A DNA stretch of 64,000 nucleotides from Rhizodiscina lignyota (GCA_010015805.1 ML978136.1:248001-312000); one strand, 5' to 3'; shown: positions 1 to 64,000, numbered from the stretch's first letter. The notes: generated by a model from the sequence alone, not told the origin. Program-made: numbers and translations.

Positions 1-2479
1 ATTGCAACTCCTCCGTCGACTCGAAGAACGCTGAGGCACGTGAACAAATACACAGGGTTGCGCAGCTTCTCCGGAAGCTCTATTGACATGACTTCCGTAT
101 CTCCAACGAGTCAATCACACAGGAGCTCGCTGAATTCGGACGATGCAGCAGCAAGAAAACTCAACCACAAGAGAGCCAGTATCGGAGAAAAGCGAAACCT
201 AGATAGTATTGGATCCGAGTCAGATAATACACTGCCCCCGCCGGAGTTGCGTCGTCCGTTGAAGCATCATCGGGACTACAGTCACGTAAGTCAAGCACAA
301 CTCGAATTATCGTGGTGCGCTTCAGAAGCTAATTTCATGTCTTTAGTTGCGACCAAATACGGCTTCATCGTCTTCCACAGCGCCCCAAATAGACTCGTCA
401 CCGCAAAAGCTGCGCAAAGTTGGTGAATTCGAAAGTTCCCCAAGGACCTCTCAATTGACGGGCTCGACAACTCTAGACCAAAACGGTATGGCGCTGATCC
501 AGGACTCCAACTCGCAACCCTCGTCTCCAAGAACAGCGCGGAGAATACTGGAAGGCGGGCCTAGAACATCGCCGAAGGTGCTTCAGACAGAGAAGCCAGT
601 AGTCATTCGGAAACCAGTCAGGACTGAAGTGAAAGCCCATGGGCCAAAGCCAGAGAAGCTCAATCTCGGCCCTTTTCCGATCACTCCAGACCCACCATCT
701 CCTGTTCGTGGCCGTACGACGTCTCAGTCTTCAATCGAACCACGGACGCATCTGCAGCCGCTCTTACCACCTCATTCACGTTCGCGGACCCGCAGCGTTC
801 GTCCCCGTGAAACATCGGACACGTCGAATGCTTCTGAGGAAAGTCGACGCGTGAGCTTCGATAATACATCGATTCCGAACGAGCATTTTGAGTATATCAC
901 GAGAAAGAGTGGGGATAGTCGACGCTCCACCATTCATACTCTTGATGAAGGTAGTCACAATGGGCCGCAGACGCCTCACTTGTATCCCCCCGTTACTCCA
1001 TTGAGTATGAGTAGCATGCGCTCTGAAGTACCTGAAGTCAGCGAAGCCAAAACGATAAACATATATCCACACAATAATCACAGCTTGCTGGTCATTCAAC
1101 ACGGGGGATCTCCAACCGAAGCAGCGCAAAAGGAGACTGTTCAGGCGCCTGTCGAGCCAATATCTGCTCAGAACAATACGGAAGCAGTGCATGTTCAGGA
1201 GAACGGAACACCGCCAATGCCGTCCGATCTCCACCGTGCAATTGACGCAATTGAAGGCTCAGCAACCCCTACTCCTCCATTAGTACCAGTGGCGACGTCG
1301 TCACGAACAGAAGAGATATTGCACCTCACGCCTCCCCTCTCGGCGCACGAACAGCATCCGCCACAGGCACCTCAATTACTCGTTCAACCGTCTACACCGC
1401 CAGCTAACGCGCAGTCCTTTGCGGAAGTAGACTCACCGCTTCGAAATCCGCGGAAGCCGCCTCAGCCACCAGCCGTCAAATTGATCCCTCCGACGCCATT
1501 CTCGGAGCTGGACAATCCACTTGATTCTGCTGGCTCTCATGTTGCTCCTCAAGCGCCTGTTCGCCGGTTAAGTCTAAAGCAACGCGCTCGGCGGTACAGC
1601 GACTCGTTCATCCAGCCTATTCTCAGCCGGAGCGGTTCACTGAAACGGAATCTCAGCATCAAGCAGAGCAAGAGGCCGATCACTGCTGACGAGCAGGAGC
1701 GGGTGAGAGATACCCGTCTGCATCCGCTGTGGCGCCCAAGAGGATTCTGGGACGACTTTTCAGACAGCGACTCAGATGATGGTTTCTGGGGCGACGGCGA
1801 GATAGCGTACGCCGACGACGGCGTCGAGCATCGACTTCCTCAAGGAGGAGATACGAGCGATGTCAGAAGCCTCGAGCACGATCGAGGCAGAGGCGTGATA
1901 GGGAGATTTGGTTCAGTGCGGAAGGTCGTGATGGATGGGTTCCGTGGCAGTGGCGGCTTCCTTATCGGCAATTCTCTCGGCATGGAGAGAGCGGGCACCA
2001 ACAGGCGAAGACATCATGTCTCTCTTCCTGTGCGAATCCAGGGCCGTGTAGGCAATGGCGCTGTGGCGCCTGTGGGGATTGCGCGAATCGCGAGGGTCAA
2101 CCCGCCTAGCCATATCAACGACTACGGCGGCGCTGCTGCGGCACATCATAGTGCGGCGCCACGTCCGAACGGTGATGCAGCGGTTGGACCAGTTTCGCAC
2201 AACACGACCCAGCCGCTCTCAGTCCGCTCGCGTTCCGGATCGCGATCTAGGTCGGGATCGACATCTCTGTCGAGTTTCCCTTCGAGCTACTCGTCCACCG
2301 GGAATTCGGCACGACGGAGCAAGAGCTGGAGAAGAAGTGTCAAGTTCCCCTTCCGCATTGAATACGTGGGATTCAGCGGGTTGGCGGAGCGGATGAGAGA
2401 GAAGAAGGCAGAGAAGAGGAGGGAGGAGATCAGGAAGAGCATTGGACGAGGGGTTCTGGTGCAAAATAGAGTGGCGTGA
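1..2479 (+). CDS. Ser/Pro-rich hypothetical fungal protein, 5' end outside the window
   Basis: The frame of ORF 40..426 joins ORF 347..2479 through a phase-0 GTAAGT...CTAAT...TAG intron at 286-346. The protein is low-complexity with conserved-looking blocks (IYPHNNHSLLVIQ, LHPLWRPRGFWDDFSDSD). No domain recognised. Confidence 0.65.
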
Positions 2480-3217
2480 GGGGAAGGAATGATTATCTGT
2501 TTTTTAATTAGCTGCGCCTTGGTTCAGCTTCTCGCTTGATTTGGGAAAATAGGGATAAACACGATGGGTAGGGATTCGCTAACGAATTGACGAGGTCATG
2601 AACACATATCGTGAGCGATGGGATCTTTGGTAACGGCAGACTTGCTTTGGGCCTTTTCTGGACATGGATTTTGCATGAGCGATTGTATAATATTGAATGA
2701 TATAATCCTTTGCCATACGCCTTTCACCCGCGACGATTGAATTTGTCGGCAATGTATCTCTTGTACTTGGGATAGTCACAGAGGGCAAAAGGAAATAAGA
2801 GCTCATCAGCTTACATTCCTTATATCATTCTTCGATTGTGTGTATATCATGGTTTTCGGTTTAATTCGTACATGAGAGTTTCACTTCTTCGGCACGATGG
2901 TAGAGTCGCTTGTCAAGTTGCAGCGCGCCTTTCGGCGGACTGCATCGAAGATTTATCAAAATCTAAGAAATATCTCCATAAAGGCACGAGCTAAGTCAAA
3001 CAACATCCAACGGTCTAAATCTATTAATACGCTCGATTCCGGATTGTGGTCGATCACCACGTATACTTTAGAGCCTCCATTTCTTCTCTTCAAGGGGTGC
3101 CAAGTGACCGAGGGACGTCCTAAGCAGGCAGCGTGCATACAGATCAAATCCTCTGAGAGCATCTGTCCCAAACCGCCTTCCCTCATAACGCTGCTGAATT
3201 CGACTATCTACCTAGAG

Positions 3218-4179
3218 ATGGAAGGTGCTTCAGACCGACAAGACACGTCAGTGTATGCCGACATAGAAACTATTCGACTCCCGTTTCTCGACGATTATCC
3301 ACTGTATATCGGACTCTTCAGCCATCTCAAAAACGCAACATTTCTACGGAAACAGCTCCTGGAAGGCAATCAAGACTTTGAATATGCGTTAATAGATGCG
3401 ACTTCGGTATATTCCAATATCACTCATTCATCTGTTTAATCTGAATCATTTTACGTATGTAATATGTCTAGTCTGCTGATATACAAATTTCAATTTCAGA
3501 TACTCTCGGTCAAACATGTGCTGGCAGCAGCATTTCGAGCCATCAATGATATGCTCCACGGACGATTGAGGAGTAGGAATGTGCACTCCGAGATAGTGTA
3601 CTCATTAGGTGCAAACAACAATGTGAGCAATTGTCTCCTCTGTTTCGTGTGACATGCAATTTTTGCCTGCGGCATTGAAGCCCTTAGTCAGGGGATTTTT
3701 TGTGCTGGCTTCTACGGATCCTTCGCGGGGATTTACTTAATATGGTTATAGACGTTGTGTCAAACATTAACTTGGGCGGCCGCCAGATCACAGACGCATT
3801 CCGCCATTTTGGGATTCTGGACAGCACAACAGCGCTTCTGGTAATCAAAGTTGGGCGAGCATCTAGTGATGCTGCCGTAACGCATGACTCTGTGTCTGCC
3901 CATCTCAGAGCAAACGTGGAAGGTCAGCTACTACCATTCAACGATGAGAATATCGTTGGGCTTTCCGACATGGCGAAGATACGGAAGCTTTACAAGATCA
4001 CCTCAGCGGATGCAGCCGGCAAAGGCGGAAAGAAGAAGGGCGCGAGGGCCGATGGGGCGACGAATGGAGTAAAGGCTGCGCTGGATGGTGGTGGAAAAGG
4101 AGGTCCGTTGACAGCGCAGGAGGAGAGGGTAGAGATGGAGGCCGTGATATTGGGGACGATGGCGATGAAAGGTTCGTGA
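3218..4179 (+). CDS. CGI121: KEOPS/EKC complex subunit Cgi121 (TPRKB)
   Basis: Three exons (3218-3406, 3500-3622, 3787-4179) with GT-AG introns. Motifs [38 protein letters not shown] and [10 protein letters not shown] are typical of fungal Cgi121. Confidence 0.88.
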
Positions 4180-4909
4180 CGGGCTCCAGCTTGTACTGCA
4201 AGCGCCCGGCTTGATGTCGAAATAAACGACGTCTGAGATGAGTCGCCCGAAGGAGTTTCAGCCCCACAGCATGGATAGGGCGCTGCTTGAATTGGAACGC
4301 AGCACTAGATACACGTGCTCGCTGGGCCGCGTGCGGAGGGGGGCCTGGCGAAGCCGAAGAGCCAGATATGTGCTGGCTCGCGAGCTGCAAATGAGATCAA
4401 AAGACGGGGCTCGTCCTCCCTCAGTAACGTGTCATGCGCTCAATTGCTTCTCTCTCGCGACGCAACGACGAGTCTCGTGAACAAGTGCGATATTGCACGG
4501 CGCGCCGCTCACAAAGCATCGCCCTTTTGCATTCTTGGTCGGCCGAGTGGCACAAAGCAAGCAGGCAGGCAGGCAAGCCATTGACGAGAACACTCAGGTG
4601 GGGCTCCCTTAGCTGACGGCCGGGGGGAGAAATACTTAGACGCGCGCACATCATCGTCATCGCTTGAAACAACCTCCCCACGCCCACAACACTACCCACT
4701 CCCAAGGCCACAGCAGTGCCATCGTTGCCTGTGTCGAGCAGCACACACTAGCAGCGAGCCCAACCTCATGCTCCGAACATAGCATTCTCTCCCTTCCGAA
4801 TTGCAACGCCCTCCGCATCCGACGCACCCTTCCGCCGGCCGACTTCGCTGCCTCTCACGGCCGCCCCTATACCCACAGACTCAGTCGGCCTTAGGCTAAG
4901 CAGTCGAAA

Positions 4910-7112
4910 ATGTCGTTAAAGGAAAAGATGATGTCGTCACATAGGCGGCACTCGACTGCCAGTAAGACCACCTACACAGAGAGACGGGAGAGTCGTGCTT
5001 TGGAAGGCAGAAGCTAATGAAGCTCCTTGTAGGCTCCGCAGGCCACCGCTCATCCACGGACGAAACGAGAGATCCTGTAGCGAATGGAGAGGATGAAACT
5101 GTCGTCGACGAGCAGCAGGGCAACAGTACGCAAGACACCGGGAATTCGAATGCGCCTCCTCGCTGCAGCCTACTGACGAGGAGCCACAGTTCTAACGCAC
5201 ATTATATCGCAACTAAGACCTGGAGCGGACTTGAGTCGCGTTACGTTGCCGACATTCATCCTCGAACCGCGCTCTATGCTAGAAAGAATAACAAAGTATG
5301 GGCCACCCTTTTCGGATTGAGCTTGTTCACGCGCTATGATTCTAACAAGGTTGCAATAGCTTCATGGCCCATCCAGAAACGCTACTGCCAATGCCTACGA
5401 TAGACGATCCGATAGAACGATTTGTTTCTGTAGTCAAATTCTACCTCAGTGGTTGGCACATCCGCCCTCCGTACGTTCCCCACAAGTACCTAGCTCACGA
5501 GGCTGCATCGAAATGATTGATTGTCTCAAATGGCAAAAGTTTTACTAACATGGAGAAACAGGGGAGTTAAGAAACCACTGAATCCCATCCTTGGCGAAAC
5601 GTTCACCTGCTATTGGGAATACCCAGACAAGACCCACGGATTCTACATCTCAGAACAAACATCCCACCACCCTCCAAAGTCTAGTTATTTCTTCATGGCG
5701 CCAGAACACAACATACGGATTGACGGTACGCTGAAGCCCAGAAGTAAGTTTCTTGGCAACTCGGCGGCAAGTATGATGGAGGGTCTGGCGGTCATGCGTT
5801 TCTTGAACAGGAACGAGAGATAGTGCGTATCCCATCAACCAGGTCTGTCTAGTTCAACACGTACTGATTACTGTTGGCATCAGTTTCATTACGCAGCCAA
5901 ACATGTACGCTCGCGGCATCCTCTTTGGCAAAATGAAGTACGAACTCGGCGACCACAGCTTCGTGCGCTGTCCGGAATTAGGCTTGGAAGCAGATATCGA
6001 GTTCAAGACAAAGGGATATTTCGGCGGCACATACAATGCGATTGGCGGATTCATCAAGGACAGCAAGAGTGGGAAGCAGTTGTTCGAACTGAGCGGTCTT
6101 TGGAGTAATGAAATGTTCATCAAGGACCTTTCGGTGCGTTACTCTTCAAGGTAGCCAATGGCGCTTATAAATCCATGCTAATAAGAAAGGCAAGAAGACT
6201 GCACACAAGACCCTCTTATTCTCCGTCACAGCTCAGGCACCGACATATCCCTTCGCACGGCCCATCAACGAGCAAGAAGAGCGCGAGTCGCAGCGCCTCT
6301 GGAAGAAGGTCACAGACGCGATTAAAAAGAAAGACCAAGACACTGCGACAGACGAGAAGACTCGCATCGAAGACATGCAGCGTGAAGAAGCTGCGAGAAG
6401 AGCGGACGAGGGTGTGGATTGGCGGCCACGGCTGTTCAGAGCAGTGCAGCCGGGAAAACTCGACGGAGAGGGAGAGGAGGCGCTAGACTGGGTCATAAAT
6501 GCGAAGATGTACGACCCATTTTCTCATTTTCAGCATCTATATTTGCTCGGCAAGCACTGACAGGGACGCAGAGACGCCAAGACCCCCGAAGAGCAAACGA
6601 AGCAGATCCTCGCCATCGCCCCCATCCTCCCCGGCCAAGCTCCCGATCGGCGCTTCTCCATCCCCGAGCACAAACCCTCGAAAGCCGCGGCTCACTCGCC
6701 GGATCTTATCGACGTAGGCGACGTCCCCGTCGGCGCGGACGGCGTCAAGCAGGCCATCGGAACTGACCGCGCACCCGCAGTCGCGATCCCCAGCGAGCGA
6801 GCAGAGCAAGAGCGCACGAAGGATATTGGATCCGCGCCGCCGCAGAAACTCCAAGACGATCTGATTGATTTCGGACAGCATGATGGCCCGTCGCCTCCGC
6901 AGGGAGGGGAGGCTAGGAAGGAAGGGCACGAGCCGAACCTTGGGCAGGGCGACATGCCGAAGGAGGGCGAGCCGGGCCACTCGCTTGTTCCGGTGATCGA
7001 GAAGTTGAAAGTTGGTGGAGGGAAAGGCGATGCGCCGCAGGGCATGGGGAAGTTGAGGAGGATGGATAGTGAGACGGAGGACTTTGATGAGTTTGTAGAC
7101 GCTGAGTCCTGA
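4910..7112 (+). CDS. Oxysterol-binding protein (Osh6/Osh7-like lipid transfer protein), multi-exon
   Basis: Spliced translation gives [40 protein letters not shown], the OSBP fingerprint EQTSHHPP, and [16 protein letters not shown] core sequence. The C-terminus is ...[15 protein letters not shown]. Confidence 0.9.
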
Positions 7113-7786
7113 GTACTCCGTATGGCGAGGCCCTTCATGAGGGGTCTGGGTTGACTGGGCCGTTTTAATGGAGGGGAACGAAGGCATGACGGAATGACGA
7201 CGACCGAGGAAGGAAAGACTTGTTCCCGGCATTGAGAGATCTGTGCGATGGAAGCCTCGAAGCCGCGCCTATACAGTGGTTTCGGGACACGGGCGTTGGG
7301 AGTTGCGAGAGGGATGGGAGTCCTCTCGACACATCAGTGTGCTCATACCTTATATTACCCCCTTTTTGGCATGGAGACATGATCAGATTACCCCATCCAT
7401 GTTGATGTTGATGAAAAATAAATCATACCTTTGAACACGCGCCTCTTGCAATCATCCAGAAAGCGCGGTGAAGACCGTTCGCGGCTGTGCCAAAGCAATA
7501 TCTATTCATACAAGTACAAGTGAAGTGTCACGGAAATTATCTCGGCGCTTGGCCCCTCCCCCCAAAATGCTATCAAGACAAGATACCGCGCCGTCGGTCA
7601 TGGCGCATAGCCTTCCTCTACATCCGCGTTTGAACGCTTTTTGATTTCCAAAAGACCCCATTGACAATCTTTTTTTATGGGAGCCGCGATTCCAATCCCA
7701 TTCCCAGCGCATGCTTCATGATATCATACCAATCCATTCATCGTTACGAGAAGTGCTCGCAGTGACAACTCCGTCCTCATCTCATC

Positions 7787-9517
7787 TCACCTCCTCTTCC
7801 CACTCCCCGTGCGACTCGGCGGATCGCGACTCCGACTCCTCGCATCCCCCATCGGTAGGCTCCCTCGCCGCCCCTCCGACGCCACAGTGACAAGATCTTT
7901 CCTCGGCTCCAAATCATCCCTGCTCGTGCTGAACGTGCTGGTGATAGCAGGCTTATGTGTCTGCGTTGGCGTTCTGGCGGCCTCCTGCTCAACACGTGAC
8001 GCGCCAGACGCACTCGTCGAGGAAACGGGAGCGGGAACGTCGTCGACGCCGCTTTCCGGCGACGCGCTGGAATGCCGCGCCTCCTCCAGCACTTCGCCCG
8101 CATGCTCAGCGGTCGCAGAGCCGGGGTGCGGGTCGTCCAAGTCGGCGTCTTCACCCTCGCCGTCCCAGCCCTCCAGGTCGCGGAACAGCCGGACGTAGCT
8201 TTCGGGCACGAGGCCGCTCTCGCCCGTGCGCGGGTCCTGCGCGACGAGCCAGCCCTGCGAGAGGCGGTAGCTCACGAGGATGATCTGGCCCTCTGTGAGC
8301 GGGAGCTCGTTGTCGTTCTCGCGCTCGAAGTTGTACAGCGAGACGGCCTTGCCGTGGCACTCTTCGTCGGGGGAGGCGATGGAGAAGGTGTAGGTGAGCG
8401 AATGGCGGGATGGGTTGTCTGGGTCGTCGTCGGCGAGGTCGGAGTCGGGATGTGGGGAGTCGGTGTAGGCTTCAGGCTGGGAATGGACGTGGGAATGGAA
8501 GATGTGATGTGGAGAGTCGGCGAGGACGGGTGTGGAGTCTGAGTCGGAGGTTTCGTCTTCTGAAGACGCTTCCTCGGAGTCTGAGTATGTGGAGCTTTCG
8601 TGGAATGAGCGGCTGGGTAATGTCGTGCGAGATTCGCGCTTTTCACCACCCTCGACTTCGGTGTCTCGTTTTTTGCCTCTTTTCTTGCGCCGCTTGTTGG
8701 CTAGCGCGTCCTGCCCTTGCCCACCAGCGGCGACTTCTCTGCTCCTCGGTCTGCCTCGGCTTCGGTCGAATCCAACAATGTTGCTATGTTGCTTTCTATG
8801 GCCATGGGTGTGGGTGCTGATTACAGGGCTCTGGAGATCCTCGTCCTCGCTATATGGCGGACCGTCTCCACGCTTCCACGTCCAGCCTCCTGTCGCCGCG
8901 GAAGCTTGGTTTTCGTCTGCGAATGAGGTGTTCGGCAGCTTGAACGCACCTTCCGTTCGCGCGTAGTCATCGGCGCTGGGCCATCCCCCAGGACCGGCAG
9001 ACCAGTTCGAGCGGCCGCCGCCTTCCCATGATGGAACGGGATCTGACAATCTCCTGTTCGATTCGGACGCTGGAGTAGCGAGCTCTGAACTCTCTGGTGC
9101 CGGACCGTAGTGTAAAGGATGGAATGCTGGATATCCAAAGTCGCGTACTAGAGTGTACGGGAGAGACGAGTGGAAGAGAGGGAAAACGGTGCTGTGAGTG
9201 CGCGAACCTGATCTGAGGTTGGAGTTGGAATTTGTACGTGATGTTCTCGATGTGGTAGATAATGTGGAGAGACGGTTCGGATTATATGATTGTGACTGTC
9301 GCTTGGAGGCTGATGGCTGAGAGGCAGCAGATTGGGTAGACTGCCGCGACTTGGAGGACGATTTTGTTTGCTTGCCCGAGGGACGCCGCTGGGGTGATGA
9401 TGTGGCTAGCGGAGGTAGTTGTGAGAGCGCTGGATGCGGCCCAGGTGAGGAATGGCTCGGAAGCGCTGAAGGAGAAGGTGAGGTGTTGGTGGCTTGCGGT
9501 GAGAGTACTGCAGCCAT
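7787..9517 (-). CDS. NBP2: SH3-domain adaptor, Nbp2-like (HOG pathway Ptc1-Pbs2 adaptor)
   Basis: SH3 domain AVSLYNFERENDNELPLTEGQIILVSYRLSQGWLVAQDPRTGESGLVPESYV, plus an LVRDFGYPAFHPLHYG block typical of Nbp2 homologs. The first ATG is at 9517; the ORF track extends to a TTG at 9640. Confidence 0.75.
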   Translation of the reverse strand: MAAVLSPQATNTSPSPSALPSHSSPGPHPALSQLPPLATSSPQRRPSGKQTKSSSKSRQSTQSAASQPSASKRQSQSYNPNRLSTLSTTSRTSRTNSNSNLRSGSRTHSTVFPLFHSSLPYTLVRDFGYPAFHPLHYGPAPESSELATPASESNRRLSDPVPSWEGGGRSNWSAGPGGWPSADDYARTEGAFKLPNTSFADENQASAATGGWTWKRGDGPPYSEDEDLQSPVISTHTHGHRKQHSNIVGFDRSRGRPRSREVAAGGQGQDALANKRRKKRGKKRDTEVEGGEKRESRTTLPSRSFHESSTYSDSEEASSEDETSDSDSTPVLADSPHHIFHSHVHSQPEAYTDSPHPDSDLADDDPDNPSRHSLTYTFSIASPDEECHGKAVSLYNFERENDNELPLTEGQIILVSYRLSQGWLVAQDPRTGESGLVPESYVRLFRDLEGWDGEGEDADLDDPHPGSATAEHAGEVLEEARHSSASPESGVDDVPAPVSSTSASGASRVEQEAARTPTQTHKPAITSTFSTSRDDLEPRKDLVTVASEGRRGSLPMGDARSRSRDPPSRTGSGKRR

Positions 9518-11290
9518 GTTTTCGGTCTTGTCTCGTCTCTTCAAAGGCTCGTCCGCAGTGGTGTGAGAAGCGGAAGACGCGTCCTTGGGACGATGCGCCG
9601 TTGGACGTCGCCCGTCCGCGGGCCGGTCAGGGTCCGTCAAGGTGGACAGCGTGACAGACGGTGATGTTGGAGGTGGAGTTGGGAGAAGCAGCGACGCTTC
9701 GCCCTACAGACTGGCAGTCACGGGCAGCACTTCTTCCAGATGCTGCCCTTCAACAACGCGAGCCTGAGGGGTAGAGAAGTGGGTATAAGTGCGCCAGGCG
9801 TGACTTTAGCAGTGCACAGCGTGCAGAGTTTGCAGGCGCAAACAGAGCCTTGCCGGCGGCTGGCGACCGCGTGGTGCTGCGCGCAGGAGATGGGGAGTGT
9901 TTCGTTTTCTGCACGTCAGAGGCTCCCAATAGCGACACGCCTTCTCCTGAGCACTCCGCGATTTCCGATCAGTAAGGCTCGGGCGCGAATGCGGCTCCGG
10001 CGCAGATGCAGTTGGGGTCCTGTCTCGACTTGCGGCGGTTGTGTGGGCGCGCAGGAGAGAGGGAAGCGGATAGACGCCGGGGACGAGGGTGGAGGGCCAG
10101 CGCTTCAACCTCGGGCGCACTGCGAGAGGGCGGTGCAATGCCTGGCGGAGAGTTGTATTATAAACACAGTCGAGGGGGTCAGCGGGTGAGGAGTCGGGGG
10201 GAGTAAGAAGTGCAGGTCGCGCGCTGGTGGTTGGTCGGCAGCTCGGGCAAGGGCGCGAAGACGGGCGGCTAATCCAGGGCCACAGAGCGGACGCTTCGCG
10301 ATGCCAGCGGCGCTGCGAGGAGGCGTGCAGCAGAGCGTCGCGTCTTGTCAGGACAATGAGGGCGTTGTTCTCGTCCTCTTTGTTGCAATGTCGAGCGCCG
10401 TCTCGCCGGGCGAGGGTGCGTCTGGCGTGGAGTGGAGACTTGGGTTCCTTGGGCTGCGCTATTTTTGGAGCGTTTCAGAGTCTTGCGCCGAATTGAGGGC
10501 TGGCCGGGCTGCTGATGCCTGTCTGGGCCAAGGCGCGTGTGAGATTCGAGGTCCAGATGGTGAGATGTGAGATCTGGCCGGCGCCGGTGGCGACGTGCTC
10601 CTGTCCTGTATCAGATCTGGGCAGCAGTGGGGAGCAGCATGTATAGAAGGCGAGTACGTAGAAAGAGCAGGTGCCCCAGCCTGATCGCCTCTTTTGTTCT
10701 CGACGAGGAGGCGGTGGTTTCGTTTCACCATTGCTAGGCACATGCACCCAGCGTTACTCAACGTCCGGTCACGAGCGCTGCAATTCTCCGACCTCACTCC
10801 GTCCATATTGCTCCGAGCACCACCACCACCGAGATCCGCTTCGACAACGAGCCCAGCACTGTCAATGGAAGTCCTAGATTTCGTCAGTATTTGATCTTTC
10901 GCACATGTTCTTAATCTCTCCCTTGCGAAGTTGCAAGGGGCCTCACTCGCTCAGCCATGAGGTCAAAGCCTGTACACAGCATCAACTGGTAGGTGAGCTT
11001 GACATTGCGATACCACCATCACGCCCAACTGATGAAGATGATGAACATTATTCATTATGCAAACCTCATCGCCTCAATCTATTCGCTTCCTTGAAAGCCA
11101 CTGTCGTATTTCCTCACTCAATGATACACCACCCAGAAGTGGTGGCTGCGGCACAGCGTCCTCGAGTTTCATATGCAGGGACAGATAGTCCAAGGAGAGG
11201 CCGCCTTGTAGCCTTGAAAATCTCCATTTTAGCCTTCGTTGTGAATGAATCCGTCCGCTTGCTTCTCTCATTTTTGCCAATGTCTACCTA

Positions 11291-13435
11291 ATGGCCCAAT
11301 ATCCAGACTATGAAGGTCTCCAACTCCACCCCGAGGACGACGGACTGCAAGTCTCTCCATCAGACGGCCCTGAACGCGTACCACTGGAAGAGCCAGGGGA
11401 GAATGGCAAAGAAGTTGCGCGCGACGACGAGAAATTGGCCATTGGCACCGACGACCAGAGCCCAAAGTCGACAAAATATTTCCTTGGTCTCCGGCCACAA
11501 TCATTCTGGATCACGTTCATCATCATTCTTGTTGTTATTTGTGCTGCAATCGGTGCAGCTGTTGGAGCAACCTCGAGAGTGCGTCTCATATTACATGTGA
11601 TCATTGCTGCCCTTGCTCACAGCAGTATGCTACAGACACGCAGCAGCAGTGCTCCACTGCCGCCGAAGCCCTCCTCATTGCAGCCCAGGCCTGCTTCTCC
11701 GACATGCACACACGGCCCAGGGACGAGGAACTGCTGGAGCGACGGTTTCGACATCGACACAGACACGTACGAGAAATGGCCCACCACGGGGAAGGTGGTT
11801 CGATACGAGCTTGAGATTACCCAGAAGACAATGCAACCCGACGGTCTTTTAGCAGACATGTTAGTAGTCAACGGTCAGTACCCTGGACCGACAGTATACG
11901 CTGATTGGGGCGATACATTGTCCATCACGGCGACAAACTCCCTCCCGGAGAATGGCACCGGCCTTCACTGGCATGGCATACGACAATTCCACACCAATCA
12001 GATGGATGGCGTGCCAGGTGTTACAGAATGCCCCATTGTTCCGGGTGCCAGCAGGACTTACACATTTGTTGCAACGCAGCATGGCACTTCATGGTATCAC
12101 AGCCATTATTCGACTCAATATGGAGATGGACTTGCCGGGCCCCTTGTCATAAACGGTTTGTCTGGCGGATAGAGAGGTGGGGTGTACTTACCGCTAACGT
12201 TTCAAGGCCCATCAACAGCGGATTATGACATTGACTTGGGCGTCTTGCCAGTCACAGACTGGATCGACGGCGCTCCTCCAGGCCCCATCTACACAGATCC
12301 GGACCATAATCAATGGGCTTTGGACAGGCGCCCTGTCGCCAGTAACTTTTTGATCAATGGCTCCATGCTATGGTGGTTTAATGATACCGTTGGCCAATAC
12401 GCAGTAACGACGCTCACACCGGGAAAGAAACACCTTCTCCGACTTGTAAATACTAGTGCAGCTTCATGGCTGCACGTGTCCCTGGATAGCCACTCTTTCC
12501 TTGTCGTTTCTGCCGACTTTACGCCAGTAAAGCCATTCTCAACCAAATCCTTGTCAATGGCCATTGGCCAGAGGTATAATGTCGTCATTGAAGCAAATCA
12601 AACTACTGGAAGCTACTGGTTTCGTGTCGGGAGCGGCAATGGCGGTTGGGCAGATGTTTGTGATGAAGCCAATATCAATGAAAATCGAACAAAAAGCATC
12701 TTTAGGTACCATGGAGCTCAAGCAGGAGATCCGAAGAGTACTCCAAGCATCCTACCGATAGGCTGCTATGATGAGATGTCGCTCGAGCCGTACGTCAGCG
12801 CGAACGTCCCCCCTTCGCGCCCTTCCACGATAGCTATAGCCTATGTCCCACCAAAGGTACACAACACTTCGAAGGTAGACAGCAATGAGATTCCTGGCCT
12901 ATGGACAATAAACAAGACGGCAATCAAAGTTGACTGGGCAGTCCCCAGCCTGCAACAAATTGCATCGAATGATCTGAGGCCCTTCAGGAACGCATCTCTC
13001 AATACGACCTCGCCAAATGAGTGGGTGTATTGGCATTTCACGAAAACTGGGCCCGCAACCGATGTGGCCCATTCTATGCACCTGCACGGTCACGACATGT
13101 ATATTCTAGGCTCTGGTACGAATTTTGAGCAGGATGCCCATAAGCTTAATTTTACAAACCCCATGCGCCGCGATACAGCCGCAATCCCAGGAGGCGATAC
13201 TGGCTACTTGGTTGTTGCATTTCGCGCGGATAACCCTGGCATATGGCTAATGAACGACCAGAATCTCTTTCTCATGGCTGCGGGGTTGGGCTTTCTGTTC
13301 GTTGACAATTCGAGTGACATCATCGGCACTCTTGGGGATCTCGGTGACCTGAAAGCCGACTGTAAAAACTGGACTGCCTCTGGCCCTGTGTATCCGGGAG
13401 CCAATGCAGCAGTACCACTCGATTCAGGCCTTTGA
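11291..13435 (+). CDS. Laccase-like multicopper oxidase (AA1) with N-terminal transmembrane anchor and a degenerate L4 copper motif
   Basis: L1 HWHGIRQ...DGVPGVTECPI, L2 GTSWYHSHYSTQYGDGL and L3 HSMHLHGHD are present. L4 reads DNPGIWLMNDQNLFL. Introns are 12156-12206 and probably the in-frame 11579-11635. TM segment: FWITFIIILVVICAAIGAAVG. Confidence 0.9.
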
Positions 13436-13717
13436 ATTACACGCCCGGACTATTGCCTGCTGCTTTCTTCTGCGTAGCGGAAGCCCTATTCAAATCAACT
13501 CAGCCTTGATAGCGCCATCAATGATTCGCCGACAAAGGAGGATCGGGGTCTCACAGTATCGCTTGCTGTCAGATGCAGGTGATTGAGCTTTGTCACTTGG
13601 CTTCAGTCGCAATTGGATAGGATATCCTAGGCATTCAATTATCGCTCAGCTTTTCACACCCATGACAAGAGATACCTCCACAATGCATAATGAATTTCAA
13701 TTTCATGTAATGCTATC

Positions 13718-14634
13718 TCAGCTCTTCAACGCTCCACCAATCTGTCTCTCTACATCCGTCGCCACCATCACCGACTCCATCTGCTTATCACAATAATCAT
13801 GTTGTTTCCTGAAATAATGGTTCTTCCCATTCACCTCTACCGCGAGCCCATAGCCCTTACCGGCCTCCACCTTCGTCCCATACGCATCGGTCATATCCTT
13901 CCCGTCAACGAGCATCAGCACCGACTCCACAATCTTCTCCACAGGCGTAAAATATTCCTCGGGGAAATTTGCCCAGCCTTGTGCATCTAGCAGGTTCGTG
14001 CGCACGGTGCCAGGGCAGATACAGTTCACTCTAATACCATCGTGCAGGAAGTAGTACTTCGCAATACTACGCATCAAACCAACGACACCAAACTTAGACG
14101 CGGAATACACAGGGCTGAATGGCGAAGGATACAGGCCACCACAACTCGCCGTCTGCACGATGATGGAATCAACGCCTTTCGGGTTCTTCTTCATGTAGTG
14201 GTTCGCAAGGTACGTCTGCCACACCACGCTCGTGAGGTTGACATCCAGCGTCAGCGTGAACGGCGCCGGCGGCGGGTCTTGTTCGTCTGCGGTGTCGTAG
14301 AACGACCTCCTCTCTACGATCCCGGCGTTCGCGAAGACGAAGTCGAGCTGTCCTTCGGCCTTGAAGATCTTGTCGAACGTCTGCGCGAGCGAGTCGTAGT
14401 TTGTGCAGTCGACTTTGTGGAAGTGTGCGTTCTTGCCGATTGATGACTCTGCCTTCGCGCCGGCGTCTGTGTTTAGGTCCAGCAGGTGGATGTGCCAATT
14501 ACCGCGCTTCCCCAAGGCTTGGGCAACGGCGAGTCCCATGCCGCTGGCTGTATAGAGCGTCAGTGGTTACATAATTTGGGGATGTTGAGAGGAGACGGCG
14601 TACCTCCGCCTGTGATGAGTGCTACGGGAGGCAT
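13718..14634 (-). CDS. Short-chain dehydrogenase/reductase (15-hydroxyprostaglandin-dehydrogenase-like, NAD-preferring)
   Basis: Exon 1 MPPVALITGG splices to ASGMGLAVA, giving TGxxxGxG. An Asp follows beta2 (HLLDLN). Also FANAG and catalytic YSASK. Confidence 0.9.
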
Positions 14635-15333
14635 GATTGCTGAATTGAAGATCTTTCTCACAAATTCTTTACTCTTTGCTTGTGTACGATAAGGACTGAC
14701 GATGGATAAAAGAAGTAACAGACCACGAAGTGAATTGGAAGAAACCGATGAACGATGAGAGATGTACAGCTCTCAGCCATCCTTGGACACCTCCATTATG
14801 GTACCGCCTTTGCCGGTCCTCGTCACAATTCTACTCCCCAACTTACTCGACGCGTTTTCCGGACGCGTCCCACTGGGCATTCAGCTCAAGCTCCAGCGCT
14901 AATGATGATCCTGCGTGACAATGCATGGTGGGCAGTGGAGGGGTCCAGCCGTCGTCCGCGAATGGAAAAGGCGCCTTTGCGGGGTCCGTCTTCCGCAGCA
15001 ACCTCGCCCTTCGCTCACCACGACACTGGAAAAGCAGAGCCGCGACCTCGAAGTTCCACGCCGTCGCCCCGCCTATGCGCACCGTCGTGCGAGTCGTTGA
15101 GCGATGGGTTTGCGGAGATACTCATGTATGTCCGAATCATGTTCTGTGACGTTTCTGCCACGGCGGCCGAGAAAAGTCGGAGAGAAGGGAAGTGACTTTC
15201 GAACTGTTTCGGCTTTACCTCTCTTCAGTCCTTTCCACATTCTAGTTATCCTCAAGAGTTTCCCTGAACACGTTTCTATTCCGAGTGTAACTCTCTTCGT
15301 ACATTCTCTTGACTCTCGACTGCCTCGCCCACA

Positions 15334-16923
15334 ATGGCGTTCAGCTTCTCAAAGTCCAACCTCCCCAAGCAGCTGTTCATCAACAACGAATTCGTCGCCT
15401 CGAAGCATGACAAGAAGCTGAAGCTTTACAATCCCGCTGATGGCTCTCTCGTCGCCGATGACGTCGCCCTTGCTGGCGAGCAGGACGTCGATGCCGCAGT
15501 CGCAGCGGCGGAGAAGGCCTTCCCAGCTTGGAGAGCTATAAGCTCCGGCGAACGACGCTCCATTATGAACAAGTTCGCACAACTGATTGAGGACAACACA
15601 GTTGCATTGTCGGAGCTCACGAGAATCACTCTTGGCGCTCCGTACGTGAGCTTCGGCAAGTTCGAGGCGGGCCTGGCCGCAGAGGCGAGTAAAGTGGAAT
15701 TGTTTAAAGGAGCAAGAAGCTAATACAGGAGCACACAGGCATTCAGATACAATGCCGGCTGGATCGACAAGTTCGGCGGCGAGTCCTGGCCCCAAGAAGA
15801 CGGCTTCATGAAAATCGTGCGCAACGAGCCCCTCGGCGTCACCGCAGGCATCGTGCCCTGGAACGGTCCTCTCGGCACCATCGGCCTCAAGGCTGGCCCG
15901 GCTCTCGCAACTGGCAACTGCTTCATCCTCAAGCCGTCCGAGAAGACGCCATTCGCCTCCCTCGCGCTCGGCCCGCTGATCAAGGAGGCTGGCTTCCCAC
16001 CGGGCGTCTTCCAGGTGCTTAGCGGCGATGGCACAACCGGAGCGTTGCTCGCGAGCCATATGAGGGTTCGCAAGGTCAGCTTCACGGGCTCGATCGCGAC
16101 GGGAAAGAAGATCCAGGAGATGGCGGCGAAGAGCAACCTCAAGCGCGTGACGCTCGAGCTGGGCGGGAAGAGTCCCGCGGTCGTGTTCGACGACTGCAAC
16201 CTCGACAACGCGGTGACGTGGACGGCGAATGCGATCACCGCGAATACGGGACAGGTGTGCTTTGCCGCGAGCAGAGTGTACGTGCAAGAGGGGATCTACG
16301 ACAAGTTCATTGAGGGGTACAAGAAGGCGATGGAGGACAAGAAGAAGGATATCGGGGATCCGGGCAAGGCAGAGACGCTGATTGGACCTCTGGTCGACGA
16401 GGCACAGTTCAAGCGCGTCTCTGGATTTATTGAGCGAGGTCAGAATGGCCAGGGCAAGTTGCTCACGGGTGGACAGAGGATCGGGGACAAGGTAGGCTGC
16501 ATGACACCATCTCTCCACTTTCGTCCTGCTTGAGTCAAAATATTGATACTCGACTCACAGGGCTTCTTCATCGAACCCACCGTCTTCACCGACGTCGACC
16601 CCACCTCGGAAATCCACACGCAAGAGATCTTCGGCCCCGTCTCCGTCGTCCGCTCGTTTAAGACGGAGGAGGAGATCATGGAGTTGTCGAACAACACCAA
16701 CTTTGGCCTGATGGCCGGCGTCTTCACGCAGGACATCAACAAGGCGATGCGCGTCGCGAGCAACTTCGACAGCGGCATGGTCGGCATCAACTGCGTGAGC
16801 TTGATGTTCATGATGACTCCGTTCGGCGGCAGCAAGGAGAGTGGGCTGGGACGGGAGTGCGGCATTGCGGCGCTGAGGGCGTACACGGATCCGAAGACTA
16901 TTATGGTGAATTTGACGTATTAG
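15334..16923 (+). CDS. Aldehyde dehydrogenase
   Basis: IVPWNGP, LKPSEKTP, SFTGS, LELGGKSP, catalytic Cys in GQVCFAASR, EIFGPV and PFGGSKESG. Introns are 15685-15738 (GC-AG) and 16492-16560. Confidence 0.95.
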
Positions 16924-17038
16924 GTACTGGAGTTGTAGCTTTTGAATTTGCAATTCAAATAGCATTGGAATGAGAATATATAGCATCTAGGAGCCATTTC
17001 GAGGAGTCTATTCTCGTGTGTATTCCCATTCTACTTCT

Positions 17039-18330
17039 TCAATGTGCAGGAGGAATCAACTTCCCCTGCCTCATCCGATCGAACACCACGCCCCACGCCT
17101 CCATCACACTCCTCTCCTCCTCAAATCCCGTGCTGTACGTCTTCGTCATGTCGTACTGTCTGTCGAAATCGAACTGCGTAAGCAAGAAATACTCGAAGCC
17201 CTTGAACGTCAGATCGCTGTCCGCAACGCCCTTCTTCAGCCCATACTTGCTCTCCAGCTTGTACCAGGTGTCGACGTGATCGCTGATGTATTTCCGCACT
17301 TCGATTGGATCACCTTGCTTCGGGGGAGGCGTGCCCTCGAGACCAAAGTATGCACATAGTTGCGGCCATTTGGAGGACCAGGTCTCGGGTTGCTTTGCGT
17401 CGGCGACGTTGAAGCCTTCGCCTTTGTGTGCAGGCGCGAGAGTTAGCGAGAGGTGGATTGTTTGGCGGGCGATCATGTCGGAGGAGGAGTCGTTTGACTT
17501 GTTGACCCACGATTTTGCCGTGCCCTGAGAATTGTTCAGTGTATATCCCAAGAAGATGCATCAGTCAGCCGTACCGGAAACGGGCATTGTGCTCCCTTGC
17601 CCTCGACTGCTCGATACAGTGCTAAGAATATTCCAAGCACCGTCCCAAGGGAATAGAAATTTTGGTTCGGGACGAATCCGATGATGATGTCTGGCCGTGT
17701 GTCGCACCAGTTCCACTTCTTGTCCTTTGCATACTCCGTAACCCAGTCCAACTGCGGATGGTAGAACAGCAGGTCGTGATATGGTTGCTTCAGGCGAGGG
17801 AAGCTCTCCTTCAACGGCACATGGATATAATCCGTAGGATGGTCCTCTAGCAGATGACAACCATACATCTTCGCGCCAGTCTGCAGCACCACGAATTCCA
17901 ATGCCGGGCTAAGATGGTCCATGGCTATCGTCGAGCGCCTGAACATGTCCACGGCATCCAGCAACTCGGCGTGGAGATCCTTCTGCGCTTTGTACGCGAG
18001 ATAGTAGACATGCGTGACTTTCTCCACTTCTTCAACTTTGGATTTGATTTCAGCCTCCAGCTCTTCCTGTGTGCCTTTAAGCAAGTCTATTCCAGAGACG
18101 ATGTTGAGACGAGGGTCGGTCGGCCATAGCGAGTCTTCTTGCTTTAGTGGCCGATTCGTGAGAGCGTGCACTTTGGTCCAGATGCCCTTCTTCGGGTAGT
18201 CGTTTAGCATTTCGTTCACAAAAGACCATCCTGATGTGACTCAGCGTCCTGGTTTAACAACTTGAACGGATGGAATGTTACCGGACACGCCAGACGCGCC
18301 GAAGATCAGTGCAGCCTTCCCGCCACCCAT
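17039..18330 (-). CDS. PRISE/SirQ-like NAD(P)-dependent reductase (progesterone-5beta-reductase/iridoid-synthase-like SDR), copy 1
   Basis: ALIFGASGVSGW, ALTNRPL, VTHVYY, LQTGAKMYG, LFYHPQ and RPDIIIGF are the PRISE motif set. At least 2 introns. Confidence 0.85.
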
Positions 18331-18972
18331 TCTGGTTATCGTGGAATAACCTTTATAGACACGTCTAGAAAAAAGAGAGAGAGAACCAATTGATCAGAAA
18401 ATGAAGGGAATTGAAGAAAGTTCGGATACGCGTCAACGACTTGGAACGCTTCAATTACGGAGCAGGCGCGTCTCTGACCTGCGGAGAAGCCACGCACACT
18501 TCCGCAAGGCACGCGCATCGGGGTCATGTTGATCGATCCGTGATGCCGTCACTTACCTTAGCTTCCGCATGTACAATGGGTACGTCCTGGAGTAAGATGC
18601 GGGTTTGCTCTGCCGTTCACGAGATGGAGAGATGGATGGAGCCCCGAGCTGCCCCCACATCACATGGGGGATGTCCTTATCCGTCATTGTGACGAGTCAG
18701 GATAACATCTCCTTTGAAGGAGCATGAATCATTAGAAGGATGGGATCCATAGTTATGAAAGAGTGAGGAACATCGCAGTCTGAGACTTTCAGAGCTGACC
18801 ACCAAGAATTCCATTATCGATTTGCACAAGCTTTGGTAGATTCGAAGGCCTAGGGAATCGTATGCATTCAGGGGTCTAAAACCAGGTCGCTTAATCAACG
18901 TCTTGAGCGTTATGAAAATTGCATGCCTAAGGTATAGGCCTTGTAACACAGCATCATACAATCAGATGCACC

Positions 18973-20365
18973 TCAAAATGTCTCAAACTCAATTCCCCAC
19001 TTCTCGCATAGCTCCTTTCTTCTAGTTTCGTACCCGTCAAACCTTGCCTTGAACGCCGGGGCAGTCTTCAGTTGATCTCTTCCAACCTGATGTCTATGCG
19101 CAGCATCCGGCCCATCAGCGACTCTGACAAATCTTGCATATGTCCACATCTCTGGCAGTACCGTATGCTGCGTCAGTCCTTGTCCTCCATACATTTGCAT
19201 GCATTCGTCGATGATTCTAACCGCCATGTTCGGAATCAGAATCTTGCTCTGAGCAATGGCATATTTCCCAGCCTTGTTGCCCTGCGTGTCCATCACATCT
19301 GCAGCGTTAAGAACCACCAGCCTCATGGCATCAAGCTCGAGCCGCATTTGGGCTAGACGCTCAATGTTGCTGTCGAACTCGCCGATCAGCTTACCGCGTG
19401 GCTTCTTGCGGGGATCGATGGCGCGGATGAGAGCCAGCTCGTACGCACGCTCCGTTTGGCCTATCAAACGCATACAGTGGTGGATTCGGCCAGGGCCGAG
19501 ACGACCTTGTGCGATTTCGAACGCACGCCCGGGTCCAAGGATGATATTCTCAACGGGGACGCGTACATTCTCATAGACGTACTCGCCATGGCCTTCGGGG
19601 GCATGATCGTAGCCCATGATGGTGAGGTTGCGCTTCATCTTCAAACCGGGAGTTTTAGACGGGACAATCAGTGTAGTGTGCCTTCTCCAGCGGTTTGGGT
19701 TCGTGGGGTCGGAGCAGCCCATCAGTATGTAGATGCCCATTTCATCGTTCCATTGTGCATTGCCGTAGAGTTTTCGGCCGTTGATAACGACAGTATCGCC
19801 TTCTATCTTCATGCTGATGCCGATTTGGGTAGCGTCTGAAGAGGCAACATCGGGCTCAGTCATTGAATATGCGGACGCCATGGAACCCTCCATGAGAGGC
19901 TTTAACCATTTCTCTTTCTGTTCCGGAGTGCAGTATTTTGCAAGCAGCTCAATGTTGCCTGTTTCGGGGGCGTGGCAATTCATAGTCTATGAAGTTGTGA
20001 GCTTCAGCAGTCGCATCCAAGTTAAGAGAGCATACTTGTGCTGCCCAATAACACCGTCCCATTATCTCTGCACAACATGAATACTCCAAGTTCGTAAGAC
20101 CAGGGCTTTCTTCGAAGTGATCTGGCAAGAAGAGGTTGAAAAGACCCGCAGATTTCGCCTTCTTCCTCAGTTCATGCATAACTGCCGGCGTCTTCCAATG
20201 GTCTTTGGCAACTTGTGCCTTGTACACGGCTTCTGCTGGTATACATTCTGTCTCAATCCAGTCATAGACTTTTTGAATGATATCGATTGCCTGCGGTCTC
20301 AATTTCGCTTTCACCCAAGAGGGGATGCGATTGAATGCTGGGTTGTCTTCCATTGAGACGGTCAT
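18973..20365 (-). CDS. Acyl-CoA dehydrogenase, ACAD10/ACAD11 (LvaC-like) class
   Basis: GLFNLFL, GLTNLEY, NCHAPETGN, MTEPDVASSDA, AQGRLGPGRIHHCMRLIG, and RVADGPD (Asp-type catalytic loop characteristic of ACAD10/11). One intron at about 19987-20035. Confidence 0.9.
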
Positions 20366-20523
20366 TATGGTAGTTGAAACGATTGGAGAAGAGGGGCGAT
20401 TCAGAGGTGCAGTAAGAAAACTGAAAATATTCCTTACAATTTTGAGATGAAGTCAAATTCTCTAGGAGCTCGGCATTTACCACGACAGCCGCACAAAGGT
20501 CTAGCCAGACGCGCACCACATGT

Positions 20524-20529
20524 CCGAGG
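20524..20529. promoter_or_regulatory. Putative FarA/FarB (fatty-acid/peroxisomal regulon) site CCGAGG in the ACAD/hydrolase divergent promoter
   Basis: Exact CCGAGG hexamer. It is a short motif and could be chance. Confidence 0.35.
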
Positions 20530-20739
20530 TGGAGGTCGTGTTGGAGACGCGGCGCGGCGGCGGGGAGCGCGACTGGGGAAGATGATTTCCGGCGCTGGCC
20601 TCCGTGCTAACAATTACACAGTACCAAACGTCGTACAGAGCCCTCCACTCTTCGGCCAAGGCTAGGAACGTCATGGCAGTCGTATATGTGTCCTGTGGGT
20701 GCATGGTCGACCGCATTCGTCAGTTTGAAGCCATTGAAA

Positions 20740-21807
20740 ATGGGTGACGAAGTTTTTGCGCAGCCATGGCTGGAGGTTGGTTCCGTATGAATCTCTTCTC
20801 ACGAACAAATTACTGACGTGTGAGAAGTTTGAAAAGGAGCTAGGATTCCGTCCTCTCCTTCATGGTCCTCTCGACAATGTCTTTGCAGGATGGGAGAAGC
20901 TCGGCGGAGCGCTCGTGTCCAAGTTCGAGTTCCCAGCCCCTGACGATTCGATACAAACCGAAGATCGGACAATAGATGATGGCCTCAAAGTACGGATCTA
21001 CACACCAAAGGACCACTCTGGAAATAAGCCTTTCTGCTTCTATACTCATGGAGGAGGATATGCTATGGGAGACTTAAATATGGACGATGGTGGATGCCGT
21101 GTCCTGGCGAGTGCAGGCATAATTGTCGTATCTATCGACTACCGCCTCGCACCGCAGCATAAGTTTCCAGTTGCTTTGGATGACTCTATGACCGGCCTGC
21201 ACTGGGCGTTTAAGAATGCCCAAAGCCTTGGTGCTTCACCGGAGAAGGCTATCATCGCAGGAGCGTCAGCAGGTGGTCAACTGGCGCTGGGTGTTGCTCT
21301 ACGGCTGATCGACGAAGGGAAAGGCGATCTGTTAGCCGGAGTCATCGCACAAGTACCGATCACCCTACACCCGGATGCTGTGCCTGAATCTTTGAAAGCC
21401 AAGTTTACTAGCTACGATGAACATGCGGAGCATACTGTCAACACCAAGAACGCGATGGCGGCCTTCAACGGTGCATACGACCCACCACCAACGCATAAGT
21501 ACTTTTCGGTGTTGTTGCACGACAAGATAGACGAGATGCCGAAGACATATATTACGTGTGCCGGTGCGGACACGCTGAGAGATGATGCTCGGGCGTTTAG
21601 AGATGCACTGAAACAGAAAGGGTGAGCCAAAGCTACAAATTTGTGTTTAAATTTCATTTTGCTAACGGGTTTAGTGTCCCATACAAGTACGACGAATATC
21701 CGGGCTACCCTCATTACTTCTGGACATTCCCTGCCCAATCATTAAAGGCACCAGCAGCCGAGTACAATAAGAATTTAGTAGATGCGGTGAAGTGGATACT
21801 TTCATGA
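20740..21807 (+). CDS. Alpha/beta hydrolase, hormone-sensitive-lipase (Abhydrolase_3) family esterase/lactonase
   Basis: Exon 1 MGDEVFAQPWLE, intron 20776-20827, then HGGG, DYRLAPQH, nucleophile GASAGG, acid in DTLRD and His in GYPHYF (last exon). Confidence 0.9.
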
Positions 21808-21917
21808 TACTCCGTAGATTACGAACTATGAATGAACTTTCGAAACGAGCCTTGATCATTACTCGAAATTTGACTAAACAATGCAATGCACACAGACGCC
21901 CACCTTGCATACCTCAT

Positions 21918-23253
21918 TTATGGAATAATCTTCGCTTTCCGAAATCTATCAAATGCAGTATACCACGTCTGTTTCGTATCCCATTCTTCCGCCTTTTCTC
22001 CCCATGTCTTCAGCGTCTTGGTCATATCCATCTGGCGATCGAAATTCAACATGGTCATAATGAAATATGGAAATCCGCCGAAGCTCCTCTCATTGCCCAC
22101 TCTCCCTGCCTGTAACCCGTGCTTCTTCTCCAATTCTCTCCACTCTGATAAATGCTCTGCCACATACTGCGGAGGCTGCGGTCCACTGCCTCCTGCCGGC
22201 GGGGGTGTACCCTTGAGCTCGAAATACTCGCAGATCGTAGGCCACTTGGTCGACCATGAGGTCGGCTTGGATGAATCGCACGTGTTGAAGGCCTCGCCGT
22301 TGCCACAGGTTTCAGGATGGAGAGATACATAGATACTGAAGCGTGCAATAAGATCCTGGCCGCTGTCGTTGGAGAGGTTCGTCCACGATATCTCTGTACC
22401 AGGGAAGGGGACCTCAGCACCGGCGCCATTAATCGTACGGTAAAGGGTGAGGTATAGAGCAAGGTGTTGGGCGAGGCAGTAGATGTTATTGTTCGGGACA
22501 AAGCCGACGATCATATCCGGTCTGCCATTTTGACGTCAATATAGCCTGAGAGGTTAAAAAGATGATAGGCGAGGAGGGTAGCATACCGCACTTCACACCA
22601 AGTCCAGGACTTGCCCTTCGATAGAGAGTCTAGCATGTCACACTGATTGTAGTAAAACATCTCAGATGCGTATGGTTCTGGTATGCGGGGAAGAGATTCT
22701 TTGACCGGTAACTCATTCGGCCATGGAAATTTGTCCAGGAGATGGACACCGTATGCCTTCGTTCCTGTAGGAAGCACGACGAACTTGAGCTTTGTTGAAA
22801 GGCTGTCAATTGACTCAACTGCTCGCTTCAGCAGATCAACGTTGATATCAATCTCTTTCTGAAAGAGAATTAGCCTTTAACGCGACGCGTTTTGGAAATA
22901 TATATACTTGTGGTTCAGGATCCATGATATATGCTGTTTACTGTCAGACAAGTTTCCTACTCCAGCTGGGCCAAGCTAGTCTCACCAAAGAAATAAACAT
23001 GAGATACAGTGTCGACATCTTTAATGCGTTTCTTCATGTCCTCCTGGACCCCGTCTTTACCCAGATCGATCCCACTGACAACCTGTAGCTTTTCGCTCTT
23101 CGGCCAAATCGCTGCATCTGCACTCAATGGCCGATTCGTGAGCGCCGTAACTTTGTCGAATGCTCCAGCATCTGGATATCCTTCCAATATGGCGTTGACA
23201 ATGGCCCAGCCAGTAATACCGCTGGCACCGTAGATGAGCGCGTGATTCCCCAT
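21918..23253 (-). CDS. PRISE/SirQ-like NAD(P)-dependent reductase, copy 2
   Basis: HALIYGASGITGW, ALTNRPL, VSHVYFF, LPTGTKAYG, EMFYYNQ, IVGFVPNNN and FDRFRKAKIIP. Several introns. Confidence 0.85.
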
Positions 23254-23638
23254 TCTGACAACTGTTGATGATGCAAGAAAGTACAGAAAATATAAAGAAG
23301 AGATTGACAAAGCAGATTGAATTGAAAAAACCAAGGGAAATATTTTATCCCCTTGTGCCTGATCACAAGAGCAAAGCGCGTCTCGTCGCGCCCGTCCTGG
23401 AGAAGCCCCTCCGCAGCAGCGGAGCTTGCCCCACAGTACCTACCTCCATGGCTGCTTGCGTTGCATGAGGCCTGAATCGCTTGTCATCATGGCGACTCTG
23501 TTTGGGCCTAATGATTCTGTCAGAGCTTCCTTAGGCGTTGGTGCTGTGGTAGGTGACGGTTAACGAAACCCGGCCCGACCCTGAAGGCGAGTCTCGGGGA
23601 GAGGCCAAAGGCTTGTCCCAATTCGGTAATAACCACCA

Positions 23639-23644
23639 CCTCGG
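23639..23644. promoter_or_regulatory. Putative FarA/FarB site CCTCGG in the PRISE2/APH-kinase divergent promoter
   Basis: Exact CCTCGG hexamer about 190 bp upstream of the kinase ATG. Confidence 0.35.
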
Positions 23645-23831
23645 CACACGGTGAAGCTTGAGCAATCTGAGTCTTGAGCGGAAAAGAGCCGGCCTGGATC
23701 GAATAGTGTTGCCAGCTGGAAATGAACTGGAATGATGTATTGACCGATAAGTTGTATATACTCATAAGCGTCTGAAACCGATCGTTGGGACAAGACGAGC
23801 AGCTGTCCACGATCAGTAAACCCCGCTCACG

Positions 23832-25062
23832 ATGGCTGGGCCAGTTCGACAGGCAATTGATATCCCTTCGTTGGAGCGATACATCGACAGGACCGTACCA
23901 GAGATAAACACACCAATACAACTGAAGCAGGCAAGTATTTCAATGGCTCTTCGTACCGCACCTAAGACTGACTACTATCCAGTTCGGTTATGGCCAATCG
24001 AACCCGACTTACCAGATCATATCAAGCTCAGGCAAGAAATATGTCATGAGAAAGAAGCCGCCTGGCAAGCTCCTGTCAAAGACGGCACACAAAGTCGAGC
24101 GCGAATACCGAATCCTCCACGCTCTAGACCAAACCGACGTACCTCACCCACATGTATACTGCCTCTGCGAAGATGACTCGGTGGTCGGCTCGGCGTTCTA
24201 TATAATGGAGTTTCTTGATGGTCGTATATTTGAGGAGCCGCATATACCTGAAGTGAGCGCAGAAGAGCGGCGCGAGATGTGGCATGATGCCATTCGGACA
24301 CTGGCAAAACTGCACAGACTGAACCCGAAGAGCATTGGACTCGAGACATTTGGAAGGCCCACAGGATTCTACAATCGGCAAATCAAAACGTTCAAGGGTC
24401 TAAACGAAATCCAAGCCGCGACCGTAGACGTGGAGTCGAAACAAAAAGTTGGCCCGGTCCCACACAATGACGAGATTTTGGCCTTCTTCGAGAACCCAGA
24501 ATACCAGCCGAAAGATCGAGGCGCGCCAATTCATGGAGACTACAAGATCGACAACCTGGTCTTTCACAAGACGGAGCCGCGCGTTATTGGCATATTAGAG
24601 TAAGATATATCCTGAAATTAGTCAGTGATATGGGTTGCTGACTGATTGAACAGCTGGGAGATGTCTACCATCGGTCATCCGCTCTCAGACCTGTCGAATC
24701 TTCTCGTCCCCTATACGCTCACATCTCACGTCCCCGAGTCCGACGTAGAGGCCCGTAGAAACGCACGAGCCGCTTTCAGACCCACGAAATTGTTAGCTGG
24801 TCTGCCAACTCCGGACGAATGTATTCAATGGTATGCTGAAGTTGCCGGATGGAATCCTGCAGCAGAGTTTCCGTGGGGTGCTGCATTCAGCATGTACAGA
24901 GATTGCATCATCTTCCAAGGCATTGCAGCAAGATATGCAGTCAGGCAGGCGAGCAGTCCGAAGGCATATCAAGTCGGTCAGGAGATGGAACCATGTGCAA
25001 AGGTGTGTTGGGAGTTGGTAAAAGAGGCAGAGAAAGCAAAGCGATCGACAGCGAGGTTGTAA
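23832..25062 (+). CDS. APH/choline-kinase-family phosphotransferase, ACAD10/11 N-terminal (LvaA-like) type, with PTS1
   Basis: [51 protein letters not shown] and [12 protein letters not shown]. Ends in ...STARL*. Introns are 23931-23982 (GC-AG) and about 24600-24653. Confidence 0.92.
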
Positions 25063-25782
25063 AGCTAGGTTGTTAATTCCTAGACCGGTCCGGGAGTTTT
25101 TGGAGAACGTTCTTTGACGATTCAAGAAATTTTGGTCAAACTCAAGATGACATTTTTGATTGGTGCAAACGCCGACTTCCTGATAACCATTGGGATTTAA
25201 CCAACACGACTGTGCCAGCTCAAATCCAAACGATAAGGGTATATTGCAAGAAGCCGTAGCATGTGCAAACCTTCACAACGCATACAATCCCACAGCTCGA
25301 GCATACCGCGTGCCATGACTGCCGGAATAATGGAAGTAGAGGATTAAAACTTGCTCTTTCGTTCACAGTAACAGCCCTTTCAATGTCGTCCCATATCATA
25401 GTACGCACCTCAAGTCTCGTTTCGTGCTCACAGGAGGTTAATCGTTGAATGACTCTAGTCAACCGCCACAACACTCATACCGAAAACTCGTTTATGACGG
25501 GGATGCTCGAAGCTAACGTCCAGCGCGTCCACATGCTCGCAGAATGCTTGAATACACGTAGGATTTATTGAGTTGGTCCATATCAAGATCAAACATATTC
25601 TAGCAACTGTAGGTCTTTTAAGCTGAAGGCTTCCACAGCTGCGCTATTTCTGCTGGACGTACTGTCATAGAGAATCATATCTCCATGGATTCCCATTGGT
25701 GCCACCTCTAGCACATAGACCTGCGAAAACACACGCGTTATTCAGACAGCCACGCCCACAACAAGCGCTCCGTCCGCAAACT

Positions 25783-27865
25783 TCAGTCATCTGTGAGATC
25801 TATCACCTCAACACCGGCACTCGGGGCTGTTGTTTTGGGAGCGGTAACCGGACTGCTCCAATTTATTGTAGTATTCGGCAGATGAAGCTTGGACGGCGTC
25901 GCTTGAATGACTTTTGATACGTTTCCAGACATTGGAGTGAGTGGTGTGGCCAAACCTCCAAACTTTGCTATGCCATAATCGAAAGGAGGGATGCCTTGAG
26001 TGGTTCCGACCTTCGGTATAAGAGTTCGATTGCGACCTAAGAGAGTTGAGAGCTCAGGAAGATCTCCCTCGTCGTCATCATCATCATCGCCACCAGTACC
26101 GGACCAATTACTGTACGAAGAGGCCTTCCTCGGTAGTAAATCTGGAGGTCCATTTGTAAAGGAGACAGCTACCCTCTCTTCCAGTAAGACAATTGTTGAT
26201 GGGCGGTCAAGAGAAGGTTTGGTGCGATCCAAAGCTTGGCGTGAACGATCCGCAGTCGACTTGGGATTCTTCTGCGACGTGGCTTTACGCTCACCACTGG
26301 GGTCTTCCGCGCTTTTGGCGACGTAATATCCTGCAGCACTGGTGAAGTCTTCCTCTTCTTCCCACGATTGGAAGCTGGCTGTTCTAATGCGTTGAATTGT
26401 TCGTCGAATGCAGCTTGACCAATACCGCGTATGACCACAGAGCGCAATGTCTCACACTCAATCCGCTCGCAAGCTTCGCGATCCTCATCAGGCATCTCGA
26501 ACGGGTTAATGTCTTGGATAACGGCGAAGGGATTGAAAGAGATCGTAATCTCGTTTGAGATGTCCTGCGCTGCAATGTCACCTTGTTCCTTCCTCTTCCT
26601 CTTTTTCAGAAGTTGAACCTCACAGCAAGCATTGTTATGCTCTTCTCCCGGCTGCGTTGAACCAAGTTTCATGACAAGCAAGAATGGTGCAATCTTGAGA
26701 AGATAGCGCTTCGTTGCGAAGTCGAAATGGTCGGCCATGATTTGTCGTAATTTGGTATGGTCAACTGCCTTCCCCCAAGTCTTACGAGTTCGTAAGGCTT
26801 CGATCTGTTCTGCTGAGGAGACTGTTGGAGCCTTGTAATGTTTCAGAGCAAGCCACTTGGGGAAAGTTGGAGGTACAAAGACTGAGCTCCTAAGCTCTCT
26901 CAAAGTCTCAGTCAATTGCAATCTGACGTCATCTAGCTCCCTCTCGCTGCGCGTTTCGCGAAGCACTCGACCGAGGCCTGGAGCTTTTCGAGTCACAGCA
27001 AGCGCTGTCTTGGGTCCGCATTTAGGCAATCCAGCAGTGTCGTAGTCCCCTCCGGCCAGAATCACAAAGCAAAGCAGCGAATCCTGGTCGAGGCCGTGCT
27101 TCCTTGTGATCTCTTCCATGCGATAGACTCGAACCAGCTTTTCATCTTTTTTTGCCTGTTTATTTTTCCCCTCCCGGTAGTCTGTGATCAGCATAGTAGC
27201 TCCAAACATCAGAGTATCACTGTCATCGCTCCATACAGCGTCGACAATGCCAGCCTGCTGCATCCGAGCACACTCCGCTTCGGCTTCTCCAGGAGCATTA
27301 TGATGAGGTATCCGCATAGTATCGAGGAGCTTCACGAGCATTCTTAGACGGTCGTAGTCGACGCGATTGCCACCACGGCGGCCACGTTTCCAAGGACGAT
27401 GGGGGCCATCGAAGACAAAAATGGGGTGGACATTGTAACATAGGAGTCGGATGAGGCGCCAGAAGATATTCTTCTCGATTGGATTAGCAGCCTCATTCGT
27501 TTGCCCGATATGCGTGGCAGATTGTTCTATTCCAAGCTTCTCATCAGCATTGTTTCACGTATGGAGTATTGAAGAGGAGAGAACGTAACATACTTGCTCG
27601 AATCGCAGCAACTTGAGCATCGCTGAAATTCGTCAGAACAGAAGCTTAGAACTGGGGATGTAAACGCTACTTTAAGTTGTTGAATCGCCATCCAGCCTCA
27701 TCAATTGCAACCCGGAGAGGCCTGCCAGTACGCTGGAAGTGGTCTGAGGAGAGTTTCGGCAAGGAAACTTCTTCACCGTCTCCAAGCGTCTCGAAGATGC
27801 TATCATTGTTGTTAGATGCCATCAATTGAGCTATTGTGATTCGTGACCTACTAATTGATCCCCAT
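25783..27865 (-). CDS. XPG/Rad2-family structure-specific nuclease (GEN1/Yen1-like)
   Basis: Spliced N-terminus MGINYIFETLG...RPLRVAIDEAGW, then PIFVFDGP, APGEAEAECA, VWSDDSDTLMFG and GGDYD. The C-terminal tail (ORF 25783..26232, ending VIDLTDD) is in a different frame, so the 3' end is uncertain (alternative stop at 26169). Confidence 0.8.
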
Positions 27866-28000
27866 TCCGGGCAGGTACGCGCTAGAGAGTTTGACAGATT
27901 AGTTGTCAAACTGTCGTCCGAATGGAAGTAAAGTGAAGTATATTAAAGTTCCGTTAGAGTGGAAGCGACGGCGCGTCGCGCCTGCCCGCTCGCGCGTGTG

Positions 28001-28285
28001 CACGTGCGCGGCCCCGGTAACGAAGTGGGTGGCACAAAAGTTGAGCCATGGCTGTAATGTGTCGAACCGCGAGGATGTATATCCTCGCTAGTTAATATAG
28101 ATTATATATACTAACGCCGTGTGTTTTAGATAAATACGCTCTAGTATATATTTAATCGAGCTTTTAGAGATGCTCTCGCTCGTGCTGAAGAATAAGACTT
28201 GTTTTTACTACAGCTATTTAGTTAAAGCGGGCTTAACTATTTTCCAGTGTCACCCGCGTGCCCGGTTAGCGGTGTGCAGCGCGTG
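28001..28285. repeat. Decayed imperfect inverted repeat with AT/TpA-rich core (possible RIP-mutated MITE relic)
   Basis: The left arm 28001-28047 (cacgtgcgcggccccggtaac..gggtggcacaaaagttgagcc) resembles the reverse complement of 28230-28285 (cacgcgctgcacaccgctaac..gggtgacac..aaaatagttaagcc). The spacer is unusually TA-rich. Confidence 0.4.
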
Positions 28286-28446
28286 ACGTAATGTGTTTTG
28301 ATTTTGAGCACTTTCGAGCTGAAATACTTTTCACTTCCCGCATCAAGACTAAACACCTCCACAAACCAACCGTTATCCCACAAACATCGAAAATAACGGC
28401 CAATACAATTCATACAGTTGAAAGAAATCTGTGCAATCCAGTGAAA

Positions 28447-29637
28447 ATGTCAGCAAGCACAGCAACACTCAGCCGCTTCGAAAAGCCCGGTAACCTACAA
28501 GCTCAATCGCCATTCTACACTATACTTCCAGCGGAGATCCGTACACGTATTTACCACATGGTACTTGACGCGTACCGCCACGCACGACTTGTGCGATTGC
28601 GCGAATCCCAATGCCGGTGCAGGTCGCCCATGAAGTGCGAGCATGAGAATCCCGATCAGCACGCCGAGCATCGCAACAATATCCTGGCCGTGTGCCAGAT
28701 GATGAATCACGAAGCCATGGCGGCATTTTTCCGTGGTAACGAATTTCATTTCCAAGTTGGAATACGTTTCCTAGACTACGGAAAAAGGGATAGAAAATGC
28801 GCCCTGATGTTCGTTGACGATCTCGCGTCCGTGCCAAAATCATGGCTCAAGGGCGTTCGACACATGGAAATCACAATTCGAGAGGACTTCAACAGGAGGG
28901 AACGCCGAAAATTTGCAGTCAAGCGGATACAAGATCTCGTTGGTATCCTGACGGAGGACGACAAGCTGGAGCTCCAGACTCTAAGGCTCCACATCGTTAA
29001 CGTTAAAATGGTCTATGAGCCCAACGACGTCAAGATGAACCACTCTCTCTCTCACAGTTCGTGGTGGCGTCCAATGCACAAATTCATCAGATTTGAGCGT
29101 GCGGTATTGCAGCCGCTTGCAGATGTGCGAGGCTTGACTTACGCTTGGTTGGAGGTGAGCAACGGCGTAAGCAAGAATGCAATATCGAAGTTGTCTCCGT
29201 GGTGCAAGACGCTGATGTCGGGGATGTCGGGAGAGAAGCAGCGCGGGAAGACATCATTGCAAGGTGAGAGAGACCCTAATCTGGAAACTTTAACCCCCGA
29301 GAGTCTATTGTGGTGTAGATGCCTCCCTCGCAAACTAGTTCACGTCCGCGATCGGTGCGGTCCTACTGGGACGTGGGAGTTCGGCGGCCTCGGCTCTGCC
29401 GACGTGATCTTTTGGAAAGAGTTGAGACTGAAGTGGGTACGAGTACAATGCGTGAGAGGGCACACGAGGGATGCCCTACAAATTCTTCATTCAGCGTGTC
29501 GAAAGGGTCTGGAACATGGTACATTTGGAGCTTTCGATTCATCAATTTCAACTCAACTGCCAATGAGGCCAGAGTTCCAAAAATACACTCATTTTTGGCC
29601 AAGACGATACCTGATCATTGTCTCTGAGACTTCGTGA
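28447..29637 (+). CDS. Hypothetical protein with N-terminal F-box-like motif
   Basis: Long open frame. QSPFYTILPAEIRTRIYHMVL followed by NILAVCQMMNHEA...FFRGNEFHF is a pattern common in Pezizomycotina F-box-like orphan proteins. The 3' exon structure is uncertain. Confidence 0.65.
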   Translation: MSASTATLSRFEKPGNLQAQSPFYTILPAEIRTRIYHMVLDAYRHARLVRLRESQCRCRSPMKCEHENPDQHAEHRNNILAVCQMMNHEAMAAFFRGNEFHFQVGIRFLDYGKRDRKCALMFVDDLASVPKSWLKGVRHMEITIREDFNRRERRKFAVKRIQDLVGILTEDDKLELQTLRLHIVNVKMVYEPNDVKMNHSLSHSSWWRPMHKFIRFERAVLQPLADVRGLTYAWLEVSNGVSKNAISKLSPWCKTLMSGMSGEKQRGKTSLQGERDPNLETLTPESLLWCRCLPRKLVHVRDRCGPTGTWEFGGLGSADVIFWKELRLKWVRVQCVRGHTRDALQILHSACRKGLEHGTFGAFDSSISTQLPMRPEFQKYTHFWPRRYLIIVSETS

Positions 29638-29746
29638 TTTCGCCATTCCTGACTAAACTCCAGTTGATGCAGTCTTATCTTACATTTTCCCTTTCTTTTC
29701 TTTAAGAAATTGTTTCCTGGTCCATGCCGTACCAAGTTCTCTCCGC

Positions 29747-32700
29747 CTATCTCCTCCTCACGCCACCAACCTCCGGCATTCGCTGCGAATTCATGAACAG
29801 CGTCTTGAACCCATTCTTTAGTGCCGTCATATCTGGATACTGGTGCTTCTGTAACTCAAATGCACCAGGCATCACCTTGACCGGCCATGCGCCCAACTGC
29901 GCATGCTGGCCCGCCTTGTAGCATAGATAGAAGAAGCCTGGGTACTTTGGGTTGATGCAGAAAGCGTACATGCTGCGCTTGGGATTCGCTTCAGCGTACG
30001 TAGTGAGCCACTGGTCTGTTGAAGAGTTAGATAAGCGCTTCTGACCACGGCAACAGAAAGGGAAGAGCATACCTGTTTGCGCCTTGCTGCCATTCTGATA
30101 CTTGTCATCCTGCATGATCTCGTCCACCTTCTTTGCCATGCTCTTGACGTGGTTGACAATGAGTTCGTCCAAGTCGCTGTAGGTGTAGCGCCCTCCAATC
30201 TTCAGCGTCTTGCCAACGCTGAACTCATTGTCCTTGTCTAGCTCAAGCACATCAATATGCTGATAGATGTTGTCCGACACCTTCCACGTCACAGCCAGAT
30301 GATCCAGGCCCTTCGAGCTTGGGCGAATGACGACGTCGCCGCGACTCATCGAGCCGAGATACTCCTCTGCCTGCGCAGCGTTAAATGGTCGGAAGAGCGG
30401 GTGCTTGATGACACGCTGTGCGCGACCAGATACGTTCTCCTTTGCGCGAATAGCGTCCTTCTTGTCCTGCGACTCTTGATCCTCATCCCATTCGCCTCTC
30501 TCATGATCATTGTCGCGCTTGAACGGTCGCCTTATCGTCTCTTCGTTGAATGAGAGCTGCGCACTGAGCTGCTTTCTATTGATGAATAGAATTTTGGCCT
30601 GCGCAGTTTGATGGACAGTGTATACTTGTCGAGGATCAATACCTCTTTCCCCGCCAACGCCTTCGGGATACTCCGTCTCGGAGACACCACCTTCAAGCCC
30701 GCAGTCCAATCGTACTTCGATATGGTCACTGAAGACCCGACGGACCTGCACCGGGACGGTCATGCCCTCGAGAAGGGACTCCCGCGTTTCGCCGGTGAGC
30801 ATGGTGTAGATCTCGTCACTGGACATGAACGAGAAGTTATGCCTCAGCTCCTCGTACGGGCTGTTGAGTTCGGCACGGATAGTCTCAAGCGTTGCACGCT
30901 TGCGTTGGTGGAACTGGCTTTCCAGCTGCACGGCATACTGTTCGAGGATGAGATCGTTCACGTTGTCCTCCTGGTTTTCCTTTATCAGGCGTCTGACGAC
31001 AGCTCCCGGTCCGCCTTCATCAACTTCGGCCTTAACGTCCTCTTCATCAAGACCTAAAGCATCTGAAGCCATCTTGCGGGCGATTTCGTAGTCTTCGGGA
31101 TGTACTCGCGTGTTATCAAGGTAGTCCGAATCGGGATCGTCTATGTCGAATTCTAGGAACAGGAAGCTTGCGCAATTGGTCCAGACTTTCCCTCCGACTG
31201 CCGGGATGATGTTCTTCTCCGGGTCGCCGACGAGCTCATCTCTTGTACGAACTTCTCCTCCGTTCTTGTCGATCGCCTGGAGTACATGTGCAGCCTTGCG
31301 CGGTCCAAGACCGCAAACGTACGGAAGGAGATTTGCAAGGTAAGGGTTGTTGACTGCCTCGTTAATATTGACGCCAACGAGGTTAACCATATCGACCATT
31401 GCAGACTCGAGATGTCTCAAGAGTTTGTCTTGGGGTATGAGATCTTGATTTGGATCGAAGCTGATGGAGATAATATCCTTCTTCAAGGCGGCGTACTCCA
31501 GCAGCGGGCTTTGCATATATTTTGCCAGAGCGATGCAGTATCGTGTAAGTGGCGGATATGAGGGATACTCAATGGCGGCGCGGTCGCTGGTATGATATAG
31601 GCGAGCAACTTCGTCGTTGACGATCAAGACTTCAACCTTCTCACTGCGTGCTTTTGTGCCGACACCGTCCTCGTCATCAGCCTCAAATTCATTGCTCCGC
31701 AGGTCAAATTTCTCAATGATGTCCTGGATGTCTTTGTAGAGCTTGCGGGTCTCCACAGAGAATCCAGATACACCAATCACGTCGGGTTTGCGTCGACTGA
31801 CAAGGTCCACAAACTCCTGAACATTCTTTCCGTCGGGCAGGTGCTTGTCCGAGTTACCAAGTCGCAAATCGGAGAACTTGCCGTTTTCAAGACACCTTCC
31901 GTCCTCTTCGACATATACCCAGCAAATTGCATCGCGGCCCGAGATTCCTTGGCCAGAACTGAGCGTGATGCAGCGCGGCCTGGTGCCCGGCTCCATGCCC
32001 TTTGGCTTGTATGGTGCTTGATCCAGCTTCAACTCAGAGAATTTCTCTCGACATGCTTTCGCCAGCGCATTTTCACACTCTCCCTTGAGCGCCTCCTTTA
32101 CACCTCTTGCAACGATCCTCTCCAACTTGCTGAACGCCTGGTCAACAGCCTCTCGCCTGACAATGTTCCATGCGTCGGCGAGCTCGCTATAGTTGTCCGA
32201 TTCGATATACTTGTAGAGCTCGCGCTTCAGGCGATCGTAACTGTCCATCTTAAGCCTGATCTCGACAAGGCCTTCCTGCTCTGCCTTCAACATACGGAGG
32301 AAGAGCTCGGGGCGGCGAGCCATGGCGGTGATATCTTGGTGGCGGAGATATTTGAACTCGTAGTACTTGTGGTCCTCCGTGATTTGTCGTGCTCCCTTTT
32401 CTGTGCGGTAGCAATCGAAATAAGCCAGCTCATACATTTTCCCTCGAAGCCACTTGCGCATTCGAGGGCTCATCACCAACTCTTCTGCAAACATCGCCTT
32501 TCCTGCGCGGAGAATCTGCGCGCCGGTAGTATACTCAGGAGGGTCTAGGAGTGAGTCTGCGAGGTCATCAGGTAGCTCAGGAGGGTCGTCGGTGTATGCT
32601 CGAGGACCAGTGTCGAGGACATTTCGCGCAAAGTTGTCTGCAGTGATGCCGAAAGCTCGCACAAGATTATACACCTTGCTGGAGCGCACTTTCTCCCAGA

Positions 32701-34158
32701 GGGTGCGTGCTGCTCGAGCACGCTTTTGGACACCATTTGATTCGCTCTCTATTAGGTTGACATCTTTGAGCGGAGCGGAATACTGGAAGTGAAGATAGTC
32801 CTGAACGTCTTGAACCTCTTCCATATTCCCGACGTGGGATAGCATCTCTTCGATCATAGGGTCTTCAACATTTGCGATAGCTTGCAGGCTCTTGTAGGTC
32901 TTCTGCAATGCGTCTCGCTTTTCGGCCATGGCTCTAAATTTGAGATCGTGCTCGAACAAATCCCACATATCGCTCTGGTTAAGCAGACGCTCTGCTTTCA
33001 ATTCCGTGTCCGAGGCATCTGGTCGAGAGGGGTCTGGCGAGACTTGGAGGGGGGTAGCGTGGATGAGATAGTCCTTCCGATGCTGGAATATGAATGGGAT
33101 CTCGTAGTCGTCTTCATTGATGAATTGGAGAACTTTGGCCACCGAGCGCTTGAAAGGCTCTATCAGTTGACGATCGAGCCGTTTCTTCGGGAGCATCATT
33201 GACGCGACCCATTGCGCCTCTTCTTCTTTCCGCTTCGCAGCCTCCTCCTCTGACAGCTCAACCCGCGAGAACGGCTTCCGGGCAATCTGGAAGCGCTCAG
33301 GCACATCTACCCGTCGTATCTCCTCATCTTCCGCTGTGAGCATCTTGTCGATGAGCTGCGACGGCTCAAAGACGTCTTTCAGCTGGATCTCCGCCTCCCG
33401 CTCTGGCTCATCCATCTCAGCCTGTACCTGAAGAGCCCAGTCATACTCTGTGCCGTCACCGAAAGCAGCTTTCATATCCTCGAACTCGGCTTCCGAGAAA
33501 CCCTCTGGGGGTTGGCCGCCGGAGGCAAAGAACTTCCTGCCAGGTCTAGCGACTTCCCGCTCCTCCAGCATACGCTCGCGCTCCTCGTCGGGGAACTCAT
33601 CTTCCTCGATGAAGTCGTCAAACTCATCAACAAGTCCTCTGGCTTCTCTGCCCGGTGCTTCATCGTCATCGTCAGAGAAGATATCGTCAACGCCTCGTTC
33701 CTCGCGGGCTGTGCGGTCTTCACGGTGGCCTTGCTTGAGGCGCTTGAACCTGGGCTGCTCATCGCGCAACTCATCTCTGTCCAGCTCTCCGATGAGTTCG
33801 AGATCCTCTTCGCTCAGCCGCTCATCTTGTTCCTCCCTCTCAGCTCGCCTGCGTTTGCGTTTTTCGCGACGTCGTCGGGCTCGATCATCGTCTTCTTCTT
33901 CGTCATCGACAATGAAACCTTCGCGGACCTGATAGCAAAGTCAGCTACTAGGCAACATGTGCCACCATTGTTAAACCTTACCGCGCGAGCAGCCTCCTCA
34001 TCGTCATCCTCATCTTCCTCTTCACTAGAGTCGTCTACTCCGTTCGCACCTTTTCTTCTCTCCTTCCGCCTCAAAGGCTCGCCTGTCTCCTCGTCAAGTT
34101 CTTCGTCTTCGGACTCGGAGCCTACATCGGCGACTCTGTCGATAAAGGCATCCGCCAT
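29747..34158 (-). CDS. SPT6: Transcription elongation factor / histone chaperone Spt6
   Basis: Acidic N-terminus, LKDVFEPSQL, YqgF-like region, HhH (CGLGPRKA), DNTRVHPEDY, S1 and tandem SH2 (IRPSSKGLDHLAVTWKV). Introns are 33929-33981 and the in-frame 30016-30072. Confidence 0.97.
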
Positions 34159-34468
34159 GGTGACGCGACGTGCAGGAGATGCGACTTTGTTGATTGCGGG
34201 TGTAAGATTGGAAGAGGTACGGTTGAAAAGGGTGACTGCAGGGTAGATGTAGGCGTTCAGATGTTTTCAATGCGTGACGCGCCTCACACAGCTTTTCTGC
34301 AGTGGAGAAAACAAATGGAGGCTCTAGGTTCGTTGTTCTTCAGAAAATCCACAAGAAACAGCACGTGATCCGCGGTTGATCCTCGGATCGCGGCTCGGCG
34401 GTAATACCACGGCAAATCCCCGGCTAATTGGCATCTCCAGGCAATAACCAGCGCTGGCCATTATCCAA

Positions 34469-34497
34469 ATGTATGTATGTACGTATGTATGTATGTA
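34469..34497. repeat. (ATGT)n microsatellite in the SPT6/STE7 divergent intergenic region
   Basis: (ATGT)3 ACGT (ATGT)3 A read directly. Confidence 0.85.
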
Positions 34498-35204
34498 ACT
34501 ATCGGTTGATGAAAAGGAGTGCGTTTTGTTTCTCCTGAGCGTCTGCCTATCTCCCCTGTCTTGTCAAGCAGCCTCTGCAAATCTTCTAGGTTGCGGAAGC
34601 GAGCCGGGCCTCGCGCCTCTCATTGGCTGATCCGCCTTCTCCACAGCGCTTACAACGGCTGCTGGGGTCACTGGCTACGCTGCCAGCGAAACGCGCTTGA
34701 AACGGTGCTCTATCCACACCACCACAAATCTGCAAGGCACCACCCTGTCCCACTCGCCGCCGAGGGCTTTTTGGCGCCAAGATCTAAGAGCCACAGCTCC
34801 ATCGCCTCTCAAGACTTTTGGGCTGCTTCGCTGTGGACTGTGCTCTTTCAACCTCCTCTTTCGCTGCTTCGCTCTCTACCACTCGTACTACCGACCTCCG
34901 AAAGCCCGACACGTCACTGCATATTGTTTCTCCGGGAAAGACAGCAGGGCAAGTATTTAAATTGCCTTGCGCGTCTTTGAGACTGTGCCGCCGGTGGTTC
35001 GACACTATCGAAACGACCGCGCACCACCACGCCAGAAACATCAAAGAAGGCAACCGAGCCAATCTATCCCAGACCCGGAGCGAACGTCCTCTTATATACG
35101 TTGTCATTTCTCTCCCGGGAGCCGCCGCGCTCTGGATAACAACCGGTTTCCACTGCAGAACCAGCTCTGCAACCCGCTAGCTGTGCCGAGCAGCTAAGAC
35201 CAAG

Positions 35205-36666
35205 ATGGCCGATTCGGGTTTCCAGACAAGGACTATGGGGAGGAAGAACAAGAAAGGTCTCGCGCTGAGTGCCCCTCCGCCACGCTCTGCGACACCTTCG
35301 GCAGGCGATGCGCAGATACCTGGAGCATTGGGCAATGCTGGTGACCGCACAGATACGCTGGAGATTGGTGTCGAGTTTCGATTAGATCTGAGGGCAGAGG
35401 ATCTCATCGTGCTGAAAGAGCTCGGAGCAGGCAATGGTGGAACAGTTAGCAAAGTACAGCATGCGGCGACGAAGGTGGTCATGGCGAGAAAGGTGCGGAC
35501 ATTTCGTGGAACCTGCTGTGAGTACTTGAACTGACAAGCATGGCAGATAATACATGTCGAGGCCAAGAAAGAGGTACGAAAGCGAATAGTGAGGGAACTT
35601 CAGATCATGCATGAATGCAATTCACCCTATATCGTATCCTTCTACGGCGCATTCATGAACGAGACCGGAGATGTGATTATGTGCATGGAGTATATGGATG
35701 TTGGGTATATTTATACTCTCCTCTCTCATATGCATCAGCTAATCATTTTTAAAGCTCTTTGGATAGCATATCCAAGAACTTCGGCCCCGTGCGCGTCGAC
35801 GTCCTGGGTAAAATCGCCGAAGCTGTCTTTGCTGGCCTTACATACCTTTATGTCGTTCATAAGATCATGCATCGCGATATCAAACCATCTAACATCCTCG
35901 TCAACTCGCGCGGCCACATCAAACTCTGCGACTTTGGTGTATCCTCTGAACTTGAGGGCTCCATTGCTGAGACCTTTGTCGGCACAGGCACATATATGGC
36001 GCCCGAGCGTATTCAGGGCAGTGCGTACACTGTTAAGAGCGACGTGTGGAGCGTGGGATTGACACTTATGGAGCTCGCGATCGGCAAGTTTCCGTTCGGT
36101 AATGACAGCGCGGACGAAGAGGCCAGTGGACCACAGGGTATCTTGGACTTGCTGCAGCAGATTGTTCTGGAGCCAGCACCGAAGCTGCCAAAGAGCGATG
36201 CGTTCCCGTCGATCCTTGAGGATATGATTGCGAAGTGTCTTATGAAGGATCCGGCGCAACGCCCAACGCCACAGCAACTCTACGTAAGTTCACAATGCAG
36301 CATTACGTACACCTTTATTCCTTCTCTTAACACTTGCAGTAGGAGTCCGACCCCTTCATCCTCGCCGCAAAACGTACCCCTGTCAACCTCGAAGAATGGG
36401 CCGTCTCCATGATGGAACGCCACAACCGCCGCTCACATCTCGCACCACCTCTCAGTCCCTCTACGCAAGCCCTCCTCCGCAGCAACGGCGCACACGATGC
36501 CGCGTCCGAACCCACATCCGCTCCGCAGGACGGTGCGGACTTCGGCATGGGTGGTCTGAGTATCAACGAACGTCCAGGTATGGGAAGCAGAAGCGCGAGC
36601 GCAGGTATTGGCGGCCTGCCGGGCAGTGTGAGGCCGGCACCGCGGAAACACCCAAGTGGAATGTAA
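35205..36666 (+). CDS. STE7: MAP kinase kinase Ste7/Mst7
   Basis: N-terminal docking site RKNKKGLALS, LGAGNGGTV, HRDIKPSN, DFGVSSELEGSIAETFVGT and GILDLLQQIVLEPAPKLP. Three introns. Confidence 0.95.
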
Positions 36667-37269
36667 AGATGGGGAGACACATAAGAGCCGAGACTTTGAA
36701 TTTTTTACTTCTGACTTTGATGTTTATTGCGACTGCGGAGCGGATTGAACATTCTCCCCCAAGTACAAAGCGAGCAGAAAACGCGGAAATGTGCATGTGC
36801 ATGACGGGGGTTGAGGTCCATACGGATGATTTTCTCACTTCTCTCGAGATTCTTTTCTCTTGTGATGTTGACTGTGCAGTTGATAGCATTTTCGTGGCGT
36901 TGATCCTGCTGTATATGGTATGACCATTACCACTTTCGGCTGAGGATAGCTAGAGCGAATCCAGTCTCTTTTGCTGTTCTGGAAAGGACTTGGACGTGTG
37001 ACGCCAGTGTCTGAAAGTACCCTCTTAGCAGCACCTTGCATGCAAGATTAGTGCTACGGTCAACAACCTCGAACTCATGAAGTCTGTGAATATATGGACG
37101 CAAGGCCGTGGCTAGGGGTCTATGTACAACAGTTGCGGAAGAGAGAGTCCGTTAGGTCACATAGTGTTGCAATCTTAAAGATGCAGCCCCATTGTATAAA
37201 TGCAGTTTGTCATGAATTAGCTGACATCTATCGACAGTTCGTCTCCCAGCTAATAGCGGTACAGTTACG

Positions 37270-38498
37270 CTACAATATCGCAGCAGCGTTGGGCGGGCTC
37301 GCAACGCCATTCGTGATATTCAATGGCTGTGAAGTAAAGAAAAACGTCCATTTCTTTAATTTGGCGCACTCTTCACTCAGTCGCTCAAGGTCAAAAGTTT
37401 CCCCAATTGGCATGCCCCAACCAGAAAGGAAGACCTGAAGTCGAACGTCAGCATCGTCTCTTCCCGCAATTCAGATCAGTCGTCTCACTTCATGCATCGC
37501 GACGCCCCATGGACGTGGCGAAGGCCAAGCTTCATACGCCACCGTATCACTGGCGACTGCGGCAAATTGGTTGTCCCAATGCCATTTGAACGCTTCTTCT
37601 GATGCTTCAACGCCAATTGAAGCACGCATCTCTCGAACTGGGAGTCCGATCTTGTCATCGTCGGAGAGCTTATAGTACTCCTCGGTCCAGCCCGTACGAA
37701 CTACGAGGATGTCGCCTGGCTGGAAGTTCACGTTCTCCTCTTGCGCAACTTCGAGGAGCTCGTTCAAAGGAATGGCATGCCGTTCGAAAGGTGAGTGCTT
37801 AATGCCCTTTCGAAGAGCGTACGCTCGCCAGTCGAGGAGGACGCCCCTTCCGACTATGCCGTGCTGGGCCATATCTGAGCAGAAGTGTGAGCGATGGGTT
37901 GCATTGCCAGTGAGCGGAGTTTAGGCGTACTATGAATCCCGAGCTTGCTATTAGCGCCAGGGCCGGTAATGTCCTCTTGTCGTACACCACCATAAAACTG
38001 CATGGTTTCCTGGTAAGGATAGTGCCTGAGGCCGTCGAATTGACTAGAGGACTGAGTGTTGATGTCGATCTGTTCATATTGTTAAGCATCGAGTGGAACG
38101 CTTTGGAGTCAAGTTTTATAAGAGATGCGAACGCACTTCATCATCGTTAGCTATCGACGCTTGCTGCGGTCGAGTCTTATGAACTATTCTATGCACAGGG
38201 ACTTTCCTCGTCGGGTTCATAGGCCGTAGCGGCACGTCTAGAGGCAAGCTAGGACATGTTTCATAAGCAAATAAGGAATCTGGAATAGCATTCATATTTA
38301 ATGCACATACTTCAAAGGTACCACGACCCCATGTACAATCTCCTTTGATGCATTCTTAACCACTTCGGGAGTTAACAAGTTTAATGCACCCAGCTCATCA
38401 TCCTCTCCCCACAAGCCCCATGCGGAGCCTTTGGGGTCGCCGGGTCTGAGTGGTAGGTCCTCAAACGCTGGTCTCTTCACTCGTTTTTCGTGGGCCAT
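37270..38498 (-). CDS. Putative cyclase / kynurenine-formamidase-like metal-dependent hydrolase
   Basis: SAWGLWGEDDELGALNLLTP, INTQSSSQFDGLRH, GIVGRGVLLDW, GDILVVRTGW, AAVASDT and C-terminal SPPNAAAIL. Multi-exon. Confidence 0.85.
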
Positions 38499-38929
38499 GG
38501 TAGAATATGTGATCAAAGTATGACAGTAAGTTTCATAGAATGTTGATAGCAAAACTTGAACTGCATGCCGGCAGCAGGAATATGATATTACCACGGGAGG
38601 AGAGATGCCGTGGCGGGGTTACAAGATCTCTTAGCACTCTCGACGGCATCATTGAATGCTTTCCGAGAATAGTTTACATTGGCAGCTAATACTCAGGACG
38701 TGCGTCAATATACTCGATCAAATATTTGCGAAAGCTGTAGCTTTTGGTTGTCAAGTATGTACGACGACAACCTTTAGGAGAAGGACGAATCCGCCACGCT
38801 AGCCCTTTTCGTCCACGTGCGAAATCTTAAATAAGCAATTCAAATATTTTTCAATTTACAGATGGTCCGTATTCTAGTCGTGTAGGGCTGTTTCCCTCAG
38901 AGGTTCTGCAAGCAACAGAGTGCCTGGGC

Positions 38930-40922
38930 CTACAAAACGTAGCGGTACATTGGATGATCATCACCAATCTGAGAGATATTAGCATTTTGAATCCCAGTGT
39001 GCAATAACAGTACTCACATCAGTAACATCAACTGGAATATGATCGAGGGAACTCTTCCCATGCTTCTTGTCTCTCGCACGATTTTGCAGGAAAAGGCACA
39101 AACTCAAAATGACTGCAATCAGCGCCGCTCCGAAGAGCACTCCAGCGCATATCGACATTCCTTTCACATACTTCGGACCATCTGATGTTGGGAAGATTCG
39201 TGATCCGAGAATTGGACCACACTGTCCGATCATTCCAAATATGGCCAGTCCTGCACCGCGCTTCGAAGCTGAGCCTTGATTGTCAGTAACCCATGTGAAT
39301 GTGATGGCGACAGCCGGGAAACATCCGATACAGGCCAGGAAACAACCGAAATATCGGACGCCCACAGTATCGACAGTTGCTAGGAGAACGTAGCCGACTC
39401 CACCGGTCAGGCAAAGGATGGTAATGAAGATACCCCGGTTCCGCAAACGGTCAGATGCGAATGACGCTGCGATGCAAACAACCCAAGCGGCGAGATAAGG
39501 TGGAGCAGAAAGGCCTTGAGCCTTGATCGATGTGAAGCCGATATCTTCAATTATCGTGGGAAGAAAGGCTGGCAGGCTTCCGAAGGCCGTCTGGAAATGT
39601 ATCAGCTGTATTCGATGTAGATAGAAATGATAATCAATCTCCAATTTCTCTCTTCTCCTTAAGCGCCTGGTTATGATCGAACTGTAGTTCGACCTCTATG
39701 CGCAAGCTAAGAGGCGCGAGTGCATTCAATTAAAGTGGCGTCGGATGTAAGTGTGCATTGCCAAGGCATAGCTGTAAGAAATTTATTGCAAATGTATATG
39801 ACTTACATTAAGGCAAAAGACGATCGCTGCTTGTAGATAGTTCTTATAGTCATAAAACGCAGAGCCGACCTGTCTGAAATTAAGCCGCTTCTCCGAGTCG
39901 TCGCCTCGCGCTCGGATTGCACGGGATGCCACAATCTGGTTCTCCCGGTCGTTCAGAAATCGGCACTGTCCAGGACCGTTCGGAAGTAAGAAATAAGCAA
40001 CGACAGCAAGCAGTAGCGTCGGAGCGCCCTCTTTGACTGTGTTAGCATCAAACCATGAGAGGATCGGAATGGCCTTACCAACAATGAACAAGAGCTTCCA
40101 TCCCGCAATTGCAGCTTTTGCTTGGACCAGTCCGTAAGCAAGTGCGCTCGCGAAACAACTAGCCAAAGCGGAGAATGAGATCCAAAGACCATAGCGCAGT
40201 CCTTGTTCGTGTCTGTGATACCAGAACGAGTAGTATAATGCAACACCGGGTCCGAAGCCGGCTTCAAAGACTCCAATGAGGAAGCGGAGCACCATCAGTC
40301 CCGCAAAACTGTTAGCTGCGGCCTGGATCATGCTCATTGCACCCCCTATTGAAAAGGCGCACATGCGTCAGTATGTAGGTATCGACTGTGCAATCTAGTG
40401 CAACTAACATCCAACGGCTATACATGAAACGAACACCGGCAAGTTCACGACTTTCCAGAGCAGTATCAACTATGATATGTCAGCGTCGCCAGAACATGGG
40501 GCATTAGGAAAGACCGACTGGCTGGCCAAGGATGTACGTAATGTAGCTAATAAGATTTTAGATTTGTAGTCCGCGGTGAAACAGAATTCGTGATTGAACT
40601 TACTACATGGTAATTATCCATGAGTAGTCATTTGAAGTAATTCCCCAAGTCTTGCCCATCCCAGCAGTATAGGCATTTCCAATATTGCTCCGATCGATGT
40701 ACGAGACAAGGTACAAGCTTCCCAGTCTATGCAAGCTTATGAGTATGCCGTTGAAAAGGCGGAGTGACCAACATACAGTCCAACAAGCCAGAAATCAAGC
40801 TTCCGTAGAGTTCGGCGCTCCTCTTCTTTCGTATACGATATCGTATTTAGAGATTGCTTCACATCTTCAACTTCTAGAACACCTTGAACTGGCTTTTCAG
40901 TTTCTGGAACCGTGGTAGACAT
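38930..40922 (-). CDS. MFS transporter, Dal5/Tna1 (anion:cation symporter) family
   Basis: LRKLDFW, RFLIGVFEAGFGPG, AGWKLLFIVEG-like segment, SAPPY and DNQGSASKRG. Ends IGDDHPMYRYVL*. Many introns. Confidence 0.88.
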
Positions 40923-41866
40923 TGTCACGCTGCAGACCAGTAAAGCGCACACAAAGCGCGAAAATGGACCACGGAGAGGATGAGAAGAATGTCTCGAAAT
41001 CCAGCTGGGAACAAATGTGTAGAGAAATCATCTGGGAAAGAAAACGCCGTGAGAGAATAGTGCTGTCTCGGGTACTTACGATTCGGTTCGAAGGGGTGAG
41101 AGCAAGCGTGCCATCAGGCCGGAACCAAAGCCGGGGAGAAATTGTTGGAGTCGCAGTACATAGTGTCTTTGTGCCTCCCTGCTCTCCGCAGGAGGCCAGT
41201 GTAACCAGGCTAGAGTGAGGTTCGCAGGGAAGATTTCATGCTCGGGCGCTGATCCTCCGCACTTCTCTCCACATCTCCGAGAAGATCAGCAAGGGGACGA
41301 TATAGGTATCCAGAAATGTTATTCAGGTCTGGGCCACGCCTGGCTTCACTCTCCTTCCTATAGTGACTCTGTACACAAAGCAATAGGCGTTGTGATAGAG
41401 TTGAGGTTTTAAGGGAAAGCCAAGCTGCTAAGCGGGATCGGCCCGCTTCGGCTGCTTCGACAGGTGCGGTGCCACCGACGCGTCTCGCGTCTCTAGAGCT
41501 GGGGAGCTTCGAAACCTCAGCTACTGTAGAATTCTCCTCGGCATATTACGCAGTATGCGTCATGCCTGAGATATAGGCCCATTTGATGCACTCTTGAGCT
41601 CTACGCGCTCTACTTTCCTCAAACGACGTCGTCCGCATGCCCGGCTGAAGTGCCGCGGCAACACTTCGTAGGATGTATATTTTCGAGATGGGAGCTAACC
41701 GTCCGACTTCAACTTATCCTTCTGGCACATATTTCGGAGCTACCGATTACGCTCAGACAGAAAGCAGTACCGTACTCTCAAGGACATATTGTTTATGACT
41801 GAGTATAAGAAGTGCATTCGTCGTCTCTCTACACTCATCTCAACAATCACAACTAACAACACCAGA

Positions 41867-43360
41867 ATGGCGAGCGTCCAGAATAACGTCGAAGCTCATC
41901 AGAATGGAATCTCCGGCGAACTTCCACCTGGAGCGCCAGATCGATCTTCGTTCACCACCATGGACTCGGTTAAACATATATGGCTTGGCATGGGCTTGCC
42001 CAAAGAAGCGCTTGATTCCATTTCATTCAGCGACGAGGGACTAGGTCTTCCATCATCGTTCAAAGTGGGCCATATTGCGCAAGCGTCAATCGGTCTCTCT
42101 GTTCTTGTCGCAGCTCTCATCCATTCTTTACGCAACAACATCGAAGTCCCACATGTCTCTGTTCCGCTGAGACATGCCTGCGCGGAATTCTTATCGGAGA
42201 GGTTCTGCTCAGTAGCAGGTCAAAAATTTGAACACCCATGGGCTCTTGGTGGTCTTTACAAAGCATCTGACGGCTACGTTCGCATCCACGATGCATTTCC
42301 GAATCACCGCTTCGGTGCTCTTGCTCTCCTTGGGTTGGGCAAGGATGCTACACGCGAGGATATTCGTCAAAAGGTTCTGAAGTGGGCTGCGATTGACCTA
42401 GAGCGAGAAGCATTCAACAACAAGATTGTCATTGCAGCGCTGCGCTCGTACATGCAGTGGGATGCTGCGCCGCACTCAAAGGCAATCGCCACCTTTCCCA
42501 TACAAATCCGAAAGCTTGCTCCGGGCCCGAAAGGACTTTCGCCTCGCATAGGAGCGGGCGCCGACAAGTGCCTACGAGGCGTTCGAGTAGTTGAGATGAG
42601 CAGAGTCATTGCTACACCTGTTGCTGGTCGAACATTGGCAGCTCATGGTGCCGATGTGATATGGGTTACGAGCCCGAATCTTCCGGATCTACCGAACCTG
42701 GATCGCGACTCAGCCCGTGGAAAGCGGAGCATCCAGCTCGATATTCGAGTGCCCCAAGATAAGGCAAAGCTTCTGGAGCTCCTCAAAGATGCTGATATTT
42801 TCATTCAAGGATACCGACCTGGAAGTCTTGCAGCCAAGGGCCTTGAGCCAGAAGAACTCGTCAAAATTAACCCAAACATCATATGCGGAAGCCTGTGCGC
42901 ATATGGCAATTCCGGCCCATGGGCCAAAAATCGGGGGTTCGATTCTCTCGTGCAGACTTGCAGCGGTATGAATGTCTCGGAAGCAGAGCACTATGGCGAT
43001 GGCTCACCTGCTCGTCCAACCCCCTGTCAAGCTCTTGATCACGGAAGCGGATATTTCCTTGCCACGGCCGTAATGGCAGCGCTGTACAAGCGTGCTACGG
43101 AAGGTGGCAGCTACGCAGTTGACGTCAGTCTGGCAGCAACTATGAAGTATCTGCGAAGCCTTGGTCAATACGAAGGCAAAAGCGGCTTTGCCTGCGATGA
43201 TATGAAGAAGGCAAAAGATGTCGAAGAGCTCATGGCAAGGAGTATAAGCGGGTTCGGCGAGTACCACTATCTCACGCACAGCGCACAGATCGATGGTGTG
43301 AAAGTTGGTTGGGACAGAATGCCAGTGCCGCTGGGGAGCGACGAGGCTGTGTGGATTTGA
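41867..43360 (+). CDS. Family III CoA-transferase (CaiB/BaiF)
   Basis: LRGVRVVEMSRVIATPVAGRTLAAHGADV, RGKRSIQLD, DIFIQGYRPG, RGFDSLVQ and PCQALDHGSG. Intronless. Confidence 0.92.
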   Translation: MASVQNNVEAHQNGISGELPPGAPDRSSFTTMDSVKHIWLGMGLPKEALDSISFSDEGLGLPSSFKVGHIAQASIGLSVLVAALIHSLRNNIEVPHVSVPLRHACAEFLSERFCSVAGQKFEHPWALGGLYKASDGYVRIHDAFPNHRFGALALLGLGKDATREDIRQKVLKWAAIDLEREAFNNKIVIAALRSYMQWDAAPHSKAIATFPIQIRKLAPGPKGLSPRIGAGADKCLRGVRVVEMSRVIATPVAGRTLAAHGADVIWVTSPNLPDLPNLDRDSARGKRSIQLDIRVPQDKAKLLELLKDADIFIQGYRPGSLAAKGLEPEELVKINPNIICGSLCAYGNSGPWAKNRGFDSLVQTCSGMNVSEAEHYGDGSPARPTPCQALDHGSGYFLATAVMAALYKRATEGGSYAVDVSLAATMKYLRSLGQYEGKSGFACDDMKKAKDVEELMARSISGFGEYHYLTHSAQIDGVKVGWDRMPVPLGSDEAVWI

Positions 43361-43879
43361 ATTTGAAACGAGGAGTCTTTAATCTTTCTATGATCGCCAC
43401 TCGGAGCCAGAATTGGCTACTTCGCTCTGTTATGCAGCTTTGATGTCGTAGTGCTACGCTCACATTCAATTTGTGCTCGGCTTTTCTTCGCAAATTAAAA
43501 TAGCGCACTTGAAACATCCGATCGTGCCCAAGCCAAAAGCATCGCATTGCAACAACATTGTAGCAAGTTCCAAAGCTTATGTTGCGCCTCTTGTTACAAT
43601 AGGCTGATCTGTATTCTGATCTGGAATGAAATGAGGCATGGGAAACCTGTTTAAGCCCTTGGAGTGGCTGGCTCACTATATATCTGACGTCGAGTTATTG
43701 CGCTCATATTGCACCCAGGGGCAACCCTTCGTCTTGCTCCGACAACATAAGTATTCCTTTGACATCTCTTCAGAAAATGCGACTGTATTTTCCTTATTTG
43801 CTGTCTGTCGCAAATCGCTCCTTTAGGATTCACTCATCCTACCGTTTCAACCAAGACGTCATATTTCGCGCGTTTCAAG

Positions 43880-44665
43880 ATGCGAAACTTATCTATCGTC
43901 ACATCTCTCCATCTTATCGCCCTCACAGAAGCAACGTACGATACCGCGGACGATAATTGCAACTCTGGCAATGCGAAGAGCTGGTTATGTACTTCATTCA
44001 CACCATGGTGGTGCGATCAATGCTCTCAGCAATGCGACACGGATAAATGCGCACAACAGTCTTCACAGCCGCAGCTATCCTCCTCCTGGTCGATTCAGGC
44101 ATGGCCCACAATAACTCTGACACCATCATCGACTCCGACAATCTACGAATCTGTCGGCGTAGCCCCATCCATTGGCATATCTGAGTCGATGAGCATCTCC
44201 ATATCAACATCACAGTCATACTCCGCTCCGACACCCTCAGCTCCGCCACAGAAGTCAACGAGTACATCAGCTCCCCCTCCACCAGTTGTGAGCACTGTAA
44301 TGGTCACACCTGTTCCGGAATGTGCTGTCAGTCAGATCTCCGATGGCCAGCCTCAGGCCCCAGCAAGTTGCGCCACGCTTGTCACACAGATTTCGGACGG
44401 CCAACCTCAGGCTCCTGGCCCTTCCGCTACCCCAGTTAGTCAGATCTCAGACGGTCAGCCTCAAGCTCCTGGTCCTGCTACCTCTACTGCTCCGGCAGCA
44501 GTATCATCTCCGGCGCAGAATGGCACGACTCCCTCAGGCACGATTAGCAGCCCCTCGTCTACGAGCGGGTCACCACAACCATTCACTGGAGGTGCCACAA
44601 CAAATCGCATCGCGCTAGGCGCGAATGCCGTTCTGGGCGCTGTTATCGGGGTTGCATTGCTGTAG
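43880..44665 (+). CDS. GPI-anchored cell-wall protein with three PIR repeats
   Basis: Signal peptide, Ser/Thr/Pro-rich stalk, 3x (S/T)QISDGQPQA, then PFTGGA and a hydrophobic C-terminal GPI signal. Confidence 0.9.
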   Translation: MRNLSIVTSLHLIALTEATYDTADDNCNSGNAKSWLCTSFTPWWCDQCSQQCDTDKCAQQSSQPQLSSSWSIQAWPTITLTPSSTPTIYESVGVAPSIGISESMSISISTSQSYSAPTPSAPPQKSTSTSAPPPPVVSTVMVTPVPECAVSQISDGQPQAPASCATLVTQISDGQPQAPGPSATPVSQISDGQPQAPGPATSTAPAAVSSPAQNGTTPSGTISSPSSTSGSPQPFTGGATTNRIALGANAVLGAVIGVALL

Positions 44666-44999
44666 TATATGATAGAATGAATAACTGTAATGTTAGATAA
44701 GCATGACTGTATTGAAGTATAGATGTTAGGTCTCGATGGCCTTCTATCATAAAGCGCAATGACAGCCTTGATGACCACCCTATGAAAGTTTTCATAAACG
44801 GTCTATTGTTGAATTGGATCCAAGTACTCTATGGTACGCTTTGACAATTTCGGACAGTCCAAGAAGTCTTGTATCCAAGGCTGGGGCATTGCTTGCTAAA
44901 GTCTAACCTCAACACGTGTTTTCCAAAGCGCTCTAGAGTTCGTTCGATACACTCCTCTGTCCGTGCACACGTCTTCTGGGGGATGTACGGTATTGAGAG

Positions 45000-46931
45000 T
45001 TATTTCTGTGGGACCTCTTCGATGTTTTCGATAAGTTCCATTTGAGTTTTCTCGCTGCCCATAGCAAGCTCAAATGTCAGCTCCACCGGATCTCCAAACA
45101 GAACTCCCATCTCTTCAAGCGTCTTTCCCTTAGCTAGGTTCAGAAGTCAGCACATGCTGTGAAGTTATTATTGCAGCTGGAGGGTTTCGTTCGACTTACT
45201 CTCCGGGAGGAAGAAGTACACCAGAATGCCGTATATGGCTCCACAGATGATGAGTACAATCCAAAAGTTGTGCCCGATGTTCTGGAACGCCGTTGGCGCA
45301 GCGCCGAGCAGGATTGTTGTTGCGACCCACTGTCCCATGATACTCCAAGATATACCAAAAGATCGTATAATCATCGGGAAGATCTCAGCTGGAACCAGGT
45401 ACATCGTCGCGTCGAGACAGAGGGAGCTTTGATGAAAAATTAGCATTATGCGGTGGTTTGGTGAGTAGATAGATCACTTACTAGAACACAGGAAAGAGGA
45501 AGATGAAGGCCACGCCAAAGCCAAGCCCCACCTTGTTCGTTGAACCGGTCTCTGCAAATTGCGCCGAGAGAGCAGCTTCGACAGAGAGTATGATGCATAA
45601 GGCCGTACATCCGGTAACTGCATTGTGTAAGATTAGCAGAAGGCCGTGTGTAGCACTCTAAGGAGACGCACTGATAAAGGGCCGACGACCGATATGATCA
45701 ATCAGAAGTCCATTCGTTAAATTTCCGGGAACAGTGACGAAGTTGAAGCACCCCACAAGGAGTAGCGGCAGTCTTCCAGTGATTCCAAGGCCGTTATAAA
45801 ATGTCGTTTGGTAGTTGTTAACGACAAGCGCACCGGTAAATTGGTTGCCAGCCTGTACTAAGAAACCAAGGTACAGTCGCTTCCGGTAGCTTGGTCGTGA
45901 CCATGCCAGTTTCGCTTGTCCAAAGAACGTGGTCGCATTCTGACGACGCTCATATGCAATCTGCTCACGCATTTGTCTGAACTCTGCCATGGCATACGTG
46001 TCTTCGGGGTCTGACTTGTTTTGATGCAGGCGCTTGATCGTTACCCACGCCTCGTCTTCTCGACCTTGAGCAAGAAGCCACCTAGGGCTGTAGGGCAGGA
46101 AGAACATCCCCACGAAGAGAATGAGAGGCCAGATCATTTGAACTGCTAAAGGGAACCTCCATTGGAATTGGCCATATGAAGCAAAGCTGCAGCCATAGCT
46201 TACAAAGCCGGTGAGACTGTAGGAGAACCCTAGATGAAGTTAAATAAATCCTGAGTTTCTTGTTCCAATATGGAGGAGGACTCACCGATCAACACTCCAT
46301 GAAGGCCGATCATCAGACCTCGGCTTTCTGCTGGGCTAACCTTGGCGAAAGTTAGGGAGATAACTGAATTGGTCGGCGGAAAACGGCAACAATACCTCTG
46401 ATTGATATAAGGGGACTAATGTGACAAGTATGCCAATCGCAAATCCCATGATAACTCTCGCGATGACGAATTGAGGGATGTTCTGGGAGCTGGTCATGAT
46501 AGCAGCACCGATTACAGCTATTGTGCATGAGATCTGGATCGTGCGCTTTCGGCCAAAATCTAGAGACAGTCAGCAACACCTGAAAGGCGAATTCAGTGGT
46601 TCTGAAAAGTATACACTCTGCAAGCCACATGTTTGCAATGCAGCCTAGTCTAGAGAATGTCAGTCGCTGTATCTGAAGAAGGATTGGCGACTTACACTCC
46701 CCCCACGCTGTATATGCAATTTATCACACCTATGATCGAGTTTGCGTATGACGAGCCGTCTACAAGATTCATATAGTCATACCATGCTGGCGTTCCAATT
46801 GTTGCAGCACTGATAGACGACGCATAACCGTATGAAAGACTACCGAATGCTACGAACAAAGCAACTGTGAAGTTATACAGATTCCTCGGTCGAGGGACTA
46901 TATATTTCTTTGTTGCCTGATCGGGCTGCAT
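45000..46931 (-). CDS. MFS sugar porter family transporter
   Basis: FGSLSYGY, PYSPRWL, QAGNQFTG, IDHIGRRP, PAEIFP and PE(T)KGKTLEEMGVLFGD. About 6 introns. Confidence 0.88.
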
Positions 46932-48057
46932 GATGAATGATAGAGAAGCAGTTGTTCATAAACCAGAAAGGAGAGTCTGAGAGTACGATTGGGGACTGAA
47001 AAGCCAGGAGCAGACTGTGCCATACATAACCTCAATGCTTGTATTTTACTTATGCAACGGCAATCCTGATGCCGCCAATCCCCCGCATGGGGTAAGGGAA
47101 GTGTCGTTTCCTCGGTGAATCTCCGCAAATGATGATCTTGTCCTGTTGGTGCTGCTGCAGGACTGACCCCAGAATGAGCCTCATCGCTGGAAAAGCTTGT
47201 GGGGATTCCCTGCAGTAGCTTGACTCGAATGGTCAAGTCCAATCTCCTACACGATGCGGAGATACCCCCAGGAATAATCGCTCTCTTATGATTGTTTGCG
47301 ATGCCTTTACCTTGTTGAATTTGGATTCGAGATACAGCGTATTCTATGTGCCCATTGTTCATCCTTCGATCTACCTTCGGCACCAAGATCCGGGGAAGTA
47401 CTAGATTCCCTGCAGTTCGAAATTCTGGTGGTGATTCCGGCATTTTTCGGTGCGTTGCGGCAGAAACAGTGACTCGTAGAACACAAAATCTGGGGTAAGA
47501 ATCAACGCAGACAAATCGCCAAGCTCGTACGATAGTTAGAACTGTTGATTGAAGGCTTTTTCTCTCTCTCAGCGTATCTTGTCCGCCGGCTAAGAATCCG
47601 GTCACACCTCTGTGCCCGGCCCGTCTTTGATGGACGTTGGTGCGATATACCGCTGATATTTCAAAAGCGAAGTGAGATTGCAATGCTGCTGGGTAGAAAA
47701 GAGAAGAGTAGAGTTTATGAGAGCCTGAAATGACAGAGCAATAGGTAGTTTAAAGTTTCCGTGCGGCTCGAAAAGCTTGACCGCTTGTCACGTGATGCCT
47801 CATCTTGTCCGATTTTCGGAAAAGTCTTTCGGCCTCCCGCTCACGGAACCTGCGGCAGCAAATGCTCCACACCTTGCAGGAGTCTATACCTGCTATCAGC
47901 ACGCGACCTGTGACGGGTTGACGAACATGCGGCGACGGAAAACTTCTCACCGATGGCGAGCCGTCCCGGTGGGGGATCTCTTTCTGATTTCAATCCTCTC
48001 GAATCGTCTTTCATTTGCTTGGCTTAAGATTCTCACTGCTTGAATTACTCTGTCGCC

Positions 48058-49542
48058 ATGGTCAACATCCTGGACCATGTTAGATGGTTCTATCGGGTAT
48101 TTGGCCTGGCCTCTCTCTACAACACCGGCCGAGATGCCTGGCTTATCATCATTGCCCGAACGTGTCGTATGCTGGCATTCGGCACGAACTCACTGGTCTT
48201 GGCTCTGTTCTTCTCCGCACTTGAATTCTCGGACTGGCAAATTGGCATGTTCATGACGCTGACGTTGCTTGGAGATGTCTTACTATCACTGTTTCTCACC
48301 CTGGTTGCTGATCGAGTTGGCCGACGCCGTGTTCTTTTCTGGGGCTCCGTTCTTATGGTGTTTGCCGGTGTAGTCTTTGCCATCTTTGAGAACTTCTGGA
48401 TCCTGCTTCTCGCGGCGGTGCTTGGTGTGATGAGCGCCACTGGGACAGATTTTGGTCCTTTCCGGGCGATTGAAGAATCTACCCTGTCTCATTTAACGAC
48501 GCCTGCAACACGATCAGATGTCCTATCCTGGTACGTGACGACATCGACTCTGGGCTCATCTATCGGCACAGAAGTCACAGGGCGTGTGGTCCACTATCTG
48601 GAGGACCTGGACGGGTGGACTATTCAGAAAGCATACCACACCGTCTTCTGGGTGTATTCTGGGATGGGAATCGTGAACATGATCATCTGCCTCTTATTGA
48701 GTTCGAAGTGCGAAGTTCCGAAAGAGGAGGAAGAACCAGAAACGGAAGAGAACGAAATGCTCATGATGAACGGACAGCATGAAGGGGATGAAGAGGAAGA
48801 TGAACAACTGCCACTGCCTGAAATGGCGAAACAACCTGAGGCACCAAAGAAGGCTGGCTTCTTCTCCAAATTCTCTCAAATATCAAAGGCTACCCGTTCA
48901 ATGATGTACAAGCTCTGGTTCCTCCTCATTGTTGACTCGCTTGCCGATGGTATGGCATCATATCCATTCACGAATTACTATATGGACGTCAAGTTCAAGC
49001 CGTCGAAGTCGACGCTTGGGGATGTCATGTCGGTTGCGTACTTCCTTTCTGCGCTTTCAACGATCTTCGCGGCACCATTGGCTCATTATTTGGGTCTTAT
49101 CAACACCATGGTCTTTACGCACTTGCCGTCGTCTACTGCAGTCTTACTTTTCCCTGCTCCGAGTAATTTCCCGCTCACAGTCGTTCTGCTTCTGATTCGT
49201 GCTGGCCTCAACAATATGGACCAGGCACCGAGATCAGCGTTCATTGCAGCGGTGGTCAAGCCGGAAGAGCGAACGGCTGCCATGGGTATCACAGCCATGC
49301 TTAGAACGCTGGCGTCAACAGCTGGGCCAACTCTTACGGGCCTGCTTGCCGAGAACAACAAATTCTGGATCGCTTTCGTAGTTGCAGGAGCATTGCGAAT
49401 AGCTTACGATCTTGGTCTGTTCGTGATGTTTGTCAATGTGAAGCTTTACGAGCATGAAGAGGAGAAAGGCCCAATGGAAGGGTCATCGACGGCGACGGAG
49501 TCACGACGCACGAGTGATGAAGAAGAAGCACCGAAGATATGA
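48058..49542 (+). CDS. MFS transporter of unknown substrate
   Basis: Intronless with about 12 hydrophobic segments, motif A ADRVGRRR, GPFRAIEES, NTMVFTHLPS and MDQAPRSAF. Confidence 0.88.
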   Translation: MVNILDHVRWFYRVFGLASLYNTGRDAWLIIIARTCRMLAFGTNSLVLALFFSALEFSDWQIGMFMTLTLLGDVLLSLFLTLVADRVGRRRVLFWGSVLMVFAGVVFAIFENFWILLLAAVLGVMSATGTDFGPFRAIEESTLSHLTTPATRSDVLSWYVTTSTLGSSIGTEVTGRVVHYLEDLDGWTIQKAYHTVFWVYSGMGIVNMIICLLLSSKCEVPKEEEEPETEENEMLMMNGQHEGDEEEDEQLPLPEMAKQPEAPKKAGFFSKFSQISKATRSMMYKLWFLLIVDSLADGMASYPFTNYYMDVKFKPSKSTLGDVMSVAYFLSALSTIFAAPLAHYLGLINTMVFTHLPSSTAVLLFPAPSNFPLTVVLLLIRAGLNNMDQAPRSAFIAAVVKPEERTAAMGITAMLRTLASTAGPTLTGLLAENNKFWIAFVVAGALRIAYDLGLFVMFVNVKLYEHEEEKGPMEGSSTATESRRTSDEEEAPKI

Positions 49543-50156
49543 CGAGCCAGTTGAAATTGTGAGGAAAGGAGGGGTTCGAGCCATTCCGGGACGCAATATC
49601 TTCGCTATCGAGGGATCCTTATGAGTTGAACATTTTGCATTTCATCCCTCAATACTAAATTCCGCCCTCGGTAGCATCTCAGGAATGGCAGGCGCTGTTG
49701 AGAAGTTCAATTATCGATCGAGAAGGCTGTGCCGGCTTCACCACCACCATCTAAAGCTCAGTCTCTATTGCAATATCGAAATTCAACTTCGTCATATCCA
49801 CCCATTTTGGGTTGGAATGAGCAAGGCTGTACTTTCGTATTCAGACCGCGCGGCTTTGCGCAAGACCCTGATGTTGGATTCTTTGCAGCTCTGATTTGGA
49901 GCGGGCGGAGAGTAAGAAAGCTTTAAAGCGATGAAACGAGCCTCTTCGAATTTTGGTATCAGCGCACTATTGAAGGTTGAAGTGCAACAAGGCTATGTTA
50001 CATGCTAGGGATTACAGGCATGTTAACATAAGTTGAGGTTGAAGGCGATTTGAAGGTATTCACTGATGAGACGCGCTCCTATTCAAATACCGGAGCGGGC
50101 ACAAGACTGGATTCCACCTGTCACGGTCTCTGGAAATGAGTTTAATAGCAATATCA

Positions 50157-51261
50157 TTACAATTTAGCTTCATTGCTCGAGAGATACTCCCTCGACAAAG
50201 CAAACTTATGTAGAGGATATTCTTTGATTCCAACATGACATCTGAAGATATCACCCTGCATGTCGGACGACGCTGCAGTTTTGTCTGTCGCGCATGCAAT
50301 GAAGAGTTCCTCTCCAACAAACGCAGCGTCCGTGATGCTCTTGACCGGAAGAGCAATCTCAGCAACAACCTGGCCCTGAGGCGAAAGACGAACAACCTTC
50401 GCTGCACCGTAAATTGCAACCCATAAGTGGCCTTCCTCATCCATCGCGTGGCCGTCTGGCACGCCAGTCTCTGTTTGGAAGAACGCACGCTCATTGGAGA
50501 TGTTCCCGGTCGCTGCTTCAAAGTCGTACGCAAAGATTGTCTGCTTAGTGGAATCAGTGTAGTACATCGTTTTGTCATCCGGGCTCCAGCTAATCCCATT
50601 TGGAATACCCATCCCGCCTTTGATGACTTCGTGCACAGTCAGGTCAGGATCACAGCGCCACAGGCTTCCTGGTCGTATATTAGCAAAAGTATTACCATCT
50701 GAGCGACAGCTCGAACAGGCGGAAATACCTTCGAATTTAGCGAAATCAATTGGATCCGCCATTGTCCCAGTCCAAAACCTCCCTCGGCTATCGACTGCTC
50801 CGTCGTTGCTCATGAGCCCTTGGCCTCTGGTTTCGTGCTCGTGAAAATACGCAATGTACTTGCTCTTCCCGGTTTTCTTGTCCATAAGTCCGAATCCCAA
50901 TTTGGCATTGACTGCCCACATCTTATCATCATGGACAAGGTCGACAGTTTTGCTTTCTCAAATCAGAATATCGTAAGCGGATTGCTCTTGGATAACTCAC
51001 TGCGGATTGATCGAGAGGTTCGGAATCACCTTGTGAGATGATGGCCCTTCCTCCAGATTGACCGTGTGAAGTGCATGTTTCAATATATCAATAAAGCTGA
51101 GAGTGTTTGTCGAGGGGTCATAATGTACGCTTTCTCCAATTGCGCAGCCGCATTTCAGGTAAGGCTAATAATATCAGTCAACATCGTGGAGGTGATGAGG
51201 AGGCGCAGCAGGGAAATGGATATCGTACCTCAGTCACAGTATATCGCTTAATTTGAGACAT
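50157..51261 (-). CDS. SMP-30/gluconolactonase/regucalcin-family protein with PTS1
   Basis: Exon 1 MSQIKRYTVTE splices to PYLKCGCAIGES. Also SNDGAVDSRGRFWTGTM, PNGISWSPD, YYTDS and VPDG...DEEGHLWVA. Ends ...NEAKL*. Confidence 0.9.
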
Positions 51262-51876
51262 TGTGCACGAATCTCCAGAGTTAGTGATTCTTTCCCCTAA
51301 GTAAATGCACGGCCCAAGTCTGAAAATGAATTTTTGAACTTAGCAAGAAGCGGGGCTGAGAGAACGGTTCGGTACGCCTGAGAGCGGGCGACCATCTCCG
51401 AGGTTTGATCTGCTCGACCTTCGGCACGGATTACGCAGCCATTAGGATCTAGTGTCTCCCTTGGATAGTGAGAGCGACCTGAATATGACTTCGACTTTCA
51501 TGATGGGTAAGTCTGGGGCTCGTACTAGAACTGGGCATGATGGATGAATGTGAGAGCCGTCTTACTCGCCATCGCGATCGTGTATTAGTAGCAACCAGCA
51601 AGCTTTATTGCGAACCAGACGTTCAGGACAACTTTTTGTTACGATGCATCTTCTTAACGAACTGAGCAGTCATGGCCTTGCGAGGCGCCAGGAAGGATTA
51701 AAGAGATCTTGTGGCGCACCGCCCCAGAAACCGGGTTATTGACGTCATGTGGCACCCGGGCTGAATGGGATTTTCTAAACATGGAATGGAGATTCTAATA
51801 AATCCCATCGACATAACGATGGATCGCTTTTTGAACCAAATCTCCATTACCCGTACTCTTACTGCTCGAATTGTTC

Positions 51877-53697
51877 ATGATGTGCGCAAAAACTGAAGAG
51901 GAGAAATTGTTTCTTCCTTGGGCTGACATTGAGCCTCACGTGGCACGATGGCATCGCGAAGGCATTGAGGTAGCTGCCTTGTAACTGTGCACTATAAAAT
52001 GGAAATTAAAGCTGACTGGGCTCTAGTATCTGAGCAAAATATGGCCATCTCTCAGTGAGCGCAAGGCCGCAAATGATACATGGGGCGATGAGGTGGAGTC
52101 ACAACTCGTACGATTCGACAAAGATTCTCATGAGGTCCATCTGGTGCTGGAGCAGAAAGAAGTCTTGTCGTGCATTGATTCAAATGCCCCAGAAGGAACA
52201 TTTGATCCAGAGTTTGCGCAATACATGGTTGAGACAAGCCCGAGAGAGCCATACATCAGCACAGTCTCATCATTGCTCGAAGTCCAGGGGAATCTCGAAG
52301 CTCGTCGTGCGAAGGTTAACCGACTGCTGCCCAAAAATGAAAAGCTCATGACGTTATCGGTGTTTCCGCTGCTCGGTATCGAGTCACCAATTGATACGCG
52401 CAACAACCAGCACGTGGATAGTTACGACAATGCGATAAGTGATGGACCGTATAGCTTTGCAAAGGATAATATCGAAGCGAGAGCGAAACGAGGGACAAGT
52501 ATAGAGGTCCCAGTGTACCAAGATGTGTGCACAACGCTGCCGAAAATGATGGAATTAAAGCATATTCTCTATGGTCCAGGTGCATGTGGGCTGCAAGCTA
52601 CGTTTCAGTGCAAAACATTGACAGAGGCGCGCTCCCTTCACGATCAGTTCATTGTTCTGGGGCCCATCTTTCTGGCACTAACGGCGGCAACCCCAATCTA
52701 CCAAGGTGTACTTGTCGACACCGATGCACGGTGGAACCAGACAGCTGCAGCTGTCGACGATCGCCCGGAGCACGAGTTTGGACGCCTCTACCCACGATGG
52801 TCGACAGCTCCAATGTACCTCAGTAAACAGCGGGACATTGGCGACAGTGGTCTCAACTCGGACTTGATCAATGTGCTTCGACAGGATACCAACTTCCTTG
52901 AAAGTCACGGGATGGATTCTGCGATGGCACAGTACTTCGCATATCTTCACTTGCACGATCCACTGTATCTAAATGCAACGAGAGGCCGTCACGAGCATGT
53001 AACGCCAGAAGATGTCCATAGAAGTATATGTGAATCAGTATGGTCACATGTGCGGTTGAAGGTACCGGAGCCCAACGCAGCCGATCAAGGCTGGAGAGTC
53101 GAGTTTCGGCCGATGGAAGTTCAGTTCACCGACTTTGACAATGCCGCATTCCTTATCTTCCTCGATCTTGTGCGGCAAGTGTTGGCATGGATGGGACCGA
53201 AGCTGGACTTTTACATGCCACTCGAGCTGGTGCGGGAGAACATGGACCGCGCACACGCACGCGACGCCGTTGTCAAACAGAAATTTTGGTTCCCGGGGCA
53301 TGTAGTGCAGGACACTTCCAGCGGTGAAGGTGTGAAGCTGAACAACCATGGCCCTGACATACCAGAATGGACCGTTGACGAAATTATCAACGGGCGCACG
53401 AAAGGCGATGCTGCCTTCCCGGGATTGCTACCGTTGGTCGAGCGTTACCTGAAAGAGAAAATGGGACAAGATAGTGAGCAGCTGCATCCCTATCTGGATC
53501 TAATTCGTCGTCGAGCGAATGGCCAAGATGTAACCCCGGCACACTGGATGAGGAGTTTCGTGCACTGTCATCCGACGTACGAGAGAGACTCAAGAATCAG
53601 CCAGCGTGCATGCTACGACATGCTTCAAGAGGCAGAGAGGATGAGAATTCATGCTTCTAGCGGTTCAAACTCCTCGCCAGGAAGCATTGGGAATTGA
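51877..53697 (+). CDS. Glutamate-cysteine ligase (GCS/GSH1) family protein, divergent paralog
   Basis: Exon 1 is 51877-51969 and the intron is 51970-52026. Motifs WGDEVE, PEFAQYMVETSP, LQATFQ, LALTAATPIYQG, DARWN...AVDDR, GWRVEFRPMEVQFTDFDNAA and TPAHWMRSFV. Confidence 0.88.
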
Positions 53698-53917
53698 AGA
53701 TGAATGATTAAATGATACCCTCTTGCAAATCCATGGTTCGGGGACCAGCTCTCGACACCATCAAAATTCCCATAATGTAGAAGGACATAGAAGGACAGCG
53801 TCAAAGGTCCTGCGAACCAGCGTTAGAAAAGAATAAGAATAAGCAAACTAAGATTAGTCTAACGATACACGGAGAAAATGAAAGACTCTGAAATTAGCTC
53901 TCGCTGCTCAGTCTTCT

Positions 53918-54784
53918 CTATGCATCCTCATCGGCTGATTGGCCAGTCAATTCCCTCATCTTGGAAATGCTTTTGGGGAAGTAGTATTTGTCTATGCCGA
54001 ATCCTGAGAGATGCTCCTTTGTCTCCTCCAAATCTTTCAGTGCATTGGTTTTCCAGTCCACAACAACGTCCCGCCTGCGACGAGCGTTCTCCACCTTCTC
54101 GCGGAACGCTGCTCTCCTCCACTTCACTCGCTCATTGTACTCGCTTTTGTTCGGTCGGGACTTGTGCGCTATTGCGCGCTCCAGTGCTGCAAGTTCATCT
54201 GCCGCGGCCTGCTCATCCACGAAAGCTTGTTCGGCGGCAGCGTTCTCCTCGGTCGTACTGGTGGGATCACTATTGTCTGCGCCCTTTTCAGCCTCAATAC
54301 AAGCATCGATAGCCTGCAGCATTAATTCGTCCAGTTTAGAATAAGATCCTGCTGCACCGCAACCGCAAAACTTTGTCGTGTATGAAAGATCTTGTCCGCC
54401 ATAAGAGTTGTCGCCTAAATACATCAGGAGATTGAATGCGTATCGTCCACCATCGGGAGGCATGTTCAGCAGTGCTTTCGCGGTACTAGCGCGGTCGACC
54501 ATCGCGTCTGCAAAGCTATCGGATGTAACGGACCCGAAGTTTGGCTTGATCTTTTTCTCAAGAGATTTGTAGGCTTTTTCGATTGAGGTCACGGCACCGT
54601 TGTACAGCTTTTCGGGCGACTTTTTAGACGACGAACCACCTTTCTTCACTGTCTGAGCCGACGCTTTGCTCTTTTTCGTCTCCGCGCTGGATTTCTTCGC
54701 GCGTTTCGGCTGTGGGTTTACGTCGCGATTCTCCTTGTCTTCTGCATAATCGATATCATTGGCACGCTTGCGAAGGGTCCGCAT
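53918..54784 (-). CDS. Hypothetical protein (basic N-terminus, KEN box, helical C-terminus)
   Basis: Open frame from the ATG of MRTLRKR. It carries DKEN and PKRAKK (NLS-like). MCB (ACGCGT, 54934-54939) and SCB-like (TTTCGCG, 54980-54986) motifs lie upstream. Confidence 0.65.
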   Translation of the reverse strand: MRTLRKRANDIDYAEDKENRDVNPQPKRAKKSSAETKKSKASAQTVKKGGSSSKKSPEKLYNGAVTSIEKAYKSLEKKIKPNFGSVTSDSFADAMVDRASTAKALLNMPPDGGRYAFNLLMYLGDNSYGGQDLSYTTKFCGCGAAGSYSKLDELMLQAIDACIEAEKGADNSDPTSTTEENAAAEQAFVDEQAAADELAALERAIAHKSRPNKSEYNERVKWRRAAFREKVENARRRRDVVVDWKTNALKDLEETKEHLSGFGIDKYYFPKSISKMRELTGQSADEDA

Positions 54785-55252
54785 GATGGCTTGGTAATGG
54801 ATGGAATTGATGATAAAAATACTAGCAAACGCAAGGATGAAAGTGGAACAAGAAGAGGGATATCGTCGCAGAAATCGTCCTTGGGGAGCTTGCAGCTGCG
54901 CGTGAAAAAATTGGAACTGTGAGGGTGAGACAGACGCGTTTCGGTTCTGCTCACAGATGTGGCGCATCTAGCGTGACGTTTTCGCGAATCTGAGACTCCT
55001 TATTGCAAACTAGAATCTCGCACGTGTACATACCCTTCGTCCCAACTCTTGCACGAAAGACAATGATCTGGCTTTCTAATCGTATCCCGTCATTGGTATA
55101 GACATAATGCTTTTGTATTTCTTTTCTGCCCTATGTTAGACTGCCCATGCAAGATTGAATTATCGACAAGTTGGTCCGCTGTACTTGTCGAACCACCCAA
55201 GAATTCTTCTGCACTTCCAGCAAAGACGGTACGAAGGGAATGCGTTCAAACC

Positions 55253-55980
55253 TCATAGATGCTGGATGGTACCTTTTCCAACTTCGACGTGCTGCATCTC
55301 CGCTACGTCCACCGCTCGAAGGAAACGTGCCACGGCGTTGTACGAGGTAATTGTCATCGCTAGCAGCCCCAGTCAGCCTTTGCTTCCAGATGCTCGGTCT
55401 CATCGTAGCCCTCTGATCCCACGATCCAGGTTACTCACTTAGTTCCAAGCACTTCTTGTCATCGCCTTCAAATAAATCTTTCATCTCCGAAAAGATCTTG
55501 TCATCAACCTTTAAATCACTAACGGCATCGCAATACCGAAGTACAGTCCACTGTTCTTTGGTTAAACCCCTTCCTTCTCCGGCTTCTCCTCTGGCCGCTG
55601 TCCTCACTGTCTCAGCGCCCTCTTCGCTCACGCCTGCCTTAATCATCAAGGGGCAATGGTGTGCCCATTCATAGGCGGCACCGTTGATGGCACCGACACG
55701 GCACATGGAGAGCTCCCGATAGACAGTGGGAACCGCTGAATTGTATCGAACAGTCTAGCAAGAGTGTCAAAGTTATGGCGTGTTTCAACGCAAAGAGAAG
55801 ACGGATTACCTGCATGAAGCGATACCATGGTTCCGCAAACGTTGGAGATATGAGGAGCGTTTGGTACAAAGGACCAAGAGGAACTCCCTTTGTAGCACGC
55901 TGTGCAGTGATTTCTTTCACGAGCGGTTGAACATCCGGAGGATAATCCTCGGCATTTGGTGGTGTATATTCGAGACGCAT
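55253..55980 (-). CDS. Carboxymuconolactone decarboxylase / AhpD-like protein
   Basis: Three exons. LYQTLLISP, RELSMCRVGAINGAAYEWAHH and TITSYNAVARFL are typical of fungal CMD-family proteins. Confidence 0.82.
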
Positions 55981-56745
55981 GTTAGATGATCTAGTGGTAG
56001 TCGAACTTGACAAAGAGTATCTACGTTGTAATCAATCAAACCTTCAAAGGGGATGTGTGCAGGTATAAGGAGAAGAGAAGCTGAGCGGCTGAGAATTCGA
56101 ACGACAGAAGGTTCATCAAATTTGCCGAAGGGGTGCGGGGAAGTGGAGTGTTGTTTTCCAGGCTTTGGTCAGACATGATCAGAGCAGGATAACCCCTTTA
56201 AAGAAAATATGAAATCGGAGCAGAGAGCGTTTCGGAAGTGACGTCGGCATATTCACAGCGTGACAGTTGCTAAGGAAATCCAAGAGGTACATTCAGGCGG
56301 ATTTTTAAATTCCGCATCGCAGTACAAGTCATCTCATCACCCTCCGTGTGTTTAATTTGGATCCCCGAGAGGCTTCTTTTCCGCAACTTGTATATTCAAA
56401 CCATGGAAGATGCCTCAGCGATAGCAAGGCTTGTCCAAGCAATAGAATTGAGACCGCAAGAAGTCACCATTCTAGCCAATCGGATGTCTGGGATCGTTTT
56501 GCCGAATAGCTCGCATTGAGATCTTGGGCAAACTTGTCCACGTGCGGATGCCATGCGTGAAGCATAGACTTTTCACTTAATGTTTGCTAATGATTGCAAG
56601 CATTGCTAGGCCGAGGACATGCTGCAAGAGATGAGGCCTTTTCCTTTCCGCTATGAAGTATAGACGTCTATCAAACATACACGGCTCAACAGCTCGAGAT
56701 GCGCTATTCAAGCATTTATCTCAGTAAAATACGGTTGCTTGCTTC

Positions 56746-58443
56746 TCAAGCTGAAGGGTTGATTTGTCCCATGGCGACAGGTGCAAACTTGGACATTTTC
56801 CGTATTGTCAGTCCGTAGCGCATGAGCACAAATGGCACAGGAAGAGCCAGTGCAGCGATCCCTCCCAGGAGACTCATCGACCCAGTTATCCCAAGCCTGT
56901 TGATCATAGGTCTCACGACCAAAGGTAACCCTGCAGCAAAAACGCTGCGAAGAAGGGTGTTTGAAGACACAGCACTGGCTGCGTACAAGCGATACGTGTC
57001 GACGAGATACTATCCTTGTCAGCTGCATGCCGTCCTTACAACTGGCGTACCTACATTGAGACATTGTTGGAAGACTGTGGTGAACCCTCCACCGATAAGG
57101 CCCGCTGCCACAACCGAAACTGGCCAAGGGACATGCGGAGGTGCGGTGCCAGCAAATACAAAGAGACCAATGACGAAGCAGGTTCCTCCTATGGACATTG
57201 GAAGTAGTCTCGCCTCGGGGACTGGTTTTCCTCCCGCAGCATCGACAGCTCGCATATATCGTGGTTGATTTCCGAGGTTGACAATCAACGCGGAACAAAC
57301 CCCGGTTAGCATAGCCAAAAATGGCGTTGTGGACACAAGTGGGCCCCATCCTCGGCATTCCTCATAGACGATTGGGAATATTTGTAGTGTCATGTAAAGC
57401 ACCGTGAAAACAAAGGATGCGTAAGTCGCAATACAAGTGACGATTGGTTCGGTGAGCAACATCTTCAGGGGTCTCGCAAAGTGCTTCGTGATGATTGACT
57501 TGATGTCGACTTTAACGCTTTCGTGCGGATGCCAGTACGACTCGTTGCCGGTTTCCTTTCGAAGTCTTTGCGCCTTGCGCTTTAACAACACTGGCGCGTA
57601 AATTTCAGGCATACAGGCGAAAGTCAACGCGGAATCCGCAAAAGAGAGTATCCCAATAAGATATCTTGTCTCGGTTAGCAGGCTGCCGCTCTCCAATGCC
57701 ATGTAACATACCCAACCCATCTCCAACCAAGATGTTTGTTCTGAATAAGCGCACTTCCGATTGCTGCGATAGAGTGTGAGCGTCGAAGTTTAAATGGTGA
57801 AGTAGACCTTACTGGGAGCGAGTAGAGGCCCTCCGACGACGACCACACCGTAGAATGACATTGCAATACCTCTAAACTTGGGCCTGTATATATCACCAAG
57901 TGCAGCAGAAACGTTTGCTACCGGTCCAGCTCCAAAAAATCCGCTGAAGAAACGCGTCACTGCGATGCTCGCAAAATTCTTGCTCGTGGCTGTTCCGATG
58001 CTGAAAAGTCCGAGGCCGAACATTGCAGGAATGAGGCTCCATCTTCTCCCCCAGACCTCTGAAGCCGGACCCCAGACACACGGACCGAAGACAAAGCCGA
58101 GAACGTAGAGTGATACTGGAAGGACGGCAACGGTCGGTCCCACTCCTGTGTATTGCTCAATTTCCGGTTGCGCTGGTGCAGTTATGGCAGATGCTAACGA
58201 GGCAACAAAGGCCAAAACTGAAAGCTGAAATGCTAGCCATACTTTCTTGCCAGGGCCCCAAGTATATGGATCTTCAGGGTCGTTAGCGTCGAATTGTACC
58301 AAGTATGCATCGGTATTTCTGGTCTCAGTCCGAGATGCCACCTTTTCAGGTGCTGCCTTCTCAACATCTTGGACATTTGGCTGGAGAATGCCATTGTCCG
58401 AGTCAGAAGGATCCTCCGACGAAGGCTTCTCTTGCATCAACAT
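56746..58443 (-). CDS. MFS drug:H+ antiporter (DHA1 family)
   Basis: DPEDPYTW, GPASEVWGRR, RFFSGFFG, PEIYAPVLL, RPLKMLLTEP, PEARL and YAASAVSSNTLLRSVFAAGLPL. Two introns. Confidence 0.9.
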
Positions 58444-59151
58444 AATATTACAGACGAGATCATGGGGGAAAAGGAAAAGTCATACTGAAGCGACGCCAGA
58501 TTTAATTATGAAATGGAACATGAAAATCCGGCACTGTCGGCATGTTTCCTGGCGGAAGTCTTGCCGCGATCGGACGGCAAAACGAGCGATACTTGTCGGA
58601 AATGCTGGTTTGCCTCGATCTGATAGGCTAATCTCCACTGTATTCGCTCAATTTGGAAGCGTGCTGGACCCGACATCATTAAATCGATGAAAATGCTGAT
58701 GATTTCTGGAGTTGATTGATGCGGTGATTTGAATGGCTTGTCGTCACAATAGGTAGCTTTGGATCTAATCTAATCTCGGGCAGATTGGCTCTGTATCTCC
58801 CCGTTCGGAGCTCGGCCTCGGCCCTCTCAACGCCCGCGCTGATGGCCTCCCTGCCTCTCCCGCGGCCAGACCAGACAGAGTCTGTTCCAACCCGGAGGAC
58901 GTCAAATTTTCGAGCTTAGCTTGTTTTAGAGAACAATCGAAGCATACCTCTATCCAGCACCTGTGCCCTTTTAGGCTACGAGCGCGAGATACGAGGTCCA
59001 TTGCATTATTCAAATTTGCTCCCTCCTTTCAGAATGGGCAGTGCCATGATTGTTTCTCGAGAGTGAGCATGCGGCGGAACAATGCGATCGAACGCAAAAT
59101 TTCACCAGACCGAGGCCCGCGGTCATCGCAGCATCTACCTTTTTCGAACCA

Positions 59152-59180
59152 TGCGGTTGCGGCTGCGGCTGCGGCTGCGG
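59152..59180. repeat. (TGCGGC)5 hexamer repeat in the DHA1/O-methyltransferase divergent promoter
   Basis: tgcggt tgcggc tgcggc tgcggc tgcgg read directly. Confidence 0.75.
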
Positions 59181-59887
59181 AGTATGATTCCAGGGAGGGA
59201 AAGACGTAGCCTTGAAGCTGATACCTGCGTTCCGTATTTGAGCATCCAAGCCTCTCACCGAGCCGCTGCTTTGGGCCTTCTCTCCTGCATGCGGGGCGTT
59301 CTGAATGGCCAACAACCTCGACCACACCCCCCATGCTCAACATACGGACATAGATGTTTAGAACAGTCTCATGCATCTACAAGCCTTAAAAAAGAATTCA
59401 GGCAGCCAGCAGTTTGACATGAACTGCTGCCGTTATGGATACAGTTGGTTGGTGAGCAGACTGATGACACGATTGGTTCAATCGTGTGAGGGATCCGAGA
59501 GCTCGCTTGAAGTATAATCAATTGTCTAGCATTAAGACTAGCATCTTCCCTCTACAGATTTAATGTCACAGTGGATTTCACCCGCTCTCGGCCCCTTATC
59601 ATCGCACTCTGCCCTTTCTACAAAATTTAGAGTATAAAGTCCGAGAGATATGCCAGATCTGCTTGTCAGAGTTCAAGGGCGTTTCTCGACCAGTTCCTAA
59701 GTCTACGATCCGATTTCAAGCTCTGCACCTGTCAGAGACTCAGGGAACTTCTTCCTGCTGTGAACTGTTTTGGGGTCTTAAATTTCATATAATACTACCA
59801 TCACGTTAACTTTCTATTGCTAGTCAGAGGGCCAGAGAGGACACATATCAATCCCCCACCGAGCCAATACAGATAACGACTACCATC

Positions 59888-61176
59888 ATGACAGCCGCAG
59901 GAGGTGATGTCGCAGCCCAGCTGAAGGCTATTGACAAATCATCTTGTCCATCAGATGCTGAAAGGAAGCGGGCTGTAGAGGAAGCACGTGCACTTCTCCT
60001 TCGCCTCGAAACGCCAGTCGACACTGCTTTACGGCTTGTCTGGGAATACCCAACGATTGTGTCAGGCATACGGACCATGACACAACTGGACCTCTTCCGC
60101 AAATGGTCTGCTCTGAACGGCGGAGTCTCAGCATCTGCCGAAGAACTGGCCAAGTCAACATCATGCGATCCCGTACTTCTGCTACGTATCCTCCGAAACC
60201 TTGCGACGAGCAATATAATAAGCTTCGACGACAAGCCAGGCTTTTTCAAGATGACGCCATTCAGCTCAAGTCTTACTACGCCAGAGATTGAGGCCACGTT
60301 TGGCATGCTCTGCGATTTCCACATGGCCATATTCCTTGGCGTTCCCGACTTCCTGAAGCAGAAAGGATACGTGAACCCAGTAAACAAAACCGATACGGCC
60401 TTCCGCCATGTCCATGGAACTGATATCATGGATCTCATCACTCAGAAACACCCAGAATTCGCGGCGAATATGGCGCTGTCCATGAAGGCGATACTCCCAT
60501 TCCGTGGGTCCTTGACTGAAGACTTTCCAGTTGACGAGATTATTGCGCAGGCTGATCCCACGGGACCACTATTTGTGGATGTCGCCGGGGCGATTGGCCA
60601 CGATACAGCAGCCTTCTTCGCAAAGTACCCGCAGCCCAAAGGGAGGCTGATTGTCCAGGACATGGCAGAGGTCCTTGCAGGCGCGAAGCTGGACCCTGCA
60701 ATTGAAACGATGACATTCGATTTGTTCGCTCCGCAGCCTGTTCAAGGGGCAGCAATGTATTACATGTGAGCAGTCCTTTAATTCCCTATATACTTGTTTC
60801 GCAGACTGAGGAATTTCACAGGCACAACGTCTTACACGACTGGACTGATTCAGACGTTGTAAAAATTCTCACAAACTTGAAGAGCGCTATGCGGAAGGGC
60901 TACAGCAGGCTTCTTGTACACGAGCTAGTAGTAGATTCCTACCGCCCGAACAGTTTGGCCTCCGTATCCGATGTTTCAATGATGGCAATTGCCAACTCGA
61001 AAGAACGTGAGTTGAATTGGACAACTTCGATTTCGCTACCGAGCTGACATGGTCTCTTTACGACAGGTACCGACAAAGATTGGCGGGCTGTACTTGCTGA
61101 TGGTGGTTTCGAGGTTGTGCGGATCGTGACTGCTCCCGGAGGAAGCTTCTCAATCATTGAAGCGATCCCAACATGA
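59888..61176 (+). CDS. SAM-dependent O-methyltransferase (Methyltransf_2, secondary-metabolism type)
   Basis: N-terminal dimerisation/wHTH region (DPVLLLRILRNL), LFVDVAGAIGHD, LIVQD, FDLFAPQPVQGA, HNVLHDW and KERT. Two introns. Confidence 0.92.
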
Positions 61177-61593
61177 TAATTGACGGGATGTGCAAGGCTG
61201 TTTGATAATCTCAGCCGCAAGAGACTTCATGTCCTGAGGTGTGTCTGCAAATATGCACTCGTGTATGGATTTACAGCAGGACAATCCCCGGGGAATAGCA
61301 GCAGTCCTCCTCAATAAATGCACTTGGGTCATCCTTTCTTGATGATTTCTTGCTCCTTTCCAATTTCTGCTCATCGTCTTACGCCGTAGTACCTTGTTGT
61401 CGCGGTTTTACACTCGCAAGTTCTCTTCATTTCCGTGAAGACGTATCCGGTCCTTTGCAATTCGGTAGCATTATGTCAACTTGTTCTCGTTGACATTTCC
61501 ATGCGTTTCGCAGACGACTTTGTCCCAAATTGCTGATCTCATTGGCTGCAGGAGTACCCATCTGAATAGCTGAATCGCAGTGCCATTGATGGC

Positions 61594-64000
61594 TCAGAAG
61601 ATATCCATCATGTTCCAATCCTGACTTGGCTCGGAGAAATTGGGTTGGATCCCATACGCCATCCAGTCTTGCATTGATGCTGATAATATCTGATCGAGAA
61701 AATTCTGAGTCCCTGGTCCTTTCCCACCAACTTCGGGGTCCAGGTTCGGAGGAGCAAGTGTGTCCAGTTGAGCATTTACGTCCACGCTGCTTTCTGTCGT
61801 CTTCTCAGAGTTATTCTGAAGGACTGCCTCTATTTCAGCCCCATACATGATGTCGAAGTCGCGTTCACCCGAGATCTTCGTAGCGAGAGCATGTCGAGGC
61901 TGAGGTGTCAGAGTCCGGATATGTTGCGTGAGCAAGGACCCAAAGCTGATTCCCATATGCATGTCATCGGCAGTGTTCGTTCGGAAAACCTGAGCAATTT
62001 GGTCAAGAAGATCCAACATTGTGTCTTGACGAGGGGCTCCAGGGCGAAGTCCGAGCACATGTAGCGCCTGAAATTTCATTAGAGTCTCCACCAGGACAAC
62101 ATCAGGACAATACCTTACCTTTATAAGGTACATAGAAGCGGTAGCAACATGTGTGTGCGTGCGGACCGTCACGAACTTGAAAGAGTCCAATCGAGCCAGT
62201 TTTAGCGCCGACTCAAGCACAGATTTGCAGCCCTCGACAAGTTCTTCCAGGCATGCTTGATCTGGCAGGTTAAGCTCAAATTGCGTTGCTGAGACTGTGC
62301 TGGGCGTATCCACTTTCGCTGACGCTATGGCCTGCACGGCTAGAGAGTTGATACACACCCGCGTGTACTCATATTCGATCCTTAAGAGCTCCACCTGTAC
62401 GTGAACCGGAGTATCTGATATGGCTAACAACTTCGTTAGTTGTGAAGCTAGCAGCGAAACACTTTGCACGTACTGAGCAGATGAGAGAATTTAGATTTCC
62501 ACTGGTCAAGCTGTGTCTTGAAATGCTGCAGAAGTTCGCCGTACCCGCCACTGTCGAGCAGACTCTGGGTTGTCGCACTGGAGGAGAACAATATTTCAGA
62601 CGAGGATCTCCGCAGTCGTGCTAGTTCAATCCAAGGCCCGAGCCTAATTCCTGGTCCTGTATGCGTTGACTGGTATTCCGGACCTATTGTTGCTTGCATA
62701 GAGGTATGAAATGGCGTTTTGGGAGTTATTGTACCCGTAATAGAAACCAGCTCATTGATATATAGGAACAGTAGCTTTCTCAAGCGATCCTTTCTCTCGT
62801 ACGAGTGTGCATTATCCTCAATCACACCGGGCTCTCTTGCGCTCATTCCGGAGAACAGCCCCAGTTCGTGTGAAAGCGAGAGAGCGGAACCGTATGACAT
62901 CCTGCACGCGTTTATGAGAAAGCAGATAAATTCGAGGGGCTTGTACATGAGATCACCACTTAGCTTCACTTACCATGACATCTTGTTTGACAATTTCAAA
63001 CGAGATATAACATTACTGTGCCAGGGATCCGCTATATATCAATTGATTAGCATCTTTTGTATGACGGTCTGCTGGTTTTCTTACCTAAGTAATCCCCTGA
63101 CACCTCTGAACCAACCCGTCCCTTCGGATCTGACGCGGACTTTGGAAAATCGAAATTGAAATGAAAGCAGCGCGGATGCCAATCGGTGACAAGTAGGAAA
63201 CTTTCTATGGTTCCCAAGCTCCGGAGACTCCCGCAGTGACTCTCGCTGAGACCCCAACTTACCTGATTAAAAAGCGACTGACAATACTTCCATAGCTTGT
63301 CATGCAAATAAAACCCTCTCGTGATAGCTCCTTGGACGTTCAAAAGGTGATATCTGGAGGAGAGCATTAGAATTGTGGAGCATAAGACATGTTCTTTCGT
63401 GACGAGATCAAAATGCTTAGAGTGGTCGGCATAAGCTGAATCGAGAATGATCGAATGGGGGCGCATATTTTCGAAGAAAAGATCAACGTATGTAACGGCT
63501 TCTTGAGCCGTTAGCCATCCTTGTGCCACTGGTGGATATTGCCTCCATATGCCCAGAACTTTTGGATTGGGCCTCGAAAGCCTATAATGGGTTGTAAACC
63601 ATTTTTGCTGTTCGCTTCTGACGTATGCGCTGGAGCTGCGCACTCCATCTTGAGCGTGTGAGTTGTTGGACGCCAGTGTTGTGTCGGATTCTGGTGTGTC
63701 GCCATAATTACTTTCAGGGACCGTGCAGGCATCACAAAGAAGATCCAAGGCATCATGTTGGTTGGTGATACAAGTCTTCAAGACTCGATCAACAAGTTGC
63801 TGTTGCTCAGGGGACAGGGCTGTCTCGCTCTGCTCCGCCGCTATAAATTATCCTCCTGTCAGTATTCTGGGCATCCAGTACCAGGCATATGAAAAAGACA
63901 GAAAGAGACGTAGAAAGGAATGCTTACGGTGAGGTTGATCTAAGGAGGCGTCGGTGCTTCCTGAAATGTTGGCTGCTGTTGGCTGAGAAAATTCGACCCG
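61594..64000 (-). CDS. Fungal-specific (Zn2Cys6-type) transcription factor, Aro80-like middle region; 5' end outside the window
   Basis: EAVTYVDLFF, ILMLSSRY, LRSLGTIESFLLVTDWHPR and IEYEYTRVCINSLAVQA match the Aro80-like fungal TF middle homology region. The zinc cluster itself is not visible. Confidence 0.8.

Follow-up and report, generated by a model that had tools for sequence, protein, structure and literature searches.

A conserved fungal gene cluster around a diverged ACAD10/11-type dehydrogenase and kinase, with a putative role in lactone and 4-hydroxy acid catabolism

The question raised by this locus is whether seven adjacent enzyme genes in Rhizodiscina lignyota form one pathway, and which compounds such a pathway would consume. 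The genes lie within a stretch of 64,000 nucleotides (GCA_010015805.1 ML978136.1:248001-312000), which was analysed as a whole and is called the window below. They include a kinase and an acyl-CoA dehydrogenase (ACAD) of the families that phosphorylate 4-hydroxy acids and eliminate the phosphate, a route that was assigned only recently, in mammals and Pseudomonas. The features are as follows (window coordinates).

13718..14634, minus strand: classical SDR, 286 aa, 2 exons; TGGASGMG, S145 and Y158xxxK present
15334..16923, plus strand: ALDH, 488 aa, 3 exons, intron 1 GC-AG; E257 and C291 present
17039..18330, minus strand: PRISE-1, enone/enal reductase family, 396 aa, 3 exons; K137, Y173
18973..20365, minus strand: ACAD10/11-type flavoenzyme of the fungal 'KLYGN' subfamily, 447 aa, 2 exons; no PTS1
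20524..20529, no strand: FarA/FarB/CTF1 core site CCGAGG/CCTCGG in the shared ACAD/hydrolase promoter, 164 bp upstream of the ACAD
20740..21807, plus strand: HSL-family hydrolase, candidate lactonase, 320 aa, 3 exons; HGGG, GASAG (S159), D260, H290
21918..23253, minus strand: PRISE-2, 389 aa, 4 exons; K132, Y167
23639..23644, no strand: CCTCGG Far-type site in the PRISE-2/kinase promoter, 193 bp upstream of the kinase
23832..25062, plus strand: APH kinase, ACAD10/11- and LvaA-type, 374 aa, 3 exons, intron 1 GC-AG

All seven genes are intact and placed as a preliminary description of this DNA had them. The Pfam families adh_short, Aldedh, PRISE (twice), Acyl-CoA_dh, Abhydrolase_3 and APH are found at these positions, and the spliced models contain no internal stops; their introns are 49-69 nt long and have GT-AG or GC-AG borders. 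The two PRISE models agree letter for letter with annotated R. lignyota proteins (P0350 and P0351). The model coordinates also confirm three divergent pairs, namely SDR/ALDH, ACAD/hydrolase and PRISE-2/kinase, with gaps of 699, 374 and 578 bp, respectively. No acyl-CoA ligase had been seen inside the cluster, and the same is true of the whole window, in which tblastn and a scan of 53 ORFs revealed no CoA ligase, BVMO, AtuA or Zn-ADH of the types found in related loci. For 17 proteins, no NCBIfam match exceeded the curated cut-off among the matches listed, and a look-up in the Atlas gave nothing further beyond AtuA.

The conserved active-site residues bear out the ACAD10/11-type identity first proposed for the ACAD and the kinase. 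Residues R272, R277, H280, R283, H243 and D401 of the window ACAD correspond to R626, R631, H634, R637, H597 and D753 of mouse ACAD11, which were shown to be necessary in that enzyme (PMC12440821, PMC11342911), and none of the six varies in any of 124 full-length fungal homologues. The phosphate-binding set, i.e. the equivalents of R626, H634, R637 (HCMR helix), R631 and H597, is thus entirely present, and the catalytic residue is an Asp instead of Glu (D401, within ADGPD), which is a trait of ACAD10/11 and LvaC. The kinase motifs are also complete (beta3 R56, the alphaC Glu in ERE, D219 and K221 of HGDYK, N224, and DWE at 239-241), and the R of its FYNRQ sequence aligns with YCKRQ of 8v3v, so that an equivalent of the CoA-contacting R176 is present.

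The pair shares with mammalian ACAD10/ACAD11 both protein families and all tested catalytic and phosphate-binding residues (PMC12440821, PMC11342911), and it appears to work like ACAD11, yet it is no fused ACAD11. The kinase and ACAD are separate genes on opposite strands, lack a HAD domain, and sit among the hydrolase, PRISEs, SDR and ALDH. The preliminary description built the cluster around this split. However, no ACAD domain was found in longer kinase homologues (0 among the 120 matches listed), and a stand-alone yeast kinase had already been linked genetically to the use of ricinoleate; separate genes are thus the fungal norm. Two other differences concern the ACAD itself. The cavity-widening proline (P463 in human ACAD11) is absent, with A109 in its place, and the flavin-side motif is KLYGN where ACAD10/11 have KWWSS, so the window ACAD may have another substrate or even catalyse another reaction. 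(The A109 position is Ala in 109 of 124 fungal homologues and Pro in 7, and Pro occurs in 1 of 41 bacterial-type ACAD homologues from metagenomes. The proline is thus not universal in the ACAD10/11-LvaC family.)

Co-location in other species had been set beforehand as a test of the cluster, and its members do recur near orthologous ACAD genes, in named genomes as well as metagenome loci. The ACAD is at most three accession numbers from the kinase in 9 of 16 comparable named genomes (unlinked in 6) and near a PRISE in 12 of 20, and PRISE-2 lies directly between the two in five. Its tightest partner is the hydrolase, which is divergently arranged with it in 18 of 24 metagenome loci. (Loci and genomes share descent, so these counts are not independent events.) As the metagenome loci covered the ACAD with 10-kb flanks, the counts for the kinase (1 of 18 long loci, 2 of 32 overall), the SDR (2 of 18) and the ALDH (1 of 18) are lower bounds. 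Orthologue-level SDR matches near an ACAD occur in two loci, L009 (47%) and L030 (38%), and in L019 an 88% identical ALDH gene is tail-to-tail with PRISE-1, as in the window. Co-location is strong for the ACAD, hydrolase, PRISEs and kinase and weak for the SDR and ALDH, which are thus the least supported of the seven members originally named. Across four classes of fungi, gene order and orientation are shuffled while membership is kept. By contrast, 11 ORFs flanking the cluster in the window (including a multicopper oxidase, XPG and SPT6) have no match in any of 80 metagenome loci. Since members recur beside orthologous ACADs and flanking ORFs never do, the grouping is more than chance; the neighbouring multicopper oxidase was rejected as a member for want of such matches. 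These loci suggest an old cluster, widely shared among fungi. In agreement with the preliminary description, we found no account of a fungal cluster of this composition in the openly searchable literature, though a cluster database may list it without annotation.

We also considered whether the clustered kinase and ACAD are distinct from the ordinary fungal copies. In a quick tree, on which this grouping rests, cluster-linked kinases form their own paralogue group, which includes the window kinase. Each of the 20 kinases in this group is linked, lies on a contig with the cluster or belongs to a genome with two paralogues, and the other group holds the five kinases shown to be unlinked. The clade of the ACAD, with 100% support and a stem of 0.84, forms a long fungal branch; horizontal transfer into Polytolypa and Myotisia is not established (AU p = 0.07). 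Given the separate group of linked kinases and the long ACAD branch, the two look like a dedicated, diverged pair, distinct from the ordinary ACAD11/kinase pair. Filamentous fungi of at least four classes, among them litter decomposers, rock-dwelling fungi and plant pathogens, would thus have a second, clustered copy of this chemistry.

The ordinary pair is more likely what has been studied in Rhodosporidium toruloides. In that yeast (PMC5922974), RTO4_14567 (kinase) and RTO4_10408 (ACAD10/11) have ricinoleate-biased growth defects, with no growth on ricinoleate upon deletion of the stand-alone PF01636 kinase. The 'ACAD11-like' gene that this 2018 yeast screen found to be needed for ricinoleate is in fact the stand-alone kinase. 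Like the window pair, the R. toruloides pair is split, and its mutant phenotypes lend genetic support to this chemistry operating in a fungus, although the part of the report available to us treats both as generic beta-oxidation genes.

The promoters were compared as well. CCTCGG, which belongs to the FarA/FarB/CTF1 motif, a cutin-monomer response element (PMC5068947, PMC4117967), is present in 18 of 27 ACAD upstream regions, compared to a mean of 4.6 and a maximum of 11 in shuffled controls. In 16 of these 18 regions it lies at 135-202 bp, so the position of the Far site at the ACAD/hydrolase promoter is conserved in relatives. In the window, neither the shared SDR/ALDH promoter nor the PRISE-1 promoter has a Far site. 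The best reading is a fatty-acid-regulated route, with FarA/FarB as the predicted regulator.

The remaining enzymes are less easily matched to known counterparts. Both PRISEs belong by sequence to a family defined by NADPH-dependent 1,4-enone reduction, which is thus their predicted reaction, and have PF22917 with the catalytic Lys and Tyr motifs of the family (TGxKxY in 114 of 120 homologues, FY[YH] in 116 of 120), and K137 and Y173 of PRISE-1 align with the TGxKxY and FY motifs of plant PRISEs. They differ from known members in being distant (phmmer E about 1e-8 to 5e-5, N-terminal exon) and in occurring as two paralogues, 46% identical, in an apparently catabolic cluster; we found no published characterization of these fungal clades. 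For the SDR, LvaD was originally named as a parallel. Its nearest solved relative (PDB match) is 15-hydroxyprostaglandin dehydrogenase (15-PGDH), and its identity to SDRs next to bacterial LvaC-like genes is only 26-38%, with no special closeness to lva-like loci, so an equivalence to LvaD is no more than putative. The Pseudomonas putida lva operon (LvaA kinase, LvaC ACAD, LvaD SDR, LvaE ligase) does resemble the cluster in combining a stand-alone kinase and ACAD with an SDR, and SDR-ACAD-kinase runs were observed in bacterial loci. A ligase is clustered in fungal relatives (4 of 18 long loci), though absent from the window. However, the fungal cluster is eukaryotic and intron-bearing, its ACAD is 40-49% identical to bacterial relatives, and 42 prokaryote-like ACAD loci contain no match to a PRISE or the HSL hydrolase.

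The 18 long loci additionally encode, at orthologue level, BVMOs (7), a second SDR (6), AtuA (5), ADH (5), the ligase (4) and P450s (3). The clustered ligase has a PTS1-like end, as does the window kinase (ARL). The window genes had been described as a complete route; compared with these loci, they are only a subset of a larger cluster family. Five enzyme classes of the fuller clusters recur in the bacterial cyclohexanol pathway ChnA-E, which consists of an SDR, BVMO, lactone hydrolase, Zn-ADH and ALDH, and the commonest BVMO is nearest to cyclohexanone monooxygenase. Beyond these classes, the fungal clusters contain two PRISEs, AtuA and the kinase/ACAD pair, which points to a ring that is unsaturated and to a product that carries a 4-hydroxy group and is possibly branched.

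On balance, we favour a catabolic role for the cluster, in which lactones and 4-hydroxy acids from the carbon source are fed into beta-oxidation, probably in peroxisomes. The genes, residues, linkage, paralogy and promoter motif are observed, and from them we infer every reaction and substrate. For the core, homology is good evidence. It would begin with the hydrolase, which would open a lactone. A CoA ligase, encoded in relatives' clusters but outside the window, would form 4-hydroxyacyl-CoA, the kinase would phosphorylate its 4-OH, and the FAD-dependent ACAD would remove the phosphate to yield 2-enoyl-CoA; the predicted diagnostic intermediate is 4-phosphoacyl-CoA. Family chemistry suggests that the 15-PGDH-like SDR oxidizes a secondary or allylic alcohol, that both PRISEs act as reductases of activated C=C bonds, and that the ALDH, with the Zn-ADH of relatives, oxidizes terminal carbons. 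In fuller clusters, the Baeyer-Villiger monooxygenase would convert the saturated ketone to a lactone or ester. AtuA would act later than the ACAD, cleaving a beta-branched 3-hydroxyacyl-CoA. The predicted order is then enone, ketone, lactone, 4-hydroxyacyl-CoA and beta-oxidation. The chemistry is known from mammals and Pseudomonas; in the fungal cluster, the PRISEs, AtuA and this ACAD subfamily, three families of which little is understood in fungi, are joined in one testable pathway. The preliminary interpretation is thus partly supported: its enzyme identities, co-location and lack of a prior description are borne out, whereas its substrates and an LvaD-like SDR are only putative, the split is nothing special, and the seven genes do not make up a complete route. 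Of practical interest are the production of gamma-lactone flavours, the use of levulinate and valerolactone, new ene-reductases and lactonases, and possibly the turnover of plant oxylipins by fungi.

The most likely substrate is an oxidized plant or algal lipid with an enone, which is probably cyclic or beta-branched and poorly handled by the ordinary ACAD11/kinase pair. A role as C-C lyase acting on beta-branched acyl-CoAs has been put forward for AtuA (PMC13689101); Verticillium AtuA3 is mitochondrial and not needed on citronellol. Bacterial AtuA loci gave no substrate clue, with an ACAD10-type gene, kinase or PRISE in 0 of 80 and an ordinary ACAD in 38 of 80. A link to the terpene-induced cluster of Grosmannia is not supported, as O. 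piceae has this ACAD yet reportedly lacks that cluster, and the accessible part of the Ambrox pathway paper contains no kinase step. More speculatively, and rather improbably as it stands, the cluster family might mineralize plant cyclopentanoid oxylipins (jasmonate, OPDA, phytoprostanes) or similar 2,3-disubstituted cyclic ketones. If such a ring underwent ene-reduction and Baeyer-Villiger oxidation, a lactone would result, and its hydrolysis would yield a 3-branched 4-hydroxy acid; the specialized kinase/ACAD would then produce a beta-branched enoyl-CoA for hydration and AtuA cleavage. If so, fungi would destroy and eat a plant defence signal, and fungal PRISEs and AtuA would gain roles. Our literature search found nothing on jasmonate and Baeyer-Villiger oxidation in fungi.

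The alternative nearest to the original proposal is the disposal of linear 4-hydroxy- or 4-oxo-2-alkenals, butenolides, furan-opening products or levulinate, in which PRISE reduces, ALDH oxidizes, the SDR interconverts 4-oxo and 4-hydroxy forms, and the kinase and ACAD finish. On paper, the seven window genes would need only a ligase in addition. MVK-type electrophiles are substrates of plant PRISEs, the same chemistry of kinase and ACAD operates in the lva pathway, and the Far site suits linear, fatty-acid-like substrates. We nevertheless consider this unlikely. It leaves unexplained the BVMOs, AtuA and P450s of related long loci, which, like the ligase, are needless for linear alkenals such as HNE, as well as the long retention of two PRISE paralogues and the existence of a diverged ACAD/kinase pair beside the ordinary one; nor is the SDR closer to those of bacterial lva-like loci. 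The substrates are thus probably cyclic or branched oxidized lipids rather than solely HNE-type alkenals.

It is more doubtful still that the ACAD, hydrolase and kinase serve mid-chain hydroxy fatty acids of cutin, suberin or ricinoleate, shortened to 4-hydroxyacyl-CoA and gamma-lactones, with the PRISEs and the rest as co-regulated passengers. The R. toruloides genetics, the cutin response of the CTF1/Far motif, the tight ACAD-hydrolase partnership and cutinase genes near the hydrolase in two loci (L012 and L013) are consistent with this, but such acids could be handled without the cluster, by KWW-type fungal ACAD10/11s and the unlinked kinase paralogue, and the placement of PRISE-2 between ACAD and kinase is not passenger-like. 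Quite improbable, too, is a biosynthetic or tailoring cluster, or a kinase acting on a non-CoA alcohol such as an alkylglycerol, which ACAD10 kinases also phosphorylate. Some fungal PRISE matches carry the name of the tailoring enzyme SirQ, the hydrolase resembles vibralactone cyclase, and the BVMO, P450, MFS and Zn2Cys6 genes of related loci are typical of biosynthetic clusters. Against this, PKS, NRPS and terpene synthase families are absent from the 53 window ORFs and from 140 of 206 selected locus ORFs (10-kb flanks) that were scanned, the Far site is conserved, the kinase and clustered ligase have PTS1-like ends, and the ACAD keeps its phosphate-binding helix. Finally, an inherited neighbourhood with no common function, to which the varying membership and the rarity of SDR and ALDH within 10 kb might point, is very improbable, as membership persists in four classes despite shuffling, flanking housekeeping genes are not conserved, and the kinase paralogue group tracks linkage.

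The seven enzyme genes at 13718-25062 (in order SDR, ALDH, PRISE-1, ACAD, HSL-family hydrolase, PRISE-2 and APH kinase) have the families and orientations assigned in the preliminary description, including the divergent pairs SDR/ALDH, ACAD/hydrolase and PRISE-2/kinase, and by Pfam and spliced models all are intact and intron-bearing. Two annotated proteins, named as Rhizodiscina lignyota by the homologue search, match the PRISE-1 and PRISE-2 models letter for letter; this validates both models and identifies the window as Dothideomycete DNA. The cluster is a real feature. It was also correctly described as lacking a ligase: no ligase like those of related loci occurs in the whole window, nor do Pfam and tblastn find any BVMO (Baeyer-Villiger monooxygenase), AtuA or Zn-ADH resembling the related-locus copies. 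Third-position GC is 0.68-0.81 in SDR, ALDH and PRISE-1 (13718-18330), but 0.52-0.57 in the other four genes (18973-25062). Far sites (CCTCGG/CCGAGG) occur only in the latter block, and are absent from the SDR/ALDH and PRISE-1 promoters of the window. Together, these contrasts suggest that the cluster is composed of two sub-modules. Features of the window referred to here and below are as follows.

15685-15738, GC-AG first intron of the ALDH gene
23931-23982, GC-AG first intron of the kinase gene
20524, Far site
23639, Far site
11249-13435, plus strand, multicopper oxidase adjoining the cluster, with HWHG, WYHSH and HxxHxHG retained
347-2479, plus strand, 710-aa ORF without a Pfam match
41699-43360, plus strand, family III CoA-transferase
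50157-50957, minus strand, gluconolactonase-like gene

At the position of HCH, a copper motif of laccases, the multicopper oxidase reads WLMNDQNLFLM, and is therefore probably a laccase-like protein that is inactive or has been repurposed; it is not linked to ACAD in the related metagenome loci. Likewise, the 710-aa ORF, the CoA-transferase and the gluconolactonase-like gene do not recur near ACAD in relatives, and 11 flanking window ORFs searched against 80 metagenome loci gave no matches.

Among solved structures, the window ACAD is closest to 4hr3, a putative acyl-CoA dehydrogenase, and to ACAD11 (E 1e-85 to 1e-71); the ACADs ranking next score only 1e-26 or weaker. Mouse ACAD11 requires R626, H634, R637 and the catalytic D753 (PMC12440821). 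Counted along the alignment, these correspond to R272, H280, R283 and D401 of the window ACAD, which, with R277 and H243, are invariant in all 124 full-length fungal ACAD homologues. The window kinase also matches ACAD11 (E 3e-36), and the features reported for the kinase family (bioRxiv 2025.09.10.675409, in part), namely beta3 Arg, HGDYK, Asn and DWE, are all present in it. However, several properties count against plain equivalence of the ACAD to ACAD10/11. The window protein has Ala at the position of the cavity proline noted in PMC11342911 (in part); its subfamily has KLYGN in place of KWWSS and mostly DGPDAAH in place of DGPDEVH; and it lacks a peroxisomal C-terminal signal (PTS1). The window kinase ends in ARL, and most kinases of a 38-row tree have PTS1-like ends. 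In genomes with a linked kinase, the ACAD lacks PTS1 and the kinase has it. By contrast, ACADs with PKL, AKL or SKL at the C-terminus are found in Aspergillus, Penicillium and Exophiala, and those Aspergillus kinases that were seen are unlinked. Piggy-back import of the ACAD into peroxisomes with the kinase is therefore possible.

Although kinase and ACAD are fused in animals, the split arrangement is normal in fungi, since no ACAD domain was found in any of 120 longer kinase homologues among the matches listed; the notable feature would instead be the existence of a second pair. In the 38-row kinase tree, a quick one, a single 20-row group (SH-aLRT 90) takes in the window kinase together with every kinase shown to be linked, nine in all, and the other group holds the five included unlinked kinases and one copy from each two-copy genome. 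The KLYGN-type ACADs form a clade inside the fungal ACAD10/11s, with 100% support and a stem of 0.84 (FastTree), adjoining KWW-type proteins of Armillaria and Cladochytrium. An intron-bearing gene of the ordinary ACAD type was also recovered (locus L045), and we infer that each ascomycete keeps both types. The ACAD tree roughly tracks fungal class, which suggests an old origin. The ACADs and kinases of Polytolypa and Myotisia (P0019, P0021, P0247, P0260) group with Dothideomycete rather than Eurotiomycete copies; in an AU test the alternative placement was not rejected (p = 0.07). A divergent ACAD10/11 relative from Venturia nashicola (P0527) has its HHCMR and DGPD motifs replaced, which suggests a third, catalytically altered paralogue.

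Co-location in other species had been proposed as a test of the cluster, and its members do recur near ACAD, both in metagenome loci and in named genomes. From a metagenome scan, 80 of 163 confirmed loci were kept, 37 of which (at least 66% identity) were classed as fungal on the basis of identity with ACADs of named fungi; dropping five duplicates at 98% or above (L014, L018, L029, L031 and L036) left 32, which still include close relatives. Where the locus has 700 bp or more upstream (24 loci), hydrolase and ACAD form a divergent pair in 18. Window-type members found in the 18 loci of at least 9 kb were hydrolase (14), PRISE (8), 15-PGDH-like SDR (2), ALDH (1) and kinase (1), and this sole ALDH is 88% identical and lies tail-to-tail with PRISE-1, as in the window. 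For named genomes, adjacency was proxied by consecutive accessions or locus tags among the best 120 matches per search, and five genera with matches from different or several strains were excluded. Among the matches listed, ACAD and kinase are at most three numbers apart in 9 of 16 genomes (Patellaria, Tothia, Aulographum, Eremomyces, Lophium, Mytilinidion, Polytolypa, Myotisia and Kalmusia), on a same-length contig in one, and unlinked in six (five Aspergillus, and Pycnora). On the same basis, ACAD and PRISE are at most six tags apart in 12 of 20 genomes, on a same-length contig in five and unlinked in three. The order ACAD, PRISE-2, kinase is found in Tothia, Aulographum, Polytolypa and Myotisia, and in Patellaria one gene separates ACAD from PRISE-2, as in the window.

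In fatty-acid and cutinase genes, CCTCGG serves as the FarA/FarB/CTF1 site (PMC5068947 and PMC4117967, each in part). Of 27 regions upstream of ACAD (those of the window and of 26 loci delimited by hand), 18 contain this pattern, one of six tested; 200 shuffles gave 4.6 on average and never more than 11. A de novo ranking also placed it within the top three 6-mers. Its position is 135-202 bp in 16 of these 18 regions, and its frequency in random 470-bp windows is 23%. GCGGGG, a CreA-type site, occurs in 14 of the 27 (4.6 expected). ACAD-family members of the A. nidulans type end in PKL, and the A. nidulans member of the cluster subfamily may be AN7320, which is a peroxisomal ACAD and has a single Far site; for AN7317-AN7323, the suberin table lists fold changes of 1.5-3.4 in its first block of columns, not all of them significant (PMC4117967, in part).

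The chemistry itself is already known from ACAD10/11 and lva. Shortening of the ricinoleate chain proceeds via 4-hydroxydecanoyl-CoA. Accordingly, the ricinoleate-biased defects of the R. toruloides genes RTO4_14567 and RTO4_10408 (ACAD10/11), with no growth on ricinoleate after RTO4_14567 deletion, lend genetic support to kinase/ACAD chemistry in a fungus, and the RTO4_14567 phenotype fits the later-discovered 4-hydroxyacyl-CoA pathway (PMC5922974, in part). In that paper, RTO4_14567 is called an ACAD11 homologue although it is annotated solely as a PF01636 (APH) kinase.

The cluster belongs to a larger family in relatives. Extras were surveyed by Pfam on 140 of 206 selected locus ORFs and by tblastn, and in the 18 long loci the recurrent ones, at orthologue level, were two types of BVMO (7), another type of SDR (6), AtuA (5, at 62-93%), Zn-ADH (5), CoA ligase (4, with the L023 copy ending in ARL) and P450 (3); there were also MFS and Zn2Cys6 genes. 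The commoner BVMO type is closest to cyclohexanone monooxygenase. Bacterial cyclohexanol degradation uses SDR, BVMO, HSL lactonase, Zn-ADH and ALDH, and the fungal family shares these enzyme classes. Of the window enzymes, the SDR has 15-hydroxyprostaglandin dehydrogenase as its nearest relative, and the hydrolase most resembles HSL esterases and vibralactone cyclase. PRISE-1 is nearest to the enone reductases of plants, whose substrates include cyclohexenone, MVK, 8-oxogeranial and progesterone (PMC11643720, in part). For AtuA, a proposed role is cleavage of beta-branched 3-hydroxyacyl-CoAs (PMC13689101, in part), and a Verticillium AtuA was dispensable on citronellol (PMC13399572, in part). 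Among 80 bacterial AtuA loci, none had an ACAD10 type, kinase or PRISE, and 38 had an ordinary ACAD.

Going beyond the observed genes, residues, linkage, paralogy and promoter motif, BVMO would convert a ketone to a lactone that the hydrolase would open; ligase, kinase and ACAD would carry 4-hydroxy acids to 2-enoyl-CoA; SDR, PRISEs, ALDH and ADH would set the oxidation state; and AtuA would take off a beta-branch. Because the dedicated, remodelled pair occurs together with BVMO and AtuA, we lean towards a cyclic or branched oxidised lipid as the substrate; within that reading, cyclopentanoids of jasmonate, OPDA or phytoprostane type are a tentative suggestion. The linear alkenals or levulinate proposed earlier keep a modest chance, sharing the kinase/ACAD chemistry but not accounting as well for that combination. 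Plain hydroxy fatty acids, for which the ricinoleate defects are a precedent, seem improbable. A biosynthetic cluster, or a kinase with another substrate, is slightly less probable still: the conserved Far site makes it more likely that the core serves the use of a carbon source than the making of a toxin. A neighbourhood without function is very improbable, given the recurrent linkage. No description of such a fungal cluster was found in a search of openly accessible papers without their supplements, in line with its having been called undescribed, and the passages of PMC3680317 and PMC13599519 that were consulted offered no support.

Two lineages have cutinase genes at a distance of about 2-3 kb from the hydrolase (L012:5076-5624 and L013:5323-6502), and in L011 and L012 a carboxylesterase directly follows ACAD. 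Two proteins of the basidiomycete Mycena (P0403 and P0423) match PRISE-2 as closely as its ascomycete orthologues do, with 65-67% identity in the searched part, possibly through transfer or contamination.
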